Positions 1 to 64,000 of a stretch of 64,000 bases of DNA are shown here, piece by piece. The position numbers and the translations under genes were made by a program. The notes beneath the pieces are model-generated. The model had not been told where the DNA came from. It was given only the letters and a program-made list of their open reading frames with translations, and did not search any database. The stretch is taken from positions 138,840 to 202,839 of the forward strand of contig MHLM01000001.1 of the NCBI GenBank assembly GCA_001821395.1, in the 5' to 3' direction. This stretch comes from Candidatus Lloydbacteria bacterium RIFCSPHIGHO2_02_FULL_50_18 (lineage in GTDB: Bacteria; Patescibacteriota; Minisyncoccia; Phycocordibacterales; UBA6899). How positions within the stretch are numbered: the stretch's first letter is position 1; every line of letters starts with the position of its first letter.

Positions 1-16824: not shown

Positions 16825-18924
16825 CTAAATAGCACCACTCTTACATTGCTTACATAAGTCACGTACATTCTCGGGAACATAATCACACGACGGTGCGAGT
16901 TTGAAATTCTCGCAGACATTTGCGGGCATTCCGCCACCCGACGCGCCAGCAGGAGGCATCATACCGGTCGGAATTCCTGCGGGAAGCTCTCCGCTCTTTG
17001 GAACTCCCTCGGGACGATAACCTGCTTCGGGGATGCCCTCCTTAGGAATACCCGCTGGCATTCCGGCAGGTCTAAAACTCTGCATGCACTCAGCGATAAA
17101 CGGCTGTACGTCTTCCGGTCCTCGTATTGTAGAAACATCACCGATCTTCGACTTGATACAGTCACGCATTTCCGCTGGCGCCTGCTCGAGCATCTTATCC
17201 ATTATTGCAGTCGCATTAGCCGCACATGATTGAAATGCATTCCCCATGTCGGGAGAAAGCTCGATGCCGTCTCCATTCATGATCTTTTCTACGACATCTT
17301 TTCCAAGTTTCTCTTCGATACATGCGCGCATTTCCGGCGGCATCTTCTCAAGACCTTCGCGCGCCTGTTGCATTCCGCTCTCACGCATGGACTCAAAACA
17401 CTTTCTCACGATATCTCCGCTTTGCGCATCCATTTCCCCACCCGAAAGCATCTTATCGAGCCCGCTCGACCCAAGCCCTTTTTCGATACAGGCTTTTGCC
17501 TCGGGTGTTGCGATATCCATCGCTGCACTTATCTTTTCTTTTATCTTAGGCATCATATCTGCCATGCAACCCTTGATCAACTGACCCATATTTTGTGTGG
17601 GCATGAACGTACCTTCTGATATCTTTGCCAGCGCTTCTTCTCCTAATTTTTCCTTTAGGCATACACGCGCTTCTTCAGGAAGCTGCGGCAAACCGGCACG
17701 CAATTGACCCATTCCATCTTTGATCTCTTTCAATTGCTCGGCTGGAATGAGGCCATACTTTTCGGCAAACTTAAAACATTCTTCCTGGTGCGACGTATCA
17801 TTACAATACGCCTCACAAGTTTCACGAGAACGGCACCCACCGGGACCCTCTCCGCCGGTCTTCCTCGCCATCTCGGCATCTTCCTTTGAAATGAGCCCTG
17901 CTTTCTCGGCGAAGTTCACACATTCATCGGCATGATCACTTTCGGAACAATATGCTTCACAAAGCGCTTTTGTTGTGCACTTTCCGGGAGTTTCACCCGA
18001 CTTCATAAATGGGAGTACTCTGCGCGACTCTGCGACATCTTTTGGATCAATGAACCCTGCTTTCTCGGCAAACGTGAGACATTCATCAGCATGGGTCGTA
18101 TCAGCGCAATATGATTCACATGATTTTTTGTCTGTGCAGCCACCCGGAAGCGTCGCGCCTTCTGCAAGTACTCTGGATATCCGTTTCGCGTCCTGCAATA
18201 CATCTTTCGGTATCAGGTTGTGTCGTTCTGCAAATAAGAGGCATTCATCCAAATGCGCGACTCCATTGCAGTACGCCTCGCATGTTTTTTGGTCCTTACA
18301 TGCACCGGGACCGTCTCCTCGGAGAACATCGGCAAACTCCCTCGCGCGAGCAGCCTCTTCCTTTGAGATCATGCCATTTTCTTCCGCATAATCCGTACAC
18401 GCTACGATGTGCGCCTTGTCATCACAGTACGTCTTGCAGGACGACTGGTCCTTACAATTTCCGAGCTTAGTGATGGGAAATTTATTCTTCTCAGTTTCCG
18501 ATCGCTGCAGATGCCCGACCGCACCAAACACACTATCGGTCACGACACCGTCATTGGTGAACGTATACACGCGCCCCCACAAATTCAACCTCATATCATC
18601 GGGACGCTGCGTCTGATACGAAGTGGAATATATCCCTTTTGTACCCTCGTTGAAACCACTGACGCTCCAGTTCATGTCGGCGGCAGTGTATCGAATCGTA
18701 TATATTTTTCCTGCCATGAGCGTTCCCATGGGGTCGCTCGAACCCTTCCAGCCGGAATCATCAAAATTGGCTGTATCAAAATTCACGTAAAATGTTTTTC
18801 CCGACTTGATGTACGACTGCCATGGCCCGAGTTCGGGTGCCGCAAACGCAACGATCACCGAGCTCATGAATATTCCCGCACAAACGATCAGCACTGCAAT
18901 GTGTCCTGCGAGCACATTCTTCAT
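16825..18924 (-). CDS. secreted cysteine-rich repeat protein (five tandem Cx5-6Cx3Cx7-8C...ECxxFAEKxGLI modules, then helical Cys-containing repeats)
   Basis: Signal peptide MKNVLAGHIAVLIVCAGIFMSSVIVAFAAPE, N-terminal beta-rich region, then repeats GxCKDQxxCExYCxxxxHxxECxxFAEKxGLIxxxD. Tracker ORF extends upstream to 19107; start at 18924 (alternative 18939) preferred. Confidence 0.6.
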   Translation of the reverse strand: MKNVLAGHIAVLIVCAGIFMSSVIVAFAAPELGPWQSYIKSGKTFYVNFDTANFDDSGWKGSSDPMGTLMAGKIYTIRYTAADMNWSVSGFNEGTKGIYSTSYQTQRPDDMRLNLWGRVYTFTNDGVVTDSVFGAVGHLQRSETEKNKFPITKLGNCKDQSSCKTYCDDKAHIVACTDYAEENGMISKEEAARAREFADVLRGDGPGACKDQKTCEAYCNGVAHLDECLLFAERHNLIPKDVLQDAKRISRVLAEGATLPGGCTDKKSCESYCADTTHADECLTFAEKAGFIDPKDVAESRRVLPFMKSGETPGKCTTKALCEAYCSESDHADECVNFAEKAGLISKEDAEMARKTGGEGPGGCRSRETCEAYCNDTSHQEECFKFAEKYGLIPAEQLKEIKDGMGQLRAGLPQLPEEARVCLKEKLGEEALAKISEGTFMPTQNMGQLIKGCMADMMPKIKEKISAAMDIATPEAKACIEKGLGSSGLDKMLSGGEMDAQSGDIVRKCFESMRESGMQQAREGLEKMPPEMRACIEEKLGKDVVEKIMNGDGIELSPDMGNAFQSCAANATAIMDKMLEQAPAEMRDCIKSKIGDVSTIRGPEDVQPFIAECMQSFRPAGMPAGIPKEGIPEAGYRPEGVPKSGELPAGIPTGMMPPAGASGGGMPANVCENFKLAPSCDYVPENVRDLCKQCKSGAI

Positions 18925-18943
18925 GTGAAAATTTTTCATATCG

Positions 18944-19231
18944 CTAGAAAGGATTCTGATAAGTGTCGGTATACGGATTGACCGTTTTTTCGAACGGATT
19001 CGTATCAGGCATCTTTTCGACTGGATTGGATGCACCAGTTTTTTGATAAATATCTCCACCAAAAGATTCGGCGGGTACCGCCTCTGCCGGTGTGGCATTT
19101 GTATCACTTCCTGATAATGTGTTGTCGGTCCCCTTTTGAGAAGTACCGAAATAAAACCAAAACATAAACCCTAAAATGACGGCGAACACGAGCGCGGCAA
19201 GCGCAAGTAGTACATTTTTTTTCATGATCAA
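18944..19231 (-). CDS. small secreted or membrane-anchored hypothetical protein
   Basis: MIMKKNVLLALAALVFAVILGF signal anchor. A8 tract within codons 4-6. Confidence 0.4.
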   Translation of the reverse strand: MIMKKNVLLALAALVFAVILGFMFWFYFGTSQKGTDNTLSGSDTNATPAEAVPAESFGGDIYQKTGASNPVEKMPDTNPFEKTVNPYTDTYQNPF

Positions 19232-19387
19232 ATTTTATCATATCAAAAAGTATAGTGCGAACAGCCGGACTCCACTATGTCGTACCTGATCGACAACATA
19301 TCGTTACAGAGACACATCTTTACCAGGATCTCGATCATCAATTCAAAACGATGAGCTGTGACCATAATGACCCAGCGACTCTGCTCA

Positions 19388-19419
19388 AAGAAAAACCGGC
19401 GTTCGCCGGTTTTTCTTTA
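19388..19419. terminator. intrinsic terminator downstream of clpB
   Basis: AAAGAAAAACCGGCGTTCGCCGGTTTTTCTTT. Confidence 0.6.
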
Positions 19420-22104
19420 TTACACCTTCACATTGGACTTCACTCTCACTTTTGAGCGAATGGGTTCTCTCTTTTTGTCCACCTTGATGTCGATCTCTTC
19501 GCCTTTCATTCCGACAGTGACTAACCCCCCGGACATCATACGTTCTCTGATGATCGCTGAAGCGACCGGAGTGAGGATCTTGTCTTGGATCAGTCTGCGA
19601 AGCGGCCGCGCACCATACTGCGGATTGTATCCGGCCTTTGCAAGATAGCCGAGCGCATCATTCGAGATGACCAGCTTGATTTCTTTCGTGAGCAATCGTT
19701 CACGAAGTTTTTCAACCTGTAGCGTGACAATATTCTTCAGCGCTTCAGGAGAAAGAATATCAAACATGATGATGTCATCGAGACGATTCAGAAACTCGGG
19801 TCTGAAGTAATCTTTCAACCGAAGCATCACCTTGTCCTTGGTCTGGGTATATTCCTCCGCATCGTTCGCATTACCAAAGCCGATCGTCTGCATCTTGTCG
19901 ATGAATTCGCTTCCGATATTGGAAGTCATCACAATGACGGTATTCTTAAAGTTGACAACGCGACCCTTGGAATCAGTGAGTCGTCCATCGTCTAAGACTT
20001 GAAGCAGGATGTTGAATACCTCAGGATGGGCTTTTTCTATTTCGTCGAAAAGAATGACGGAGTACGGGCGATGGCGCACCATTTCAGTCAAATTGCCTGA
20101 CTCTTCATAGCCCACATAGCCGGGAGGAGCTCCGATCAGCTTGGAAACGGCAAATTTCTCCATGTATTCGGACATATCAACACGGATCATCGACTTCTCA
20201 TCGTCGAAGAGAAATCCCGTAAGCGCCTTGGTAAGTTCGGTCTTACCGACTCCTGTTGGACCCAAAAAGAGGAACGATCCAATCGGTCGACCCGGGTCGG
20301 CGATGCCGACACGCGAACGCTTGATAGCATCGGCGATCTTTTGGATGGCCGCATCCTGCCCGACCACGCGCTTGCGCAGCTCGTCCTCGATGCGGTTCAG
20401 CTTGGATGCCTCTTCCTCAAGCATGCGCGACAAAGGAACTCCGGTCCATTTCGAAACAACTTTGGCGATGTCCGGCTCGGTCACCTCCTCGTGCAATATC
20501 CGCCGTGAGCTTTGCAATTTTTTTAACTTGGCGGTTTTCTCGATCAGCGATTTTTCCAGTGCGGGAATTTTCCCATAACGGATCTCTGCCGCCTTCGCAA
20601 GATCACTACGCAATTCAGCATTTTCAGCCTCGAGTCGAAATGTTTCAAGCTCTTTTTTGATATTGCGGAGTGCTAACACAAGCTCTTTTTCATTCTTCCA
20701 TTTTAATTCAAATTCACGCGTTTCTTCTTTGAGATCAGCAATCTCCTTGCTGATGATCTTCATGCGGTCCTTTGCCTTTTTCCCCGCAGCGCCTTCGGAC
20801 TCCTGTTTCAAGGCTTCATTTTCAATTTCCAGGCGCATGATCTTGCGATGTGTCTGCTCAAGGATCGTTGGCTTGTTTTCCAATTCGATGCGCAGTGACG
20901 ATGCGGCTTCGTCGATAAGATCGACCGCCTTGTCGGGAAGAAAACGATCGGAGATATAACGGCTCGACAGATTCACTGCCGCCAAGATAGAGTCATCGGT
21001 GATCTTCACGCCGTGAAATATCTCGTATTTCTCCTTGAGTCCGCGCAAAATAGCCACCGCATCCTCGATCGAGGGTTCGTTGATATAGACCGGCTGAAAA
21101 CGTCGCGTAAGCGCCGGGTCCTTTTCGATATATTTTTGATACTCCTTAAGTGTGGTCGCACCGATCGCGCGAAGTTCCCCTCGCGCAAGTGCAGGTTTCA
21201 GCATATTTGAGGCATCCATTGCCCCTTCTGCCGCACCGGCTCCGACGATAGTATGGATCTCATCGATGAAAAGAATGATCTTTCCTTCAGACCTCTCGAT
21301 CTCCTTCATGATGGCCTTCAGGCGCTCCTCGAATTCTCCGCGGTATTTCGTACCCGCGATCAGGAGACCAAGATCAAGTGAAACAAGCTCCTTATCCCGC
21401 AAAAATTCGGGAATATCTCCTTTTGCGATACGTTGTGCAAGACCCTCAACGGCTGCGGTCTTTCCCGTTCCTGCCTCACCGATGAGTATGGGATTATTTT
21501 TTGTACGACGAGAAAGAATCTGAATGATACGGCTGATCTCTTCGTCTCGGCCAACGACGGGATCGAGCTTGTCTTCCTTGGCAAGCTTCGTGAGCGAGCG
21601 CGTGTACTTTCCGATAGCGCGCATTTTCTTTTGCCCTTCGCCTTCGCCATTTCCGCTATCACGCAGCTCATAGAGTACGCGCAAAACACTTTCTTTATCG
21701 ATGCGAAATTTCGCTATGATCTCCTGCGCACCTGACGGGACGTTCATGAGCGAAAGAAAAAGATGCTCGGTTGAAATGAATTGATCGCTCAACTCCTTTG
21801 CAACCGCTTGCGACGCTTCAAGTGCTTGTGCGAGCTCGGGAGTAAGATACAGCTGATAGGACGAGGCGGTCTGACTGCTCGGCTGATTTCCCTCCTCAAG
21901 AGTCTCGATGATCGTCTCCGTCATGATGACGGGATCGATATCGAGCTTCTCGAGAATAGACAGAACCATACTCTCATCCTGGAGCACAAGACCCGCCAAA
22001 AGATGGACTGGTGTGACATGAGTCTGCCCACGCTCAATGGCGAGCTCGTGGGCACGCCTAATCGCATCTCTCGCTTTTGTGGTGAAATTATTGAATGGTG
22101 GCAT
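19420..22104 (-). CDS. clpB: ATP-dependent chaperone ClpB
   Basis: Two AAA+ modules ([16 protein letters not shown]), middle coiled-coil domain, N-terminal Clp_N repeats. Confidence 0.93.
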
Positions 22105-22178
22105 ATGAGTTTACGGTTGAATATAATACTTTTTGTCTGATAACCGCTACAATACAATATATCTTTCTATTGTCAACA

Positions 22179-23090
22179 CTACGATGCGCTCACGATATCC
22201 TTGGGTTCCCCCGAAGTGGGTGTGGACTGTGCAACACCTGATGAAACTGCGGTAACAAGCTCAAGGATGCGCGATGCCGGATAGATTGCCAGACCTGTCC
22301 CCACCAGAGGATTCACCACAATACCAACCGCCTGTGCATCGAGATTGACCACGAGAGCGCCGGCATAATCCTCCGGAATCTTTGGATTCGTGTCTATCGC
22401 GGTGACGTGGTCGGGGGTCGTCGTGCTTTCGCTTTTCGTATAATGGAATTTCGAAAGTGTCCCCTTAAAAACCCCCGCTCCGTCCGCTCCACCCAACGCA
22501 ATGATCGTTTGCGCTATTTTCGCATCAGTCTGCCGCCCAAAGGTCACGGAATCGAATATATCGGAAGGTATCGTGTCACTGATCTTGAGCAACGCGAGCG
22601 GAGTCTTCCCGATCGCATCGTGCTTGATCGGTACCGCCAGATAGGATCTCTCTCCGATGGTAATGCGATAGCTGGCGAGTACAACAGACTCAACGGAGAT
22701 GCTCTTTTGGTCTGCAACAATCACACCATCACGAGATACCACAAATCCCGTTGCGAGCGGAGGAGTGCCTGTCGCCTCTGCCGCAGCAAAGATGAGCGCG
22801 ATACGAGGCTGATTTTTTTCCACAGCAGCAACAATAAAATCGTCTTCCTTGGCATAGATGGTTACCTCCTTCGTGATAGTTGTGACCGGCCTTACCGTCG
22901 AACTTTCCGGGGTACTCGATCCTGTTACGACACGTTCGATCGTGCGCTCTACTACGCGATTGACTGTTTGCGTCAGCGTCGGCGGTGCCTCTTCGAGCAT
23001 AGCAACGGTGATCACTCCCGTGCCAACAGAAACCACGAATGAGGTAAGCATCGTGAGAAGGATCATCTGTTTGTTATTGAGCTCATCCAT
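22179..23090 (-). CDS. membrane-anchored trypsin/HtrA-like protease homolog with the catalytic-serine motif apparently replaced (DYAGALVVNLDAQAVGIV instead of GNSGGALVNL)
   Basis: N-terminal TM, then trypsin-fold-like region whose alignment to the HtrA GNSGGxLVNxxGxxIGI block places Ala at the Ser position. Confidence 0.45.
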   Translation of the reverse strand: MDELNNKQMILLTMLTSFVVSVGTGVITVAMLEEAPPTLTQTVNRVVERTIERVVTGSSTPESSTVRPVTTITKEVTIYAKEDDFIVAAVEKNQPRIALIFAAAEATGTPPLATGFVVSRDGVIVADQKSISVESVVLASYRITIGERSYLAVPIKHDAIGKTPLALLKISDTIPSDIFDSVTFGRQTDAKIAQTIIALGGADGAGVFKGTLSKFHYTKSESTTTPDHVTAIDTNPKIPEDYAGALVVNLDAQAVGIVVNPLVGTGLAIYPASRILELVTAVSSGVAQSTPTSGEPKDIVSAS

Positions 23091-23174
23091 GAGAACAGTA
23101 TATCGTATTATAAATAAAGTATCGAGTACAAAAATCCGCCCCCATGGTGGGACGGCTTATGCTAAAAAGACAGC

Positions 23175-23750
23175 CTAGAGACGACGAGAAACGACTTCCC
23201 AGTCGATCGAAGCCCAGAATGCCTCAATATAATCAGCACGCTTTACCCCGTAATCAAGCACGAACGCATGTTCAAAAACATCCATCACCAAAAGCGGTGT
23301 CGCGCCGGCCAAATGCCCCGTATCGTGTTCATTGATCCATACGTTGAAGAGCGCATCGGACTCCTTATCGTGAACGAGCATTGCCCAACCAATACCTCGC
23401 ATTGCACCCGTAGCCTTGAAATCTTTTTCCCATGCACCCACACTTCCCCAGGTTGAGATAATCTTTTGCATGAGAGGATGCCCTTCGGCTATCATCTTTC
23501 CCATGGAAGCCATATTTCCGAAATAAAGTTCGTGCAAACGCATGCCATCATACTCCCACCCGAATCTCCGCTTGAGTTCAGCATATTCGGGAGTTGTGAA
23601 TGCTCCATCTGCAGATAATGAATTTAATTTCTCAACAAGCGCATTCGTATTCTTGACATAACCCTCATAGAGACCAAAATGATTTTTCAGTAATGCGTCG
23701 CTAAAACCCTTTGTCCCCAAAAGATACTCGAACTTTTTTGCTGTGTACAT
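23175..23750 (-). CDS. sodA: superoxide dismutase (Fe/Mn family)
   Basis: Metal ligands in conserved context (HH..Y.., DVWEHAY-like: DVFEHAFVLDYG). Confidence 0.87.
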   Translation of the reverse strand: MYTAKKFEYLLGTKGFSDALLKNHFGLYEGYVKNTNALVEKLNSLSADGAFTTPEYAELKRRFGWEYDGMRLHELYFGNMASMGKMIAEGHPLMQKIISTWGSVGAWEKDFKATGAMRGIGWAMLVHDKESDALFNVWINEHDTGHLAGATPLLVMDVFEHAFVLDYGVKRADYIEAFWASIDWEVVSRRL

Positions 23751-23803
23751 AATTGCTCTGTTAATTATAAAAATATTTTAATGATCATACCGATTCTAAC
23801 ATA

Positions 23804-24553
23804 CTATTCGGTCATGACTTTTCCCCACAATTCGCGATCAAGACTTTCTTTCCCGTGTGTCAAAATAAAATAATTAAGGTACATGAACGGGATGTTGAGC
23901 AATCCCACGACCCACTTGAGTACGAGCTGCCCCCAGATCAGCGCCAACATAAGTTCCATACTCACACCAACATATGCAATAAAAACAAAAAGCACACTAT
24001 CAATCGTTAGTGCGGGAATCGTCGAGATAACGTTGCGTAACCATAAATGTTTTCCATGGGTACGTTCTTTGAACCACGCATAGATATACGCATCGATATT
24101 TTCCGAGATGAAAAAGGCGACCCATGATGCGATGGTCATCTGGGGAACAACGACAAAGAGGCTATCCCAATATTTTCCTTGTTCACTCCAAAACGGATGA
24201 GGTTCGAACTGTGCACCAAGCCAGAGAAAGAAGACCATCGCCATCTGAGCAATGAGCGCAATGAAGATCATGCGCTGCGTTGCCTTGCGTCCGAATCGTT
24301 CATTGACGATATCGGTAAGCAGAAATGTCACAGAAAATACCAATACTCCCGCTGAGGTGGTGAACAAACCCATGCTGCCGAGATCGAACGAAGCAACTTT
24401 GGTCGCGAGTATTTGTGACATCAGTACGAACGCAACGTACAGTCCGACCAAGAGGTCCGAACTTCCCAGCCTGCGTGCATACAAGCTTCCGAGCAACGTA
24501 AAGCTCGTTACTCCTATGACCCAATACGCAAAAAGAGGAATCAGCATATGCAA
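23804..24553 (-). CDS. queuosine-precursor transporter-like membrane protein (YhhQ/DUF165 family)
   Basis: 249-aa polytopic protein. Conserved TxDxxNExFG-like block (LTDIVNERFGRKAT). Confidence 0.55.
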   Translation of the reverse strand: MHMLIPLFAYWVIGVTSFTLLGSLYARRLGSSDLLVGLYVAFVLMSQILATKVASFDLGSMGLFTTSAGVLVFSVTFLLTDIVNERFGRKATQRMIFIALIAQMAMVFFLWLGAQFEPHPFWSEQGKYWDSLFVVVPQMTIASWVAFFISENIDAYIYAWFKERTHGKHLWLRNVISTIPALTIDSVLFVFIAYVGVSMELMLALIWGQLVLKWVVGLLNIPFMYLNYFILTHGKESLDRELWGKVMTE

Positions 24554-24567
24554 CCATTATACGATTC

Positions 24568-25782
24568 CTATACCAATGCAACAACGAGTGTTTTACGGAT
24601 CTCCAGAAGCGCGAAAAGAAAGAGGTCGATATCTTTTTTTGTTGTGCTCCGCCCAAGACTGATGCGCAGACCGCTTGGCTCTCCGTCATGCCCTGCGGCC
24701 TGAAGCGCCATCAGTACGTGAGAATGTTCCGCATCTGCTTCATTGCATGCACTCTTGGTTGAAACGGCTATACCCTTCGCATCGAGTGCGATCGTAACAA
24801 ATTCATGATCGGCACCACGGAGAGCAATATTTATATTATTGGGAAGTCGTGACGTAAGACTGCCGTTAATGGTCACATCTTCCTGCGTTTGAAGTTCCGC
24901 GATCAAATAATCTTGAAGTTGCATGAGGCGGTCGCATTCATTCCTTCTTTCGGACGCAGCGATCCGTAGCGCCTCCGCGAATCCGACGATGAGCGGAATG
25001 TTCTCAGTCCCTGCACGTAATCCCCTCTCCTGACCTCCACCCGTGATCAACGGATAAACGGGGATCGTTCGTCCGACAAAAAGGAGCCCAATCCCCTTCG
25101 GTCCGTAAATTTTTGCCGCATTCAATGTCATAAGATCGACGCCAAGCTGCGGAACTCGAAGCTCAAGATAATTTGTCGCCTGGCACGCATCGGTATGAAA
25201 CAGGGGGTAGCAATCATCGCCCTCCGCACGCACGTCGCGAGACGTCCCTCGTACTTCTTTTTTCCAATTGCGTATCGCACGTGCAATTGCTCGGATCGGC
25301 TGCACAACGCCGATCTCATTGTTCGCGTACCCGATTGAAATGATCACCGTATCCTTGGTTATCGCACGAAGCAATTCATCAATGTCGATAATACCCTCTT
25401 TATCAACGGAAATAATGGAAAGCGTTGCACCTTCCCTCTCCAATGCGCGTGCCGCAGCGAGCACGGCATCATGCTCGATCGCGCAGACGACAATATGAGG
25501 GGTTTGCTCGGGATGATTCTGCCTCCACGACATCACCGTTCCCCTGAGCGCCAAATTACAGGATTCTGTTGCACTTCCCGTGAAAATTATTTCATCGGCA
25601 TGCACCCCAAGTTCTTCTGCAATAGACCTTCGGGCATTCGCCATGGCACTCTTAGCAAGAACACCCTCCTCGTGGATCGATGATGGGTTACCGAACGTTT
25701 CTCCCCAGTATAGGGCCATTGCTTTCTGCACCTCGGTTGAGACAGGTGTCGCGGCGGCATGATCAAGATAAATGCGTTTCAT
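24568..25782 (-). CDS. cysteine desulfurase (class V aminotransferase, IscS/NifS-like)
   Basis: PLP-lysine region (LNAAKIYGPKGIG) and active-site Cys loop (STKSACN). Confidence 0.87.
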   Translation of the reverse strand: MKRIYLDHAAATPVSTEVQKAMALYWGETFGNPSSIHEEGVLAKSAMANARRSIAEELGVHADEIIFTGSATESCNLALRGTVMSWRQNHPEQTPHIVVCAIEHDAVLAAARALEREGATLSIISVDKEGIIDIDELLRAITKDTVIISIGYANNEIGVVQPIRAIARAIRNWKKEVRGTSRDVRAEGDDCYPLFHTDACQATNYLELRVPQLGVDLMTLNAAKIYGPKGIGLLFVGRTIPVYPLITGGGQERGLRAGTENIPLIVGFAEALRIAASERRNECDRLMQLQDYLIAELQTQEDVTINGSLTSRLPNNINIALRGADHEFVTIALDAKGIAVSTKSACNEADAEHSHVLMALQAAGHDGEPSGLRISLGRSTTKKDIDLFLFALLEIRKTLVVALV

Positions 25783-25876
25783 GTATTTTTCAGTCTATGA
25801 TGCAACGCCTTGTTTGACAATATATTTTGAATACGTAACCTGAGGCAAGGATACTTCTTTCATTTCAAGGAAATTT

Positions 25877-26134
25877 ATGATTTGGTCAATCGTGATTACG
25901 CTCGTGGTTGCACTTTGCGCAGGGTTCTGGCTCAAGTCCTCGGCACTTGCATGGCTTTCGGTATGCGCTGTCATCATCACGTTGATCCGCACCAACAAAA
26001 ACGGTGACGCGTTAGCATTTGTCTACGCAATTATCGCAATCATCATCGCGTGGACTACGTTCTATTTTTCGACATACCAGCACTGGGTCGGCGATCTCTT
26101 TGGATATTTTATGAAAGAGTTCGTACTTCGATGA
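25877..26134 (+). CDS. small hypothetical membrane protein
   Basis: 85 aa, three hydrophobic helices. Confidence 0.35.
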   Translation: MIWSIVITLVVALCAGFWLKSSALAWLSVCAVIITLIRTNKNGDALAFVYAIIAIIIAWTTFYFSTYQHWVGDLFGYFMKEFVLR

Positions 26135-26138
26135 GACA

Positions 26139-26170
26139 CGAGGACGGCATGCCGTCCTTTTTATTTTTTT
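26139..26170 (+). terminator. intrinsic terminator
   Basis: GAGGACGGCATGCCGTCCTTTTTATTTTTTT. Confidence 0.6.
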
Positions 26171-26189
26171 GCATAATAGTCCGCAGTTG

Positions 26190-26417
26190 ATAGCATTGGG
26201 GTAGGACAAAATAGTACGAGGAGTTTCAGTGAAAGCACTCAAAAGTGAGCGAGCAAAAAGGATATTGAGCGGCTGCAATGGTGCACACCAGGGGATGATG
26301 CGGACGCCCACACGCGGCGGGAGCGCAAAAGGTGAGTTTGATTGTCCGGTATGTCGTCAAACCTTCAGGTGGGTGAAGGTACCCAAAGCCAAGTAGCACC
26401 CGAAAGGGTGTTTTTTG
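26190..26417 (+). ncRNA. candidate small structured RNA of unknown class ending in an intrinsic terminator (CACCCGAAAGGGTGTTTTTT)
   Basis: About 230 nt GC-elevated non-coding stretch between two terminators and upstream of gene 26441. Overlapping tracker ORFs on the minus strand have no support. Class not identified by eye. Confidence 0.2.
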
Positions 26418-26440
26418 CAAATTTGGGAAGCTGGGCTATT

Positions 26441-26893
26441 ATGTACTGCATGACACCATCACTCATCACCATTGTAATTCTGGGAATAGCAATTATCGTC
26501 CTCGTTGTATGGCTTATCTTGCTCGAGCGACGCATTGCCAAACTCGTCGGAGGGAGTGACGCATCTTCACTCGAAGACACTATCACCAAGAATCAGAAAG
26601 ATCTCGGCGAACTGTTCGCATTCAAACAAGCGGTGGAAACCGAGATCAATGAGATCGACAAGCGAATGAAGAAAAAGCTTCACGGCGTGCGCATGCTCCG
26701 CTTCAACCCATTTCATGGCACCGGCTCCGGAGGAAACCAGAGCTTTGCCACTGCGTTTCTTGATGAAGAAGGCAACGGAGCAGTACTTTCTTCTCTCTAC
26801 TCACGTGAAAAGGTCAGCATTTTTGCAAAACCGGTTGTCAACCGAACATCTGAGTTCGAATTGAGCGAGGAAGAGAAAGAAGTACTCAAATAG
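26441..26893 (+). CDS. membrane-anchored hypothetical protein
   Basis: N-terminal TM (MYCMTPSLITIVILGIAIIVLVVWLILL), then a coiled-coil-like soluble domain. Confidence 0.45.
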   Translation: MYCMTPSLITIVILGIAIIVLVVWLILLERRIAKLVGGSDASSLEDTITKNQKDLGELFAFKQAVETEINEIDKRMKKKLHGVRMLRFNPFHGTGSGGNQSFATAFLDEEGNGAVLSSLYSREKVSIFAKPVVNRTSEFELSEEEKEVLK

Positions 26894-26968
26894 CTGAATA
26901 AGTTTGTTGTTGAGCCGTGGTTTCTCGACACTATTAATATTGTGTGGTAGTATCGCCATATTGCAATT

Positions 26969-28474
26969 ATGGCTGAAAAAAACACAACATCATCCGTAGA
27001 ACGCTCGCCAATCGTCGTCATTATGGGTCACGTTGACCACGGAAAATCGACGCTTTTGGACTACATCAGGAAAACGAATATCGTAGCTACTGAAGCGGGT
27101 GGTATTACCCAGCATATTTCCGCATATGAGGTAACCCACAAGGACGCAAAAGAAACGGAAAAGAGGATCACCTTCTTGGACACGCCGGGGCACGCAGCAT
27201 TCCAAAGTATGCGCTCACGCGGGGCACGCGTTGCCGACATTGCCGTACTCGTCGTATCTGCGGAAGATGGAGTAAAGACTCAAACGATAGAGGCGCACAA
27301 GGCGATCGTAGAGGCGAAGATCCCCTACATCGTAGCAATCAACAAGATTGACAAGCCAAATGCGAATATTGAGAAAACGAAACAGACACTCGCAGAAGCT
27401 GAGATATATATCGAGGGATACGGCGGCGACATTCCCTTTGTCCTGATCTCCGCAAAAACAGGGCAAGGAGTTCCGGAGCTGCTCGACATGATGCTGCTCA
27501 TCGCAGAAATGAACGAACTCACCGGTGATACAAGCATCCCCGCAAAAGGTGTGATCATTGAATCTAAGATGGATCCTAAAAAGGGTATTATTGCGACCGT
27601 CGTGATCACTGACGGCACATTAAACAAAGGGATGTTCGTCGTTGCCGAAGGGGCAATGACGCCCGTACGCGCGATCGAGAACTTCTTGGGAAAACCTCTG
27701 GAATCGGCAACATTCTCGTCCCCAATTCTCCTTTCAGGATGGACTGCCGTACCGAACGTCGGGGCAGAATTCACTGCACTGGAAAACAAAAAAGGGGCGG
27801 AGGCCTTGGTGGGACAAGCAAATCTCGTTAAAAAGATCGTTGTCAAAGACTCGTTACCGGCTGATGGAGTGCTCTTTCCCATCATCATCCGTGCCGATGT
27901 TGCTGGGTCGCTTGAAGCTATTGTTTCCGAGATAGGAAAACTGAAACATGAGCGGGTCATATTAAAGGTCATCCAAAAGGGCGTCGGGGCCGTCAATGAA
28001 AGCGACATCAAACTTGCCTTTGGAACGAACAATCCCGTCGTGATCGCTTTTCACACAAAGGCTGACACGCCTGCGATCGATCTCGCTGCACGCACCGATG
28101 TCACCATCCATCAATTTGACGTCATCTATAAGCTAACCGAATGGCTTGAGGAAGAGATCAAGCGTCGCGCGCCGCATATCGAAATGGAAGAAAGACTCGG
28201 AGAATTCCGCATCATTCGCTGTTTCAGCCAACAAAAAAATCTTCAGGTTGTCGGTGGCGCCGTTCTATCGGGAAAAATGGTCAACGGTGCGAGGGTGAAG
28301 ATCATGCGCCGCGAGGTTGAGATTGGGGAAGGAAAGGTCGTTGAACTGCAGTCACAAAAAGTGAAGGCGGCCGAAGTTCTTGAGGGCCATGAATGCGGGC
28401 TTCAGGTAGAATCCAAATTCACCCTTGCTGAACGCGATGTGCTTATCCCCTATATTATTGTCAAAAAACAATAA
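26969..28474 (+). CDS. infB: translation initiation factor IF-2 (short form: G domain plus C-terminal beta barrels)
   Basis: [22 protein letters not shown]-motifs. Followed by rbfA as in the canonical operon. Confidence 0.87.
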
Positions 28475-28612
28475 CATGATGGAACTTTCCCAAATGGCGA
28501 ACTTCTTTGTTGCGGGTCCCCAGCGACTCGGTCAACATATCGGAATATGTCTTCCTCGTCCCCTTCCCCGCGTCGCGAATTTCATCCATTTGAGTAAGTT
28601 CCACTGCAAAAT

Positions 28613-28972
28613 ATGAGTAAGCTCAAACATCAGCGTGAGGAATTCATGCTCAAGGATCTCGCCGCGGATTTCCTTTCGCGTCAATCGAACAGAACTTCAC
28701 TTATCACCGTCACGCGCGTGATTCTTTCTGACGACCAGAAACGCGTCGACATACTGTTATCTGTTCTTCCCAAAGAAGCAGAAAAGGCGGCACTCATTTT
28801 TGCTAATCGCATGACGACAGAATTCAAAGAATACATCAAAGCACACAGCAGAATCCGCATTCTTCCGAAGATACATTTTTCACCTGATTTCGGCGAGCAA
28901 AATCGACAGCGCATCCAAGAGCTCCTCGAACTTGTTGACGGTGAGCAAGAAACTGGAACTTCGCAAAAATAA
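28613..28972 (+). CDS. rbfA: ribosome-binding factor A
   Basis: 119 aa, KH-like RbfA fold pattern (ITVTRVILSDDQKRVDI...), and position after infB. Confidence 0.75.
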   Translation: MSKLKHQREEFMLKDLAADFLSRQSNRTSLITVTRVILSDDQKRVDILLSVLPKEAEKAALIFANRMTTEFKEYIKAHSRIRILPKIHFSPDFGEQNRQRIQELLELVDGEQETGTSQK

Positions 28973-28991
28973 TTGGTATAGTTTGCGCTAT

Positions 28992-29063
28992 GGCGTAGTG
29001 GCGAAGTGGTAACGCATAGATCTGCAAAATCTACATGCACCGGTCCGATTCCGGTCTACGCCT
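28992..29063 (+). tRNA. tRNA-Cys (anticodon GCA)
   Basis: Acceptor GGCGTAG/CTACGCC, anticodon loop CTGCAAA, discriminator U. Confidence 0.78.
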
Positions 29064-29064
29064 C

Positions 29065-29130
29065 CCTAAAACATTTTGTTGCAAAATGTTCGGGCGATCA
29101 TTTTGCAACAAAATGATTTAGCCATGAACA
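29065..29130. repeat. pair of mutually complementary palindromes between tRNA-Cys and tRNA-Leu
   Basis: AACATTTTGTTGCAAAATGTT and ATCATTTTGCAACAAAATGAT. Confidence 0.5.
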
Positions 29131-29136
29131 AATGCT

Positions 29137-29217
29137 GCCCGGGTGGTGAAATGGTATACACAGGAGACTTAAAATCTCCCGTCGCAAGGCATGTGGGTTC
29201 GACTCCCACCCCGGGCA
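29137..29217 (+). tRNA. tRNA-Leu (anticodon TAA)
   Basis: Acceptor GCCCGGG/CCCGGGC, anticodon loop CTTAAAA, long variable arm, T arm TGGGTTCGACTCCCA. Confidence 0.85.
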
Positions 29218-29218
29218 C

Positions 29219-29254
29219 AAAGTAAATAAATCCCTGATGGGATTTATTTACTTT
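29219..29254 (+). terminator. intrinsic terminator after tRNA-Leu(TAA)
   Basis: AAAGTAAATAAATCCCTGATGGGATTTATTTACTTT. Confidence 0.65.
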
Positions 29255-29400
29255 GTGCCCGGGAGAAAGCAAGCTGCCTTGCTTTCGCGTGGGAGTCGAA
29301 GCCCGTTTCGTTATTTGCGAAGAATTCCTATTCTGAGAAAATCGAAATGGGGTGCTGACCCAGCAAAGATCGAACCTCCCACGTTAATAGTGTAAAATGA
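29255..29400. repeat. tRNA-Leu(TAA)-flanking miniature element
   Basis: GTGCCCGGG (antisense acceptor), CTGC-loop hairpin 29264..29285, TGGGAGTCGAA (antisense T arm), conserved GAATTCCTATTCTGA...GGGGTGCTGAC module, terminal sense T-arm-like TCGAACCTCCCAC. Confidence 0.6.
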
Positions 29401-29405
29401 GTCAA

Positions 29406-29567
29406 TGAATAAAAAGATCGTCGCATCACTGACTCTCTCAATCGTTGTTTCATTTCTGATAATAGTTACTGTTTCGAATTATTTTGCTGAGAAAGAAATA
29501 GCGAACCAGCGCTCTGAATACACAACTCGAGGAATAGCCTTTGGCGAAACTCTTGCCCCGTAGGCAT
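29406..29567 (+). CDS. possible 53-aa membrane peptide
   Basis: MNKKIVASLTLSIVVSFLIIVTVSNYF... Short ORF below tracker threshold with no other support. Confidence 0.2.
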
Positions 29568-29804
29568 ACCTTTTCCATATGCATGCATGGGGCTTTGTGT
29601 TCGTGAAACCAATATAAAAAATTTGCTTGTAGATGTGGTGATCTTTTGCATTCCCACATACATTCTTGTCTATGCTTTACTTGTTTTGATAGCCAAAAGA
29701 AGATCTCGAATAGGTGACGTTTCATCAAACGTAAATTAGCCCCAGTGTTCGAATCTATTGCGAATCTTCCTTGATTTGCTATGATAGCGAAGTTAGGGAA
29801 AATT

Positions 29805-29880
29805 GCCTTCGTAGCTCAGTTGGTAGAGCAGCTCGCTCTTAACGAGACGGTCGCAGGTTCGAATCCTGCCGGGGGCACCA
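29805..29880 (+). tRNA. tRNA-Lys (anticodon CTT), CCA encoded
   Basis: Acceptor GCCTTCG/CGGGGGC, anticodon loop CTCTTAA, T arm GCAGGTTCGAATCCTGC. Confidence 0.85.
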
Positions 29881-29912
29881 TAAAAAAATCCGCGACAAGC
29901 GGATTTTTTTAT
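29881..29912 (+). terminator. intrinsic terminator after tRNA-Lys
   Basis: AAAAAAATCCGCGACAAGCGGATTTTTTT. Confidence 0.7.
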
Positions 29913-30050
29913 GGTGCCCCCGAAGAAGTGCCCTGCGGCACTTCTGGCAGGATTCGAAGCCGTTCTCCCATATTTCTGAATGATTCATATCATGAGGAAA
30001 TGGGAAACGGGTACTGACGCAGTAGGCGTCGAAACTCCTGCCGTGAGATT
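29913..30050. repeat. tRNA-Lys-flanking miniature element
   Basis: TGGTGCCCCCG (antisense 3' end including CCA), CTGC hairpin (GAAGTGCCCTGCGGCACTTC), GGCAGGATTCGAA (antisense T arm), GCCGTTCTCCCATATTTCTGA...GGTACTGACGCAGTAGGCGTCGAAACTCCTGCC. Confidence 0.6.
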
Positions 30051-30250
30051 TCAAAAGACTGAGTATATTTCGCATGCCTGCGCATGCAGGTCTTCAAAAT
30101 ACGAAACCCAACATGCAGAGCTTGTCTTCGTGTCCCCAATGGCATCGGTGTGATTTCGCACTTGCGAACAAGTCTATGAGAACCCAACTGATGTCGGTTT
30201 ATTCTTCCACTTCCCTTTTATCCAAATTCCAGTACTATAGCCCTACACCC

Positions 30251-30332
30251 TGCCCAGGTGGCGTAATTGGTAGCCGCGCCAGTCTTAGGAACTGGTCTCG
30301 CAAGAGGTGGAGGTTCAAGTCCTCTCCTGGGC
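30251..30332 (+). tRNA. tRNA-Leu (anticodon TAG)
   Basis: Acceptor GCCCAGG/CCTGGGC, anticodon loop CTTAGGA, long variable arm, T arm GAGGTTCAAGTCCTC. Confidence 0.85.
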
Positions 30333-30334
30333 AC

Positions 30335-30362
30335 AAAGAAAACCGCGTAAGCGGTTTTTGTG
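30335..30362 (+). terminator. intrinsic terminator after tRNA-Leu(TAG)
   Basis: AAAGAAAACCGCGTAAGCGGTTTTTGT. Confidence 0.65.
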
Positions 30363-30560
30363 TGCCCAGAGCGACTGAATACTACAAAGAGTACTTCATT
30401 TTTCTAAAGCAGAATACTGCTAAGAAAAATTGGTCGCACCACAGAGAGTACTTCATTTTTCTAGAGCAGAATACTGCTAAGAAAAATTGGTCGCTGCTTC
30501 AGTCGCGCGAGAGGACTTGAAGCCGTTCTCCTGTATTTTTGAAGATTTCTTAATCTGACA
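30363..30560. repeat. tRNA-Leu(TAG)-flanking element whose internal hairpin is expanded by a 50-bp unit present twice in tandem
   Basis: TGTGCCCAGAG (antisense acceptor). Inverted repeat GCGACTGAA/TTCAGTCGC flanks two copies of AGAGTACTTCATTTTTCTA(A/G)AGCAGAATACTGCTAAGAAAAATTGGTCGC. Then GAGAGGACTTGAA (antisense T arm) and GCCGTTCTCCTGTATTTTTGA. Confidence 0.6.
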
Positions 30561-30619
30561 GGTAGCCCAAATCTTGCACGCCAGTCTCTACGTAATCATC
30601 ATGGATAGATTCATGATGA

Positions 30620-32347
30620 TCATTCATTTCCCATCAATTCGTTTATTTTAGCCGAAGTGGTTTTACCAACATATCCGGTCCCCCTAACAAGACCCCAGGG
30701 CGCTAAAACATCTTCGGTATATTTTTCTTGGAATTTTATAACTGCTTTATAAGTCAAGAGGCCGAAATAATCAGTTTCCTTACCCGGAGAGCCAACACCC
30801 GAATCAGCCAATCGAGTATCGGGGTCGGAATTGAGGAAAATTTGCAAGCGTTTTATGTCTGCATTTGTTTGTCGGTATTGTCGGTATTGAGTAAATGGGT
30901 TAGTAAATGGCAAAATATTTATTCGCAAATTTTCCGTTACAGTAGTACCCGATCTTAGAACGATTATGCTTGAAGCAGTATCTGATGATCTGCCGTAGGC
31001 AGTGTAAAATTTAACATAAACGGTATATTGTCCATCCGGACAGATTAGATTTTTAAGTGTACCGCCAAATTTTGAGCATAAGTCCCATAGCTTGAAGGCG
31101 ACATAATCTTCTCGGCTGGCATCAGTGAAATCTCCAGTCATTGAAATCGCCAATTGCTTGATGTCCATTCCCGCATTAAAACCAAGTATGACATTTCTAT
31201 TTGACGTTGTGCTTGATCCGGAATTTACAAAAACCTTAAATCCACCTGTCGGCGTTATCGGCAAATTACTCCAACCTGCTGGCATACCACCTCCCCCACT
31301 TGAAGTTACAGCAGGAGTTACTAAGACGGCGTCCCAAATCAAAGTAAAATTATGAGAGTTGGAATTTCCGACGTTATCTGAGGCAGTAAAACTGATTACA
31401 TAAGTTCCGTTAGTATCGACTGAGATAGTTGTGCTCGACGCGGTACCGTCTCCAAACGTTACCGCACCAGGTCCTGAAACTTTTGCCCACTGATAAGTTG
31501 AAGCGTTCATATCGCTCCCGGAATCTGAAGCTGCAGCGACTTGAGTAAATGTAGCTCCTTTATTTTGATCATCTCCAGCACTAATGGTGGGATTTTGTTT
31601 ATCAATTTTTATGATATTTGACGATTCTGTGTTCTCAATATTCCCTAAATTATCTACTGAGTAGTACCTTATATATTGCTGACAACTAGAACCTGAGTCA
31701 CACGACAAACTAACACTTGTTCCTTCAGTGGTTGGCACGCAGCTATTATTAGTGTCAACGCAATAATATGTATGCGCTATTCCGCTTCCGCTATTATCAG
31801 ACGGGTTCAAATTAATAGTAAGATCTGAACTATGCCAATTATCATCAGCATTATCGGTTGTAGTTGGAGACGTATTTCCCACTACAATCGATTCATTAAA
31901 TGAAACGCTCCAATCGTAAAGGGGCAGTCCGGTACTGCCTGAAGATGGCGATACGCTCGTATCTGTATCTCGAATATTACCACCTACGGCAGTAGCATCG
32001 CCGGCTTGTGCGCACCAAGATGCAACAACATAGCAACTCCAGGCGTATCTCAAATGTTGATCTGTGCCAGTCGGCGTATCACTTAGAGTAATTTTTACTT
32101 GACTGTTATTATTTATAAGTTCTACTGAATCTATTGAAACACTATTGCCACCAGCCTGTGTAAATTCAAACCCATAATCAGGACGCTCCGCAACGTTGGC
32201 AGTATCAATAGCTAATGTTCCATAAGGGATATTATAATTGGCGATTATTACGTTACTCGATCTCAAAATCGATGATGGCATGAGGGGATTCCAAGTCTGT
32301 CCCTCAAACAATACTTTATCCATAACTTTTGCAAACATCTCTCCCAT
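30620..32347 (-). CDS. C-terminal portion (575 aa) of a large surface protein: SASA/esterase-like segment, Ig-like repeats, C-terminal peptidoglycan-binding domain. Separated from its N-terminal portion by a frameshift in an A8 tract.
   Basis: PG_binding_1-like C-terminus (IKRLQIFLNSDPDTRLADSGVGSPGKETDYFGLLTYKAVIKFQEKY). ATG lies inside the homopolymer context CAAGAAAAAAAATGGGAG. Confidence 0.6.
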   Translation of the reverse strand: MGEMFAKVMDKVLFEGQTWNPLMPSSILRSSNVIIANYNIPYGTLAIDTANVAERPDYGFEFTQAGGNSVSIDSVELINNNSQVKITLSDTPTGTDQHLRYAWSCYVVASWCAQAGDATAVGGNIRDTDTSVSPSSGSTGLPLYDWSVSFNESIVVGNTSPTTTDNADDNWHSSDLTINLNPSDNSGSGIAHTYYCVDTNNSCVPTTEGTSVSLSCDSGSSCQQYIRYYSVDNLGNIENTESSNIIKIDKQNPTISAGDDQNKGATFTQVAAASDSGSDMNASTYQWAKVSGPGAVTFGDGTASSTTISVDTNGTYVISFTASDNVGNSNSHNFTLIWDAVLVTPAVTSSGGGGMPAGWSNLPITPTGGFKVFVNSGSSTTSNRNVILGFNAGMDIKQLAISMTGDFTDASREDYVAFKLWDLCSKFGGTLKNLICPDGQYTVYVKFYTAYGRSSDTASSIIVLRSGTTVTENLRINILPFTNPFTQYRQYRQTNADIKRLQIFLNSDPDTRLADSGVGSPGKETDYFGLLTYKAVIKFQEKYTEDVLAPWGLVRGTGYVGKTTSAKINELMGNE

Positions 32348-34350
32348 TTTTTTTCTTGGGTATTCACGTCCATATGGAGCTTGTCCGACCGATAATGATA
32401 TTGATACTTTGGCTGGACCAAAATAATTTTTCCGGGATTATCTATATGCGCGTTTAATTGTGCTTCAGCTATTTCCCCCGTTGGCGCGGAATTCATTTGA
32501 TTTATAAATAATGGGATAGTGTCGTTACGGCTAGTCAGAGTATTAAGATCGGTTTCATAATCCAACTGCCATTCTTCAAGATAACTTTTATAATTTGCTC
32601 CGGCACCACCCACATAATCACTTTCTCCGTGAATTGAAGTAACTGCGATGGGTCGATACAGCTCGCCTAGCGTACTCTCAACGTAAGTTTTAGTTACACT
32701 TGCCTGTGTCATACCCTTGTTATACCAAGATGTCCCCTTTTTTAAACCACTGTAGTTAGTTCCACCATGTGCATGGAGGCCAACGACAATTGGACTGAGA
32801 AGATCTTCATACGCATGAAGGCTATTGGCCATTCCTGATGAGATTGTTTCCACATTACCGCCCTCTCCTTGCCCAGACTCAATTAATGGTATGAGCGGAG
32901 CAGCTGTTCCTTCAACTCCGGGGGTAAGCATAAGATTATTATAAGGCTGCGTAACGCTTATAGGCGGTGAAGCATAATAAACTACGGCCAGACTTTGCCC
33001 CGTTGACAATATCTGATAGTAGGTTGTTTGCTCATTTACCGCGAAGGAAACAGTCCCGGAATTATTTGTAAGAGCAGGAGTTGCTGACACGCTTATTATA
33101 TGAGGAGACCCACTCGTACTTGTAGGTGTATAGGTGAATGTTTTTGCATCTGACGAACCGGACCACGACAACGAAGTTGGCGCAAACGTTCCGGCACCAG
33201 TTGATGACGATGTAATCGTGCCGGTATATTCGCCATCAGGCGTCACAATAAAATTACCGGATGCTGTAGCCATCGTGCCAGACGACGGGCCGGCAAAAGT
33301 AAATGATGTAGCGGGTGGCGCAAGGGTGACGACTGAAAATTCAGAACTGTCTGCGGTTGCAGGGACGCCATCGGTAACCCTGAGCTTGTAATAATAAATC
33401 GTAGCGGGAGATAGTCCGGTATCTGATAATGTGAGCGATGTTTGTCCGCTTAAAATATTCCCAACACCCGGCGTAAAACCGCTGCTTATGCTACGGTACC
33501 ACTGATAAATATAGGGTGCTATTCCTCCTGTTGCTTCCGAAGATGAAAGATCGATACTTGAATCTGTTTTCTCCATTAAACTAATTGAGCCGGCGCTAAA
33601 AGTAGAAAACGGATATTCAAGCCCTGTGCCCGAATTGTATAAACTCGTGATCTCATCTGGAGTTAGTATTTTTTTCCAAAAACCAACAGAATCAATGCGC
33701 CCGTCCAAATACATTGTAGCACCAGAAGCCTGAAATCTCCCGATTGTAAATGCTGCGCTAGTATTTGCCGGCTCGGAACCGGCGACGCTTGTATTGGTAT
33801 ACGTATTATTAACAGTTATGGTATTAGTATGAGTGGTAGCATTGTGGCTACATGTGAGAAAATACCATTGGCCAATCTGGACTCCCCCCGTTGGAGTCAC
33901 ATATGCATCTACCGATGGAAAAGTAGAACAGCGAAACGTGTCGGAACTAACACCGTAATACAAAGCATATTCTCCGGTGCTGCCATATTTTCCAACAAAC
34001 GTCATATTTGTTGATTTGGTATCAAGATAGACCCATGCAGAAATAGTAAAATCTATACCGCCTATACTCAAACTGGGATTATCAACGATGCTTAAATATT
34101 CTGAGTTAGCCATAGTTAACTGCGCAGAATTTCCAAGTTTGCCAACTCCTTGAGTCACCGTATTGTTGTCGGTCAGATTATTTGAACTAACACTATCTGC
34201 TCGCGTACCACTTACCTCATCTAATTTCCAATAAGAAATAAGTGATGTGGATAAATCCGTTGCAAAAACATGAGAGAAAAATTGTGTGTACAACGACACC
34301 GAAATTAAAAGCAGGGCAAATATTTTAAAATTTTTTCGAAAGGTTTTCAT
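32263..34350 (-). CDS. N-terminal portion (695 aa) of the same surface protein: signal peptide, LamG/ConA-like lectin domain, Ser/Thr-rich Ig/FN3-like repeats, start of an esterase-like domain
   Basis: Signal peptide MKTFRKNFKIFALLLISVSLYTQFFSHVFA. LamG-like block (LISYWKLDEVSGTRADSVS...TISAWVYLD...MYLDGRIDSVGFW). Last about 28 codons are out-of-frame read-through after the A8 tract. Confidence 0.6.
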   Translation of the reverse strand: MKTFRKNFKIFALLLISVSLYTQFFSHVFATDLSTSLISYWKLDEVSGTRADSVSSNNLTDNNTVTQGVGKLGNSAQLTMANSEYLSIVDNPSLSIGGIDFTISAWVYLDTKSTNMTFVGKYGSTGEYALYYGVSSDTFRCSTFPSVDAYVTPTGGVQIGQWYFLTCSHNATTHTNTITVNNTYTNTSVAGSEPANTSAAFTIGRFQASGATMYLDGRIDSVGFWKKILTPDEITSLYNSGTGLEYPFSTFSAGSISLMEKTDSSIDLSSSEATGGIAPYIYQWYRSISSGFTPGVGNILSGQTSLTLSDTGLSPATIYYYKLRVTDGVPATADSSEFSVVTLAPPATSFTFAGPSSGTMATASGNFIVTPDGEYTGTITSSSTGAGTFAPTSLSWSGSSDAKTFTYTPTSTSGSPHIISVSATPALTNNSGTVSFAVNEQTTYYQILSTGQSLAVVYYASPPISVTQPYNNLMLTPGVEGTAAPLIPLIESGQGEGGNVETISSGMANSLHAYEDLLSPIVVGLHAHGGTNYSGLKKGTSWYNKGMTQASVTKTYVESTLGELYRPIAVTSIHGESDYVGGAGANYKSYLEEWQLDYETDLNTLTSRNDTIPLFINQMNSAPTGEIAEAQLNAHIDNPGKIILVQPKYQYHYRSDKLHMDVNTQEKKWERCLQKLWIKYCLRDRLGIPSCHHRF

Positions 34351-34780
34351 AATTCGTTACTCTTTCGCCATTGAAGATATATCATAAAATGATGGTTTTT
34401 AAAAAAATATTTTGTAAACACTTTCCAAAAAATCACCACCAACACAACCAACGATGAACCACCACCACCCGGCTTACGCCGCAAAGTATTGTAGGGCGAA
34501 TAAAAGCTAAGGCCGTGGTGAATTCACCAAGCCCGAAAAAAATTAACCCCTTGCTCATTTTAGCCCAAAATATTTCGTATTTTGTTTCTAATCTTGTATC
34601 TCTTGTTCGTATTGTACCATATTTTTCCAAGTCAAAGACAAAATCGCCAATATTGAATTAGCCGCTTACCTCCTCTCAAAACCCTTGACTTTTCCCCTAT
34701 TTTTGCTATAATGCTGACAGATATTTTCGTACTATCCGTAAGGGTAGATTGACACTTTCATAGTTTTTTTAGGAGCTACC

Positions 34781-35767
34781 ATGACTATTTCTGAAAGCAC
34801 CTTAGACAAGGTCGGCGCAATGGGCGCTGCATTCTCTCTCATTGACCTCATTCGCGGGTTCAGCCATGGAGGCGTTCACGTCGGCGGAGGCACGGGCGGA
34901 GTAGGTTTTCTTACTTCTCTTCTCACTGTGCTCGTCAGAGTATGGGAAGAAAAAGGCGGGAGCATGAAAGACGAAAGCGAAATGCTCGAGTCAATGTTTG
35001 CAAACCCGCAAGCAAAGAATGAAAAACTCACACCGCAGGAACGTACCAAGATCGCGGCCGTCATCAAGGCGATGACTCCGGCAGAGCAGAAAGTGTTCCG
35101 CATCGCAATTTTTGTGATGGACCCCGATGTGACGACGATCGAAGTACCGGAGAAAAAAGACAAGGACGGCAAAGTCATCGCTGTAGCCGGAAAACGAACC
35201 GAAAAAACGGGAATTGATCCTCGGGTCAATGTCCTGCACGGTATCGCCGAGCACGTCCATGACAACCTCGATAACGTCACCGAAGTGGCCGAATTACTTC
35301 GCGGTACGGGGGCGCTGGGTGGAAACAACGAGGCACTTAAGTTTCTCGTCAAGGTACAAGTAGAGCTCAAAAAGCTTCTTTGCACGTTCTTCGGGGTCGA
35401 ATCCGTCGATCTTATCACCTTCGACATGGTCAAAGAAAAGGCAACCGTGCTCATCGGAAATATCGGTGTGCCGAATGCCAATTTGCCGGGACCTCCGGTC
35501 GGTCCGCTCATGCGAGTGGGTCGCCTCATCACGCCGGGGAGTTATCGCAATGCTCCTGCATCGAAAAGCGTGAAGTCCAAGAAAGAGGTAAGGTCGACGA
35601 GCCTGCTGAAGATGTTTGCAGTGGTAGCATGTATCACCGGCATCCTCGCTTACGGCTTGTACTTCGGAGCTTCAAAGTACCGAGCGTACCAAAGAGATAC
35701 TGAGATTGACAACATCATCAACGCGTATCAACCGACCAAAACGTCGGCTGAGCAGCCGATGAAATAG
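34781..35767 (+). CDS. hypothetical protein with C-terminal membrane anchor
   Basis: 328 aa. Gly-rich N-terminus, charged central region, single C-terminal TM (LLKMFAVVACITGILAYGLYFG). Confidence 0.45.
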   Translation: MTISESTLDKVGAMGAAFSLIDLIRGFSHGGVHVGGGTGGVGFLTSLLTVLVRVWEEKGGSMKDESEMLESMFANPQAKNEKLTPQERTKIAAVIKAMTPAEQKVFRIAIFVMDPDVTTIEVPEKKDKDGKVIAVAGKRTEKTGIDPRVNVLHGIAEHVHDNLDNVTEVAELLRGTGALGGNNEALKFLVKVQVELKKLLCTFFGVESVDLITFDMVKEKATVLIGNIGVPNANLPGPPVGPLMRVGRLITPGSYRNAPASKSVKSKKEVRSTSLLKMFAVVACITGILAYGLYFGASKYRAYQRDTEIDNIINAYQPTKTSAEQPMK

Positions 35768-35785
35768 GTCTCAAGGAGAAATCTC

Positions 35786-37408
35786 ATGAGTTTATGGAAA
35801 AAAGCAGGCTACGGCCTTTTGGGAATTTCGGCCATTCTCGGTCGAAGGACCCTCTCGTCCGCATACGACCGCCAGATCGAGGGCATTACCGACGCGCATA
35901 TCAAATATGTCGGCGGCGCAATGCTCTTCGGAGTTTGCGGTCTCGTGCTTAACTTCATCTTTTTGATGAATGGGATGCACGGCATGCAAACAGCGCTCTT
36001 CGGAGTTATCTGTCTTGCGTCACTGTATTACATGATCGCGCCAAAAATGAGCATTCCGCTCATCATCGCGGCCGCAGCGGTTCATGCCGGAGAGGCGAAA
36101 GATCAAGCGAAGCTCAAACTGCTCGGCGACGGAGTGAAAGACATTGTCAATCTGGCAAGTCTGGCACTCTTTTGGATCGGTGTGTACATCGTCGGAACGA
36201 TCATTGCCCCATGGGACTTGAGTTGGGAATTCTTTCTTTTCCTTCACATGTTCATCATCATGGCACTACTGCTCTTTGTGAGCGGCAAGGCATCGGTCAG
36301 CACGAAAGTGTACGATAATTGCTTCAAGTTCACCATTGCTGTGATCGTTGTCAGCGTACTCACGATCGCAATCGGACGTGAGCACGTAGGACCATTATGG
36401 GCGCAATTCTCCGCAAGCAAAACTTCTCGTATCGAGGCCAAGTTGAACGCAAGTTCGATTAAGACCGCAGACGAAGCGTCAGCCGAGTGGATTGAGAAGA
36501 ATGTTCACATCGATAAGCGGACCGGTGAGCAATTCGTCATCGTTACCGACAAGGTCACCGGCAAACAAAAACCGGTCGCCGCACAGCCCTACATTGAGAG
36601 GGAGAAGCAACGCAGGAACGAAACCATCCGCTCGGTCACGGAAAAAGGCGGAAAGACCAATGCGACAAACACGAGACAGGATAATAAGGGAGGTTACTTC
36701 TCTTATGAATACTGGAACGCAAAAGCGCATGAATGGTCGGAATCCTGGGGGGTACCACTCTTCGTCGGCATCATTGCAGTATTGGCAATGGTCGTGGCAC
36801 ACTTCATTCCCGTCATCTGGGGAGGAAAGAAACTCTTTGGAAAGTCAGGTACTGAAACGGCAAAGGTTGTTAGTACGCCGAAGGAGTCCGGAAACGGACT
36901 TGTTGCCACATTACTCGTTGCGGGTGCTCTCGTGTATATTGGCTTTCAGTATACGCAAGGTGAACGAGGAGCAAAAGCCAATATGGCACCGCAAACAAGC
37001 GTTGCGACATATGCCACACTAAAGAAAGGAGATGCCGGTCTGTGGATGGCCTACTGGAGTGACATGAACGGGCACTCCATTTACAGACTTCCTCAAGATA
37101 GATGGCATGGGCGAACTGTTTCGCTTTTGCCAGGCAGCTCTGTTTCGAATGTGTCCGACATCACGCTTGTTTTTGATCCTAATGATCCAAGTACCAATAT
37201 CTCATTTAACGGAGATTGCGTTGCCGGTAGCTACGATATTCAAAAAGAGTGCGTCGGATACTGGAGAACAGAAGTGGGGTCCGGTACTTTCAGGCTTGAA
37301 TGGTGGGGAAGCCAGGAAACATTCCACATTGCACTGTTTCCGGGACAACTGCCGGCAAAAGGACAGGCACAAGCCATCAAGGAGATACGCTTCGTAAAAA
37401 AACAATGA
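35786..37408 (+). CDS. polytopic membrane protein (about 8 TM, charged central loop and about 150-aa C-terminal extracytoplasmic beta-rich domain). Architecture resembles Gram-positive VirB6-like (TcpH/PrgH-type) proteins.
   Basis: 540 aa. TM clusters at the N-terminus and around residues 310-380. C-terminal domain rich in W/Y/G. Similarity is architectural only. Confidence 0.4.
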   Translation: MSLWKKAGYGLLGISAILGRRTLSSAYDRQIEGITDAHIKYVGGAMLFGVCGLVLNFIFLMNGMHGMQTALFGVICLASLYYMIAPKMSIPLIIAAAAVHAGEAKDQAKLKLLGDGVKDIVNLASLALFWIGVYIVGTIIAPWDLSWEFFLFLHMFIIMALLLFVSGKASVSTKVYDNCFKFTIAVIVVSVLTIAIGREHVGPLWAQFSASKTSRIEAKLNASSIKTADEASAEWIEKNVHIDKRTGEQFVIVTDKVTGKQKPVAAQPYIEREKQRRNETIRSVTEKGGKTNATNTRQDNKGGYFSYEYWNAKAHEWSESWGVPLFVGIIAVLAMVVAHFIPVIWGGKKLFGKSGTETAKVVSTPKESGNGLVATLLVAGALVYIGFQYTQGERGAKANMAPQTSVATYATLKKGDAGLWMAYWSDMNGHSIYRLPQDRWHGRTVSLLPGSSVSNVSDITLVFDPNDPSTNISFNGDCVAGSYDIQKECVGYWRTEVGSGTFRLEWWGSQETFHIALFPGQLPAKGQAQAIKEIRFVKKQ

Positions 37409-37429
37409 ACGTTCTTTTGCTCACAAGAG

Positions 37430-37464
37430 CAAAGACCAAGGCATGATTGCCTTGGTCTTTTTTT
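37430..37464. terminator. bidirectional intrinsic terminator between convergent gene 35786..37408 and the pilin array
   Basis: AAAGACCAAGGCATGATTGCCTTGGTCTTTTTTTT. Confidence 0.65.
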
Positions 37465-37492
37465 TAAAAAACAAAGTATTCAGACCTACGCC

Positions 37493-37849
37493 CTAAATAG
37501 GAACAGTTGTTTGAATAGTAGGCGCGGTACCCAGTCCGCCGAGCGGTGCAAGTCCCAATTCTGTTTGGATGAATCCGATGATCGACCAGAGCGCTACAAT
37601 CACAAAAATACCCACCATGCCCCATACGAGAAACATCCTCCCCTCCTGCACCGCCTTCTCATCATCGGCATGCCAAATGAATTTTACGACACCCCAAAAA
37701 AATACCGCAACCGCACAACCCAACAGTACGGGCATGATGGTCTGCATGAGATTAATGAGATCATCCATGATGGTGATCACCGACGTCTGAGCAAGTGCAA
37801 ATGTTGGTAAGAAAAAAAACGTACCGAGAATAAAAGATCGTTTAGACAT
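37493..37849 (-). CDS. VirB2/TrbC-like pilin paralog 1 (subfamily B)
   Basis: Sec signal peptide (FALAQTSV). Two-helix hairpin with FFWGVVKFIWHADDEKAVQEGR loop motif. Confidence 0.6.
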   Translation of the reverse strand: MSKRSFILGTFFFLPTFALAQTSVITIMDDLINLMQTIMPVLLGCAVAVFFWGVVKFIWHADDEKAVQEGRMFLVWGMVGIFVIVALWSIIGFIQTELGLAPLGGLGTAPTIQTTVPI

Positions 37850-38162
37850 AATTCATCAGCGTCATATCGCCGCCTATTGAGCTAATAAGGAATCGCATGA
37901 TACCAAACACGGCAACCATGATGAACATGCCAATGATACCCCATATCATACCGAGACGCCCCTTATCGCGCATCTCCGCATTATCCGGATTCCAGATATA
38001 CGCGACCACTCCGTAGATAAAATAGACGGTCGCGAGTGCAAAGAGCAAAGCGATGATAGGATTCAAAATATACGTCGAGATGTTGCCGACGAAAGTGAGC
38101 ACCGATGCGGGAATCGGGGGCGCAGCTGCTTCTGCTACGCTTGGAAAAAAAATGTTTAACAT
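37842..38162 (-). CDS. VirB2/TrbC-like pilin paralog 2 (subfamily B)
   Basis: Start at MLNIFFPSVAEAAAPP (tracker ORF is extended upstream). Motif YFIYGVVAYIWNPDNAEMRDKGR. Confidence 0.55.
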   Translation of the reverse strand: MLNIFFPSVAEAAAPPIPASVLTFVGNISTYILNPIIALLFALATVYFIYGVVAYIWNPDNAEMRDKGRLGMIWGIIGMFIMVAVFGIMRFLISSIGGDMTLMNYV

Positions 38163-38211
38163 GAATAAATTATAGCATCTCAATAAAAATTGACTATCCG
38201 AATGAGCAAAC

Positions 38212-38245
38212 AAAAACCCCCGAGAACATTCTCGGGGGGTTTTTG
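38212..38245. terminator. intrinsic-terminator-like hairpin inside the pilin array (between paralogs 3 and 2)
   Basis: AAAAACCCCCGAGAACATTCTCGGGGGGTTTTTG. Confidence 0.55.
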
Positions 38246-38265
38246 TAATCCTATTTTTATCAGGA

Positions 38266-38622
38266 CTAGACTCCAGGAACAGCAAATGCTGGTGGTGTTG
38301 ACGTGGTTATTGTCCCAGTCAATCCAAGCTGAGTCTGAGCCCAACCAAGAATACCCCAGAGAGCGACCATGACAAAGATCGCAACCATACCCCAGATCAT
38401 AAGCGTCTTACCCTGCTCCTTTGCGGCTTCATCGCTTGCATTAGCGATATATTTGACCAAGCCCCAAAAGAACGCAACGACCGCAAGACCCATGAGTAAT
38501 GGGATCAAAAGCGAGATAATACCCTGAACGCTGTTTACGAGATCGGCGATACCGGTGAGCACGGTTGCTGCAGAAGCAACTGCGGGACCCACAAGCATCA
38601 TTCCGATGATAAATTTCTTCAT
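38266..38622 (-). CDS. VirB2/TrbC-like pilin paralog 3 (subfamily B)
   Basis: Start at MKKFIIGMMLVGPAVASAATV. Motif FFWGLVKYIANASDEAAKEQGK. Confidence 0.6.
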   Translation of the reverse strand: MKKFIIGMMLVGPAVASAATVLTGIADLVNSVQGIISLLIPLLMGLAVVAFFWGLVKYIANASDEAAKEQGKTLMIWGMVAIFVMVALWGILGWAQTQLGLTGTITTSTPPAFAVPGV

Positions 38623-38796
38623 AGATTTGATAATAATTAATAAATACACCGCCAAAACTATAACTTAATGCTATCGCACAAACCGATGTCAAGCAATAGA
38701 AAAAAAAGATACCTGTGGATTACTGTTTCCGTTACCCGGAATCACAAAAATCGACCTCTTCACATGCCTGATGATCATATTTTTGTACGATAAGAG

Positions 38797-39159
38797 CTAA
38801 TGGATGCCGCCAGTCGAATCCACATAATCCGGTGCGCCTCCCGGCATAATCCCAAATGTATCAACAAGAAGAATTCGCACTATTCCCCATACGGAGAAGA
38901 GCACGACGAACGCGATAATCCCCCAAATGATGAATTGCTTTCCTTTTTCACGTTCAACGGGATCGTTCGCATTACCGATAAATTTTACGACGCCCCAGAA
39001 AAAGAACATGATGGCAGCGATCCAGAAAAATTGTCCGGCCTTCACCAAAATATTGTAGACAAGCACCTCGAGGTCAAAGACGTCCGTGACTTGCGCGAAA
39101 ACAAGGGATGGAGTGCCAAGAAGCGTCGCAATACCGAACTGTTTGTTTATTGTTCTCAT
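38797..39159 (-). CDS. VirB2/TrbC-like pilin paralog 4 (subfamily B)
   Basis: Signal peptide (SLVFAQVTD). Motif FFWGVVKFIGNANDPVEREKGK. Confidence 0.6.
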   Translation of the reverse strand: MRTINKQFGIATLLGTPSLVFAQVTDVFDLEVLVYNILVKAGQFFWIAAIMFFFWGVVKFIGNANDPVEREKGKQFIIWGIIAFVVLFSVWGIVRILLVDTFGIMPGGAPDYVDSTGGIH

Positions 39160-39174
39160 GAAAATAAAAAATAA

Positions 39175-39519
39175 TTATGAGGGCGTACTCAAAAAAGGAA
39201 TACCGAACGAACCTCCAAAGAGTGTTGAATTCAAGATACCGATGAGTCCCCACATCCCAAGCACAACCGCGATACCGATGATGGCCCACAGCAGATAGGG
39301 CTTGATCTCTTCGCGCCTTTTCTCATTATCTGAATTCATCATATAGAGCGCGATACCATATACGAGTCCGGCGATAAGCGCGGCAAAGAAAATGGAGATA
39401 ATGTTCTTTAAGACTCCCAAGAGCAACTCGACGAAACTCTTGAAGTCCGTCGGCGTAGTAGCGGCAAAAGTAATAAGGGGGGAACAGAAGACTAGCGTCG
39501 CAAAGATGAATTTTTTCAT
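39175..39519 (-). CDS. VirB2/TrbC-like pilin paralog 5 (subfamily B, divergent)
   Basis: Start at MKKFIFATLVFCSPLITFAATTP. Motif LVYGIALYMMNSDNEKRREEIKP. Confidence 0.55.
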   Translation of the reverse strand: MKKFIFATLVFCSPLITFAATTPTDFKSFVELLLGVLKNIISIFFAALIAGLVYGIALYMMNSDNEKRREEIKPYLLWAIIGIAVVLGMWGLIGILNSTLFGGSFGIPFLSTPS

Positions 39520-39526
39520 ATACATA

Positions 39527-39865
39527 TTAAAATAATATCGCCGTACCATATACCATGTCTGCGATGACTTTTGCACCAAGGATAATGAGCCCGCCAACGA
39601 GTGTCCACGTGAGCCAGATCTTCGCCTTCGTCACCTGCGCTTCATCCCCCCCCGCGGTGACGAACTGAAAACCAGCATAAATAATACAGCACGCGAGCGC
39701 GGGTATGCCGACCAGCTGCATGATCTCGATCAGCCAATAGATAAAATCCTGAAGCGTAAGAATTGAGGGAGCCGGATTTGATAGCAGTGTCCATGATGCA
39801 GCAAGTGAAATTCTTGGTTGCGAGAGGGTGAGTGTGGCGAAAGATACTAAGGCTGTTTTTTTCAT
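39527..39865 (-). CDS. VirB2/TrbC-like pilin paralog 6 (subfamily A; closest to the canonical Gram-positive T4SS pilin motif)
   Basis: IYAGFQFVTAGGDEAQVTKAKIWLTWTLVGGLIILGAKVIA. Confidence 0.6.
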   Translation of the reverse strand: MKKTALVSFATLTLSQPRISLAASWTLLSNPAPSILTLQDFIYWLIEIMQLVGIPALACCIIYAGFQFVTAGGDEAQVTKAKIWLTWTLVGGLIILGAKVIADMVYGTAILF

Positions 39866-39884
39866 AAAGGTATTGGGATTCAGA

Positions 39885-40244
39885 TCACAATGAGCTAATA
39901 GTCGCCTGTATCGCTGCGGCGATCACTTTCGCACCGAGCAGCACGAGTGCCCCCAACAGTGTCCACTTGAAGGTGGTACGAGCCTTCGCAATCTGCGCCT
40001 CATTGTCCCCCGCGGTCACAAAGAGAAATCCGCCATAAATGATGAACATCACAATAATGGGCACTCCGATAAGAAAAACGAGGTCGACGATAGCGAGCAG
40101 GAGATCGGGAATAGAGGTAATCCCACCGTAAGTGATCGGGTTTACATAGCTTGACGAAGCAGCAGACGCCGTATGCGTACCCATTAAAAGTCCGAGCGTT
40201 GTCAGGTTTAATGGTTTTGTTATGTAGTGTTGCATAAGTATCAT
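39885..40244 (-). CDS. VirB2/TrbC-like pilin paralog 7 (subfamily A)
   Basis: IYGGFLFVTAGDNEAQIAKARTTFKWTLLGALVLLGAKVIAAAIQ. Start at MILMQHYITKPLNL chosen. Confidence 0.55.
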   Translation of the reverse strand: MILMQHYITKPLNLTTLGLLMGTHTASAASSSYVNPITYGGITSIPDLLLAIVDLVFLIGVPIIVMFIIYGGFLFVTAGDNEAQIAKARTTFKWTLLGALVLLGAKVIAAAIQATISSL

Positions 40245-40248
40245 GAAT

Positions 40249-40722
40249 TTATGGCCCCAAGAAATTAAATGACGATCCGGTACCAAGGAAGAATTCGAGG
40301 ATGAAATTAACAGTCACCCACGCCGCAAGTGCGATAATGAGTCCCCAGAACACATTCAAGAAAACGTCGTGCGCCTGTTTGACTTGGCCTTCATTGCCAC
40401 GATTGGTCACGTAGAGAAAACCGGCATAGGCGAACATGACCGCACCCAATGGTGCTGCGATCTTGAAAATGAGGAAATTGATCACATTCTGCGCAGTCTC
40501 GATCACGTCGTTAAAATAACATTCCTCATGATTACCCGGGGTGGTAGCATTTGATGCCCAGACCAAGGGGCTCGGATCTTTGACCGCACCGTCTCCATTA
40601 ATGTCAAATCCGCAAGGAATGATCGTTGACGGTGAAGCTGCGAATACAGAGAATGGGGTCACGAGTATCAAAACACCGAGGAATATCGCAGAAACAAATC
40701 GATGAGTGACACTGTTGTGCAT
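40249..40722 (-). CDS. VirB2/TrbC-like pilin paralog 8 (subfamily A, with an extra Cys-containing N-terminal extracellular segment)
   Basis: FAYAGFLYVTNRGNEGQVKQAHDVFLNVFWGLIIALAAWV. Signal peptide VFAASPS. Confidence 0.6.
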   Translation of the reverse strand: MHNSVTHRFVSAIFLGVLILVTPFSVFAASPSTIIPCGFDINGDGAVKDPSPLVWASNATTPGNHEECYFNDVIETAQNVINFLIFKIAAPLGAVMFAYAGFLYVTNRGNEGQVKQAHDVFLNVFWGLIIALAAWVTVNFILEFFLGTGSSFNFLGP

Positions 40723-40737
40723 AGCAATAAGTGAAGT

Positions 40738-42057
40738 TTAGTAGCGAGACAAAGCAACGTCAAGTTCCGTGTTCAATTTTGCAACAGCCGTAGCGGTGTC
40801 ATTCCTCCCTGACGAGACTGATTCGACCATCGCTTGGAATGCTTTGTCGGAAATTTCCGGCTTTGGATCAAGCCAGGTACGTGCACGAATGGCCGCTTCG
40901 AAAAATACCGCCATCGCCGCATCGGTCGGAGGAACCGCGAGCAGGTCTCTTCGAACGGGGGGCAGATTGTACGCCGCAGCAAAGTCTTTTGCGGGATTCG
41001 CATCAAAGAGCAGTTTCTGCATAGCAACAAAGGCGGTGCTTTTATTTTTGGAGGTCTTCAGCACAGCGAGACCATGCACCTTTGCAAATGTTACCTCAGC
41101 CGTCGTTCCTCGCGGTTCCGGAACCTGTGCGACCGCAAAATTCAGGTGTGGATTTTTTGCCTTGATCTCGCTATATGCACTCGCGTAATCGAAATATACC
41201 GCGAGATTTCCGTTGATGAATTCATTGCGCGAATCACTGCGCGCACGACTCCATGTAAAAATATTTTTGAGCGGATTCGAAAAATCCATAAAGAAACGGA
41301 GGGCAGAAACAACATCCTGATCGGCAACAAATTGACCGGCATCGGATTTTGCAACCATGCTCTTGGGTGTTTTCCCATTCATCTTGACGATAGGGTTACC
41401 CACCTGAAGAAAGAGCATCGCAAGAATGTCTTTCGCATGGGTCACATTGACATACTCCCCAAATGAAATTGCGCTCTGAACAAGTTCGGAGGTACGTACG
41501 TCGCGTTTTGTGAATTTGGGGGTAAGCGTCAAGAACTCATCCCAGAACTTGGGCACTTCGGTAACCGATGCATTGGTAAAAATATCTCTGTTCCAATACA
41601 TGACCATCGGGTCGATCGCAAACGGGAGCGCGACCAGCCCCTCATCGCGCATATATATCTCCGATGCCTGAATGAAGCTCGATGAAAAAAGACCCGGTGA
41701 AACAGCAGTGTACGGTACCAGCTCGATCTTATCGAAATGGCGCAGAATGAGATCATCGGGCAAAAGCAGAACATCGGGGCCCGTTCCGCTTGCGAGCGCC
41801 TCAACGATATCACTATCGAAATTTTTCGGATCATGAAATTGATACGAAATACTAAAATTCTTTTTATATATATCGTTAAATTTCTTGATCGTCTCCGAAA
41901 GACCCGCGGTGTCCTGAAAAGTACCCCATATGACGACGTTCCCCTGAGCCCCAGGAACGGTCGTGTCACCCTTTTTAGGATCCGACGTTGCAAACACAAG
42001 AAGACCGACAACGGCCATTATTCCAAAAAAAGTAAGAAGAATCGTCTGAAATTTCAT
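40738..42057 (-). CDS. ABC-type extracellular solute-binding protein (family 1, sugar-type), orphan: no permease or ATPase adjacent
   Basis: 439 aa. N-terminal signal anchor, periplasmic-binding-protein-like composition. Stop is 16 nt upstream of pilin paralog 8. Confidence 0.6.
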   Translation of the reverse strand: MKFQTILLTFFGIMAVVGLLVFATSDPKKGDTTVPGAQGNVVIWGTFQDTAGLSETIKKFNDIYKKNFSISYQFHDPKNFDSDIVEALASGTGPDVLLLPDDLILRHFDKIELVPYTAVSPGLFSSSFIQASEIYMRDEGLVALPFAIDPMVMYWNRDIFTNASVTEVPKFWDEFLTLTPKFTKRDVRTSELVQSAISFGEYVNVTHAKDILAMLFLQVGNPIVKMNGKTPKSMVAKSDAGQFVADQDVVSALRFFMDFSNPLKNIFTWSRARSDSRNEFINGNLAVYFDYASAYSEIKAKNPHLNFAVAQVPEPRGTTAEVTFAKVHGLAVLKTSKNKSTAFVAMQKLLFDANPAKDFAAAYNLPPVRRDLLAVPPTDAAMAVFFEAAIRARTWLDPKPEISDKAFQAMVESVSSGRNDTATAVAKLNTELDVALSRY

Positions 42058-42072
42058 AGGTACAACGTAGCG

Positions 42073-42633
42073 CTATGCCCGCATCTCCGTACTATTCACC
42101 TGATAAAGACCTTTCCGAAATATAAGACCATAATGAAAATTTCCCGCATTGACTGTTTTTTCAAAGGTGAAATTCAGCGATTCAACGAGCTTTCGCGCTT
42201 CTGTTTCAGGAAACACTTGTTCGGTCGTCGGTCCCATATTATTGAAAGACGCCGTCCAGTCGATCAGCATGAGTCTTCCACCCTGCTTGAGTACTCGGCG
42301 TGCCTCATCCAGAACGTTTTTTTTATCGGATGCCTGAAAGAGCACGTTCGAAACAACGACGACATCGCATACCCCATCGCTCAATTTCGTCCCGCCCAAA
42401 AGTTCGACATCTCCCCAGAGAAATGAAACATTGCCGATGTGCTTTTCTTTACAGGTATTTTCGAGGCGCGTAAGCAAGTCCTTTTGCACCTCGATCGCGT
42501 ACACCTTCCCTGTTCCGTGCATGGCTTCTGCCGCAGCGATTGTATATGCACCCGACCCCGCGCCAAAATCTGCAACCACCAAATTATCGGCTAACCCTAA
42601 TTGTTCGATATTCTTCTCCGGTGCTGAAAACAT
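42073..42633 (-). CDS. class I SAM-dependent methyltransferase
   Basis: Motif I VADFGAGSGAYT, motif post-I/II pattern (VVVSNVLF...LKQGGRLMLID). Confidence 0.75.
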   Translation of the reverse strand: MFSAPEKNIEQLGLADNLVVADFGAGSGAYTIAAAEAMHGTGKVYAIEVQKDLLTRLENTCKEKHIGNVSFLWGDVELLGGTKLSDGVCDVVVVSNVLFQASDKKNVLDEARRVLKQGGRLMLIDWTASFNNMGPTTEQVFPETEARKLVESLNFTFEKTVNAGNFHYGLIFRKGLYQVNSTEMRA

Positions 42634-42722
42634 TCGTCAATTATAGCATTTTCTGAAGATATACGGGAAGCGCACAATCCCCACCTACATTGCTCCTGCT
42701 CTTTGGGGGCGTAGAACTTACC

Positions 42723-42977
42723 CTATCGATAGATATCATGAGTACCCACATCAAGATAATAGATGGCATCCTTTTCTTTTTTAATGATCACCCGATAGGT
42801 AAAGTTTGCGGAAAAGGCATACCAAGATCTGAATTTTCCATGAAGTTTGTGAAACTTCAAAGATTCAGCGTCTTTTTCTTTCTCAAATAAAGATACCGCG
42901 CGAAAGACGTCATTTTGCACTTCCTCGTCGCATTTTTTGAGTGAGCGAAGGAAGCGTGCCGTATAGAGATACAGCAT
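42723..42977 (-). CDS. type II toxin, RelE/ParE family
   Basis: 84 aa. Conserved R/K pattern and YRVIIKKEKDAIYYLDVGTHDIYR C-terminus typical of RelE/ParE. Preceded by antitoxin with a 1-nt gap. Confidence 0.7.
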   Translation of the reverse strand: MLYLYTARFLRSLKKCDEEVQNDVFRAVSLFEKEKDAESLKFHKLHGKFRSWYAFSANFTYRVIIKKEKDAIYYLDVGTHDIYR

Positions 42978-42978
42978 A

Positions 42979-43197
42979 TTAGAATTTCTTAAATAATTTC
43001 TTCAGGTCTCCTCTATACACGCGTCCGGCCTTAATGTCCGCCTCTGCTTCGTTGAGACGGCTCAGTGCGCGCTCCTCCTGCAATCGCCCAAGCGCAAAAC
43101 GCACGAGATGTGCTTTCGACTCACTCGTCCCCGCTCGTAACTCTTCTTCAATGAACGACTCCAGCTCTTTGGTGATCGGTACGGTAATTGTTGACAT
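42979..43197 (-). CDS. type II antitoxin (ParD/RelB-like ribbon-helix-helix)
   Basis: 72 aa, MSTITVPITKELESFIEEELRAG..., directly upstream of toxin. Confidence 0.65.
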   Translation of the reverse strand: MSTITVPITKELESFIEEELRAGTSESKAHLVRFALGRLQEERALSRLNEAEADIKAGRVYRGDLKKLFKKF

Positions 43198-43457
43198 GTA
43201 CTATATCCTAGTACTATCTGATAGTACTGTCAATATCACCTTAACTTTACTTTCATTCTTCACCAAACATGAATGAAGCGATCTGTGCGAGGAATTGGAG
43301 AATCTTTATATCGGCCAAATTATCTCAAGCTTGCAGATAGAGATGCAGTGCGAGGCAAAACAGAAATACGCAAGCAAGCCTTACTCAGAGTAAGGTGCAG
43401 CGCATATTTTTGTTTTAACAAAGCAATGCGCTCTATGTGCAAGCTTTTCTCTCCTGC

Positions 43458-45935
43458 TTACAGGGTTATTAGGGAAGCGATGGAATCGCCTTCCCGCAGC
43501 TTCATGATCCGTACCCCCTGTGTCTGACGACCAAGGATCGGCACTTCTTTCAGTGTCACACGAATGACCTGGCTATTCTTTGAGATCGCAACAATCTCCC
43601 CATCGCGATCGGCGACCACAAGTCCCGTCATAATTTTTCCCGTCTTTGGTGTCACTTTTGCAGTTTTGATCCCTGACCCGCCGCGTTTCTGCACTTTATA
43701 CTCTGAGAGTTTACTCATTTTACCGTAACCCTTTTCTGAGAGCACGACAAGAAGCGGATCGGCATCGGTTTTCTTGATGACATCGGCGGTCACGATCTTA
43801 TCTTTGCCCTTCAGGTTCATACCGCGCACCCCTCCGGCGCTCCTTCCCATTTCGCGCACGTCAGAGTGCTTAAAACGGATAGACTGACCCTCTTGCGAAA
43901 CAAGGGAGATATCATCGCCCGTTTCAACAAAACGTGCGGTGAGGAGCTGGTCGTTCGGCTGAAGCTTGATCGCAATGAGTCCGCTGCGGCGCACATCGCG
44001 GAAACCGTCTGCGGCGACCTTTTTGACCACTCCGCACTCGGTCACCATAACTAAGGAGAGTTTTTCTGCTGTCTTCATCTCCTTCGGCATCGCGAGCATC
44101 GAGGTCACCGACTCGTCTCCTCCGAGCGACAGATAATTCATGATGGATTTCCCCTTTGTTGCCCGCCGCCCCTCCGGAAGCTCATAGGCTTTTATCTGGT
44201 ACGCTTTACCCTTGTCCGTAAAAAACAGGATGTCGGCGTGCGTTGATGTCGTCAAGAACATCTTCACGAAATCTTCTTCTTTCGTATCGAGATCCATCAC
44301 GCCCACTCCGCCGCGTTTCTGCGTATGATATTCCACGGGATCGGTACGCTTAATGTATCCGCCATCAGAAAAAACAAGTACGGTTTCCTTCTCCGGAATG
44401 GTGTCCTCGATGGAGATCGTCTGCACTCCGCCTTTCATGATCTTTGTACGACGCTCATCTCCATACTTCTCTTTCATTTCTATCATCTCCGCCTTGATGA
44501 CGCCCATCATCTTCTTCATACTTGCGAGGATCGACTCAAGCTCTTTGATGATCTCACTAAGTGCCTTCAGTTCATCATCGATCTTCTTGCGCTCAAGGCC
44601 TGCAAGTTTTGCAAGTTTCATTTCAAGAATTGCGGCAGCTTGCTTATCAGAGAACTTGAATTCCTTCATCAGATTTGCATGAGCGGTCGGAGTATCTTTT
44701 GAGGCCTTGATGAGTTTGATAATCGCATCAATATGGTCGAGTGCCTTTTTAAGCCCAAGTAAAATGTGCTCGCGGTCTTTTGCTTTTGCAAGATCAAACT
44801 CTGTGCGTCGCTTCACTACCGCTTTGCGATGTTTGATGAAGACCTCGAGAATACTCTTGATCGAAAGTGTCTGGGGGACTCCGTCAACAAGCCCGACCAT
44901 ATTGTAGTGGAACGTTGTTTCGATCTCGGTATGTTTGTAGAGATAGTTCAAGACTTTCTGCGGAGGTACGCCCTGCTTCAAATATACGGCAATACGAATA
45001 TCGCCCTTTGCGGACTCATCACGAAGATCTTTGATGCCTTCAAGTTTTTTCTCACGCACAAGGTCGGCGATCTTCTCGAGAAGCATCGCCTTGTTCACGC
45101 GGTACGGTAAGCTCGTGATAATGATTTCTGTTTGCCCTGCCTTCTGCTCCACGATCTCCGCCTCACCGCGGCAAACGACTCCCCCGCGCCCTGTTGCATA
45201 TGCATGACGGATATCTAACTTATTGTAGGCAACTCCACCGGTCGGAAAATCCGGACCTTTGATGAATTCGAGCAGATCCTCTCCCGTTGCCTCTGGGTTA
45301 TCGATGAGATGAGTCAATGCATCAACGACTTCACCGAGATTGTGCGGAGGGATAGAGGTCGCCATACCAACCGCAATACCCAGCGTACCGTTCAAAAGAA
45401 GATTCGGGACAACCGACGGCAATACCGAAGGTTCTTTTTTTGAACCGTCATAGTTCGGACGGAAGTCAACGGTATCCTTATCGAGGTCACGAAGTACCTC
45501 CCCCGCAATACGCGACATCTTTGCTTCCGTATAACGATATGCAGCAGCGGAGTCTCCATCGATCGAGCCAAAGTTCCCTTGACCCAAGACCAGAGGGTAG
45601 CGCATCGAGAAAAGCTGGGCCATCTTGACCATCGCATCATAGACAGATGAGTCTCCGTGGGGATGGTACGATCCGAGCACCGCACCAACCACCGTCGCTG
45701 ATTTTTTGAATCGCGCAGAGGAGGAAAGCCCCATTTCATGCATCGCATAGAGGATGCGACGATGGACGGGCTTCAGTCCATCACGCACATCGGGAAGTGC
45801 GCGGTCCACAATAACAGACATCGCGTAATCAATGAATGACTCTCGCATCTCTGTGACGATGTTGACCGGCAATACTCCAACCGTACCGATCTCCGGAGTT
45901 GGGCTTTCTTCTTTTTTTTCTACTGCTTTGCTCAT
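43458..45935 (-). CDS. gyrA: DNA gyrase subunit A
   Basis: Active-site region (AAMRYTEA), QRDR-like segment, C-terminal beta-pinwheel repeats. Confidence 0.93.
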
Positions 45936-45950
45936 AATGATGAAATAATT

Positions 45951-46295
45951 TTATGGGTTGGTATTCAATGATCCTATATCAATGGCGCTCGTTGTTGCTA
46001 CGTCACTTGCTCCAACGCTCGCCACAAGCTGGTTTTGTTCAGCGGCATATTGCAACTGCCCGGTAGTTTCGCTCCATTGCGAAAGTGCGCTGTTTTTCAT
46101 GTCAGCAAATATGTTGCCAACTACTTCCGTCGGCGATACTTCCTGCACGCTCTTGTCGGATGCTCTTACCTCAGAGTTCCGCCCCTCCCACCAGACTGAA
46201 ACGATCAGCACCGACAGAAGCACCGTCGTTACCACAGCAATCTGCTGGCGAACATGACGGGGTTTTGCTTTTAATGTATCTAAATAATCAAGCAT
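45951..46295 (-). CDS. membrane-anchored hypothetical protein
   Basis: 114 aa, one N-terminal TM. Confidence 0.4.
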   Translation of the reverse strand: MLDYLDTLKAKPRHVRQQIAVVTTVLLSVLIVSVWWEGRNSEVRASDKSVQEVSPTEVVGNIFADMKNSALSQWSETTGQLQYAAEQNQLVASVGASDVATTSAIDIGSLNTNP

Positions 46296-46303
46296 AAATA
46301 TAG

Positions 46304-46945
46304 TTACGCATGGAGAAGCGGTTCAAGGACGATAACGTCCCCTTCCTTTCCTTCAAGGTCTTTCTTTTTCAATATCAATTTTTCTATTTGTACGACATCT
46401 TCCGCTCCTGCTTCTTTCAAAAATGCTTTCAGTTGCTTGTCGTTCTTATCTTCAAAATCAACGGGAATGATAAGCTTGGCGTCGAGCATGACCGCGATCT
46501 TGCCGGCATCAGAAGGGGTCAACACATCACCTCCCGATATCGGAACAACGAGAATATCAACTTCCCCGATACCCTCGATGGTCTCAGGCGATAGCTCTGT
46601 CCCCGCAAGCGCTCCAAGGATGCAGATCCGGATGCCTTCGAGCTCTACTGTATATATAGTATTCAACAGACCGGCCTCTCCGACGGATTTCGGTGATAAA
46701 AAACCGGAGACGGCGACTCCGCCTATCTCATACTCCCCCGGACCGGACACAACGAACGGCACCTTGTCGCCATGCGAAAGGTTTTCTACTCCGTTCAATT
46801 CCGGGTGATTCATCGATACCAAACCGATGCGTGCAGCAAAACGGATCGGCTTCATGCGCGACTGTTTTCCAAAAGGATTCGCAGCAATAACAGTATCTCC
46901 TTGAGCGATCTTTATGAACTGGCCTCCATGGTACGTGATTATCAT
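46304..46945 (-). CDS. MBL-fold metal-dependent hydrolase
   Basis: MIITYHGGQ start typical of the UlaG/YtkL-like MBL subgroup. Asp/His-rich motifs. Confidence 0.6.
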   Translation of the reverse strand: MIITYHGGQFIKIAQGDTVIAANPFGKQSRMKPIRFAARIGLVSMNHPELNGVENLSHGDKVPFVVSGPGEYEIGGVAVSGFLSPKSVGEAGLLNTIYTVELEGIRICILGALAGTELSPETIEGIGEVDILVVPISGGDVLTPSDAGKIAVMLDAKLIIPVDFEDKNDKQLKAFLKEAGAEDVVQIEKLILKKKDLEGKEGDVIVLEPLLHA

Positions 46946-47069
46946 GCGGTTGAGTATAACAATTTCATTCAAAAAGGGAAAGACAAAAACAGTTGAAAAA
47001 TAGCGACATATTGTGTGTAATGCACTAGTCTAATGGGTATTGACATTATACACATATAATGCTATTACT

Positions 47070-47592
47070 CTAGAAGAGGTGATTGGAATTCCCACAAGGG
47101 TTGCTGGCAAAAGAAGGACGAGCATGATGCTCATCTGTGCCGTGCAAACCATCGACTGCCGCGTATGACGCGCCCCGTCCCCGACAACATGTAGGGATGC
47201 GGCCAAAGACTGCGGCGCGCGGGTTCATATCCGTCACCATTTCGTCGCCGTCGGGCGACAGCACGGACCAAGGGAGTTGCCTTCCCCTGGTCCACAACAA
47301 TGAAAGGGGCAGGATGCACCACATTCGCGATCCCACCTGATCTTTCCCACCTCCCCCAAACCGCTCGCGAACCCCATTCAATTGGTAACGCATATGAGCT
47401 TCAAAAAAAGCTGATCATCAATCAGCACTGCGCCGAGTCGACTGCATGGAAAGAGATGAGCCCCGAAAGGATAGTAAAGAGAAACGCTTCGTAAAAAGCA
47501 GATCTCCTGGCCGAGCTCCACACCAAGTGCAAAGATTCACAGCAGACAGGCCACGCCATAAAAACGCGTGGTCTTCTTTTATTTACCAAAAC
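47070..47592. other. GC-rich non-coding stretch with multiple local hairpins: candidate structured RNA or decayed element. Class not determined.
   Basis: Composition clearly higher in G+C than flanking genes. Hairpins GAGCATGATGCTC, GTCGCCGTCGGGCGAC. Only weak overlapping ORFs. Confidence 0.25.
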
Positions 47593-47621
47593 TTGACAGT
47601 ATTTGAGGAGATGGATAGATT
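47593..47621 (+). promoter_or_regulatory. candidate sigma70-type promoter (TTGACA, 17 nt, TAGATT)
   Basis: Exact -35 hexamer and good -10 with 17-nt spacing. Followed by a strong SD plus 9-codon ORF and a terminator. Confidence 0.4.
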
Positions 47622-47794
47622 AAGGCCTCGTGGTAAGCACTGAGCAATCAGACACAAACCTTGTTCATTCCCTTTGCTAAGGAGAGAGTATCGATGAAAC
47701 GCAGTCAACAGAGTTTTATTTAAACGCCAGCCGGCCGGTGCTCGAAATAGGTTTGTCCCCAAAAGGACTCCCGTATTGAGCGCGAAAGCCCAAA

Positions 47795-47826
47795 GCCCCC
47801 ACCCTAAAAGTGGGGGCCAATTTTTT
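47795..47826 (+). terminator. intrinsic terminator ending the transcript from the 47593 promoter
   Basis: GCCCCCACCCTAAAAGTGGGGGCCAATTTTTT. Confidence 0.6.
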
Positions 47827-48136
47827 ACATAGGGTACCCCTCTGTACATAGGGTACTCCTATGTAGCAGTGACTTGCATAATTGGGACTCATTTGATAGT
47901 CTTTTGGCACAACTGAATATTAACAACACTATTGGGATTAACCCGTCATCAAGTAAGGGGGTTCCTCAAAATGGATGAAGTTCGAGACGTGGAGAAAGGG
48001 ACGAGGAAGACATATTCATATATGTTGACCGAGTCACAGAGGCTCCACAACGAAGAAATTCGCCATTTTTAGAAACACTCACTGAGACGACCCCCAAGAG
48101 GAACAGTTATCTGCCCTCACGCAGATTTTTATTTTT

Positions 48137-49261
48137 ATGACTACAATAGAAGAAGATGAAGTGATCATCATTGGCGGCGAGCAAGTGCTCGACCCTGGCC
48201 ACGTGATGACGAAGTATATGGCGGAGATCGTGAAGCGCCCGGAGCCGGGTGAGATTGTTGAAGGTCCCGTCATCAAAGTAGACAAGAAGGCTGTGTATAT
48301 CAACATGCCTCCTTACGGCATCGGTATCATCTATGGCCGTGAGTACATGAACGCGCGCGACCTCGTGAAGCACATGAACATCGGTGACGTCATCACCGCA
48401 AAGGTCGTTGAGAGCGAGAATGAGAATGGTTACGTCGAGCTTTCACTCAAGGAAGCACGTCAGTCGCTTATCTGGGCCGAGGCGGAAGATTACGTACGCA
48501 AGAAAACCGTACTGGACCTTATGGTAAAGGATGCGAACAAGGGCGGACTCATGCTCGACTGGCAGGGTATCTCAGGATTCCTTCCCGCATCACAACTCTC
48601 GGGAGATCATTACCCTCGCGTCACGGATGGTGACAAGGATAAGATCCTCGAGGAATTGAAGCGACTCGTTGGAGAGAAGCTTTCGGTCGTGATGATCACC
48701 GCGGTTCCAAAGGAAGGCAAACTCATCTTCTCGGAGAAGGAGCAGAATCAGAAAGAGAAGGAAGAGATCGTCGCGAAGTATCGACTCGGCTCGATTGTCG
48801 AAGGAGAGATCACCGGCATCGTCGACTTCGGTGCATTCATGAAGATTGAGGAGGGTCTCGAGGGGCTCATCCATATCTCAGAGATGGATTGGGGTCTTGT
48901 GGACGATCCACGCAAGCTCTTCAAGGTTGGTGAGCATGTGAAAGCGCAGATCATCGAGATCAAGGATAATAAGGTTTCGCTTTCCGTAAAGGTTCTAAAA
49001 GAAAACCCATGGAAAAGTGCTGAGAAGAAATATAAGAAAGGTGATGTCGTGAAAGGTGTTGTTATCAAATTCAACAAGTACGGCGCACTTGCCTCCATTG
49101 AGGAAGGTGTTGCGGGACTCGTCCATGTTTCGGAATTCGGCACAGAAGAGAAGCTTCGCGCCGCGATCGAACTTGGCAAGGTCTATCCGTTCACCATTAC
49201 CCTCTTTGAGCCAAAGGACCAGCGCATGACGCTCTCGTTTACGACAGAGAAGAAGGCATAA
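48137..49261 (+). CDS. rpsA: 30S ribosomal protein S1 (four S1 domains)
   Basis: Repeated S1 OB-fold motifs (GxVxGxVxxIxxFGAFV-like). Confidence 0.88.
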   Translation: MTTIEEDEVIIIGGEQVLDPGHVMTKYMAEIVKRPEPGEIVEGPVIKVDKKAVYINMPPYGIGIIYGREYMNARDLVKHMNIGDVITAKVVESENENGYVELSLKEARQSLIWAEAEDYVRKKTVLDLMVKDANKGGLMLDWQGISGFLPASQLSGDHYPRVTDGDKDKILEELKRLVGEKLSVVMITAVPKEGKLIFSEKEQNQKEKEEIVAKYRLGSIVEGEITGIVDFGAFMKIEEGLEGLIHISEMDWGLVDDPRKLFKVGEHVKAQIIEIKDNKVSLSVKVLKENPWKSAEKKYKKGDVVKGVVIKFNKYGALASIEEGVAGLVHVSEFGTEEKLRAAIELGKVYPFTITLFEPKDQRMTLSFTTEKKA

Positions 49262-49289
49262 GCTCGCTCTCGGTATTGCTTGTCGAAAG

Positions 49290-49338
49290 AAAACACCACC
49301 CACTTGGCCTGCCTGCGCAGGCAGGGTGGTGTTTTCGT
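49290..49338 (+). terminator. intrinsic terminator after rpsA
   Basis: AAAACACCACCCACTTGGCCTGCCTGCGCAGGCAGGGTGGTGTTTTCG. Confidence 0.65.
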
Positions 49339-49403
49339 TCGGGAATTGACAACACTATCGCAGTTGATAGCATGAGTATCAGCAATGTTGTTTGGAGGGA
49401 AAA

Positions 49404-49637
49404 ATGGCTGAGATCAAACGTGAACCCACGGGAATTCGCTGCAAACTTGAAAACTGTGAGGACGGGATCATCATCAAGAAAACGGTCATCGAACTCGCTA
49501 TCCCAAAAAGTGAGATTCGCATGGGAGGAGGACCCTTACCGATGCAGCATGTTGTGACCTGCTACTGCAATTCATGCGGGACCGTCTACGAGCCCGAAGT
49601 CATTCTCAAGAAGATGGGTTCCATGTCTCACCCATGA
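49404..49637 (+). CDS. small zinc-ribbon-like hypothetical protein
   Basis: CKLENC...CYCNSC spacing. 78 aa. Confidence 0.4.
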   Translation: MAEIKREPTGIRCKLENCEDGIIIKKTVIELAIPKSEIRMGGGPLPMQHVVTCYCNSCGTVYEPEVILKKMGSMSHP

Positions 49638-49690
49638 ACTGGCAAAATTTTTTGCAAAAAAACCGTACCAATTGGTACGGTTTTGCTATT

Positions 49691-50203
49691 TCAAAAGAGT
49701 TCTCTGCGCCAAAGATAGGCCGGTATCGCGAGTCGTTCGCGGAACGTGAACGATGAGCGGGAGCGAACCCACCATTCGTCAGCATCGAAATGATAACCGA
49801 TCGATGGGTCGGTCATTCCCTTTGCGCCGGGGAATCTGGCATTACGGAGACACCGTATGCAGCGTTCCACATGATCCGGATGAGCCGCGGCATAAACCTG
49901 AGAAACCAAGTGGCGTCGTGCTGACAGAAAACCTGCTGCTGCGTCGGCGACATCGCGCGAAGAGAGATAGCCTCTTTCTTTCAGCGGAACGGTGTAATGG
50001 ACCTGCGCACCGAGCGACCGGAGCTCTATAGCGACTTCCCACTGCGCGATCACATAGCAACCTTCTTGGTCACCGCGTACGTATGACGCGACCATCCTCG
50101 CGATCTCCCGAGAACTGAGCGAGGGCTGGGTCTTTCCGATTCTGCCGAAAGAAAATGCAACAATAGCCTTCAAGGAACACCTCCGTGTATCACGATGCTG
50201 CAT
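49691..50203 (-). CDS. hypothetical protein, GC-rich (possibly DUF218/YdcF-like)
   Basis: 170-aa ORF with atypical composition. Weak resemblance to YdcF-type motifs (GYLSSRDVADAAAGFL). Confidence 0.3.
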   Translation of the reverse strand: MQHRDTRRCSLKAIVAFSFGRIGKTQPSLSSREIARMVASYVRGDQEGCYVIAQWEVAIELRSLGAQVHYTVPLKERGYLSSRDVADAAAGFLSARRHLVSQVYAAAHPDHVERCIRCLRNARFPGAKGMTDPSIGYHFDADEWWVRSRSSFTFRERLAIPAYLWRRELF

Positions 50204-50307
50204 CCAGACTACTTATTCATAAGCATGTCTGCAAGTGCCGAGCAATGAGCCGATGTAACAACTGCAATTCAGGTATCTCGACCGAAGAGCGAATTTTCCG
50301 AGCGTTC

Positions 50308-50910
50308 TCAGCTCTTCAGGTCCTGCGATCTTACTTTTTTGATCGTATCTTTAAATTTTTCATGACCATTAGTGATCAAAAAGACAATACGTTCCGCAAT
50401 ACCGATACTCCGACTTTTTATCGTGGACAATTCTTCAACAGTAAATTTTTCCAATACAAAATCCCCTGCTTTTCTCCGTGGTGCGTCCAAGGTGATTGCT
50501 GGCGCGACTCCGACGCGGAAGCGGTAGAAATCGCGTGTCTTAATAGCGGCAATAATAGACACCACCCCATTCTGTCCTCCTGCCCCACGGTCGCGTGCCG
50601 AACGCCAGTCTCCGGTTGGAAGATCGGCGTCGTCATGAATAACGATAAGCTGTGCGGCCTGATCGGGACTTTTCACGAGCGTAAGAAGACTTTTGCCGGA
50701 CTGATTCATATAAGTCTCCGGCTCGAGAAGGACAACCTCGTTCCCCGCGATCTCACCGTATGACGCTAATGCATCATATGTTTTTTTATATTCCCAAGAA
50801 GAAAAGTTATATTTTTTTCGAAATTGCTCGATTACGATGCGTCCGGCATTATGACGCGTCTTTGCATATTCTCCTCCGGGATTTCCCAACCCTACGATAA
50901 TCCATTTCAT
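50308..50910 (-). CDS. pth: peptidyl-tRNA hydrolase
   Basis: MKWIIVGLGNPG...RHNAG start block and conserved HDD/ GVAP motifs. Confidence 0.85.
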   Translation of the reverse strand: MKWIIVGLGNPGGEYAKTRHNAGRIVIEQFRKKYNFSSWEYKKTYDALASYGEIAGNEVVLLEPETYMNQSGKSLLTLVKSPDQAAQLIVIHDDADLPTGDWRSARDRGAGGQNGVVSIIAAIKTRDFYRFRVGVAPAITLDAPRRKAGDFVLEKFTVEELSTIKSRSIGIAERIVFLITNGHEKFKDTIKKVRSQDLKS

Positions 50911-51041
50911 TCCTGCATTGTAACGTAAATTCCTTTTTTTCATAGCATTGTATTTTCCGCGACGTAAATGACGAGCGCTTCGCGGCGTGTCACACTTATT
51001 GCTATTGTGTCAAGGGGTTTTTTCCCGTATGATAAGCGGAA

Positions 51042-51692
51042 ATGAGCACCCAAAATAACCCCGTTTCAGATCAGCAAGACACGCACAACATCAACACAGA
51101 GAGCACAGAGGGGACGAACAGGAATGAGGGGAAAATTTCTACACTCAGGGTCATTTGGGAAACCGTGCGCTACGCGATCATCGCCGCACTCATCATCATC
51201 CCCATTCGCACCTTCGTCGCACAGCCGTTTGTCGTATCCGGTAACTCTATGTATCCCACCTTTGAGAATGGGCAATATCTTATCGTCGATGAAACAGCAA
51301 AATACATCGGTGAATATCATCGTGGTGATGTGGTCATTCTTCGCTACCCCAATGATCCGTCAAAATTCTTCATCAAGCGCGTAATCGGACTCCCCGGAGA
51401 AACGGTGACCATTCAAAATGGCAAGGTTTCAATCACCAGCGCAACACAGAAAGAACCGTTGCTGTTGGATGAGCCCTATGTGAAAAATCCAAAGTTCGAC
51501 AGCTCTTCACGCACGCTCGATAACGAAGAATTCTTCGTGATGGGCGACAATCGCGCACAAAGCTCCGACTCGCGTGTATGGGGCCCGGTACCAAGACGGC
51601 TCATGGACGGCAATGCGTTACTCCGACTGTATCCCCTCACGCTCGTCGCTCTCCATCCGGGAGGAATTCAAAGCTTTGGGGTCACCTATTGA
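51042..51692 (+). CDS. lepB: signal peptidase I
   Basis: Catalytic Ser box (VSGNSMYPTF) and Lys box (KRVIGLPGETV), GDNR motif. Confidence 0.87.
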   Translation: MSTQNNPVSDQQDTHNINTESTEGTNRNEGKISTLRVIWETVRYAIIAALIIIPIRTFVAQPFVVSGNSMYPTFENGQYLIVDETAKYIGEYHRGDVVILRYPNDPSKFFIKRVIGLPGETVTIQNGKVSITSATQKEPLLLDEPYVKNPKFDSSSRTLDNEEFFVMGDNRAQSSDSRVWGPVPRRLMDGNALLRLYPLTLVALHPGGIQSFGVTY

Positions 51693-51727
51693 TTATTTTT
51701 ATTATTTATTCATTTAGTCTTCACGCT

Positions 51728-53119
51728 ATGACAAAGAAAGAGTCCGAAAAGAAAGAGATACCGACAGCCCTCAAGGGAATGAGAGACCTGATCGGTGATG
51801 AATCACACAAGTACCAGGGCTTTTTTGAAAAGGCAGCGGAGGTTGCTATCTATTACGGATTTCAGCCGATCGATGTGCCGATCATGGAGCGCGAGGAGGT
51901 GTTCCTCTCTACGCAAAGCGAAGACACCGATCTCGTGGGGAAAGAAATGTACTCACTCAAGACAAAGAGCGGGGAAAAACTCGCGTTGCGTCCCGAGGGT
52001 ACCGCTCCCGTGATGCGCGCGTATCTTGAGCATGGCATGCAGTCACATCCGCAGCCCGTAAAATTCTACTACTACGGCTCATTTTTTCGTCACGACAATC
52101 CTCAACGCGGTCGCTATCGTGAATTCAAGCAGTTTGGCATTGAGATGATCGGCTCATCGAAATCGATCAGTGACGCAATGGTGATCTATTTGAACGCTAC
52201 CATCCTAAAAGAGGTCGGTCTCACAAACATCATGATTGATGTGAACTCGATCGGAGACAAGGAATCACGCGCGCCATATCTTCGTGAACTCACCGCATAC
52301 TACCGAAAACATATCAATCACCTGTGTGCGAACTGTAAGCAGCGCATCAAGACGAACCCCCTGCGCCTGCTCGATTGTAAAAGTCCCGAGTGCCAACCAT
52401 TCAAAGAGAAAGCTCCGCAATCGATCGCCCATCTTTCACCTGCAGCAAAACAGCACTTCAAGGAGGTCCTCGAGTTCCTTGATGCGCTCAAGCTCACCTA
52501 TCGCATCAATACTAATCTCGTTCGCGGTCTCGACTATTACACACATACGGTCTTTGAGATCACCGAGATCCCCGACGACCGACCGGCTGAGATCTTTGCC
52601 GAGAACGCAACACAGCTCGAAGCCACAGATAAGGAGAAGGACGACAAGAAAAAGAAGCATGAGCGTGAAGACGCGGAAAATGCGCCGATGTCCATCGCCG
52701 GAGGAGGTCGTTATGATTACCTTGCGAAACGCCTCGGAAGCAAAAAAGACATTCCCGCAGTCGGAAGCTCCATCGGTGTCGATCGTGTGCTATTGTCCCC
52801 CAACTACAAAGGCTCGGCACCACGCATCGTAAAGAAGCCGAAGATCTATTTCATCCAGCTTGGTTTCGAGGCAAAACTAAAGTCACTCGAGATCATTGAA
52901 GTACTGCGTAACGCACGTATTCCCGTTGTTCATGCACTCAACAAAGATTCGCTCGGAGCACAGCTTGGTATCGCCGAGAGAATGCAGGTTCCCTATGCGC
53001 TCATCTTTGGACAGAAGGAAGCGCTTGAAGGCACGGTGATTGTGCGCAACATGCTCACCCGCTCACAGGAGACAATAAAGATCGCAAAGCTGGCGGATTA
53101 TATAAAAGCCATCAAATAG
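51728..53119 (+). CDS. hisS: histidyl-tRNA synthetase
   Basis: Class II motifs, GGGRYD, anticodon-binding C-terminal domain. ATG at 51728 chosen (tracker ORF start 51578 overlaps lepB). Confidence 0.88.
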   Translation: MTKKESEKKEIPTALKGMRDLIGDESHKYQGFFEKAAEVAIYYGFQPIDVPIMEREEVFLSTQSEDTDLVGKEMYSLKTKSGEKLALRPEGTAPVMRAYLEHGMQSHPQPVKFYYYGSFFRHDNPQRGRYREFKQFGIEMIGSSKSISDAMVIYLNATILKEVGLTNIMIDVNSIGDKESRAPYLRELTAYYRKHINHLCANCKQRIKTNPLRLLDCKSPECQPFKEKAPQSIAHLSPAAKQHFKEVLEFLDALKLTYRINTNLVRGLDYYTHTVFEITEIPDDRPAEIFAENATQLEATDKEKDDKKKKHEREDAENAPMSIAGGGRYDYLAKRLGSKKDIPAVGSSIGVDRVLLSPNYKGSAPRIVKKPKIYFIQLGFEAKLKSLEIIEVLRNARIPVVHALNKDSLGAQLGIAERMQVPYALIFGQKEALEGTVIVRNMLTRSQETIKIAKLADYIKAIK

Positions 53120-53289
53120 AAACCGCTCGGCATTGCTTTTTGAGGGCACGCATAAAAGTCTGCTGACTTTTTGCTCAGACTCCGCTCCGTCGAGCTCCGT
53201 AGCCCCTCAAAAAGTAACACCTCGCTCCCAGGTGCGTATTTCGAGTTGGCATGTGTATAATATGAATAGTTTGAAGACACCAAAAAAAT

Positions 53290-53658
53290 ATGCTTGCTAA
53301 AATAAATTATCTTTTTGCCTCGAGGTGGGAGCATCTTAAAAAGTACGGGCAGACATCCGAGTATGAGGCTGTGCCAGGGTCTGCACTGCCAAGATTAAAA
53401 TACAAAACACCAAAAGATAATTTACTCTTTTTAATTGAATTTCTTGGTCTTTTCTTATTCGTGCTGCCAACCTTGGCACTGTGTGTTTGGCTCATAGAAA
53501 AGTGTATAGAAAAATTTATTCATTATGCATATCCAGTAGTTCACATACTCGTCTATGTGCCAGTTGCAACTGCAATTTGTCTCGTGATCTATTATGCGAT
53601 TTTCCCTTCATTGGTAGACTTTTTAAAACGCAACAAAAGGGAATCAAAAGGTACCTGA
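53290..53658 (+). CDS. hypothetical membrane protein
   Basis: 122 aa, two TM helices. TATAAT at 53253..53258 upstream. Confidence 0.4.
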   Translation: MLAKINYLFASRWEHLKKYGQTSEYEAVPGSALPRLKYKTPKDNLLFLIEFLGLFLFVLPTLALCVWLIEKCIEKFIHYAYPVVHILVYVPVATAICLVIYYAIFPSLVDFLKRNKRESKGT

Positions 53659-53723
53659 CACCTTTTTCTTGACTCTACATCCTTACGTGATATGATATTA
53701 TCATATTTAATTATCATATATTT

Positions 53724-53933
53724 ATGTCTACCCTTTCCGTGCCCCTCACCCCTCAACTTGAGATTGAAATTGATCGGATGGTCAAAAATGGCGTTGCTTC
53801 GAACAAGGCCGCAGTCGTGCGCCGTGCAATCGAGAAACTTGTCGAGGATGAGGCGGTGAACGCGGTGCTTCTTGCGCAAAATGAGCCAACGCTGAAGGGT
53901 GACCTGCGCAAGCTCATGAAAAAAATTCGCTAA
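53724..53933 (+). CDS. type II antitoxin (ParD/RelB-like), paralog of 42979..43197
   Basis: MSTLSVPLTPQLEIEIDRMVKNG... parallels MSTITVPITKELESFIEEELRAG... Confidence 0.65.
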   Translation: MSTLSVPLTPQLEIEIDRMVKNGVASNKAAVVRRAIEKLVEDEAVNAVLLAQNEPTLKGDLRKLMKKIR

Positions 53934-54209
53934 ATGAGCACTATGGCTATCCTTTTTATCTCATTCAAGCCGACTTTTGTACGGCAACTCAACAAGCTTG
54001 AGTCCGGCTTACAAAATGAGGTATTTGAAAAAATATCCTTGCTCAAGGATGTTAATAACCATAAACTTATTGCAGTCCACAAATTACACGGGCGACTGTC
54101 TGATTGCCACAGCTTTTCAGTGAACTTTAAATACAGAATTGTCTTTCAATATCTCTCAAAAAGTGAAATCGTTCTTCTCGCGATCGGTGATCATGGCGTG
54201 TACAGATAA
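53934..54209 (+). CDS. type II toxin RelE/ParE family, paralog of 42723..42977
   Basis: 91 aa. Overlapping stop/start with antitoxin (TAAATG). C-terminal VLLAIGDHGVYR. Confidence 0.65.
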   Translation: MSTMAILFISFKPTFVRQLNKLESGLQNEVFEKISLLKDVNNHKLIAVHKLHGRLSDCHSFSVNFKYRIVFQYLSKSEIVLLAIGDHGVYR

Positions 54210-63999: not shown

Positions 64000-64000
64000 A

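Follow-up and report, generated by a model that had tools for sequence, protein, structure and literature searches.

A probable two-gene cell-envelope component of Patescibacteria comprising a predicted disulfide-stapled helical repeat protein and a small membrane partner

Short antiparallel helices held by two disulfides, with the cysteines of a CX3C motif one turn apart, are found in the CHCH hairpins (twin-CX3C or twin-CX9C) of Tim9/Tim10, Cox17 and NDUFB7, and twin-CX3C proteins can bind Zn in their reduced form. Stalks of tandem three-helix units are known from Gram-positive rod-like surface proteins (S. aureus Ebh / FIVAR-GA type, protein A-like modules); these families are without cysteines and carry LPXTG or transmembrane anchors. 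Further points of comparison are the MdbA/VKOR-dependent pilins of Actinomyces and Corynebacterium, which are exported unfolded by Sec and become locked once disulfides form outside the membrane, and the EH domains of eukaryotic endocytic proteins, small helical domains which read NPF motifs in flexible tails. The Patescibacteria (CPR) account for a large share of bacterial diversity and most of them seem to be attached to other cells; to our knowledge, their surface-building proteins are almost all unannotated. Here we describe a locus found within a 64-kb window of a Candidatus Lloydbacteria genome (the whole stretch of DNA that was analysed), where a gene for a large cysteine-rich protein follows a gene for a membrane protein with an NPF tail. 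As this order recurs across Patescibacteria, the two proteins probably form one undescribed component of the cell envelope of these ultra-small bacteria. We give an even chance to the reading that the large protein is the large subunit of a two-gene cassette, forming a disulfide-stapled extracellular helical scaffold or stalk with its membrane partner. No published description of this Patescibacteria/Parcubacteria cysteine-rich, disulfide or surface protein family was found in the literature.

The large gene (16825–18924, stop codon 16825–16827; this and all features below lie on the minus strand) encodes an exported cysteine-repeat protein of 699 aa. Its sequence matches 'hypothetical protein A2845_02830, Candidatus Lloydbacteria bacterium RIFCSPHIGHO2_01_FULL' at 100% identity. 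An in-frame ATG at 18939, five codons upstream of 18924, offers an alternative start. The N-terminus consists of MK, a 21-residue hydrophobic stretch and AFA/AP, a typical Sec signal peptide (aa 1–29, MKNVLAGHIAVLIVCAGIFMSSVIVAFA/A, the slash marking its end; 18838–18924) which was read from the sequence, and whose residues 2–26 are helical in the AF2 model. This agrees with an earlier note on this DNA, which had called the protein secreted. On inspection the signal peptide contains no twin-arginine motif, being of the Sec type and not the Tat type, and its Cys15 lies outside any canonical lipobox and is not conserved among homologs. The C-terminus (...CKQCKSGAI) has neither an LPXTG motif nor a transmembrane segment. 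Given that lipobox, LPXTG motif and transmembrane anchor are all lacking, retention of the protein at the surface is hypothetical. The mature protein contains 32 cysteines, arranged as five sets of four, four pairs and a last set of four.

Using the pattern C.{5}C.{3}C.{8}C as a regular expression for the repeat, exactly five matches were found in the large protein, each beginning with a cysteine, at aa 157, 209, 263, 316 and 364, and none was found outside it in the six-frame translation of the window. The five tandem four-cysteine modules of about 50 aa in the earlier note were thereby confirmed, at about 52 aa each. They are module 1 (aa 153–204; C157, C163, C167, C176; 18313–18468), module 2 (aa 205–258; C209, C215, C219, C228; 18151–18312), module 3 (aa 259–311; C263, C269, C273, C282; 17992–18150), module 4 (aa 312–359; C316, C322, C326, C335; 17848–17991) and module 5 (aa 360–414; C364, C370, C374, C383; 17683–17847), each recognised by the pattern, by alignment and in the structural model. 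Aligned without gaps over 50 aa, the modules share 30–46% pairwise identity. The junctions between them are rich in Gly and Pro.

An alignment of 59 ortholog sequences shows no change at any of the 20 module cysteines, and 1,832 of 1,861 module instances retain the complete set of four. The only positions conserved at 90% or above are the four cysteines, one Gly and one Phe. Of 74 five-module proteins, 69 share exactly the module spacing of 52, 54, 53 and 48, and orthologous modules are more alike (50–60% identity) than paralogous ones (27–50%), which together indicate that the array is ancient and that each module position has its own identity. A scan of the gene for tandem repeats at the DNA level found none, from which the repeats again appear to be old.

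Searches for known families gave no usable match for the protein or the module in Pfam, NCBIfam or PDB, and the repeat had rightly been described as of an unfamiliar type. For the large protein, no Pfam family was found at E ≤ 10 and the sole NCBIfam match was BilQ (E 0.068). Against the PDB the best E-values were 0.21 for the large protein (phmmer), 0.52 for the module profile and 0.11 for the full-length family profile. The small three-helix bundle is a structurally generic form, and the absence of fold matches is therefore weak evidence of novelty. An exhaustive HMMER search found the module in 1,877 clusters at 50% identity. All 80 loci fetched from species-representative genomes belong to Patescibacteria and, as far as named hits show, the cassette is confined to this group (Parcubacteria/Paceibacteria lineages). 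The NCBI name 'YppG family' on one homolog was disregarded, having no domain support. Flags for AtDEF-like (PF25052) and Nodulin_late (PF07127) on some homologs were rejected as chance matches of the cysteine pattern; the marginal scores were 25.6–29 bits against a cutoff of 25, and the AtDEF-like matches covered about 30 of the 79 positions of the model at 20–29 bits. Neither family matched the present protein in Pfam at E ≤ 10.

An AF2 model of the module array (pLDDT 91.8, pTM 0.74) has three helices per module with continuous packing, and in the full-length model (pLDDT 83.9) the spacer is disordered and the C-terminal motif folded. In the modelled module the first cysteine (C1) is in coil and directly precedes helix 1; helix 1 itself bears C2 and C3, which are separated by one turn and face the same side, and helix 2 bears C4. 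Taken together with the even-cysteine bias of exported proteins and the CPR oxidases described below, the confident model points to two predicted disulfides per module, and from the spacing and the helix positions we infer a putative pairing of C1–C3 and C2–C4. Co-loss of cysteines carried no information on pairing among the 1,861 module instances, because only 29 lacked any one cysteine and these were mostly truncated alignments. Short antiparallel helices, two disulfides and a CX3C one turn apart would be shared with the CHCH hairpins, and NDUFB7 was the only recurring sub-threshold PDB sequence match, on module 1 (E 0.14–0.6). The CHCH type, however, needs CXnC (n = 3 or 9) on both helices, whereas the present module has CX3C on helix 1 only, together with C1 on coil, a lone C4 on helix 2 and a third helix. 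The present modules are also bacterial and extracytoplasmic, and occur across the family in tandem arrays of 4–13. No significant CHCH-type match in sequence or fold was obtained for them.

It has also to be considered that the Gly/Pro-rich junctions separate the modules, and that marginal AtDEF-like/Nodulin_late scores occur in some homologs, whose cysteine spacing is close enough for this. Both would suit a polyprotein cut at GPGG linkers into defensin-like peptides with an antimicrobial or signalling role against hosts or competitors. We regard this as extremely improbable, since the present protein has no defensin-family match at E ≤ 10 and its modules are predicted to be wholly helical, where defensins have a cysteine-stabilised alpha-beta fold, and to form a continuous array. 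Their individually conserved positions and fixed spacing are unlike interchangeable peptide copies, and no processing-protease partner is conserved nearby.

The export signal bears on the state of the cysteines. Among the proteins encoded in the window and in related loci, an even number of cysteines was found in 41 of 48 exported proteins (85%) and in 76 of 176 cytoplasmic ones (43%; Fisher p about 1e-7). An MdbA-like oxidoreductase, often adjoining VKOR, has been reported as enriched in CPR bacteria (bioRxiv 10.1101/335083). With its export signal, its even sets of cysteines and the MdbA/VKOR-like oxidases present in CPR bacteria, the large protein has the properties expected of a substrate for oxidative folding. 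It would in this respect resemble the Actinomyces and Corynebacterium pilins, to which it has no homology, and its own dependence on MdbA is putative.

The earlier note had suggested that conserved His, Glu and Cys positions could bind metal. On this account the module cysteines would bind Zn, Cu or Fe-S, perhaps helped by His/Glu, and the protein would serve outside the cytoplasm as a metal store, metallochaperone or electron carrier; we consider both the binding and the role improbable. The four cysteines are almost never lost, leaving a full Cys4 ligand set in nearly all module instances, although this is not decisive, as it is equally expected of two structural disulfides. The modelled geometry, in which C2 and C3 face the same way with C1 and C4 near, could suit a Cys4 site, and none of the five modules of the present protein lacks the His. 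Across the 1,832 complete module instances, however, that position is H in 51% and N in 44%, which argues against ligation by His/Glu, and the Glu preceding the fourth cysteine is found in only 65%, so the conserved metal site could not be upheld. Moreover, the Sec-type signal without a twin-arginine motif makes export of a pre-assembled cofactor impossible, the remaining cysteines of the large protein all occur as pairs, and no zinc-finger or Fe-S family was matched in Pfam or NCBIfam. Given the variable His and Glu, the Sec-type signal, the cysteines in fours and twos, the even-cysteine signature of the exported proteome and the MdbA/VKOR-like oxidases of CPR bacteria, disulfides are the better reading of the module cysteines.

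Disulfides could in principle be active and not structural. A redox-active extracytoplasmic component, serving as a thiol-disulfide relay or oxidative buffer through its CxxxC pairs, would fit the 32 cysteines of the mature protein and the helix-borne CxxxC in every module, and the window also encodes a peroxiredoxin, a superoxide dismutase and a thioredoxin-reductase-like protein. The large protein, however, has neither a thioredoxin fold nor a CxxC motif, its cysteines occur alongside conserved core Tyr and Phe, as structural staples would, and redox genes are not among the conserved neighbours. We therefore regard a redox function as very unlikely.

Beyond the modules lie four helical repeats with two cysteines each (aa 415–620; 17065–17682), seen in the alignment and the HMM consensus and confidently helical in the model; three looser repeats had been counted previously. 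They are about 56 aa long, with the family consensus PPEvkaCLkekLGedileKIesGe..gpeigdaIkeCFesm, and each holds one cysteine pair (422/453, 479/509, 535/567, 589/613). A Pro/Gly-rich spacer of about 45 aa follows (aa 621–666; 16927–17064), predicted to be disordered in the AF2 model with pLDDT <50 at aa 622–665. The protein ends in a four-cysteine mini-domain (aa 667–699, CENFKLAPSCDYVPENVRDLCKQCK; 16828–16926), identified from sequence, alignment and model, so that what had been described as a Cys-rich C-terminus is a real motif. Its cysteines (C671, C680, C691, C694) are conserved in the ortholog alignment, its family consensus is CxxFxxxPSCxYVPxxxxxxCxKCK and it is modelled as two short helices (pLDDT about 87–91). 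A C-terminal motif of this type closes 62 of 266 collected family proteins.

Between signal peptide and modules, the AF2 model places a beta-barrel accessory domain, putatively lipocalin/avidin-like (aa 30–148; 18481–18837), with strands at aa 45–141 and a barrel of about 100 aa. The beta-rich domain of roughly 230 aa given in the earlier note was therefore too long; that figure fits only if counting starts at the GTG further upstream with which the maximal ORF of 760 aa begins. The putative likeness to small eight-stranded barrels of the lipocalin/avidin/ToxS type is confined to this domain, at an identity of only 5–16% and with no Pfam match. The head is optional and variable, and most family members are without it.

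In overall plan, the signal peptide, a predicted extended stalk of many three-helix units in tandem (about 50 aa each), a Pro-rich segment near the C-terminus that resembles a wall-spanning one, and variable accessory domains are common to the present protein and the Gram-positive rod-like proteins. It differs from these in being, as predicted, stapled by disulfides, in having no LPXTG or transmembrane anchor and in being paired with a separate small membrane protein, and no sequence or profile match to Gram-positive helical-bundle surface families was found in Pfam. With three modelled helices in about 50 aa, each module also recalls the PG_binding_1 repeats, and the modules might bind or organise the cell wall, making the protein a peptidoglycan-associated structural or morphogenetic factor and not a display scaffold. 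The large protein is widespread in the fetched Patescibacteria genomes and its core does not look variable, an alanine racemase and a DUF5715-like exported protein are encoded near the gene in the window, and FtsW/RodA and SecDF are among the neighbours at one other locus (L008). No sequence match to PG_binding_1 or wall-binding families was found in Pfam at E ≤ 10, however, and the neighbourhood is unconserved save for the partner gene, and a wall-binding function is in our judgement quite unlikely. Across the loci compared, no conserved neighbour besides the partner was found, and for this reason the neighbourhood gives no functional hint.

The partner gene (18944–19225), directly upstream of the large gene, encodes a single-pass membrane protein of 93 aa, which begins with MKK, continues with a transmembrane helix and ends in an acidic tail (...SFGGDIY...NPVEKMPDTNPFEKTVNPYTDTYQNPF). 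Its stop codon lies 4–19 nt upstream of the large gene start (4 nt if the ATG at 18939 is used). In the loci inspected the partner is about 75–105 aa long, with a single transmembrane helix and a C-terminal tail containing three to four NP[FY] motifs. The gene was found directly upstream in 7 of 7 loci compared and, by a strict regular expression, in 77 of 86 loci, the inspected exceptions having a variant tail or lying on cut contigs; it is thus present in essentially every locus examined, and it also accompanies a distant 10-module subfamily. The partner proteins form a separate family of 232 matches with no Pfam match. The JGI automatic name 'FliL' on some of them was disregarded, being without domain support. 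A candidate sigma-70-like promoter (TTCGCA, an 18-nt spacer and TG-TAAAAT; 19232–19261) just upstream of the partner gene could drive a two-gene transcript, although it is a consensus match only and such sites are no more numerous in the region than expected from shuffling.

The scaffold reading would have the large protein leave the cytoplasm by Sec and fold oxidatively outside into an elongated repeat structure that is all-helical and mostly rigid. In order, this would comprise the five three-helix modules, each locked by two disulfides, the four helical repeats with a single disulfide apiece, the flexible spacer and a small C-terminal four-cysteine knot. The most probable role of the conserved helical array is that of an extracellular scaffold or stalk on the cell surface, which would bear variable accessory domains, namely the lipocalin-like barrel in the present protein and ConA-like lectin or Ig-like domains in paralogs, while the NPF/NPY-motif tail of the partner may tether or organise it at the membrane. 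We infer that the large protein is located at the surface, acts as a scaffold or adhesin and is in physical contact with its partner. A flexible tail with NPF motifs read by small helical domains would be analogous to the EH-domain system, to which there is no homology and of which the EF-hand is absent; the NPF interaction is hypothetical here and the membrane side of the tail is uncertain. The positive-inside rule is ambiguous for the partner, with a mean K+R of 1.8 before and 1.9 after the transmembrane helix in 77 proteins; should the tail prove cytoplasmic, the tethering model would fall. Between the count of NPx motifs and that of modules or repeats there is no more than a loose trend, confounded by lineage. 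A bolder version, that the pair is a Patescibacteria-specific envelope or attachment apparatus in which the NPF/NPY motifs dock into the repeats and tether a rigid, disulfide-stapled stalk of new fold, whose interchangeable heads (lipocalin-like barrel, lectin, Ig-like) contact the host or capture host-derived molecules, seems to us unlikely.

The work defines a widespread and deeply conserved extracytoplasmic module without a counterpart in Pfam, NCBIfam or PDB, together with a fixed domain architecture of the proteins bearing it and a conserved partner gene. The module is ready as a domain definition for databases, and the pair offers two concrete proteins to study by structure determination, localisation and genetics in those few Patescibacteria that are tractable. 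Should the pair turn out to serve as an envelope structure or in attachment, that would bear directly on the host interaction of these reduced bacteria. Accessory domains differ among the paralogs, some of which have a C-terminal Laminin_G_3 domain. Paralogs also have much longer P/G/Q-rich tails, many of which finish in a short hydrophobic or amphipathic helix, and these resemble wall-spanning regions with an anchor.

The large gene (16825..18924, - strand) translates to a 699-aa protein whose N-terminus (MK, a 21-residue hydrophobic core and AFA|AP) reads as a typical Sec signal, with neither a twin-arginine motif nor a conserved lipobox in the N-terminal sequence. Five matches to C-x5-C-x3-C-x8-C were identified (first cysteines at aa 157, 209, 263, 316, and 364) and none elsewhere in the window by six-frame translation scan, bearing out an earlier note, which had described five tandem four-cysteine modules in a secreted protein. 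These 50-aa modules align without gaps at 30–46% pairwise identity, and since a tandem-repeat scan found no DNA-level tandem repeat in the gene, they must be ancient. The same note had allotted roughly 230 aa to the beta-rich N-terminal domain and counted three looser helical repeats behind the modules; the domain in fact spans approximately aa 30–148 (strands 45–141), and the helical repeats number four, each with one Cys pair (422/453, 479/509, 535/567, and 589/613). A Pro/Gly-rich segment of ~45 aa separates these from the C-terminal motif CxxFxxxPSCxYVPxxxxxxCxKCK. The maximal ORF (16825–19107, - strand) runs 61 codons beyond the likely start and overlaps the small upstream gene in a different frame. 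A database relative with 81% identity (P0002) is annotated from this extended start (MPHRQRRYPPNLL...), which shows that part of the small gene's region can be absorbed in gene calling.

Database searching matched the protein without a difference to one annotated as hypothetical in a Candidatus Lloydbacteria MAG, and gave at least 421 full-length relatives at E ≤ 1e-3, all named ones among the matches listed being Patescibacteria. Species-representative genomes, when scanned, yielded 381 confirmed stretches, and 80 of 80 fetched loci were Patescibacteria (including Lloyd-, Nomura-, Sung-, Azam-, Lipton-, Jorgensen-, Terry-, Kaiser-, Wolfe-, Niyogi-, Yanofsky-, and Wildermuthbacteria, and Paceibacterota). 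Run exhaustively with HMMER, a 48-position profile of the module recovered 1,877 module-bearing clusters (50% identity) at E ≤ 1e-3, 1,090 of them at E ≤ 1e-30, with up to 13 modules per protein. That the repeat could not be placed in a known family was upheld, as Pfam gave no match to the large protein even at E ≤ 10, NCBIfam returned noise only and PDB sequence and profile searches gave nothing below E = 0.1. No published description of the family was found in literature searches; neither the module nor the gene pair is described in the libraries and literature searched. As a general class, secreted surface proteins built from disulfide-rich helical repeats are familiar. An AtDEF-like assignment, flagged on a few homologs only, was rejected as a marginal cysteine-pattern match of ~30 residues.

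Module conservation bears on the suggestion that conserved His, Glu, and Cys positions could bind metal. The cysteines are indeed conserved, the complete set of four occurring in 1,832 of 1,861 module instances; the His position (H 51%, N 44%) and the Glu ahead of C4 (65%) are not. Besides the cysteines, only a Gly ahead of C1 and a Phe behind C4 reach 90% conservation, and the Tyr position is Y in 80% and F in 17%. This pattern looks like that of a structural mini-core rather than a His/Glu metal site. The same inter-module spacing (52, 54, 53, and 48) recurs in 69 of the 74 proteins with five modules, and orthologous modules share 50–60% identity vs. 27–50% for paralogous ones. Because the spacing is largely constant and orthologous modules are the more similar, the array is, on sequence grounds, an old, fixed assembly with a role for each position, rather than a repeat still expanding or a string of peptides that could replace one another; that the large protein is a defensin-like polyprotein is extremely improbable.

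The module array (aa 145–420) was modeled with AF2 from a 59-sequence alignment (pLDDT 91.8, pTM 0.74), giving three helices per module with C1 on the coil just ahead of helix 1, C2 and C3 separated by one turn of helix 1 and C4 approximately two turns into helix 2. In the model of the full-length protein (pLDDT 83.9), aa 45–141 form a beta-barrel, the four helical repeats are predicted with confidence, aa 622–665 make up a disordered spacer and the C-terminal mini-domain is folded. When Cys-containing proteins of the window and related Patescibacteria loci were pooled, leaving out the family, even Cys counts were found in 41 of 48 exported proteins (85%) vs. 76 of 176 predicted cytoplasmic ones (43%; Fisher p ~1e-7), the export predictions coming from a heuristic signal-peptide filter and homologs being possible among the pooled loci. 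Such a bias is the classic signature of a disulfide-forming exported proteome. A CPR-enriched MdbA-like thiol-disulfide oxidoreductase, often next to VKOR, has also been reported (Méheust et al., bioRxiv 10.1101/335083). Given these two points together with Sec export and the occurrence of the large protein's cysteines always in sets of four or two, two disulfides per module is the best reading. The predicted helix geometry would pair C2 with C4, both equidistant from the helix 1–helix 2 turn, and C1 with C3. Cys4 metal binding by the same residues is a minor and rather improbable rival to disulfides, and a redox relay is very unlikely.

The small gene (18944..19225, - strand) encodes 93 aa comprising MKK, one transmembrane helix and an acidic tail ending ...SFGGDIY...NPVEKMPDTNPFEKTVNPYTDTYQNPF; the positive-inside rule gave no decision on its topology. 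Its stop lies 4–19 nt ahead of the large-gene start. A homologous small gene was found directly upstream of the large gene in 7 of 7 loci by encoding-contig look-ups and in 77 of 86 by strict regex, the exceptions inspected being variant tails (...INPLDRANPFKYxNPLR) or cut contigs. The distant 10-module subfamily shares this arrangement, and the loci compared have no other conserved neighbors. The small-protein family has 232 matches, the 120 listed being of 72–152 aa and named only as Patescibacteria, with no Pfam match to the small protein. A promoter-like site (consensus match only) lies just upstream, and two copies of a 16-nt unit, TTTTATCATGATCAAA, span the start codon and this region (19217–19247), which could be an operator or simply an AT-rich leader.

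In the dominant layout, a large protein with five modules and four helical repeats is paired with a partner carrying three NPx motifs; other members have 6–13 modules, with helical repeats few or lacking. The N-terminal head may be present, absent or of another type, such as an Ig-like "IKDPDGIQEFSL" domain, some paralogs carry a C-terminal ConA-like Laminin_G_3 domain and many have long P/G/Q-rich tails followed by a short hydrophobic or amphipathic terminal helix. A conserved stalk with variable heads and Pro-rich tails is as expected of monoderm cell-surface proteins, and the large protein may be surface-located, where it could act as a scaffold or adhesin and contact its partner. The reading with the most support, about as likely as not, is that it is exported and serves as a helical scaffold stapled by disulfides. 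It would then be the large subunit of a Patescibacteria-specific two-gene envelope cassette, displaying the accessory domains and working together with the upstream-encoded NPF-tail membrane protein. That the pair forms a new Patescibacteria apparatus of the envelope or for attachment, tethered through NPF motifs, is doubtful, and it is unlikely that the modules are wall-binding units. A recurrent ~100-aa two-Cys beta domain (…IKDPDGIQEFSLSP…YGG.LSGC…VIDC.NN.TELEI) forms the head of large genes in one lineage (loci L046, L057, L061, L065, L069, L076, L080, and L083) and also occurs within the C-terminal tails of paralogs P0229 and P0237, which indicates domain shuffling; lineages with this head have the variant partner tail.

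The window is an ordinary stretch of Patescibacteria chromosome, encoding alanine racemase, MiaA, ParB, Topo I, GyrA, IF-2, HisRS, SOD, peroxiredoxin and, as we take it from the translation, ClpB. A 310-aa protein (13542–14474, - strand) with a hydrophobic signal-like N-terminal segment and a weak, below-cutoff DUF5715 match (E 9e-4) adjoins the alanine racemase gene (15085–16326) and could be a cell-wall enzyme. A 540-aa ORF (35786–37408, + strand) matched no Pfam family at E ≤ 1e-3. Two adjacent large genes (30620–34350, - strand), lying in the lowest-GC stretch of the window (0.43–0.44 vs. ~0.48 elsewhere), encode a 575-aa protein with PKD domains and a 695-aa protein with a Laminin_G_3 (ConA-like) domain. 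This surface-protein locus may be variable or acquired. Major-vault-protein domains are unusual in a bacterium; Vault_3 and MVP_shoulder occur in an 830-aa protein (9306–11798, - strand) encoded two genes from a family member, the contig being Patescibacteria-like and 341 kb long (L004; ENA ERZ27249449 k141_82438). At locus L007, a family member is directly followed by a protein of 1,130 aa (6839–10231, + strand) that carries fn3 and Laminin_G_3 domains, hinting that family genes sit among surface-protein genes.

Follow-up and report, generated by a model that had tools for sequence, protein, structure and literature searches.

A CTGC-loop hairpin marks a widespread, apparently uncatalogued element that mirrors tRNA 3' ends

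Along a stretch of 64,000 nucleotides of a reduced CPR genome (the whole stretch analysed, hereafter the window), hairpins with differing stems close again and again on the same loop, CTGC. A preliminary description had listed nine of them, singling out the one at 29265-29286 (given there as 29264..29285), and had proposed that they are the hallmark of recurrent elements and carry a loop recognised by a protein or the ribosome. What, then, are these hairpins part of, and what keeps their loop? All nine do exist, with small shifts in coordinates and with that near 54290 being weaker, and they do characterise recurrent elements, as a hallmark module that is associated with the 3' ends of tRNA genes. 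As detailed below, the CTGC hairpin marks a widespread tRNA-mirroring element that seems to be absent from current catalogues.

The CTGC hairpins and the element around them

When the + strand of the window was scanned mechanically for loops of 4 nt enclosed by perfect stems of 6 bp or more, 43 hairpins were obtained, and in eight of these the loop is CTGC (Table 1). In 200 first-order Markov shuffles of the window CTGC hairpins averaged 0.055 with a maximum of 1, and no single loop of any sequence exceeded 3 copies, so that within the window the hairpins are enriched over shuffled sequence, a comparison which the preliminary description had suggested for the whole genome. The complementary loop, GCAG, was found only once, which indicates strand specificity. 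The hairpin at 10889-10910 likewise exists, and is absent from the perfect-stem scan because its closing pair is T.G; the one at 49307-49322 had been missed before. The long stem at 62377-62428 encloses the hairpin reported at 62398-62411.

It could be argued that these are plain intrinsic terminators, or that the loop is favoured by chance in this genome. Three of them, at 7408, 49290-49335 and 62377-62428, do come after genes or units and have T-rich runs behind them (loosely so for 7408-7429), and they can be used as terminators. However, the five hairpins that adjoin tRNA genes continue into G(Y)G and an antisense segment, a*, with no T run, CTGC dominates homologous hairpins in unrelated phyla, and the excess over shuffled sequence is large. 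We therefore consider this explanation scarcely credible, and for the copies named P0 below it is already refuted by position and conservation. Thus, the earlier statement that the hairpins are not simple terminators is borne out by the five, and the statement that most of them lack a U tract applies to these five and fails for the other three.

The five hairpins, starting at 10889, 29265, 29924, 61520 and 62274, represent a single module, P0, which is the side arm of a non-coding element of 110-190 nt located at tRNA gene 3' ends. Read on the tRNA-sense strand, the order of a type-1 unit is tRNA, connecting/terminator hairpin, b*, GA, P0, G(Y)G, a*, P2, (G)TAC.G, P3 and a'(b'). The connecting hairpin is palindromic and usually has a T run. 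The segment b* is antisense to the acceptor 3' strand (plus trailer), and a*, of 12-13 nt, is the reverse complement of the T-stem 3' strand and T-loop; such antisense copies of the neighbouring tRNA 3' end on both hairpin flanks had escaped the preliminary description. P0 has a 9-bp stem with the base G[CAT]AAG/CTT[GTA]C (first pair G-C), four variable top pairs and a 4-nt loop that is usually CTGC. P2 is a long hairpin and P3 a short one with a GTA triloop, the two separated by an invariant TAC.G, and a'b' repeats the tRNA 3' end in direct orientation from a point within the T-loop onwards, b' being present only in some cases. A second body type consists of an AGCA hairpin, CGAG..GGGGTCGCGA, a further hairpin and T.GTGACC, followed by a'b'; in the window it occurs after tRNA-Trp, after the Val-cac unit and behind topA. 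The AGCA loops at 7459-7478 and 62440-62461 are the first hairpin of this type-2 body. Both loops described earlier as AGCA variants do therefore exist (the first had been placed at 7446..7465, about 13 nt off), but they belong to a separate module.

In the folded unit a* pairs with a' and b* with b', and the helix that closes the resulting junction reproduces the acceptor/T-stem stack of the adjacent tRNA. The branch point of P0 corresponds to the nt 65/66 junction of the antisense tRNA copy: the most frequent last position of a* is nt 65 (42 of 80 units) and the most frequent first position of b* is nt 66 (34 of 60), which puts P0 at the point from which, in a tRNA, the D and anticodon domains branch off the acceptor/T stack. 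P0 together with a three-way junction closed by a*:a' was obtained in 8/8 units folded, with z between -3.7 and -6.7 (RNA fold of -45.6 kcal/mol and z -4.6 for the Leu(caa) unit; z -5.7, -6.7 and -5.8 for Leu(taa), Lys(ctt) and Val(gac), respectively).

The window contains nine tRNA genes, and eight carry units, the sole exception being tRNA-Cys. Units are found on both strands, always in the orientation of their tRNA, and they are often arranged in tandem, and also occur as truncated copies. The flanks of the hairpin at 30072-30087 resemble 62490-62550. Among the other genes of the window are those for a 501-aa IF-2 and for DprA, and an array of T4SS_pilin genes, a content that points to a CPR/Patescibacteria genome of the kind recovered only from metagenomes.

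Table 1. Positions in the window of CTGC hairpins, units and their parts (a slash within a motif marks the putative insertion point)
Feature	Positions	Strand	Parts and remarks
CTGC hairpins with perfect stems	7408-7429, 29265-29286, 29924-29945, 30072-30087, 49307-49322, 61520-61541, 62274-62293, 62377-62428	+	
topA 3'-end unit	7326..7607	+	insertion-like site GGTAC/GAAAAC 7324-7335; topA 3' end (74 nt) 7330-7403; CTGC hairpin 7408-7429; guide-like antisense 7430-7446; type-2 body 7447-7532 (AGCA hairpin 7459-7478)
Second topA 3'-end copy	7534-7607	+	diverged, 77% identity; repeat family D8
tRNA-Leu(caa) unit, type 1	10841..11005	+	tRNA 10759-10840; connecting/terminator hairpin 10841-10877; b* 10878-10887; P0 (CTGC) 10889-10910; a* 10911-10924; P2 10925-10974; TACTG+P3 10975-10995; a' 10996-11005
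Second Leu(caa) unit	~11050-11165	+	truncated
tRNA-Trp unit, type 2	14545..14714	-	tRNA 14715-14786; terminator pairs with tRNA 3' end; no CTGC hairpin; type-2 body, GGTACTG, 18-nt copy of tRNA 3' end
tRNA-Tyr units	16510..16760	+	tRNA 16423-16509; P0 with GAA triloop, not CTGC, 16559-16573; a* 16574-16587; a' 16663-16675
Second tRNA-Tyr unit	from ~16690	+	truncated
tRNA-Leu(taa) unit, type 1	29219..29383	+	tRNA 29137-29218; palindromic terminator 29219-29253; b* 29254-29263; P0 (CTGC) 29265-29286; a* 29287-29300; P2 29301-29352; P3 region 29353-29369; a' 29370-29383
tRNA-Lys(ctt) unit, type 1	29881..30043	+	tRNA 29805-29880; terminator 29881-29911; b* 29912-29922; P0 (CTGC) 29924-29945; a* 29946-29958; P2 29959-30010; GTACTG+P3 30011-30030; a' 30031-30043
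Decayed unit after Lys unit	30072..30087	+	GCATGC-CTGC-GCATGC, tip of degenerate P2-like hairpin
tRNA-Leu(tag) unit	30335..30560	+	tRNA 30252-30334; expanded arm in place of P0, 2 x 57-nt tandem repeat 30381-30494; a* ~30509-30523; body cut off by converging gene; repeat family D10
Terminator of S1-domain protein gene	49290-49335	+	CTGC loop, inner stem 49307-49322; no element after it
Intergenic hairpin	54296-54314	+	GGGCTC-TCCTGCG-GAGCCC; 6-bp stem, 7-nt loop containing CTGC; outside any element
tRNA-Val(gac) unit, type 1	61480..61636	+	tRNA 61406-61479; b* 61508-61518; P0 (CTGC) 61520-61541; a* 61542-61556; P2 61557-61606; P3 region 61607-61627; a' 61628-61636
Second Val(gac) unit	~61660-61790	+	5'-truncated; ends in full a'b' copy
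tRNA-Val(cac) unit, type 1	62269..62379	+	tRNA 62192-62268, unit directly behind it; no terminator, no b*; P0 (CTGC) 62274-62293; a* 62294-62307; P2 62308-62346; P3 62347-62362; repeat family D16
Copy of tRNA 3' end in Val(cac) unit	62362-62379	+	18-nt direct copy
Hairpin and type-2 body after Val(cac) unit	62377..62600	+	24-bp CTGC hairpin 62377-62428; type-2 body 62429-62515 (AGCA hairpin 62440-62461; CGAGTCGGGGTCGCG...TGTGACC); then P2/P3 remnant and third tRNA-Val 3' end copy ~62575-62597

The unit at the topA 3' end lies behind a protein gene, of which the last 74 nt are duplicated. The duplication starts at GGTAC/GAAAAC, which resembles the T-loop GGTTC/GAATCC, and the 17 nt at 7430-7446 are antisense to this site, matching it at 14/16 positions with one gap, a score equalled by 1.7% of random windows. 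Since this antisense match comes directly after the CTGC hairpin 7408-7429, that hairpin is probably also a P0, at a non-tRNA target, an assignment that depends on one modestly significant match.

Direct repeats, arms and stems at tRNA 3' ends

The direct repeats of the units are perfect, measure 18-20 nt or longer and always begin at T-loop nt 55-57, so that a block of identity extends from the T-loop to the tRNA 3' end, as in integrase-borne islands that target tRNA genes. Examples are GAATCCTCCAGGGTGCAC, with two copies in the window, and CAAGTCCCACCTGGCCCACA, with two copies at the locus of a relative. The left edge of the repeats is fixed and the right edge variable; the right junction lies always directly after (G)GTTC of the T-loop, hairpins are present, and there is a copy of the target on both sides.

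Tyrosine integrases that target T-loops classically leave repeats of this extent. Therefore, it must be considered that the units are attL/attR scars of integrase islands or prophages that have since been deleted, and the targets seen here (tRNA-Ser, Tyr and Asn, and tmRNA-like ones) are typical of such islands. Integrase attL/attR pairs and CIMEs also share with the element the tRNA left intact through a replacement 3' end and the accretion in tandem. However, the element as a whole amounts to 90-190 nt of conserved hairpins; the 90-170 nt between the repeats form a conserved covarying structure common to several phyla and include an inverted copy of the target, which is foreign to att arms; arm-type sites are lacking, hairpins alone lie between the tRNA-derived repeats (44-370 nt apart), and neither integrase gene nor cargo was found between the repeats or beside them. 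We regard a scar origin as very unlikely, and it is already close to refuted.

The comparison of syntenic loci in relatives, which were found via RbfA homologues, revealed that their units sit behind the same tRNAs and differ in bodies and loops. At tRNA-Leu(taa), the locus L078 has the loop CGGC and a perfect 20-nt direct repeat, and L081 has tandem type-2 units flanked by three copies of the T-loop-to-3'-end block GACTCCCACCTCGGGCAC; at tRNA-Lys, the P0 loop is TCGG in L081 and CTGC in L084. The T-stem of the orthologous tRNA-Lys reads cctGc, cctAc or cctCc in three genomes, and a* and a' follow it in each, while P2 belongs to a different subfamily in all three. In turn, one P2 subfamily (repeat family D2) recurs in the window at Lys, Tyr, Leu-tag and Val-gac, and the a* that accompanies it is different at each of them. 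As the arms follow the T-stem while P2 changes, the arms must be derived from the local tRNA or kept matched to it, and the bodies are exchangeable. The number of units also differs between sister assemblies, which could result from unequal crossing-over or from assembly collapse; such copy-number differences were the only ones found, and no clean pair of an empty and a filled site was seen between near-identical genomes.

Taken with the repeats, these data lead us to tentatively favour a non-autonomous, strand-specific repeat element that colonises GGTTC/GAA T-loop sites and has P0 as a handle recognised in trans, an interpretation to which we give somewhat less than an even chance. Insertion would be duplicative and would occur just 3' of the invariant GGTTC of T-loops, or of look-alikes such as the topA GGTAC/GAA. 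The element would bring a replacement for the 3' end of the gene, so that the tRNA would stay intact; the antisense arms a* and b* would match the element to its target; and P0, conserved in its loop and covarying in its stem, would be read by a trans-acting factor encoded elsewhere. This interpretation is based on the fixed left and variable right edges of the repeats, the tandem and truncated copies, the swapping of bodies, the topA site, and mismatch spectra that look unfiltered. We counted against it that a functional RNA would explain the tRNA-like topology at nt 65/66 and the invariant junction letters just as well, that a linked mobility gene is lacking, that no clean pair of empty and filled sites was seen, that the antisense match at topA is of modest significance, and that CTGC is absent from ~45% of homologous hairpins.

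In an alignment of 44 type-1 units, covering P0, two P2 segments and P3, compensatory double changes were observed at 27/27 pairs, and 93.8% of the cells are paired. Shuffles give 62.7%, and shifting the partners by a few columns gives 28-47%. Neither TAC.G nor the GTA triloop of P3 varies in these units, the triloop being closed by T-A and in three cases by C-G. Of 57 units, 51 give a better fold for the tRNA-sense strand than for the complementary one (p = 1e-9). Wobble pairs hardly occur and are no more frequent than A.C mismatches. Such a pattern would be unusual in a selected RNA, and is compatible with DNA hairpins or with arms that were copied from one another. Stable DNA mini-hairpins classically have GNA triloops (GTA, GAA, GCA). 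Given the scarcity of wobble pairs and these DNA-type triloops, the folded strand may be either RNA or DNA. A kissing contact between the P0 loop (CUGC) and the P3 loop (GUAG/GUAA) was considered and rejected, as P3 stays GTA whatever the loop of P0.

As the main rival explanation, the units could give rise to a functional trailer RNA with tRNA-like features, which would be co-transcribed with the tRNA or arise by read-through and be freed by tRNA-processing enzymes. The segments b*-P0-a*...a'-b' would then form a minihelix with the acceptor plus T stack of the cognate tRNA, in which P0 replaces the D and anticodon arms and CTGC is a structural or protein-binding loop. Such an RNA would account for the placement of P0 exactly at nt 65/66 with 1-2 junction nucleotides, the strong covariation in every stem, the invariance of the single-stranded TAC.G and GTA and the preference for the sense strand. 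It also agrees with the lack of a terminator between tRNA and element in the Val-cac unit of the window and at the loci L209 and L219, with the presence of units behind nearly every tRNA of a reduced CPR genome, and with the lack of linked mobility genes. On the other hand, a terminator-like hairpin with a T run precedes most units, wobble pairs are rare as stated, and many copies are truncated, tandem or decayed. Moreover, b* also pairs with the unprocessed trailer (ACA, not CCA), so that this end is not tRNA-like, body types are swapped between orthologous loci, and the same architecture is found at the 3' end of a protein gene. We consider a trailer RNA possible, although rather unlikely. 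It must be taken into account that the repeat element and the trailer RNA are not mutually exclusive.

Linked genes and comparison with known systems

The preliminary description had suggested that the loop may be recognised by a hairpin-binding HUH transposase (TnpA or RAYT) or a resolvase. This suggestion found no support: Pfam annotation of the genes in the window revealed no transposase (IS200/IS605 TnpA and RAYT included), resolvase, integrase or reverse transcriptase, and all-against-all clustering of the ORFs within ~4 kb of >230 element-bearing loci of genomes and metagenomes returned only housekeeping families, with no recurring mobility gene. A PATE- or REP-like element moved as single-stranded DNA by an HUH Y1 transposase (IS200/IS605 TnpA or RAYT) encoded elsewhere appears improbable. 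It would be in line with the strand-specific hairpins and the many non-coding copies per genome, which are shared with IS200/IS605 ends, PATEs and REP/BIME-RAYT systems, with insertion 3' of a fixed short motif (GTTC), and with the near-perfect Watson-Crick stems and GNA triloops typical of stable DNA hairpins. In IS608 ends, guide sequences flank the hairpin foot; similarly, guide-like sequences flank the foot of P0, and IS200/IS605-type elements have short sequences there that pair with the cleavage or target site. However, the guides of the element measure 10-13 nt each and stand on both sides of the hairpin, a sense copy of the target accompanies them, and the targets are tRNA T-loops, whereas IS200/IS605 elements have neither a target copy nor guides of that length. 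The element also lacks the REP signature GTAG-palindrome, no Y1/Y2 transposase gene was found in the window or recurring among the >230 loci, no autonomous copy with the same ends was seen, and a range including CPR, Betaproteobacteria and Elusimicrobia would require a conserved clade of enzymes.

At the gathering score Rfam 15 returned only tRNAs, in the window and in 18 carrier loci, and at permissive thresholds it gave no meaningful match in the window, the CPR relatives or the proteobacterial carriers. A phage or plasmid origin was rejected, since all pattern matches in viral contigs were by chance and without the hairpin, and BLAST of one proteobacterial unit against plasmids, phages and E. 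coli genomes returned no match. Such an element is not described in the full-text literature searched, which is absence of evidence within that collection. A hammerhead, HDV-like or other ribozyme was discarded because the core letters do not fit and Rfam gives no match: in place of the hammerhead core (CUGANGA...GAAA...UH) the junction is GUACUG followed by P3, and the GAA after P3 is part of the T-loop copy, units at TTCAAGT loops having none. Group I introns of Patescibacteria tRNAs have been located at anticodon-loop position 35/36 (bioRxiv 10.1101/2025.07.03.662931). An intron in the T-loop, or a group I intron in the tRNA, was rejected as an explanation of the units, as the upstream tRNA is intact and the downstream copy often has insertions.

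Some other systems show partial similarity to the element. Integron attC sites and the attP(+) of CTX phage are also imperfect hairpins made from two inverted copies of a site, with a one-strand feature marking the active strand and arrays growing at one site. However, the element has no R/L box consensus, no IntI or Xer site and no linked integrase, and it mimics a tRNA segment instead of dif or attI; compared with the attC boxes (RYYYAAC/GTTRRRY), the T-loop GTTCGAA deviates, the stems are essentially perfect and there is no intI. The antisense tRNA 3' end (element nt 54-76) recalls the primer-binding sites of retroviruses (nt 59-76) and LTR elements, and the sense copy in cis that is able to pair with it recalls the self-primer of Tf1. 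A primer-binding site for mature tRNA was rejected because b* matches the genomic trailer (ACA), not CCA; in addition, a hairpin interrupts the site and reverse transcriptase is lacking. The tRNA-like domain of tmRNA, the YrlA Y RNAs and viral tRNA-like structures likewise have an acceptor/T-stem-like closing helix with a side arm and are located with tRNA genes, but the element gives no match in Rfam, a paired extension and the body stand in place of its T-loop, and its helix is copied from the adjacent tRNA instead of following a fixed family consensus. As to the bridge or seek RNAs of IS110/IS1111, in which two internal loops bear the target and donor guides, the element differs in having no DEDD recombinase gene, in its side hairpin and three-way junction, and in that both of its arms are antisense to the same strand.

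Distribution across phyla and constraint on the loop

A scan of genomes (one per species) for a common T-loop with its antisense 65-95 nt downstream identified at least 119 loci. Among the matches listed, canonical P0 units come from many CPR classes, from Elusimicrobia, and from Polaromonas, Duganella, Massilia and Noviherbaspirillum. Most of the tRNAs concerned are Ser and Tyr, with Asn, Gln, Pro, Val, Lys, Ile and Thr also represented, and in about half of the matches the tRNA 3' end is repeated after a further 44-370 nt. A second scan, of metagenomes, in which the P0 base and a* were fixed and the upper stem and loop left free, gave at least 120 loci, with 117 distinct matches listed. The free positions form a hairpin in 107 of these 117, and 59 of the 107 hairpins listed (55%) have the CTGC loop, on 18 different upper stems, no other loop being present in more than 5 copies. 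Position by position, the loop identity among the listed matches is C 83%, T 79%, G 79% and C 74%, and the free pairs of the upper stem are Watson-Crick in 399/412 cases, with several pair types at each position.

The stem thus covaries while the CTGC loop is held, and the loop is not obligatory. The earlier remark that stems vary and the loop is constant holds far outside the window, with the reservation that ~45% of the homologous hairpins have another loop. The proposal of a recognised loop is partly sustained: a loop under constraint on a covarying stem fits some factor that reads it.

It is tempting to consider these units as a new class of element, spread over several phyla, whose arms are rewritten from the tRNA gene or T-loop-like site that it occupies, which needs no protein encoded by the element and has P0 with CTGC as universal handle; we put this forward with considerable doubt. 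Such a class could take the form of a self-templating 'tRNA-mirror' mobile element driven by host enzymes, or of a family of tRNA-specific minihelix RNAs derived from trailers. If so, nearly every tRNA gene in some reduced CPR genomes, and many tRNA-Ser and tRNA-Tyr genes of Betaproteobacteria and Elusimicrobia, would drag along a conserved structured element missing from the catalogues of RNAs and mobile elements. The coexistence of antisense and sense copies of the target suggests a programmable, nucleic-acid-guided choice of site without a linked enzyme, which bears on how tRNA genes become recombination hot spots and on the search for new systems of guided recombination or tRNA mimicry. 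Genome annotation is also concerned, as the units are now mis-called as small ORFs or left as blank spacers, and a 22-nt hairpin with a defined loop provides a concrete and testable handle.

Among the 117 listed metagenome matches, 80 have a called tRNA in the same orientation no more than 100 nt upstream, and several others lie behind tRNAs containing group I introns or inside arrays. Some upstream tRNAs were missed by ARAGORN because of a group I intron inside them; that in the upstream tRNA of the locus L224 was the only such Rfam-type find.

The type-2 body and variation within units

Besides the type 1 body of the units (non-coding modules 3' of tRNA genes), there is a second conserved body, type 2, which is common to CPR and Betaproteobacteria. 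It consists, in this order, of an AGCA/AGTA hairpin, CGAG..GGGGTCGCGA, a variable hairpin and T.GTGACC, and it directly adjoins the T-loop copy. Its stem shows covariation, pairing as GGTCGC/GTGACC versus GCCTGC/GTAGGC, the latter in the Oxalobacteraceae units.

In two units, the position of P0 (the hairpin between the two antisense segments) is taken by a far bigger arm made of a 57-nt module, present as two tandem copies in the unit of the window, and insertions are evidently tolerated at the P0 apex. Downstream of the GTA-triloop hairpin P3, an insertion is often present in a' (the T-loop copy) immediately after GAA; it is AC or AT in the units of the window and a 14-nt mini-hairpin, AAGCGTACTCGCGG, in many metagenome units.

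Positions of the features described (window coordinates unless a locus from another genome or metagenome, L-number, is given)
Feature	Position or loci	Remark
Type-2 body	7447-7532; 62429-62515
Type-2 body	14545-14676	minus strand
Type-2 body, degenerate	10620-10700
Type-2 body, other loci	L099, L205, L090, L116, L185, L217, L247
Enlarged P0 arm	30361-30508; L008 884-968
Insertion in a' after GAA	L227, L236, L241, L273, L278, L180, L187	downstream of P3
Final 74 nt of topA, two copies	7330-7403; 7534-7607
Copy of tRNA-Leu(caa) 5' end	10543-10568
Group I intron	L224 10842-11139
T4SS_pilin array	37490-40720
760-aa ORF	16825-19107	minus strand
Internal repeats of this ORF	17746-18456

The topA and tRNA-Leu(caa) sites

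The unit inserted at topA is flanked by two copies of the final 74 nt of the gene, with 77% identity. As the topA 3' end is duplicated around the unit, the present terminus of the gene is the proximal copy.

The 5' end of tRNA-Leu(caa) recurs as a 26-nt copy 216 nt upstream of it. The interval holds a type-2 body in degenerate form, along with a stretch that is antisense to nt 24-33 of the tRNA. This arrangement may be a mirror-image case, with insertion on the 5' side.

Interrupted tRNAs and possibly related loci

ARAGORN called no tRNA upstream of the L224 unit because this tRNA is interrupted by a group I intron, in line with the tRNA introns reported in Patescibacteria. The tRNA upstream of the L213 unit probably contains such an intron as well.

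In nine Clostridia/Treponema loci (L087, L093, L104, L120, L173, L186, L188, L189 and L196), there is an antisense T-loop downstream of the tRNA, and the 3' end of the tRNA recurs there as a direct repeat. These loci lack P0 and have instead a hairpin whose conserved loop reads C(C/T)GGTGG; they may represent a sister family. In haloarchaeal MAGs (L096, L179, L193) the tRNA 3' end is directly repeated over 22 nt, about 50 nt past GGATTCGAAG; a relationship to the bacterial elements is possible.

Host genome features

An array of small genes matching the T4SS_pilin family (PF18895), together with a 501-aa IF-2, marks the window as belonging to a CPR-type genome. A 760-aa ORF, to which no function was assigned, contains diverged internal repeats of ~150 nt.

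Follow-up and report, generated by a model that had tools for sequence, protein, structure and literature searches.

A gene for a predicted lectin/esterase surface protein of a Candidatus Lloydbacteria bacterium, split at an A8 tract probably by a one-base deletion

The split gene and its junction

The window (the whole 64,000-nucleotide stretch analyzed here) carries two long minus-strand open reading frames (ORFs) that overlap by 85 nt in different frames: an upstream ORF (32263..34350), which codes for 695 aa and corresponds to the NCBI proteins OGZ05239.1 and OGZ10391.1, and a downstream ORF (30620..32347), which has 575 codons counted from its first ATG and continues the gene in frame. 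They meet at an A8 tract of the coding strand (CCCAAG-A8-TGGGAGAGATG), that is, T8 at 32347..32354 of the plus strand; both the ORFs and the tract are as reported in a preliminary description of this DNA. Read in the frame of the upstream ORF (GA/A AAA AAA/TGG), the tract forms an A_AAA_AAA heptamer, and the last 27 residues of the 695-aa product (WERCLQKLWIKYCLRDRLGIPSCHHRF) are out-of-frame read-through past it. Either a -1 shift or an additional A at this point gives ...QEKK MGEM..., in agreement with the homologs, and the in-frame protein runs through the junction as ...DVNTQEKKMGEMFAK...; the fused reading that had been predicted on adding one A, ...NTQEKK-MGEMFAKVMDKV..., is matched by homologs and by two close orthologs. 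The whole frameshifted gene spans 30620..34350 (minus strand) and its A9-repaired product has 1243 aa, not the approximately 1270 first given. It had also been proposed that gain or loss of one A would repair the frame, but only the gain does so: the frame is restored by A9 (+1) or A6 (-2), whereas A7 and A10 lead to a stop after about 10 codons.

Lengthening or shortening by one or two bases was applied to all 214 homopolymer runs of the window, and joined two long ORFs at the A8 tract alone, where the number of open codons rose from 697 to 1245. Length changes in two A6 runs, at window positions 434 and 505, also lengthen ORFs, although far less than in the A8 tract.

Domain architecture and the esterase unit

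The repaired protein, encoded throughout on the minus strand, starts with a predicted Sec signal peptide (34261..34350; aa 1-30, MKTFRKNFKIFALLLISVSLYTQFFSHVFA, followed by TD, as read from the translation), followed by a LamG lectin-like domain (Laminin_G_3/concanavalin A-like, 33649..34098; aa 85-234, E=8.5e-18, above the gathering score), FN3-like Ser/Thr-rich modules and an SGNH/SASA-type esterase with an attached beta-sandwich, which together form one conserved two-lobed unit (31880..33027; repaired aa 442-824). After the beta-sandwich come Cys-rich and PKD modules (a PKD/K319L-like PKD domain is found at 31340..31567, aa 261-336 of the downstream ORF) and a C-terminal wall-binding-like domain, with a weak PG_binding_1-like segment (30719..30814; aa 512-543 of the downstream ORF) that scores 16.7 bits, below the Pfam cut-off of 23. 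Orthologs show good conservation of the last 200 aa, and a sequence search of this region against the PDB returned chance hits only. The gene thus has the attributes of a surface determinant expected at a contingency locus (signal peptide, LamG, esterase fold, PKD and wall-binding-like C-terminus), and its product is probably a secreted, wall-associated protein that combines a LamG lectin, a carbohydrate O-acetylesterase and Ig-like modules. The domain content proposed earlier holds for the signal peptide, Laminin_G_3 and PKD domains and only weakly for peptidoglycan binding, but the esterase had been assigned to the downstream ORF, while its catalytic part lies in the upstream one. This part includes the invariant Ser of a T-G-Q-S motif (codon 32992..32994; repaired aa 453), presumed to be the nucleophile, and the invariant His of a D-K-L-H (DxxH) motif (codon 32374..32376; repaired aa 659), the break falling 9 residues after the latter.

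SGNH esterases share an alpha/beta/alpha fold in which a GxS(N) block close to the N-terminus supplies the nucleophile Ser and a DxxH block is found towards the C-terminus. The AlphaFold model of the unit (pLDDT 95.2, pTM 0.94) is a single compact structure that matches 7KMM, 8F9P, 1ZMB, 3PT5 and 9VYH in Foldseek. For 7KMM, 8F9P, 3PT5 and 9VYH the Foldseek probability is 1.00, and the query TM-score reaches 0.81 with 9VYH, against about 0.6 with 7KMM and with 8F9P; the matches are carbohydrate acetylesterases, sialic acid esterases and one phage tailspike. In the alignment S12 (TGQS) and H218 (DKLH) of the unit are invariant in 32/32 sequences, so that invariant residues, model and Foldseek matches all show an SGNH fold with its Ser and His blocks. 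With the Pfam SASA family (PF03629) the repaired protein scores 22.3 bits, under the gathering score of 24.8, and several homologs have a precomputed PF03629 match. The unit shares its fold with XAC1771 (7KMM), mammalian SIAE (8F9O/8F9P), NanS (3PT5) and the esterase module of the cyanopodophage Pan3 tailspike (9VYH), and with the SGNH/SASA family it has in common the invariant GQS Ser, the DxxH His and the attached beta-sandwich. Unlike those esterases, to which identity is just 12-18%, it sits inside a 1243-aa LamG/FN3/PKD surface protein. The intact family represents a previously uncharacterised esterase plus beta-sandwich unit, common to a cyanophage tailspike and widespread in CPR and other bacteria.

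Intact orthologs and a gene one base short

The 31 aligned homologs (26-56% identity) are continuous, without a gap, across the junction, and tblastn matches in reference genomes likewise run through it. Of the two close orthologs, L010 has an uninterrupted ORF of 1350 aa with matching architecture from signal peptide to C-terminus, and L009 (86% aa identity) has one frame through the junction. At the position of the tract these orthologs contain an interrupted 9-nt stretch, GAAAAACAA or GAAAAACAG: L009 has GAAAAACAAATG (A5-C-A3) and L010 has GAAAAACAGATG (A5-C-A-G-A), both in frame, the junction codons being GAA AAA CAA ATG and GAA AAA CAG ATG, respectively, and GAA AAA AA- ATG in the window. 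Since the orthologs have 9 nt where the window has A8, the window is one base short, and the gene is consequently split in two; a truncating indel relative to intact orthologs, breaking a conserved esterase domain, is what a recent pseudogene should display. The preliminary description had asked whether related genomes hold an uninterrupted frame and the same tract: the frame is there, but a C interrupts the homopolymer.

GenBank and other gene callers annotate two proteins here, as would be expected if two truly separate genes overlapped by 85 nt by chance. Such an arrangement is extremely improbable, because in the AlphaFold model the break lies within one helix (222-241 of the unit, the last of the esterase domain) of one compact domain, and because all homologs are continuous across it; moreover, no signal peptide of its own was found in the downstream ORF, all of whose domains are nevertheless of extracytoplasmic type, and no Shine-Dalgarno-like ribosome-binding site was seen before its ATG. 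Two separate genes are contradicted by the intact L010 ortholog, the structure model and the continuous homologs. Judging from sequence and model, the two ORFs are one gene for a predicted large, secreted, multidomain surface protein, interrupted at the A8 tract.

The A8 allele in the population

The DNA comes from a near-clonal, Illumina-sequenced aquifer population, whose reads (HiSeq 2000, 150-bp pairs) were assembled per sample (PMC5079060). A8 was found in 8/8 loci from 7 sample or run accessions. All of these are contig consensus sequences, produced by at least four pipelines (JGI, ENA/MEGAHIT, the scaffolds of the original study and Logan assemblies) and hence blind to minority A9 cells; in addition, two NCBI metagenome-assembled genome protein sets list the two halves separately. 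The allele has been seen in this population alone, whose members share 99.6-100% identity over up to 9.7 kb; all 6/6 members of two protein clusters are split forms, and neither the exact A9 nor the exact A6 protein was found in a collection of about 15 billion proteins. These data bear on the possibility that the genome is truly A9, with an intact gene, and that A8 is a homopolymer miscall, an alternative raised from the outset. Homopolymers are classic sites of indel errors and the gene is otherwise perfectly intact, but the platform is not prone to errors in homopolymers (PMC5079060), every retrieved contig has A8 whatever the assembler, and only one of the 214 window homopolymers, the A8 tract, splits a large gene. 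A sequencing or assembly indel is thus poorly supported and very improbable.

A probable recent one-base deletion

We consider it probable that a single base was truly deleted from one gene of this groundwater bacterium of Candidatus Lloydbacteria (Parcubacteria/CPR), and that the deletion has become fixed in the population. In a one-step path, removal of the C from A5-C-A3 (Glu-Lys-Gln-Met) would leave exactly A8, and the homopolymer would then be a by-product of inactivation and not an evolved switch. In a two-step path, a C>A change to A9 would be followed by one slippage event to A8; since L009 and L010 group together in the C-terminal region to the exclusion of the window lineage, it is conceivable that the latter had A9 (Lys) ancestrally, and the A tract may pre-date the frameshift. 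In either case the main product would be a 695-aa secreted fragment. It would keep the Ser and His catalytic motifs, but little of the last esterase helix would remain, and the beta-sandwich, PKD modules and C-terminal anchor would be missing. The downstream 575 codons have neither a signal peptide nor an evident ribosome-binding site of their own. This combination suggests a young pseudogene or a severe hypomorph, and most likely the locus is an ordinary young pseudogene.

The event appears to be recent, the allele being limited to the near-clonal population described above. There is no stop in the downstream 575 codons, and both halves show dN/dS values of about 0.09-0.12 when compared with the intact orthologs, with dS saturated (>1), so that these ratios cannot date the frameshift. 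The window branch carries more nonsynonymous changes in aa 1040-1243 (32 nonsynonymous to 41 synonymous), but it also includes a deep internal branch, and dS is saturated. That the downstream half is undecayed is compatible with a very recent event as well as with a gene that is still functional or expressed.

Phase variation and recoding

The locus had originally been put forward as a contingency locus, in which reversible replication slippage between A8 (OFF) and A9 (ON) would show or hide a wall-anchored lectin/esterase in subpopulations, with OFF dominating every sampled community. In keeping with this proposal, the frameshifting homopolymer lies in a gene for a predicted surface protein, one added A opens the entire 1243-aa frame, the downstream half is undecayed (dN/dS about 0.1), and consensus assemblies are unable to reveal minority variants. 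Against it, the tract is missing from both close orthologs, and there is therefore no evidence of selection keeping a hypermutable tract; its length is constant in all the loci and accessions, the cluster members are all split, and the ON protein is absent from the protein collection searched. A8 also lies under the cut-off of at least 10 used for candidate phase-variable poly-A/T tracts (PMC6321876), and such runs occur in the window at chance frequency (11 A8/T8 tracts observed versus 7.6 +/- 3.6 expected), several of them stable inside intact genes (including 9067..9074, 45912..45919 and 63444..63451). Finally, of the two single-step changes +1 gives ON and -1 does not. Being short, not conserved, free of length variants among the consensus sequences and no commoner than expected, the tract does not behave as that of a contingency locus, and phase variation is unlikely.

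A second possibility is that the site is maintained by selection for recoding, so that ribosomal -1 shifts at A_AAA_AAA, or slippage of transcription along A8, would yield two products in a set ratio, one secreted (695 aa) and the other wall-anchored (1243 aa), by analogy with dnaX, IS elements and the rescued tssM of Citrobacter. The sequence does form a slippery heptamer (X_XXY_YYZ in the zero frame, with an ORF that continues in -1), in the exact register for a -1 shift whose product agrees with the homologs, and the downstream ORF is intact; in addition, transcription errors in A/T runs are predominantly insertions of a single A, which become exponentially more frequent as the run lengthens (PMC5574713), and corrective or compensatory frameshifting of indels has been documented (PMC5009743; PMC4256274). 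However, A_AAA_AAA is far less shift-prone in E. coli than A_AAA_AAG (PMC5009743), and neither a downstream stimulatory structure nor an upstream element was seen: the 92 nt 3' of the heptamer fold less stably (minimum free energy -16.5 kcal/mol) than their shuffled versions (mean -19.4, z=+1.03), the 201-nt context gives z=+1.29 against shuffled controls, and the 20 nt upstream contain no Shine-Dalgarno-like motif. Nor is the shift site conserved, a two-frame arrangement not being found in any of the orthologs and homologs, which are all single-frame; and, according to the model, a short product with its catalytic domain deprived of most of the last helix would be an unlikely design for a functional isoform. 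Selected recoding is accordingly regarded as improbable.

Under the deletion reading, the presence of A_AAA_AAA in the exact -1 register is a coincidence; if deletion of the C created the run, the heptamer is its natural consequence. Given this register and the typical +1 A transcription errors, a small fraction of full-length protein may be made incidentally by slippage, and an A8 to A9 mutation could revert the allele. It is doubtful that the run is a working low-frequency switch or slippage site (through A9 mutation, transcriptional +1 or ribosomal -1 slippage), through which a wall-anchored LamG lectin/O-acetylesterase would be displayed by a minority of the cells or molecules, most cells making none. 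If it were, the protein could perhaps serve for attaching to or remodelling host-cell glycans, and, as far as our literature search reached, no simple-repeat contingency or recoding locus would have been described in CPR before it.

Significance

OGZ05239.1/OGZ05238.1 and OGZ10391.1/OGZ10390.1 should be annotated as halves of one frameshifted gene and not as two proteins. The case also calls for caution, because a homopolymer at a frameshift can result from the inactivating deletion instead of being a pre-existing switch, and orthologs should therefore be checked before a contingency locus is named. If A9 subpopulations do exist, the locus would offer a first means of studying phenotypic heterogeneity in the surface proteins of uncultivated CPR episymbionts.

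Comparison with known systems

Poly(A) frameshifts in the endosymbionts Buchnera and Blochmannia are reportedly rescued by transcriptional slippage (Tamas et al. 2008, Wernegreen et al. 2010). Rescued tracts of this kind usually have 9-11 A or more and are conserved across diverged lineages. The Lloydbacteria locus resembles those of Buchnera/Blochmannia (PMC3017870) and of Citrobacter rodentium tssM (PMC4256274) in having, in a small-genome bacterium, a frameshift in an A run where a +1 A transcript would restore the frame and the downstream part is undecayed, but its run is A8 and limited to one near-clonal population. With the simple sequence repeat contingency loci of Campylobacter, Neisseria and Haemophilus (PMC6321876; PMC5953494) it shares a homopolymer inside a gene for a surface structure, the reading frame depending on the length of the run; in contrast to them, the tract is just A8, is not conserved in orthologs and has shown neither length polymorphism nor an ON allele. 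As in programmed -1 frameshifting of dnaX and IS3-family transposases (PMC5009743), an X_XXY_YYZ heptamer is in register and the downstream ORF lies in the -1 frame, whereas the hairpin, pseudoknot or Shine-Dalgarno-like element of those sites is lacking, and the heptamer is a non-conserved variant that shifts poorly in E. coli. The closest likeness is to the frameshift pseudogenes or "split genes" known from bacteria at short homopolymers, with a single-base indel, two overlapping ORFs called separately and intact orthologs in relatives. Nothing essential sets the present gene apart from them; what is particular to it is that the deletion itself would have made the A8 (by the one-step path) and that the host is a CPR bacterium.

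Reading Frames around the A8 Tract

The preliminary description had placed two overlapping ORFs on the minus strand, and both exist: an upstream ORF at 32263..34350 (695 aa) and a downstream ORF at 30620..32347 (575 aa), which lie in different frames and overlap by 85 nt. The coding strand carries A8 at 32347..32354, within the junction GTG AAT ACC CAA GAA AAA AAA TGG GAG. It had been proposed that gain or loss of one A would fuse both parts into a product of about 1270 aa. When the gene was rebuilt with tract lengths of 6 to 10, a single open frame was obtained only with A9 (1243 aa, hereafter the repaired protein) or A6 (1242 aa), and A7 and A10 led to a stop within about 10 codons; the fusion by gain of one A is therefore correct, the fusion by its loss is not, and the size had been overestimated. 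The length of each of 214 homopolymers of the window (A/T runs of at least 6, G/C runs of at least 5) was also changed by 1 or 2 bases. The A8 tract alone fuses two long ORFs, going from 697 to 1245 open codons, so this geometry is no chance effect. The only other homopolymers with such a lengthening effect are the A6 runs at 434..439 and 505..510, near the ORF at 403..864 (minus strand), where an open frame of 181 codons grows to about 316 on a change of +1 or -2. Neither of the ORFs flanking these runs (403..864 and 899..1552) has a Pfam match, and the lengthening could be due to chance or to a second frameshift.

Reproducibility of the Split Allele

Exact look-up identified the two halves as OGZ05239.1/OGZ10391.1 and OGZ05238.1/OGZ10390.1, from Candidatus Lloydbacteria MAGs. 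This Parcubacteria/CPR lineage was named in an aquifer study in which 33 samples, sequenced as 150-bp pairs on an Illumina HiSeq 2000, were each assembled separately (PMC5079060). The downstream protein is present on at least 14 contigs, and eight loci were retrieved from seven sample or run accessions: JGI 3300002502 (two contigs), ERZ27254752, ERZ27254756, scaffolds of SAMN03842431 and SAMN03842435, and the Logan assemblies SRR3989344 and SRR2090155. Over up to 9.7 kb they share 99.6-100% identity with the window and, therefore, belong to one near-clonal population. All eight carry A8, including a strain variant (SAMN03842435 scaffold_44869) whose upstream ORF has lost 21 nt in frame, equivalent to about 33168..33188, and with them TFAPTSL. 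The stretch lost in this variant begins with CGT, and the same triplet lies right after it (microhomology). The alternative of a sequencing or assembly indel, raised in the preliminary description, does not agree with the reproduction of A8 over these loci, with its being the one such tract among 214 or with Illumina assembly sample by sample (PMC5079060), which makes an artefact very unlikely.

Orthologs and Origin of the Probable Deletion

Two intact orthologs were found. L009 (JGI 3300045377) shares 80% nucleotide and 86% amino-acid identity and reads CAG GAA AAA CAA ATG GGA at the junction, in one frame; in L010 (Ga0172367_10027034) the gene is uninterrupted and its protein has 1350 aa, with GAA AAA CAG ATG at the junction and the same architecture as the window protein (N-terminal signal peptide, LamG domain, esterase unit and C-terminal domain). 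The uninterrupted frame expected of related genomes is thus present, and the expected A tract is not, being interrupted by CAA or CAG. A degenerate junction pattern with a variable gap, run against metagenome contigs, matched only L010; the source-site contigs were left unmatched, so it provided no survey of tract length in near-identical populations.

From the in-frame sequences of both orthologs, the intact junction has 9 nt (A5-C-A3 in L009) versus 8 nt in the window. Deletion of the C from A5-C-A3 would give exactly A8 in one step, and the A8 run would then be a by-product of the deletion. Alternatively, a C-to-A substitution would give A9, followed by slippage to A8. In the C-terminal region L009 and L010 group together to the exclusion of the window lineage, so A9 may be ancestral in the window lineage. 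Between the esterase unit and the well-conserved last 200 aa or so, the middle of the protein (within 30620..32000) is modular in the alignment: Cys-rich and PKD modules occupy it in the window, and the insert is much longer in L010 and shorter in L009, where a weak Flg_new_2 is the only Pfam match recorded for this region. These differences in insert length suggest domain shuffling between otherwise close orthologs.

With L010 as the reference, dN/dS is 0.087 in the upstream half and 0.092 in downstream residues 1040-1243; with L009, it is 0.117 downstream. For residues 669-826, dN is 0.098-0.108 and dS is too saturated for a ratio. There are no stops in the 575 downstream codons. Because synonymous sites are saturated (dS >1), dN/dS does not date the frameshift, and shows only that it is young relative to the divergence of the window lineage from L009 and L010, or that the gene remains in use. 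Taken together, the split is probably the result of a recent one-base deletion, fixed in the population, that leaves a large surface lectin/esterase gene inactive or badly impaired; phase variation, recoding, artefact and two genes are each less likely than this.

Phase Variation and Recoding as Possible Readings

The preliminary description had taken the tract as the mark of a phase-variable contingency locus, a reading that the surface-protein context favors. Several observations speak against it. A cut-off of at least 10 has been used to nominate poly-A/T tracts as phase-variable (PMC6321876), and A8 falls below it; the tract is absent from L009 and L010; and A8/T8 runs are near their chance number in the window (11 versus 7.6 +/- 3.6 expected), several of them inside ORFs that stay open; A8/T8 tracts in intact ORFs include those at 9067..9074, 45912..45919 and 63444..63451. 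Neither a tract-length polymorphism nor a frame-restored (ON) allele appears among the consensus sequences of the eight loci. The two protein clusters have six members in all, each of them a split form, and neither the exact A9 protein nor the exact A6 protein occurs among about 15 billion sequences. A 141-aa homolog query centered on the junction gave two candidates and no matches, missing even identical proteins, and was uninformative; the upstream ORF itself was likewise missing from the homologs listed for a 383-aa query. Since known identical proteins were missed, negatives from word-indexed searches carry little weight, and the statement on the ON allele rests on the eight loci and the exact look-up. 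Phase variation at this short, unconserved, invariant and chance-frequent tract is thus unlikely.

In the upstream frame the tract reads GA/A AAA AAA/TGG, an A_AAA_AAA heptamer in the right register for a -1 shift, which would read ATG GGA GAG. Selected recoding at this site is nevertheless quite improbable. The RNA is less stable than shuffled controls both in the 92 nt past the heptamer (z=+1.03) and in its 201-nt context (z=+1.29), there is no Shine-Dalgarno-like motif upstream, neither ortholog has the site, and in E. coli A_AAA_AAA shifts far less readily than A_AAA_AAG (PMC5009743). In A/T runs, transcription typically errs by inserting a single A, and the frequency of such insertions grows exponentially as the run lengthens (PMC5574713), so some incidental full-length product may plausibly be made.

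Genomic Neighborhood

A tRNA cluster (Cys-GCA, Leu-TAA, Lys-CTT, Leu-TAG; 28992..30334, plus strand) adjoins the 3' side of the frameshifted gene in convergent orientation, and Rfam models detected only tRNAs over the window. The tRNA-Lys(CUU) shows that the organism has a predicted dedicated AAG decoder. On the other side, at 34781..37408 (plus strand), two divergently oriented genes (328 and 540 aa) lack Pfam matches; long hydrophobic stretches in both translations suggest membrane proteins.

Small T4SS_pilin (PF18895) genes form a tandem array at about 37464..40722 (minus strand), downstream of genes for an SBP_bac_1 solute-binding protein and a methyltransferase. Six were confirmed by Pfam scan, and precomputed matches cover nine called genes, three of them weak, in L022, a contig from another assembly. 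A8 runs at 37812, 38145 and 38700 and a T8 run at 37458 lie in or between the pilin genes. Three short contigs of other samples (L024-L026) end soon after the first pilin gene and have the next called gene slightly displaced, which may reflect strain heterogeneity. A G8 tract (C8 on the plus strand) occurs at 39646..39653, inside a 112-aa T4SS_pilin-like gene (39527..39865, minus strand), in the frame GCG GGG GGG GAT, which gives VTAGGDEAQ; the neighboring paralog has VTAGDNEAQ and no run. Because the usual poly-G/C cut-off for candidate phase-variable tracts is at least 7, this G8 is a better candidate contingency tract than A8. It is also found in both other assemblies that reach it (L022 and L023).

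Domain Organization and the Interrupted Esterase

The repaired protein contains Laminin_G_3 (residues 85-234, E about 1e-17), a sub-threshold SASA esterase that ends at the junction (502-677), PKD (929-1004) and a weak PG_binding_1 near the C-terminus, all assigned by Pfam. For the C-terminal 126 aa, PDB sequences gave only chance kinase matches, so the peptidoglycan-binding assignment stays weak. The 383-aa query, which spans the junction, retrieved 107 homologs, the best full-length ones with 51-55% identity and 98-100% query coverage within one protein. When 32 family members were aligned, none had a gap at the junction; Ser12 of T-G-Q-S and His218 of D-x-x-H are among the invariant positions, and conservation extends past the junction (G229 and E230 nearly invariant; W246, P248, P251, G286, F287, Y328, G350 and D354 invariant). 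A scan of reference-genome contigs, which did not recover the window's own genome, found only relatives with at most 58% identity, each of them continuous over the junction.

The esterase unit (residues 442-824), modelled by AlphaFold on this alignment (pLDDT 95.2, pTM 0.94), is predicted to form an alpha/beta/alpha domain followed by a beta-sandwich, with the break after unit residue 227, within helix 222-241. The upstream product would thus lack most of the last helix of the esterase and everything beyond it. The downstream ORF has neither a signal peptide nor a Shine-Dalgarno-like sequence before its ATG, and a promoter and terminator scan gave nothing above shuffle expectation and no internal promoter for it. 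Two true genes that merely overlap are very unlikely, given the break inside the modelled helix and the continuity of the homologs.

Foldseek matches of the model in the PDB, among them the carbohydrate acetylesterase XAC1771 (7KMM), mammalian sialic acid esterases (8F9O, 8F9P), an acetylxylan esterase (1ZMB) and NanS (3PT5), identify the interrupted unit as a predicted SGNH/SASA-type carbohydrate O-acetylesterase. The cyanopodophage Pan3 tailspike (9VYH, query TM-score 0.81, E about 1e-21) matches best; it is closer to the modelled esterase plus beta-sandwich than any cellular esterase and makes this a predicted module common to CPR surface proteins and the receptor-destroying tailspikes of phages.

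Follow-up and report, generated by a model that had tools for sequence, protein, structure and literature searches.

Why does a Candidatus Lloydbacteria genome (Paceibacteria) carry eight tandem, divergent genes for small VirB2/TrbC-like proteins, directly behind a solute-binding protein gene that has no transporter beside it? A first-pass annotation of the 64-kb stretch of DNA analysed here (hereafter the window) had offered two answers: a multi-pilin filament system with accessory factors, or a reservoir of variant pilin cassettes. We consider it probable that the locus is a vertically inherited pilin module, of the kind characteristic of the class Paceibacteria, belonging to a chromosomal T4SS-like apparatus of these ultrasmall Patescibacteria cells. 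The core finding, a tandem VirB2-like pilin array, is of a known kind because tandem divergent arrays have already been published for Patescibacteria (PMC10633639, PMC12102498), the latter from a dataset that included Lloydbacteria assemblies, and the novelty first attached to it was overstated. What seems to be new is the pairing of the array with a solute-binding protein (SBP) and a methyltransferase (MTase), and the constant order of three old pilin types. All ten open reading frames of the described locus are present on the minus strand, the MTase lying upstream of the SBP and the SBP upstream of the pilins, and are listed here with their neighbouring features.

42073..42633, minus strand: class I SAM-dependent MTase, 186 aa (Pfam Methyltransf_31/25/11)
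40738..42057, minus: membrane-anchored MalE-like (family 1) oligosaccharide-type SBP, 439 aa (Pfam SBP_bac_8/SBP_bac_1)
37493..40722, minus: pilin array, eight tandem genes, all PF18895 T4SS_pilin
40249..40722, minus: pilin 1, class C, 157 aa (PF18895 32.4 bits, TrbC 21.9 bits)
39885..40244, minus: pilin 2, class B, 119 aa from ATG 40244 (PF18895 37.4 bits; class B cluster)
39527..39865, minus: pilin 3, class B, 112 aa (PF18895 30.7 bits, TrbC 22.3 bits)
39175..39519, minus: pilin 4, class A, 114 aa (PF18895 30.1 bits; NF045849 33.4 bits, below cutoff)
38797..39159, minus: pilin 5, class A, 120 aa (PF18895 39.1 bits)
38623..38796, minus: intergenic region of 174 nt, conserved promoter region (alignment of 9 orthologous regions)
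38266..38622, minus: pilin 6, class A, 118 aa (PF18895 30.3 bits)
38217..38238, minus: intrinsic-terminator-like hairpin CCCCCGAGAATGTTCTCGGGGG followed by a T-run (9 bp, 7 G-C pairs)
38169..38196, minus: promoter-like site ahead of pilin 7, TAGTCA, 16 nt, TGnTATAAT (10/12 consensus matches, extended -10)
37842..38162, minus: pilin 7, class A, 106 aa from ATG 38162 (PF18895 28.6 bits)
37493..37849, minus: pilin 8, class A, 118 aa (PF18895 33.4 bits)
37431..37460, no strand: bidirectional terminator-like hairpin, 13 bp, common to the array end and the convergent 540-aa gene
35786..37408, plus: 540-aa protein, family not assigned, convergent on the array, 7 predicted TM segments
34781..35767, plus: 328-aa protein, encoded ahead of the 540-aa gene, with a Gly-rich N-terminus and a single TM segment at the C-terminus

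Eight pilin paralogs in three classes

All eight small proteins exceed the gathering score of PF18895 (28.6-39.1 bits versus 26.6; Pfam), and an HMM built from them, run over the 64-kb window, recovered all eight and nothing else. No window copy reaches the gathering level of TrbC (PF04956; best 22.3 bits versus 27.9; Pfam), whereas at E <=1e-3 the TrbC model is matched by 34 of 60 class B orthologs (best E 1.8e-9) and 20 of 57 class C orthologs. PF18895 itself was found in 58/60, 46/57 and 59/60 of the class B, C and A orthologs, respectively. As judged from their sequences, the eight are VirB2/TrbC-related T4SS pilin paralogs, as originally annotated. They resemble the TrbC/VirB2 proteins (PF04956; RP4 TrbC, Agrobacterium VirB2, pKM101 TraM) in their Sec signal peptide, their pair of hydrophobic helices and their short, charged loop, although a profile search against PDB sequences gave only E 0.22 to TraM (8cw4). 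An AF2 model of pilin 3, whose exact match OGZ05247.1 bears the UniRef name ‘Conjugal transfer protein TrbC’, shows a signal peptide and a helical hairpin (helices 38-70 and 75-111, pLDDT about 90), and fold searches with it returned generic helical hairpins (ATP synthase subunit c, designed proteins) rather than T4SS pilins specifically.

The two subfamilies and loop motifs noticed at first are both visible in the alignment. The three copies singled out as ‘canonical’ are indeed present but do not form one group, one being class C and two class B. Arrays contain one class C copy, 1-2 class B and 3-6 class A copies; the window has one, two and five, respectively, and these are mutually 18-44% identical. 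Class B is the most TrbC-like (the loop of pilin 2 reads IYGGFLFVTAGDNEAQIAKAR), and its profile is homologous to that of class A (hhalign probability 99.2%, E 1.5e-19). The best NCBIfam relatives of class A are the Mbov_0395/MMCAP2_0565 Mycoplasma ICE pilin-like proteins (NF045849), matched by 51/60 class A orthologs (best E 1e-11) and 32/60 class B; those proteins are encoded on mobile ICEs, however, and every window score lies below the 40-bit NF045849 cutoff. Their monoderm, MPF-FATA-type background fits the ancestry proposed for the Patescibacteria T4SS (PMC12102498). Class A C-terminal tails are longer and variable, and would be surface-exposed. Class C carries an N-terminal extension with at least 2 Cys in all members; in pilin 1 this extension, ~45 aa long with an invariant Cys pair (PCG...C), lies between signal peptide and hairpin, and both C42 and C73 are kept throughout 57 orthologs. 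Pilin 7 has a short atypical signal peptide and a C-terminus (...MNYV) shared by its ortholog in the related locus L089. Start codons are likely ATG 40244 for pilin 2 and ATG 38162 for pilin 7, as read from the sequence.

Conserved partnership with an SBP and a methyltransferase

Across 80 other independent species-level loci (SBP identity 36-76%), the order gyrA - MTase - SBP - pilins was kept nearly without exception. Pilins lie directly 3' of the SBP in 77/77 testable relatives, the MTase immediately precedes the SBP in 72 of the 73 with enough sequence, and gyrA lies upstream of the module in 44/51 loci; six Pfam-annotated related contigs show the same layout, and in L007, where the gyrA linkage is broken, the MTase still keeps the SBP company. 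SBP and MTase are conserved partners of the pilin array across Paceibacteria and no accident, a partnership that the first-pass annotation missed when it placed the two genes (here Pfam-confirmed) at the array flank. PMC12102498 mentions neither such partners nor a fixed C-B-A class order.

The MTase, which opens the module, lacks a signal peptide or TM segment and resembles only uncharacterised enzymes (nearest PDB sequence 3dh0, itself uncharacterised). The SBP is nearly contiguous with the pilins as claimed, the gap to pilin 1 being 15 nt and not 16. Its AF2 model (pLDDT 91.6) has a helix at 2-24 followed by an SBP fold, and Foldseek returned 4r9g, 4rjz and 5f7v (E about 1e-22, TM-score 0.64-0.72). 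The corresponding ABC-importer proteins (CpMnBP1, Atu4361 and Lmo0181) share its fold and Pfam families, but at 17-19% identity. In the window protein, a conserved N-terminal TM anchor replaces the lipobox (M1 and F3 invariant; Q4, F11, V16 and F22 at >=90%), there is no adjacent permease or ATPase, and T4SS pilin genes invariably lie downstream.

An SBP-dependent importer in place of a secretion or adhesion pilus, with the SBP passing a host-derived oligosaccharide to a channel or conduit of hairpin proteins with or without a T4SS core, is unlikely, if the least so of the alternatives. An SBP is a hallmark of import; the window protein retains the oligosaccharide-SBP fold, with numerous Trp, Tyr, Asp and Glu residues invariant, and is coupled to pilins in all 77 loci. 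As first noted, it has no transporter partner nearby: neither permease nor ATPase was found in the window (Pfam, ORFs >=150 aa) or the six annotated related loci, nor a permease in the window flanks. The module lies far from any VirB4 (none in window or flanks), and it has been speculated in a recent review that molecules of the host may be taken up by the T4SS and pilus of Patescibacteria (PMC12857230). On the other hand, the module encodes no energy-coupling component, an SBP feeding a VirB2-type assembly is without precedent, a permease may be encoded elsewhere in the genome, and SBP-fold proteins may also act as adhesins or receptors.

Ancient, ordered paralogs make a cassette reservoir unlikely

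A reservoir of variation, in which paralogs would be used singly or recombined for changing host range or evading recognition, has been offered for such arrays (PMC12102498), and appears somewhat less likely still. The great divergence of the paralogs, a class A copy number of 3 to 6 that differs by lineage and the variable class A tails would all suit it. However, the order C, B, A had no violation in 78 arrays, class C always coming first, and the best match of a window pilin in a relative was the same-position gene in 87/88 comparisons, with gyrA of these relatives only 78-87% identical. The recombination tracts between paralogs raised by the first-pass annotation were sought by comparison, and no gene-conversion tract was found among the window copies, whose DNA similarity is at most 76% over <=62 nt, leaving no common tracts able to mediate recombination. 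Most of the genes share a transcript and are either separated by tiny gaps or overlap (pilins 7 and 8 by 8 nt). Pilin evolution is also not much faster than that of the SBP, same-position identity being 38-81% versus 52-76%. Positions 6 (45-78%) and 7 (54-81%) are the most conserved of class A, with positions 4, 5 and 8 at 38-67%; pilins 4 and 5 find their top match at their own position, and pilin 8, among the less conserved, is 41-68% identical to its counterparts.

Because relatives carry same-position orthologs and gene-conversion tracts are lacking, a cassette reservoir is unlikely; class order, fixed positions and the lack of shared tracts largely refute it. A fixed multi-subunit set of ancient, ordered classes is the better reading of these sequences, and the multi-pilin filament system suggested at first fits the class order and same-position orthologs. 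In Bartonella and Anaplasma, which are likewise host-dependent, T4SS pilin genes have also been amplified in tandem and have diverged, and their multiple VirB2 paralogs are thought to serve antigenic or host-range variation (PMC12102498). The window paralogs, in contrast, are ancient, position-conserved and without recombination tracts.

Genomic surroundings and the T4SS core

Neither VirB4, VirB11, VirD4 nor a relaxase occurs among window ORFs of >=150 aa (Pfam), in agreement with the original description, and no T4SS core gene was found in the 64 kb, ~7.6 kb beyond its left end or 5.9 kb beyond its right end. GC content is even across the region. In the window a toxin-antitoxin-like pair lies between gyrA and the module; in relatives, Y1 transposases occupy this interval.

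An ordinary conjugation module, or a mobile conjugative element or remnant of one, is very improbable. Homology to TrbC/VirB2 and the Mycoplasma ICE proteins and the toxin-antitoxin-like and transposase genes could suggest it, but no relaxase, coupling protein or VirB4 was found in the window (Pfam, ORFs >=150 aa), as the first reading had it, or in its flanks, GC is uniform, and the surroundings are housekeeping genes with the same neighbours (gyrA and a Lactamase_B_3 gene) in dozens of species. Conjugative systems as a rule have one pilin gene inside a complete MPF operon, whereas the window has eight.

That holins, bacteriocin immunity proteins or other small membrane proteins of unrelated origin mimic the pilin hairpin here is equally improbable. 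Fold searches do not separate this hairpin from numerous others, but family-level HMM matches consistently point to T4SS pilins, profile searches placed the proteins in no holin or immunity family at E <=1 (Pfam) or <=0.1 (NCBIfam), and other Patescibacteria carry homologous arrays inside T4SS clusters.

The pilin module that we favour has its closest parallels in these Patescibacteria. Quinonero-Coronel et al. (2025, Microb Genom; PMC12102498) described 441 arrays of 2-11 genes with a mean identity of 25%, and Wang et al. (2023, Cell; PMC10633639) a pilin series inside the essential T4SS cluster of the Saccharibacterium S. epibionticum. Such arrays share with the window the PF18895 family, tandem divergent paralogs, a chromosomal location without relaxase and a monoderm, host-dependent bearer. 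They differ in that those of S. epibionticum and of the Microgenomatia entries examined lie within or a few genes from a virB4 cluster, whereas the window array is tens of kb from any VirB4, and in that the latter is joined to an MTase-SBP pair next to gyrA. Relatives listed with VirB4 elsewhere in the genome had also escaped the first-pass annotation: VirB4 is given as ‘Yes’ for all Lloydbacteria assemblies examined in Table S1 of PMC12102498. Homology and this yes/no table, rather than synteny, suggest the link of the window array to a T4SS. In enrichment cultures of Patescibacteria with methanogens, T4SS pilins ranked with the unknown genes of highest expression (PMC10936435). A pilus of these proteins has been observed in no Patescibacterium, and PMC12857230 calls it a possibility.

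Transcription layout and a proposed mechanism

Pilin 5 ends the proximal transcription unit, and is followed by a conserved long gap with a promoter region, pilin 6, a terminator and the final gene pair. The long gap recurs upstream of the pilin 6 position in related arrays, one of which is broken exactly there. It contains TAATCCACAG (38713..38722), a -35-like TTGCTT, a -10-like TAGCAT and TATAGTTT; an alignment of nine orthologous regions shows little or no variation in TAATCCACA, TTG, the TATCAT core and AGTTT. The 10-mer TAATCCACAG occurs once in 64 kb, and 14 of the 19 ‘C B B’ arrays examined have it at the corresponding location. The terminator-like hairpin first noticed inside the array is real and has T-runs on both strands, and nine related arrays have a hairpin at the same inter-gene position. 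Pilin 6 is a monocistronic unit between promoter region and hairpin, and because of its own conserved promoter region and terminator, gene layout makes it the best candidate for an abundant major pilin.

We propose that the cytoplasmic MTase and the anchored SBP are expressed in a single operon with pilins of classes C, B and A, class C being a pilin with a disulfide-capable N-terminal extension. Each pilin would start out with a Sec signal peptide that ends in AxA and is cleaved by signal peptidase I, and by analogy with VirB2/TraA biology the mature hairpin would sit in the membrane with its short charged loop in the cytoplasm. The pilins would then be extracted and polymerised, as a pilus or conduit where the cell touches its host cell, by a core that includes VirB4 and has its genes elsewhere in the genome. 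The paralogs would be specialised, non-redundant subunits and not variant cassettes, the operon-encoded C, B and A copies perhaps acting as low-abundance priming, base or tip subunits. The SBP would be a dedicated extracytoplasmic partner, most likely binding a glycan, either derived from the host or on its surface, where the pilus or T4SS is located. Although speculative, the MTase could modify the cytoplasm-facing pilin loop before assembly.

The convergent 540-aa protein (no Pfam match, no PDB identity) is a possible accessory of the array. Its family has only 27 representatives among 1.84 billion proteins, and the gene is linked to the distal pilins within the Lloydbacteria lineage, standing at the array end in six other close loci (L008, L013, L015, L020, L021 and L024). 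In L089 a homolog (537 aa; 26% identity, E 1e-49) travels with three distal pilins and adjoins a homolog (45% identity, E 1e-88) of the 328-aa protein, which has no Pfam match and whose gene recurs in five close loci (L008, L015, L016, L020 and L024).

Identity of the tandem pilin genes

The interval 37493..42633 holds ten co-oriented minus-strand open reading frames (ORFs), arranged as follows:

42073..42633 (-): class I SAM methyltransferase (MTase)
40738..42057 (-): family 1 solute-binding protein (SBP)
37493..40722 (-): eight small ORFs of 106-157 aa, numbered here as pilins 1 to 8 from the SBP gene outward

All eight small ORFs exceed the gathering score of the Pfam T4SS_pilin family PF18895 (28.6-39.1 bits against a threshold of 26.6 bits), and an HMM of the eight genes, iterated over related loci, picks precisely these eight in the 64-kb window. 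The first-pass annotation, which had read them from the sequence alone as tandem pilin-like genes, is thus confirmed, apart from small adjustments of coordinates (ATG 40244 and ATG 38162 are now the likely start codons), and the two motif groups that it distinguished are visible in our alignment. Its comparison to TrbC/VirB2 is borne out more weakly by the Pfam searches, where three window pilins match PF04956 below the gathering score of 27.9 bits (best 22.3 and 21.9 bits). All eight also match the NCBIfam family NF045849, a Mycoplasma-ICE ‘pilin-like conjugal transfer protein’, at sub-threshold scores.

In the alignment each pilin has a signal peptide that closes with a conserved P....AxA motif, and two hydrophobic helices with a short charged loop between them, which in an AF2 model of pilin 3 span residues 38-70 and 75-111 (pLDDT ~90). 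This fold was not discriminating in fold searches with the model, and among PDB sequences the best T4SS match to the pilin profile (TraM, 8cw4) was not significant (E 0.22). Taken together, the eight genes encode homologs of VirB2-family pilins, each with a signal peptide and a helical hairpin. A T4SS-type pilus built of such pilins has not been observed, and a 2025 review treats an extracellular pilus as a possibility that it terms ‘intriguing’ (PMC12857230). In the public records, OGZ05247.1 (locus tag A2845_02950) is an exact match to the pilin at 39527..39865, and OGZ05250.1 (A2845_02965) to the SBP.

Three pilin classes in a fixed order

Arrays of this general kind are already known. In a survey of 3,035 Patescibacteria genomes by PF18895 and PF04956, Quinonero-Coronel et al. 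(2025) recovered 441 arrays from 383 assemblies, each array comprising 2-11 pilin genes and the mean identity being 25%, and proposed that they provide host-range or antigenic versatility (PMC12102498). T4SS pilins have also been reported among the top-expressed unknown genes in Patescibacteria-methanogen enrichment cultures (PMC10936435). Given the published tandem arrays, eight divergent VirB2-like pilins in a row in a Patescibacterium are an already described kind of array, and the high novelty at first placed on the array itself does not stand.

To describe the composition of these arrays we clustered 448 pilins by normalised BLAST score, which yielded three groups of 273, 103 and 69 members. 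Counted from the SBP gene, the classes follow the order C, B, A in 78 of 78 arrays with no violations. The core pattern is C-B-A-A-A, and Lloydbacteria-type arrays, the window included, read C-B-B-A-A-A-A-A(-A), so that pilin 1 is of class C, pilins 2-3 of class B and pilins 4-8 of class A.

Table. Pilin classes and their distinguishing features.
Class C: 1 copy; mature N-terminal extension with two invariant Cys (PCG...C)
Class B: 1-2 copies; mature N-terminus with NP; loop IYxGFLFVTAxGNE..KAK; the most TrbC-like class
Class A: 3-6 copies; loop FxWGvxKfI..a.dE..rE.GK; longer, variable C-terminal tail

PF04956 is matched at E <= 1e-3 by 34 of 60 class B orthologs (best E 1.8e-9) and by 20 of 57 of class C. 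The TrbC signal is nearly absent from class A (1/60 orthologs), for which the Mycoplasma-ICE pilin-like family is the best match (51/60). Classes A and B are nevertheless homologous (hhalign probability 99.2%, E 1.5e-19, 16% identity).

The versatility proposed for such arrays, and the first-pass suggestion of a reservoir of variant pilin cassettes, would have the paralogs serve as silent cassettes or recent copies for antigenic or host-range variation. Divergence among tandem copies is what suggested the cassette reservoir, and the orthology of the individual genes speaks against both readings. When the window pilins were compared with 11 eight-gene arrays, the gene at the same position was the best match in 87 of 88 comparisons, and the recombination tracts that such a reservoir might have left were sought without success: near-identical segments are lacking, and DNA identity between paralogs reaches at most 76% over at most 62 nt, in the loop-motif region only. 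Identity to the orthologs in relatives is 38-81% for the pilins, 52-76% for the SBP, 64-76% for the MTase and 78-87% for gyrA. From this same-position orthology, and from the little DNA that the paralogs share, we infer that they are old, non-redundant subunits instead of cassettes or the products of recent amplification. The other reading offered at first, a multi-pilin system with accessory factors, is the one that holds.

One Nomurabacteria-type array has a member twice the normal length (P0121, 247 aa; locus L088, 10001..10744), which may be a two-pilin fusion.

A conserved gyrA-MTase-SBP-pilin module

The window SBP has more than 1,000 relatives. The order gyrA, MTase, SBP and 5 to 9 PF18895 genes recurs in five metagenomic or genomic contexts (SBP identity 50-63%), and a sixth context with a matching layout was reached from a pilin query. 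A species-level scan with one genome per species then gave 80 loci with SBP identities of 36-76%, labelled Lloyd-, Nomura-, Yonath-, Wolfe-, Zambryski- and Taylorbacteria, Paceibacterota and others, in which all ORFs were scored against our pilin HMM and the window MTase, SBP and gyrA. Pilin genes lie directly 3' of the SBP gene in all 77 testable loci, the MTase gene directly 5' of it in 72 of 73, and gyrA further upstream in 44 of 51; in one locus (L007) the gyrA linkage is broken and the MTase gene is still with the SBP gene. Where at least 5 kb was available, arrays mostly comprise 5 (21 loci), 6 (11) or 8 (10) pilin genes.

These counts show that the three-class pilin set is co-inherited with the SBP and MTase across Paceibacteria, and since pilins follow it in 77 of 77 loci, the SBP is an ‘orphan’ toward transporters yet a constant partner of pilins. 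Neither the SBP nor the module methyltransferase is mentioned in the Patescibacteria T4SS paper (PMC12102498), and the Paceibacteria-wide MTase-SBP-C-B-A module, which lies beside gyrA and away from VirB4, seems to be a variant not described before.

The interval between gyrA and the MTase gene varies in relatives (a Y1 transposase in L001 and L088, DUF1003 in L006) and looks like an insertion hotspot; in the window it holds a small gene pair at 42723..43197 (-), encoding 84 aa with a weak HigB-like match and 72 aa. Many records titled ‘uncultured Candidatus Saccharibacteria bacterium’ (L020, L022, L032 and others) have the Paceibacteria-type synteny, and such titles are probably either generic or mistaken. 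In one Paceibacterota genome (L005) a gene of the TraX family, that of the F-pilin N-acetylase, lies ~2 kb downstream of the nine-gene pilin array (PF05857; 11411..12106).

Transcription layout

Read from the DNA, the transcription order begins with the MTase gene, a 15-nt gap, the SBP gene, a second 15-nt gap and five tightly packed pilin genes, and continues with the following features:

38623..38796: intergenic gap of 174 nt, after the fifth pilin gene
38266..38622 (-): single pilin gene, between the 174-nt gap and the hairpin
38217..38238: strong hairpin with a T-run, after pilin 6
38196..38169: TGnTATAAT promoter-like site, ahead of two overlapping pilin genes
37431..37460: bidirectional terminator at the array end

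Eight-gene arrays keep this pattern: gaps are small up to gene 5, gene 6 is preceded by a long gap and followed by a terminator, and the last two genes overlap. In five-gene arrays the long gap precedes gene 4. Conserved in the alignment upstream of gene 6 are an invariant TAATCCACA(G), ~15 nt later a -35-like TTGC, then a -10-like TATCAT, and then TATAGTTT. The 10-mer TAATCCACAG (38713..38722, within the long gap) is unique in the 64-kb window. Of the 19 ‘C B B’ arrays examined, 14 carry it at the corresponding site, and in seven more distantly related loci it precedes gene 5 of 6; it is invariant 5' of the orthologous pilin gene though the relatives' proteins are only ~45-78% identical. Its position ~15 nt upstream of the conserved -35/-10-like pair makes it a candidate regulator-binding site. 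In an Rfam search of 37300..43300, matches were sub-threshold and fell on terminator hairpins only.

A related locus bears on the same gap. In L089 (JGI 3300025173 Ga0209824_10000025, 10001..13764) the three distal pilins, clear orthologs of window genes 6-8, are detached from the other array members and adjoin clpB, accompanied by homologs of the 540-aa and 328-aa genes that converge on the array end in the window, so that the array is separable precisely at the internal promoter gap and these two genes travel with the distal unit. On this layout the distal class A genes are separate transcription units, and the monocistronic arrangement of 38266..38622, with its own promoter and terminator, would mark it as the strongest candidate for the major pilin, expressed at a high level.

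Accessory and neighbouring proteins

The SBP matches SBP_bac_8 (71.9 bits) and SBP_bac_1 (59.9 bits), and its AF2 model (pLDDT 91.6) comprises an N-terminal transmembrane (TM) helix (residues 2-24), a linker and a MalE-like fold, with Foldseek matches to oligosaccharide SBPs at E ~1e-22. The nearest solved structures share 17-19% identity with the SBP and bind manno-, malto- or cyclo-oligosaccharides or sucrose. Conservation of the TM helix is unusually high (M1 and F3 invariant; Q4, F11, V16 and F22 at least 90%), which suggests a function for it beyond export targeting. The MTase, with no TM segment predicted, is cytoplasmic, and its only resemblances are to small methyltransferases that are uncharacterised and to enzymes of the arsenite or UbiE type.

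Two lineage-restricted genes at 34781..37408 (+) converge on the end of the array:

35786..37408 (+): 540-aa protein with 7 predicted TM segments
34781..35767 (+): 328-aa protein, Gly-rich at the N-terminus, with one TM segment at the C-terminus

An exhaustive search of 1.84 billion proteins found only 27 representatives of the 540-aa family; a word-index search recovered 3 relatives. Searched singly or as profiles, neither protein matched a Pfam family or a PDB sequence. A VirB6-like role for the 540-aa protein is possible but unsupported.

Genomic setting

T4SS core genes (VirB4, TrsD, VirB3, VirB6) were found neither in the 64-kb window or its 6-8 kb flanks nor within 10 kb of the module in six annotated related loci. 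A scan of window ORFs of at least 150 aa gave no T4SS ATPase, relaxase or ABC permease/ATPase, as did 5.9 kb past the right end and 7.6 kb past the left end, and no BPD_transp or ABC_tran gene lies in the window or the annotated related loci, which leaves the SBP without a linked cognate permease or ATPase. The neighbours of the array in the window are housekeeping genes (topA, parB, clpB, IF-2, gyrA, hisS, ftsZ), other chromosomal genes there include serS, dprA, relA/spoT, alr, S1, ftsA, signal peptidase I and sortase, and GC content is even throughout. A mating-pair-formation module of a conjugative element (ICE), which the pilin homology alone might have suggested, is rejected on these grounds: relaxase, coupling protein and VirB4 were not found in the window or its flanks, the neighbours are housekeeping genes and the synteny is kept across species. 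In part of the rows of Table S1 of the published survey, all Lloydbacteria assemblies, RIFCSPHIGHO2_01_FULL_49_22 and 54_11 among them, are VirB4-positive (PMC12102498).

The 760-aa ORF at 16825..19107 (-) was considered as a VirB4 and rejected, as it lacks a Pfam match and is instead a Cys-rich repeat protein, secreted or anchored, with about five repeats of the Cys motif C..C..YC....H..EC..FAE..G.I, then helical repeats and a Pro/Gly-rich tail.

Proposed mechanism

In the model that we propose, the pilins would be exported by Sec and cut by signal peptidase I at AxA, and the cleaved hairpins would pool in the membrane with their charged loop on the cytoplasmic side, from where a VirB4-type core encoded elsewhere may extract and polymerise them. 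Class A would supply the bulk subunit with its variable tails exposed, class B a specialised, TrbC-like subunit, and class C a disulfide-capped one, possibly at the tip or as initiator. The SBP may be a glycan-recognising partner at the host interface, and, more speculatively, the MTase might modify the cytoplasm-facing pilin loop.

A bolder version, which we regard as improbable, is that the module constitutes a new SBP-dependent acquisition machine, in which the anchored SBP would recognise a glycan of the host cell wall, or one released by the host, and couple it to a conduit made up of three specialised VirB2-type pilin classes. Uptake from the host has been speculated for Patescibacteria in a 2025 review (PMC12857230). 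Were this version true, a T4SS-derived pilus would serve uptake from the host and not export, at least in Paceibacteria. 

Host-dependent Patescibacteria account for a large part of bacterial diversity, and their T4SS, in S. epibionticum, is the first that was shown to be indispensable to the cell carrying it. That the pilin genes of Paceibacteria comprise three ancient subunit types in a set order, tied to an oligosaccharide-type SBP and a methyltransferase, argues against simple antigenic variation and points to an appendage of complex composition. With the SBP and its ligand there is a concrete handle on whether the apparatus serves to sense host material, to adhere to it or to import it.

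Other surface-protein genes of the region

Two large overlapping secreted proteins are encoded at 30620..34350 (-), ~3 kb from the array end: one of 695 aa with Laminin_G_3 and a weak SASA esterase match, and one of 575 aa with PKD and a weak peptidoglycan-binding match. Both probably act at the cell surface or in interaction with the host. At the right end of the window lies a sortase gene (63397..63999), and just past that end (L091, 1310..4512) are two Ice_binding-domain proteins, one of them with a peptidoglycan-binding domain.

Follow-up and report, generated by a model that had tools for sequence, protein, structure and literature searches.

Arrays of small genes for VirB2/TrbC-like pilins have already been published for the Patescibacteria, and the kind of locus considered here is known. 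It raises the question of why one genome should carry eight such genes side by side, and whether their products are interchangeable variants of one surface protein, distinct parts of one structure, or no pilins at all. The array occupies positions 37493-40722, on the minus strand, of a 64,000-nt stretch of a Candidatus Lloydbacteria contig, which is referred to below as the window. The host is an ultra-small bacterium from groundwater, belonging to the class Paceibacteria (Patescibacteria/CPR).

The array and its protein family

The eight genes, P8 to P1 in the direction of transcription, and the two genes that precede them are as follows, where A and B denote the two pilin groups discussed below:

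42073..42633, minus strand: SAM-dependent methyltransferase, 186 aa; Pfam Methyltransf_31/25/11; first gene of the inferred first unit
40738..42057, minus strand: orphan MalE-like solute-binding protein, 439 aa; Pfam SBP_bac_8 and SBP_bac_1
40249..40722, minus strand: P8, B-type pilin, 157 aa; PF18895 32.4 bits; PF04956 21.9 bits, below threshold
39885..40244, minus strand: P7, B-type pilin, 119 aa; PF18895 37.5 bits; one-to-one orthologs in 16 loci
39527..39865, minus strand: P6, B-type pilin, 112 aa; PF18895 30.7 bits; PF04956 22.3 bits, below threshold
39175..39519, minus strand: P5, A-type pilin, 114 aa; PF18895 30.1 bits; alternative ATG at 39525
38797..39159, minus strand: P4, A-type pilin, 120 aa; PF18895 39.1 bits; last gene of the first unit
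38266..38622, minus strand: P3, A-type pilin, 118 aa; PF18895 30.3 bits; monocistronic, best-conserved copy
37842..38162, minus strand: P2, A-type pilin, 106 aa; PF18895 28.6 bits; short N-terminus without basic residues
37493..37849, minus strand: P1, A-type pilin, 118 aa; PF18895 33.4 bits; its first 8 nt overlap the end of P2

All eight open reading frames were intact when their coordinates were rechecked, with no pseudogene among them, and the P3 protein is identical to OGZ05244.1. Each protein exceeds the whole-protein gathering score of 26.6 bits for PF18895 (T4SS_pilin, VirB2/TrbC-like), with scores of 28.6-39.1 bits and in agreement with the precomputed annotation of the contig, which bears out their identification as pilin-type proteins in the preliminary description. 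None of the eight reaches the gathering score of 27.9 bits for PF04956 (TrbC/VirB2 pilin), the best being P6 and P8, as listed, followed by P5 (14.8 bits); several close homologs of P8 do have a precomputed match to this family. Matches to NCBIfam NF045849 were obtained for P3 (26.5 bits, E 3.8e-6) and P8 (20.4 bits, E 3e-4), both below the 40-bit cut-off. Homologs of the array proteins occur in the databases in hundreds.

Hydropathy profiles indicate a plan common to all eight proteins, in which a signal-peptide-like N-terminus is followed by two helices joined by a short charged loop, and the AlphaFold models of P3 (pLDDT 81) and P8 are helical hairpins. In the P8 model, coil at residues 28-69 is followed by helices at 70-106 and 111-146, and the protein carries an N-terminal insert with two cysteines, C37 and C68, that are invariant across 78 homologs. 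Foldseek comparison with the PDB yielded no match at E 0.001 or better, the best values being E 0.5-2. Conjugative pilins were listed in the company of numerous generic helical hairpins: the entry 8dfu (A. pernix conjugation pilus) ranked fourth and fifth and 8exh (A. tumefaciens T-pilus) ninth, none of them significantly, among ATP-synthase c subunits and coiled coils. The best sequence match of the A profile to a solved pilin was a weak one, to TraM of pKM101 (E 0.028).

A Patescibacteria VirB2 array has been defined as at least two PF18895 or PF04956 genes, in tandem or one gene apart, with low mutual identity (PMC12102498), and the present locus, with eight tandem genes of 15-45% identity in a Candidatus Lloydbacteria host, falls under that definition. 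Domains of VirB4, VirB6 and VirD4 were all absent from the scanned large ORFs of the 64-kb window, and the link to a secretion machine is drawn from family membership and from Table S1 of the same paper, where VirB4 is present in three Lloydbacteria assemblies, RIFCSPHIGHO2_01_FULL_49_22 among them. The VirB4 machine that such pilins require is probably encoded elsewhere in the genome.

The two preceding genes are closely associated with the array. The solute-binding-protein gene ends with its stop codon 15 nt ahead of the P8 start, and the hydrophobic N-terminus of its product, MKFQTILLTFFGIMAVVGLLVFATS, resembles a membrane anchor. Within 10 kb on either side of this gene, neither an ABC permease nor an ABC ATPase gene was found. 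In NCBIfam the methyltransferase gave only generic methyltransferase matches, all of them sub-threshold. We compared the locus with 80 related loci. The layout gyrA, methyltransferase, orphan solute-binding protein, B genes (1-3) and A genes (2-6) is class-wide; at almost every related locus the methyltransferase gene lies just ahead of the gene for the solute-binding protein (median gap 5 nt), and the latter is separated from the first pilin gene by 60 nt or less in 68 of 75.

Transcription units and their signals

At least three transcription units had been proposed initially on the basis of a 174-nt AT-rich gap and a terminator-like hairpin. Both features proved real. A division into three units is supported by the spacing of the genes together with promoters and a single terminator that are conserved, among them the P3 terminator, the P2 -10 element and the P3 promoter within the AT-rich spacer. 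The signals are listed in the order of transcription:

42640..42648, minus strand: methyltransferase promoter, extended -10 TGcTATAAT; ends 6 nt before the ATG, leaderless-type
38713..38722, minus strand: box TAATCCACAG; invariant alignment columns, 16 nt upstream of the P3 -35
38668..38696, minus strand: P3 promoter, TTGCTT-17 nt-TAGCAT; family consensus TTGCnn-17-TATCAT
38209..38238, minus strand: intrinsic P3 terminator; 9-bp stem with 7 G-C pairs, then a T run; -17.7 kcal/mol
38169..38196, minus strand: P2 promoter, TAGTCA-16 nt-TGcTATAAT; -10 ends 6 nt before the P2 ATG, leaderless-type
37431..37460, no strand assigned: 13-bp hairpin between P1 and a convergent 540-aa gene; clear terminator on the plus strand

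The first unit supported by these comparisons comprises the methyltransferase, the solute-binding protein and P8 to P4, apparently read from a leaderless-type promoter. A -10-like hexamer ends 5-8 nt upstream of the methyltransferase start in 52 of 74 related loci, and the leaderless-type layout is common in the genome, where a Shine-Dalgarno-like sequence was seen in only 4 of 50 genes. None of the loci showed a terminator behind P4, and read-through into P3 is thus possible.

P3 alone would form the second unit, for which the support consists of its own promoter, the upstream TAATCCACAG box and the terminator. Its spacer (38623-38796) has a G+C content of 34%, against about 47% around it. 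The -35 TTG and -10 TA..AT of the promoter are invariant and fixed in spacing in 13 aligned sequences; the window's own copy is a weak match that was missed by a generic promoter scan. The terminator stem lies at 38217-38238, and a hairpin with T run follows P3 in 13 of the 14 loci with an examinable P3|P2 spacer (window included), with a different sequence each time. The exact 10-mer box is present in 14 loci, including two near-identical copies of the window's locus. All of these copies lie on the strand of the pilin genes and none on the opposite one, in 1.14 Mb of sequence for which about one occurrence would be expected, and the ATCCACA core of the box recurs in 26 of 47 distant loci. Neither a consensus RNA structure at the box nor an enrichment over chance elsewhere in the window was found. 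A putative DNA-binding factor acting at the ATCCACA box may control P3 output.

For the third unit, the P2-P1 pair, the evidence lies in a leaderless-type start and in the 8-nt overlap between the genes. Of the promoter-like sites in the region, the predicted P2 promoter scores best (10 of 12 matches plus TG). In 8 of 14 loci (the window, L003, L007, L008, L009, L011, L014 and L017) a TGnTATAAT-type -10 stops 6 nt short of the P2 start, and in one more (L010) 7 nt short of it. P2 orthologs begin at the same Met, and the overlap is kept in 11 of 13 loci (window included). Downstream of P1, the 37431..37460 hairpin is called as a terminator for the plus strand alone; on the minus strand, where its T run is imperfect, it is a weaker terminator.

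Two subfamilies and the conservation of single copies

Of the pilins, P6-P8 (39527-40722) make up group B and P1-P5 (37493-39519) group A, a division that had first been noticed from their motifs. Pairwise identities are 24-45% within A and 24-37% within B, against 15-23% between the groups, and unsupervised clustering of the pilins of related loci recovered the split for 428 of 429 proteins. The motifs themselves, YAGF/YGGF-x-F/YVT-AGG/AGD/NRG ... KAK/KAR/QAH for P6-P8 and FFWG/FIYG/LVYG ... (N/H)-(A/P/S)-(D/S/N)-(D/N) for P1-P5, are both genuine, although they had at first been given in a somewhat idealised form: P1 carries His in place of Asn, P8 reads YVT, and P7 reads AGD and KAR. The two profiles are homologous (hhalign probability 95%, E 3e-8), and at the DNA level the array contains only two short repeat families, which match the A and B groups at 61-76% identity to each family's reference copy. 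No recent duplication, gene-conversion tract or long DNA repeat was detected in the array, nor any invertible or switching element. The A and B subfamilies are anciently separated.

The same applies to the individual copies, all of which are, by colinearity, old and positionally conserved orthologs. Among the related loci B genes precede A genes in 66 of 67, and 16 Lloydbacteria-like loci carry colinear one-to-one orthologs; each of the eight positions has such an ortholog in these genomes, and all eight are present in 10 of the 16. Unrelated genes (0.7-4.4 kb) are inserted in relatives at the P3|P2 boundary only, which speaks for the division into transcription units.

The tails after the second membrane helix had been described as short, Gly/Thr/Pro-rich, different in every copy and diversifying. 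They do differ in each of the eight copies, but the Gly/Thr/Pro-rich composition is confined to the A tails (13-23 aa), and P6 and P7 have just 7 residues past the helix. The diversifying reading is not supported, since tails that differ between paralogs (15-23% identity) are conserved between orthologs (mean 52%), as illustrated by the GIP motif of P5, the YVDKNG-type tail of P4 and SSIGADxxLMNYV of P2. Values of pN are 0.165 for tails, close to the 0.144 of the first membrane helix, compared with 0.323 for the signal peptide and 0.252 for the mature N-terminus; pN is far below pS in every segment, synonymous sites being saturated in these comparisons. Orthologs of P3 share 82% identity in the loop and 83% in the second membrane helix. 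The substitution pattern places the copies of the Lloydbacteria clade, their own tails included, under purifying selection.

These data bear on the reading that the copies are interchangeable variant pilins, expressed from separate promoters and switched at the surface to engage different hosts or evade attack. Its model is provided by the trwL copies of Bartonella Trw and the VirB2 paralogs of Anaplasma phagocytophilum, which are likewise several tandem divergent VirB2-type genes in one genome and whose amplification has been explained as a way of varying the surface that meets the host (cited in PMC12102498). Separate promoters do exist here, and the copies differ most from one another in the mature N-terminus and tail, which are likely to be exposed. 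The number of copies is not constant within the class (B 1-3, A 2-6, with an extra P3-like copy in one relative), and host-range versatility was suggested by the published survey (PMC12102498). We nevertheless regard this reading as unlikely. In contrast to the Bartonella and Anaplasma genes, the present copies are ancient, one-to-one orthologous across genera, under purifying selection and divided into two fixed subfamilies in a constant order, and each copy keeps a conserved tail of its own; no two copies exceed 45% identity, the marks of recent duplication, conversion and switching are missing from the array, and a single compact unit holds five of the eight genes. Neither fast evolution or recent duplication, nor a lack of conservation of the exposed parts in related genomes, was observed.

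Possible roles of the eight proteins

Two ancient families in a fixed class-wide order suggest distinct parts of one structure rather than interchangeable, fast-evolving variants. The eight proteins are probably non-redundant VirB2/TrbC-like subunits that build a single filament or conduit of type IV secretion, in which P3 is a candidate for the major subunit. A VirB4-powered machine encoded elsewhere in the genome would assemble the eight-subunit filament or conduit. By analogy with F and T pili, Sec export and signal-peptide cleavage would leave both termini facing outward and the loop turned first to the cytoplasm and, in the assembled structure, to the lumen. Gene organisation and conservation suggest P3 as the abundant subunit; the other seven could be low-copy specialised subunits acting in initiation or at the base or tip. 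Such a division would resemble that between major and minor pilins in type IV pili, and the paralog-specific tails may give each subunit its own outer surface.

An improbable alternative dispenses with the pilus: two-helix membrane subunits, the solute-binding protein and perhaps the methyltransferase would form an uptake or sensing complex independent of any secretion machine, and the Pfam name would be misleading here. The tight class-wide operon of methyltransferase, solute-binding-protein and pilin genes, with gaps of about 5 nt, fits this proposal, as do the missing permease genes nearby, the lack of secretion-machine genes in the window and the generic fold matches, in which ATP-synthase c subunit hairpins score as well as pilins. 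We know of no case in which a solute-binding protein acts together with hairpin proteins of two helices. Against the proposal stand the curated PF18895 threshold passed by all eight proteins, the PF04956 matches of B-type homologs, the sub-threshold match to the pilin-like conjugal transfer family of Mycoplasma integrative conjugative elements (NF045849), and the occurrence of the same family next to virB4 in many other Patescibacteria (PMC12102498).

Quite a speculative idea, and a doubtful one, is that the class-wide operon encodes a dedicated hetero-oligomeric nutrient-uptake conduit, with a membrane-proximal B base coupled to the anchored solute-binding protein, an A shaft with P3 as its bulk subunit, and a regulator that binds the ATCCACA box and sets the output of the shaft subunit. 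Such a conduit would take nutrients from a host cell rather than export DNA or effectors.

That the subfamily pattern and non-coding signals arose by chance, from the biased composition of short hydrophobic ORFs and AT-rich spacers, is exceedingly improbable: the proteins are indeed short and hydrophobic, and a generic scan of the region found promoter-like sites mildly enriched (12 versus 6.6 expected) and terminator-like sites barely so (7 versus 5.1), but the comparative data contradict such an origin through curated family matches for every gene, hundreds of homologs, colinear orthology, the strand-specific box, and a terminator kept in place with different sequences.

Returning to non-redundant subunits of one secretion structure, the closest known systems are the Patescibacteria arrays of Southlakia epibionticum (Wang et al. 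2023) and of the survey by Quinonero-Coronel et al. (2025), which consist of the same tandem chromosomal PF18895/PF04956 genes, with the same signal peptide and two-helix plan and similarly low identity (15-45% here). Published arrays contain 2-11 genes with a mean identity of 25% and a maximum of 54% (PMC12102498), and that of Southlakia is essential (PMC10633639; PMC12857230). Here, in contrast, no virB4 is adjacent, and the array lies downstream of gyrA, sharing its operon with the genes for a methyltransferase and an orphan solute-binding protein. Whereas the survey proposes host-range versatility, our data point to non-redundant subunits. The two-subfamily composition, B-then-A order, positional orthology, three-unit structure and ATCCACA box are not described in these accounts (PMC12102498, PMC10633639, PMC12857230); the order, the orthology, the conserved tails and the three units are what the comparison with related loci adds.

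The TrbC/VirB2 pilins of diderms (T-pilus VirB2, RP4 TrbC, pKM101 TraM, F TraA) are the same kind of small signal-peptide helix-loop-helix protein, and the B-type copies match their family, PF04956, at about 22 bits, below the gathering score. Pilins of this class polymerise into extracellular filaments after maturation, which involves removal of the signal peptide and in some systems also cyclisation. The present array differs in its monoderm host, in having eight divergent copies instead of one and no adjacent VirB3, VirB4, VirB5 or VirB6 genes, and in its non-significant fold matches. Type IV pili and type II secretion pseudopili offer an analogy only, in that an abundant subunit, whose gene is often transcribed separately, is encoded together with conserved, non-interchangeable low-copy subunits; protein family, fold and assembly machine are unrelated, and no prepilin peptidase motif occurs here. 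Mbov_0395 and MMCAP2_0565, of the NF045849 family, are also small two-helix pilin-like proteins of monoderm type IV secretion, encoded by a single gene within a mobile element, whereas the array described here is chromosomal and comprises eight genes.

The eight pilin genes and their two subfamilies

Eight intact open reading frames, all on the minus strand, span positions 37493-40722 of the window, and are numbered such that P8 comes first and P1 last along the direction of transcription:

37493-37849, minus strand, P1, 118 aa
37842-38162, minus strand, P2, 106 aa
38266-38622, minus strand, P3, 118 aa
38797-39159, minus strand, P4, 120 aa
39175-39519, minus strand, P5, 114 aa
39527-39865, minus strand, P6, 112 aa
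39885-40244, minus strand, P7, 119 aa
40249-40722, minus strand, P8, 157 aa

All eight products score above the curated threshold of Pfam family PF18895 (T4SS_pilin; 28.6-39.1 bits, cut-off 26.6 bits); none reaches that of PF04956 (TrbC/VirB2; 27.9 bits), for which P6 and P8 gave sub-threshold matches of about 22 bits. In hydropathy profiles every copy begins with a signal-like segment and has two hydrophobic helices. AlphaFold models based on 70 (P3) and 78 (P8) aligned sequences are helical hairpins, with helices at residues 2-60 and 65-99 and an unstructured tail for P3 (pLDDT 81), and a coil at 28-69 with helices at 70-106 and 111-146 for P8 (pLDDT 74). Fold searches with both models yielded no significant match in the PDB, matches to solved pilins fell below significance, and a profile of P1-P5 (group A) matched TraM weakly. 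In the PDB the P6-P8 (group B) profile found nothing but repeat matches to designed 'Pizza' proteins, dismissed as spurious and arising via a short YVTxxGN-like motif. P3 also gave a sub-threshold match (E 3.8e-6) to the Mycoplasma ICE pilin-like family NF045849, in line with a link to monoderm conjugation systems already in the literature. P3 has the same sequence as hypothetical protein OGZ05244.1 (A2845_02935), and P8 the same as hypothetical protein OGZ05249.1 (A2845_02960), both from a Candidatus Lloydbacteria bacterium in the Rifle groundwater data set.

The division into two subfamilies, proposed in a preliminary description of this DNA, is borne out by amino acid identities of 24-45% within P1-P5, 24-37% within P6-P8 and 15-23% between the groups. 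The motif strings assigned to each group (YAGF/YGGF-x-FVT-AGG/NRG...KAK/QAH for B, and an Asn-Ala/Pro-Asp/Ser-Asp/Asn loop for A) hold as described, apart from His in place of Asn in P1, YVT in P8, and AGD and KAR in P7. Repeats in the array DNA constitute two short families only, matching groups A and B, with 61-76% identity to the family reference copy. The two profiles are clearly homologous yet distant (hhalign probability 95%, E 3e-8), and unsupervised clustering recovered the A/B split for 428 of 429 pilins from related loci.

P8-type proteins carry an N-terminal insert in which two cysteines, C37 and C68, are invariant among 78 homologs, suggesting a disulfide-stabilised loop. The insert (residues 35-70; window 40512-40620) is presumably extracellular and differs in length among relatives. 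Runs of eight T residues, encoding Phe-Phe, occur near the 5' ends of the coding regions of P2 (38143-38150) and P1 (37810-37820); protein-level conservation does not extend to all orthologs, and no evidence was found for their acting as slippage switches.

Conserved gene order and transcription units

Directly upstream of the array lie two further genes:

42073-42633, minus strand, SAM methyltransferase, 186 aa
40738-42057, minus strand, MalE-like solute-binding protein, 439 aa

With the solute-binding protein as query, 80 related loci were retrieved and their small open reading frames were typed with the A-group and B-group profiles. The closest relative is from Candidatus Lloydbacteria, at 76% identity, and the remainder, down to 34%, are from Paceibacteria/Parcubacteria. 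Nearly all loci carry, on one strand, gyrA, the methyltransferase, the solute-binding protein, one to three B genes and two to six A genes, an order which provides a simple locus marker for Paceibacteria genomes. Of the 67 loci having both types, 66 place every B gene ahead of every A gene; the first pilin gene begins within 60 nt of the solute-binding-protein gene in 68/75 loci, and the median gap between the methyltransferase and solute-binding-protein genes is 5 nt. Across the 16 Lloydbacteria-like loci, orthologs are 1:1 and colinear at all eight positions.

At least three transcription units had been suggested for the array, and promoters, a terminator and spacings conserved across related loci support such a predicted three-part operon structure. 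Gaps within P8-P7-P6-P5-P4 measure 4-19 nt. The 174-nt AT-rich spacer noted earlier at 38623-38796 has a G+C content of 34%, and its counterpart 5' of P3 is long in every member of the clade (132-558 nt). Within it an alignment revealed blocks whose sequence and spacing are both conserved: TAATCCACAG, 16 nt, TTGCnn, 17 nt, TATCAT. The window copies, read along the pilin strand, are:

38722-38713, conserved 10-nt box, TAATCCACAG
38696-38691, putative -35 of P3, TTGCTT
38673-38668, putative -10 of P3, TAGCAT

In 1.14 Mb, where chance would yield about one exact copy of the box, it was found in 14 loci, including two near-identical copies of the window locus; every occurrence was on the pilin strand and none on the opposite one. 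Of 47 distant loci, 26 have its core, ATCCACA, in the spacer that comes before a P3-like gene; there, as read directly from the sequences, the distance to a -35-like TTG is often about 6 nt in place of 16 nt, a difference of one helical turn. For the conserved stretch 5' of P3 RNAalifold predicted no base pairs; the idea of an RNA element was therefore abandoned, and the signals are taken to act at the DNA level. Elsewhere in the window the box motif is not above chance; WWATCCACA occurs 4 times in the 64 kb against 2.35 expected, and with this chance-level count no regulon can be claimed.

The terminator-like hairpin after P3 comprises a 9-bp stem (38217-38238; 7 G-C pairs) and, behind it, a T run; a hairpin with T run occurs at this position in 13 of the 14 loci that could be examined (window included), with unrelated sequences. 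No terminator was found after P4, and read-through into P3 is therefore possible. Before P2, the window and seven relatives share a -10 element of the type TGnTATAAT that ends 6 nt 5' of the ATG, and in one further relative the distance is 7 nt; the 6-nt distance places the predicted transcription start at the ATG itself and thus implies a leaderless mRNA. Counting the window, 11 of 13 loci have P2 and P1 coding regions that share 8 nt. Several relatives carry insertions of 0.5-4.4 kb precisely where the P3 terminator gives way to the P2 promoter, as expected of a boundary between units; stretches of 0.7-4.4 kb consist of unrelated membrane-enzyme genes. The loci concerned are L018 (3742-8133), L009 (13840-14917), L013, L014 and L008. 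The insertions of L018 and L009, the two examined, encode multi-pass membrane proteins that are unrelated, one of them bearing a histidine-rich motif like that of fatty-acid hydroxylases; L008 has an extra P3-like pilin copy instead.

A Shine-Dalgarno-like sequence precedes only 4 of 50 window genes. Five genes have a TATAAT-like -10 whose end lies exactly 6 nt before the ATG, namely those for the methyltransferase, P2, SerRS, a 303-aa trypsin-like protein and an open reading frame at 62614-63333 (example gene-start sites 42634-42648, 38163-38177, 3692-3705, 23091-23102 and 63334-63345), and for the methyltransferase this arrangement is conserved in 52/74 loci. These starts suggest that leaderless mRNAs are frequent in this organism.

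A promoter-like site at 40735-40763 on the minus strand (TTGACG, 17 nt, TAAACT; 9/12 matches) sits within the 3' end of the solute-binding-protein gene, directly upstream of P8, and may provide the pilin genes with an additional internal start. Scanning 37000-41000 against Rfam produced sub-threshold matches to His_leader (36 bits, cut-off 49), STnc250 (30 bits, cut-off 42) and rimP, centred on two hairpins (regions 38208-38301, minus strand, and 37381-37464, plus strand), which were rejected as most likely terminator look-alikes.

Constraint on the tails and proposed assembly of the array products

The C-terminal tails had been described as diversifying. Instead, each paralog has its own tail that is conserved among its orthologs: tails are 52% identical between orthologs and only 15-23% between different paralogs. 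The observations of the preliminary description are confirmed overall and its interpretation is partly supported. Conserved tail motifs are:

P2, SSIGADxxLMNYV
P3, LGLTGTVxTxxPPxFxVPT
P4, DTLGI...YVDKNG
P5, GIPxIxPP
P8, FFLGTGSxFNFLG

Ortholog identity to the corresponding window protein, averaged for each segment

Signal peptide, 31%
Mature N-terminus, 40%
Helix 1, 67%
Loop, 67%
Helix 2, 67%
Tail, 52%

Against the closest relative, pN is 0.165 for tails, 0.144 for helix 1, 0.252 for the mature N-terminus and 0.323 for the signal peptide, with pS saturated at about 0.7-0.8. Segment-wise dN/dS was estimated by NG86 for the window against related locus L003 and for four other pairs; with pS at 0.5-0.98 synonymous sites are saturated, so that only pN and pN/pS are usable, a formal test of positive selection is impossible, and all that can be stated is that the pilins, tails included, are under purifying selection.

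A survey of Patescibacteria reported 441 VirB2-like pilin arrays of 2-11 genes in 383 assemblies, with a mean identity of 25% and a maximum of 54% (PMC12102498). Since such arrays are published, this one is already known as a kind, and the locus belongs both to PF18895 and to the published array class. Its protein accessions are not among the rows listed from the supplementary tables of that survey (PMC12102498), and an array context with gyrA or a solute-binding protein is unmentioned in PMC12102498, PMC10633639 and PMC12857230. The class-wide bipartite order, the operon shared with the methyltransferase and orphan solute-binding-protein genes, and the stand-alone, putatively regulated P3 are useful and testable additions, not a new category.

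We consider it probable that P1-P8 each contribute a non-redundant subunit to a single type IV secretion filament or conduit, built by a VirB4 machine encoded elsewhere. VirB4, VirB6 and VirD4 domains were not found in the window by Pfam scans of its large open reading frames; among the Table S1 rows listed, VirB4 is present in at least three Lloydbacteria assemblies, for example RIFCSPHIGHO2_01_FULL_49_22 (PMC12102498). Such a machine, supplied from elsewhere in the genome, would assemble the eight distinct subunits, with P3 as the major subunit and the remaining copies as specialised low-copy subunits. P3 is put forward tentatively, with somewhat less than even confidence, because it is monocistronic with its own putative promoter and terminator, because its loop and second helix are the most conserved, and because its type is retained most often in distant loci.

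The survey proposed that the arrays aid adaptation to different hosts (PMC12102498). A variant pilin repertoire for host range is unlikely here, being contradicted by the orthology and the constraint; the two ancient subfamilies with their fixed order and positional orthology, together with the putatively regulated promoter and terminator of P3, give a picture differing from that of host versatility. Slightly less probable still is a secretion-independent membrane complex with the solute-binding protein, for which the lack of machine genes linked to the array and the generic nature of the fold evidence may be cited.

Epibiotic growth of Southlakia epibionticum requires its array (PMC10633639; PMC12857230). 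Type IV secretion pilin arrays are essential in the sole genetically tractable member of the Patescibacteria. The picture drawn from this locus and its relatives predicts a filament or conduit made up of several distinct subunits. Candidates can be named: P3-type genes for the major subunit, the cysteine-pair P8-type for a special first subunit, the putatively co-transcribed solute-binding protein and methyltransferase as possible partners, and the ATCCACA box as a candidate handle on regulation.

Gene neighbourhood of the array

The window is ordinary chromosome, with nine tRNA genes and Pfam matches to SerRS, DprA, TopA, RelA/SpoT, ParB, MiaA, alanine racemase, ClpB, a cysteine-desulfurase-like protein, IF-2, gyrA, a ribosomal protein S1-like protein, HisRS, FtsA, FtsZ and thioredoxin reductase. 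A 760-aa open reading frame (16825-19107, minus strand) matched nothing in Pfam or NCBIfam at E <=0.01. The hydrophobic N-terminus of the solute-binding protein looks like a membrane anchor, and no ABC permease gene was found within 10 kb on either side. Downstream of the array lie two convergent genes:

34781-35767, plus strand, membrane protein, 328 aa
35786-37408, plus strand, membrane protein, 540 aa

Neither has a family match in Pfam or NCBIfam, so that these searches argue neither for nor against a VirB6-like role. A convergent pair of similar size lies 3' of the array in most related loci, its second gene belonging in many of them to a related family bearing an SPFH/Band 7 domain, and a link with the pilin system is possible.

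Separating gyrA from the methyltransferase operon is a small gene pair (42723-42977 and 42979-43197, both minus strand) with the appearance of a toxin-antitoxin insertion; its 84-aa product weakly matches HigB/RelE-like toxins (E 0.0013). Two large proteins encoded beside the locus (30620-32347 and 32263-34350, both minus strand) contain a PKD domain in one case and a Laminin_G_3 (concanavalin-like lectin) domain in the other, and are possible surface adhesins. Outside the window's own contigs (L001 and L002) neither was detected in any related locus. Adjoining their genes is a lower-G+C stretch with a loose cluster of four tRNA genes (28992-30334; Cys-GCA, Leu-TAA, Lys-CTT and Leu-TAG).
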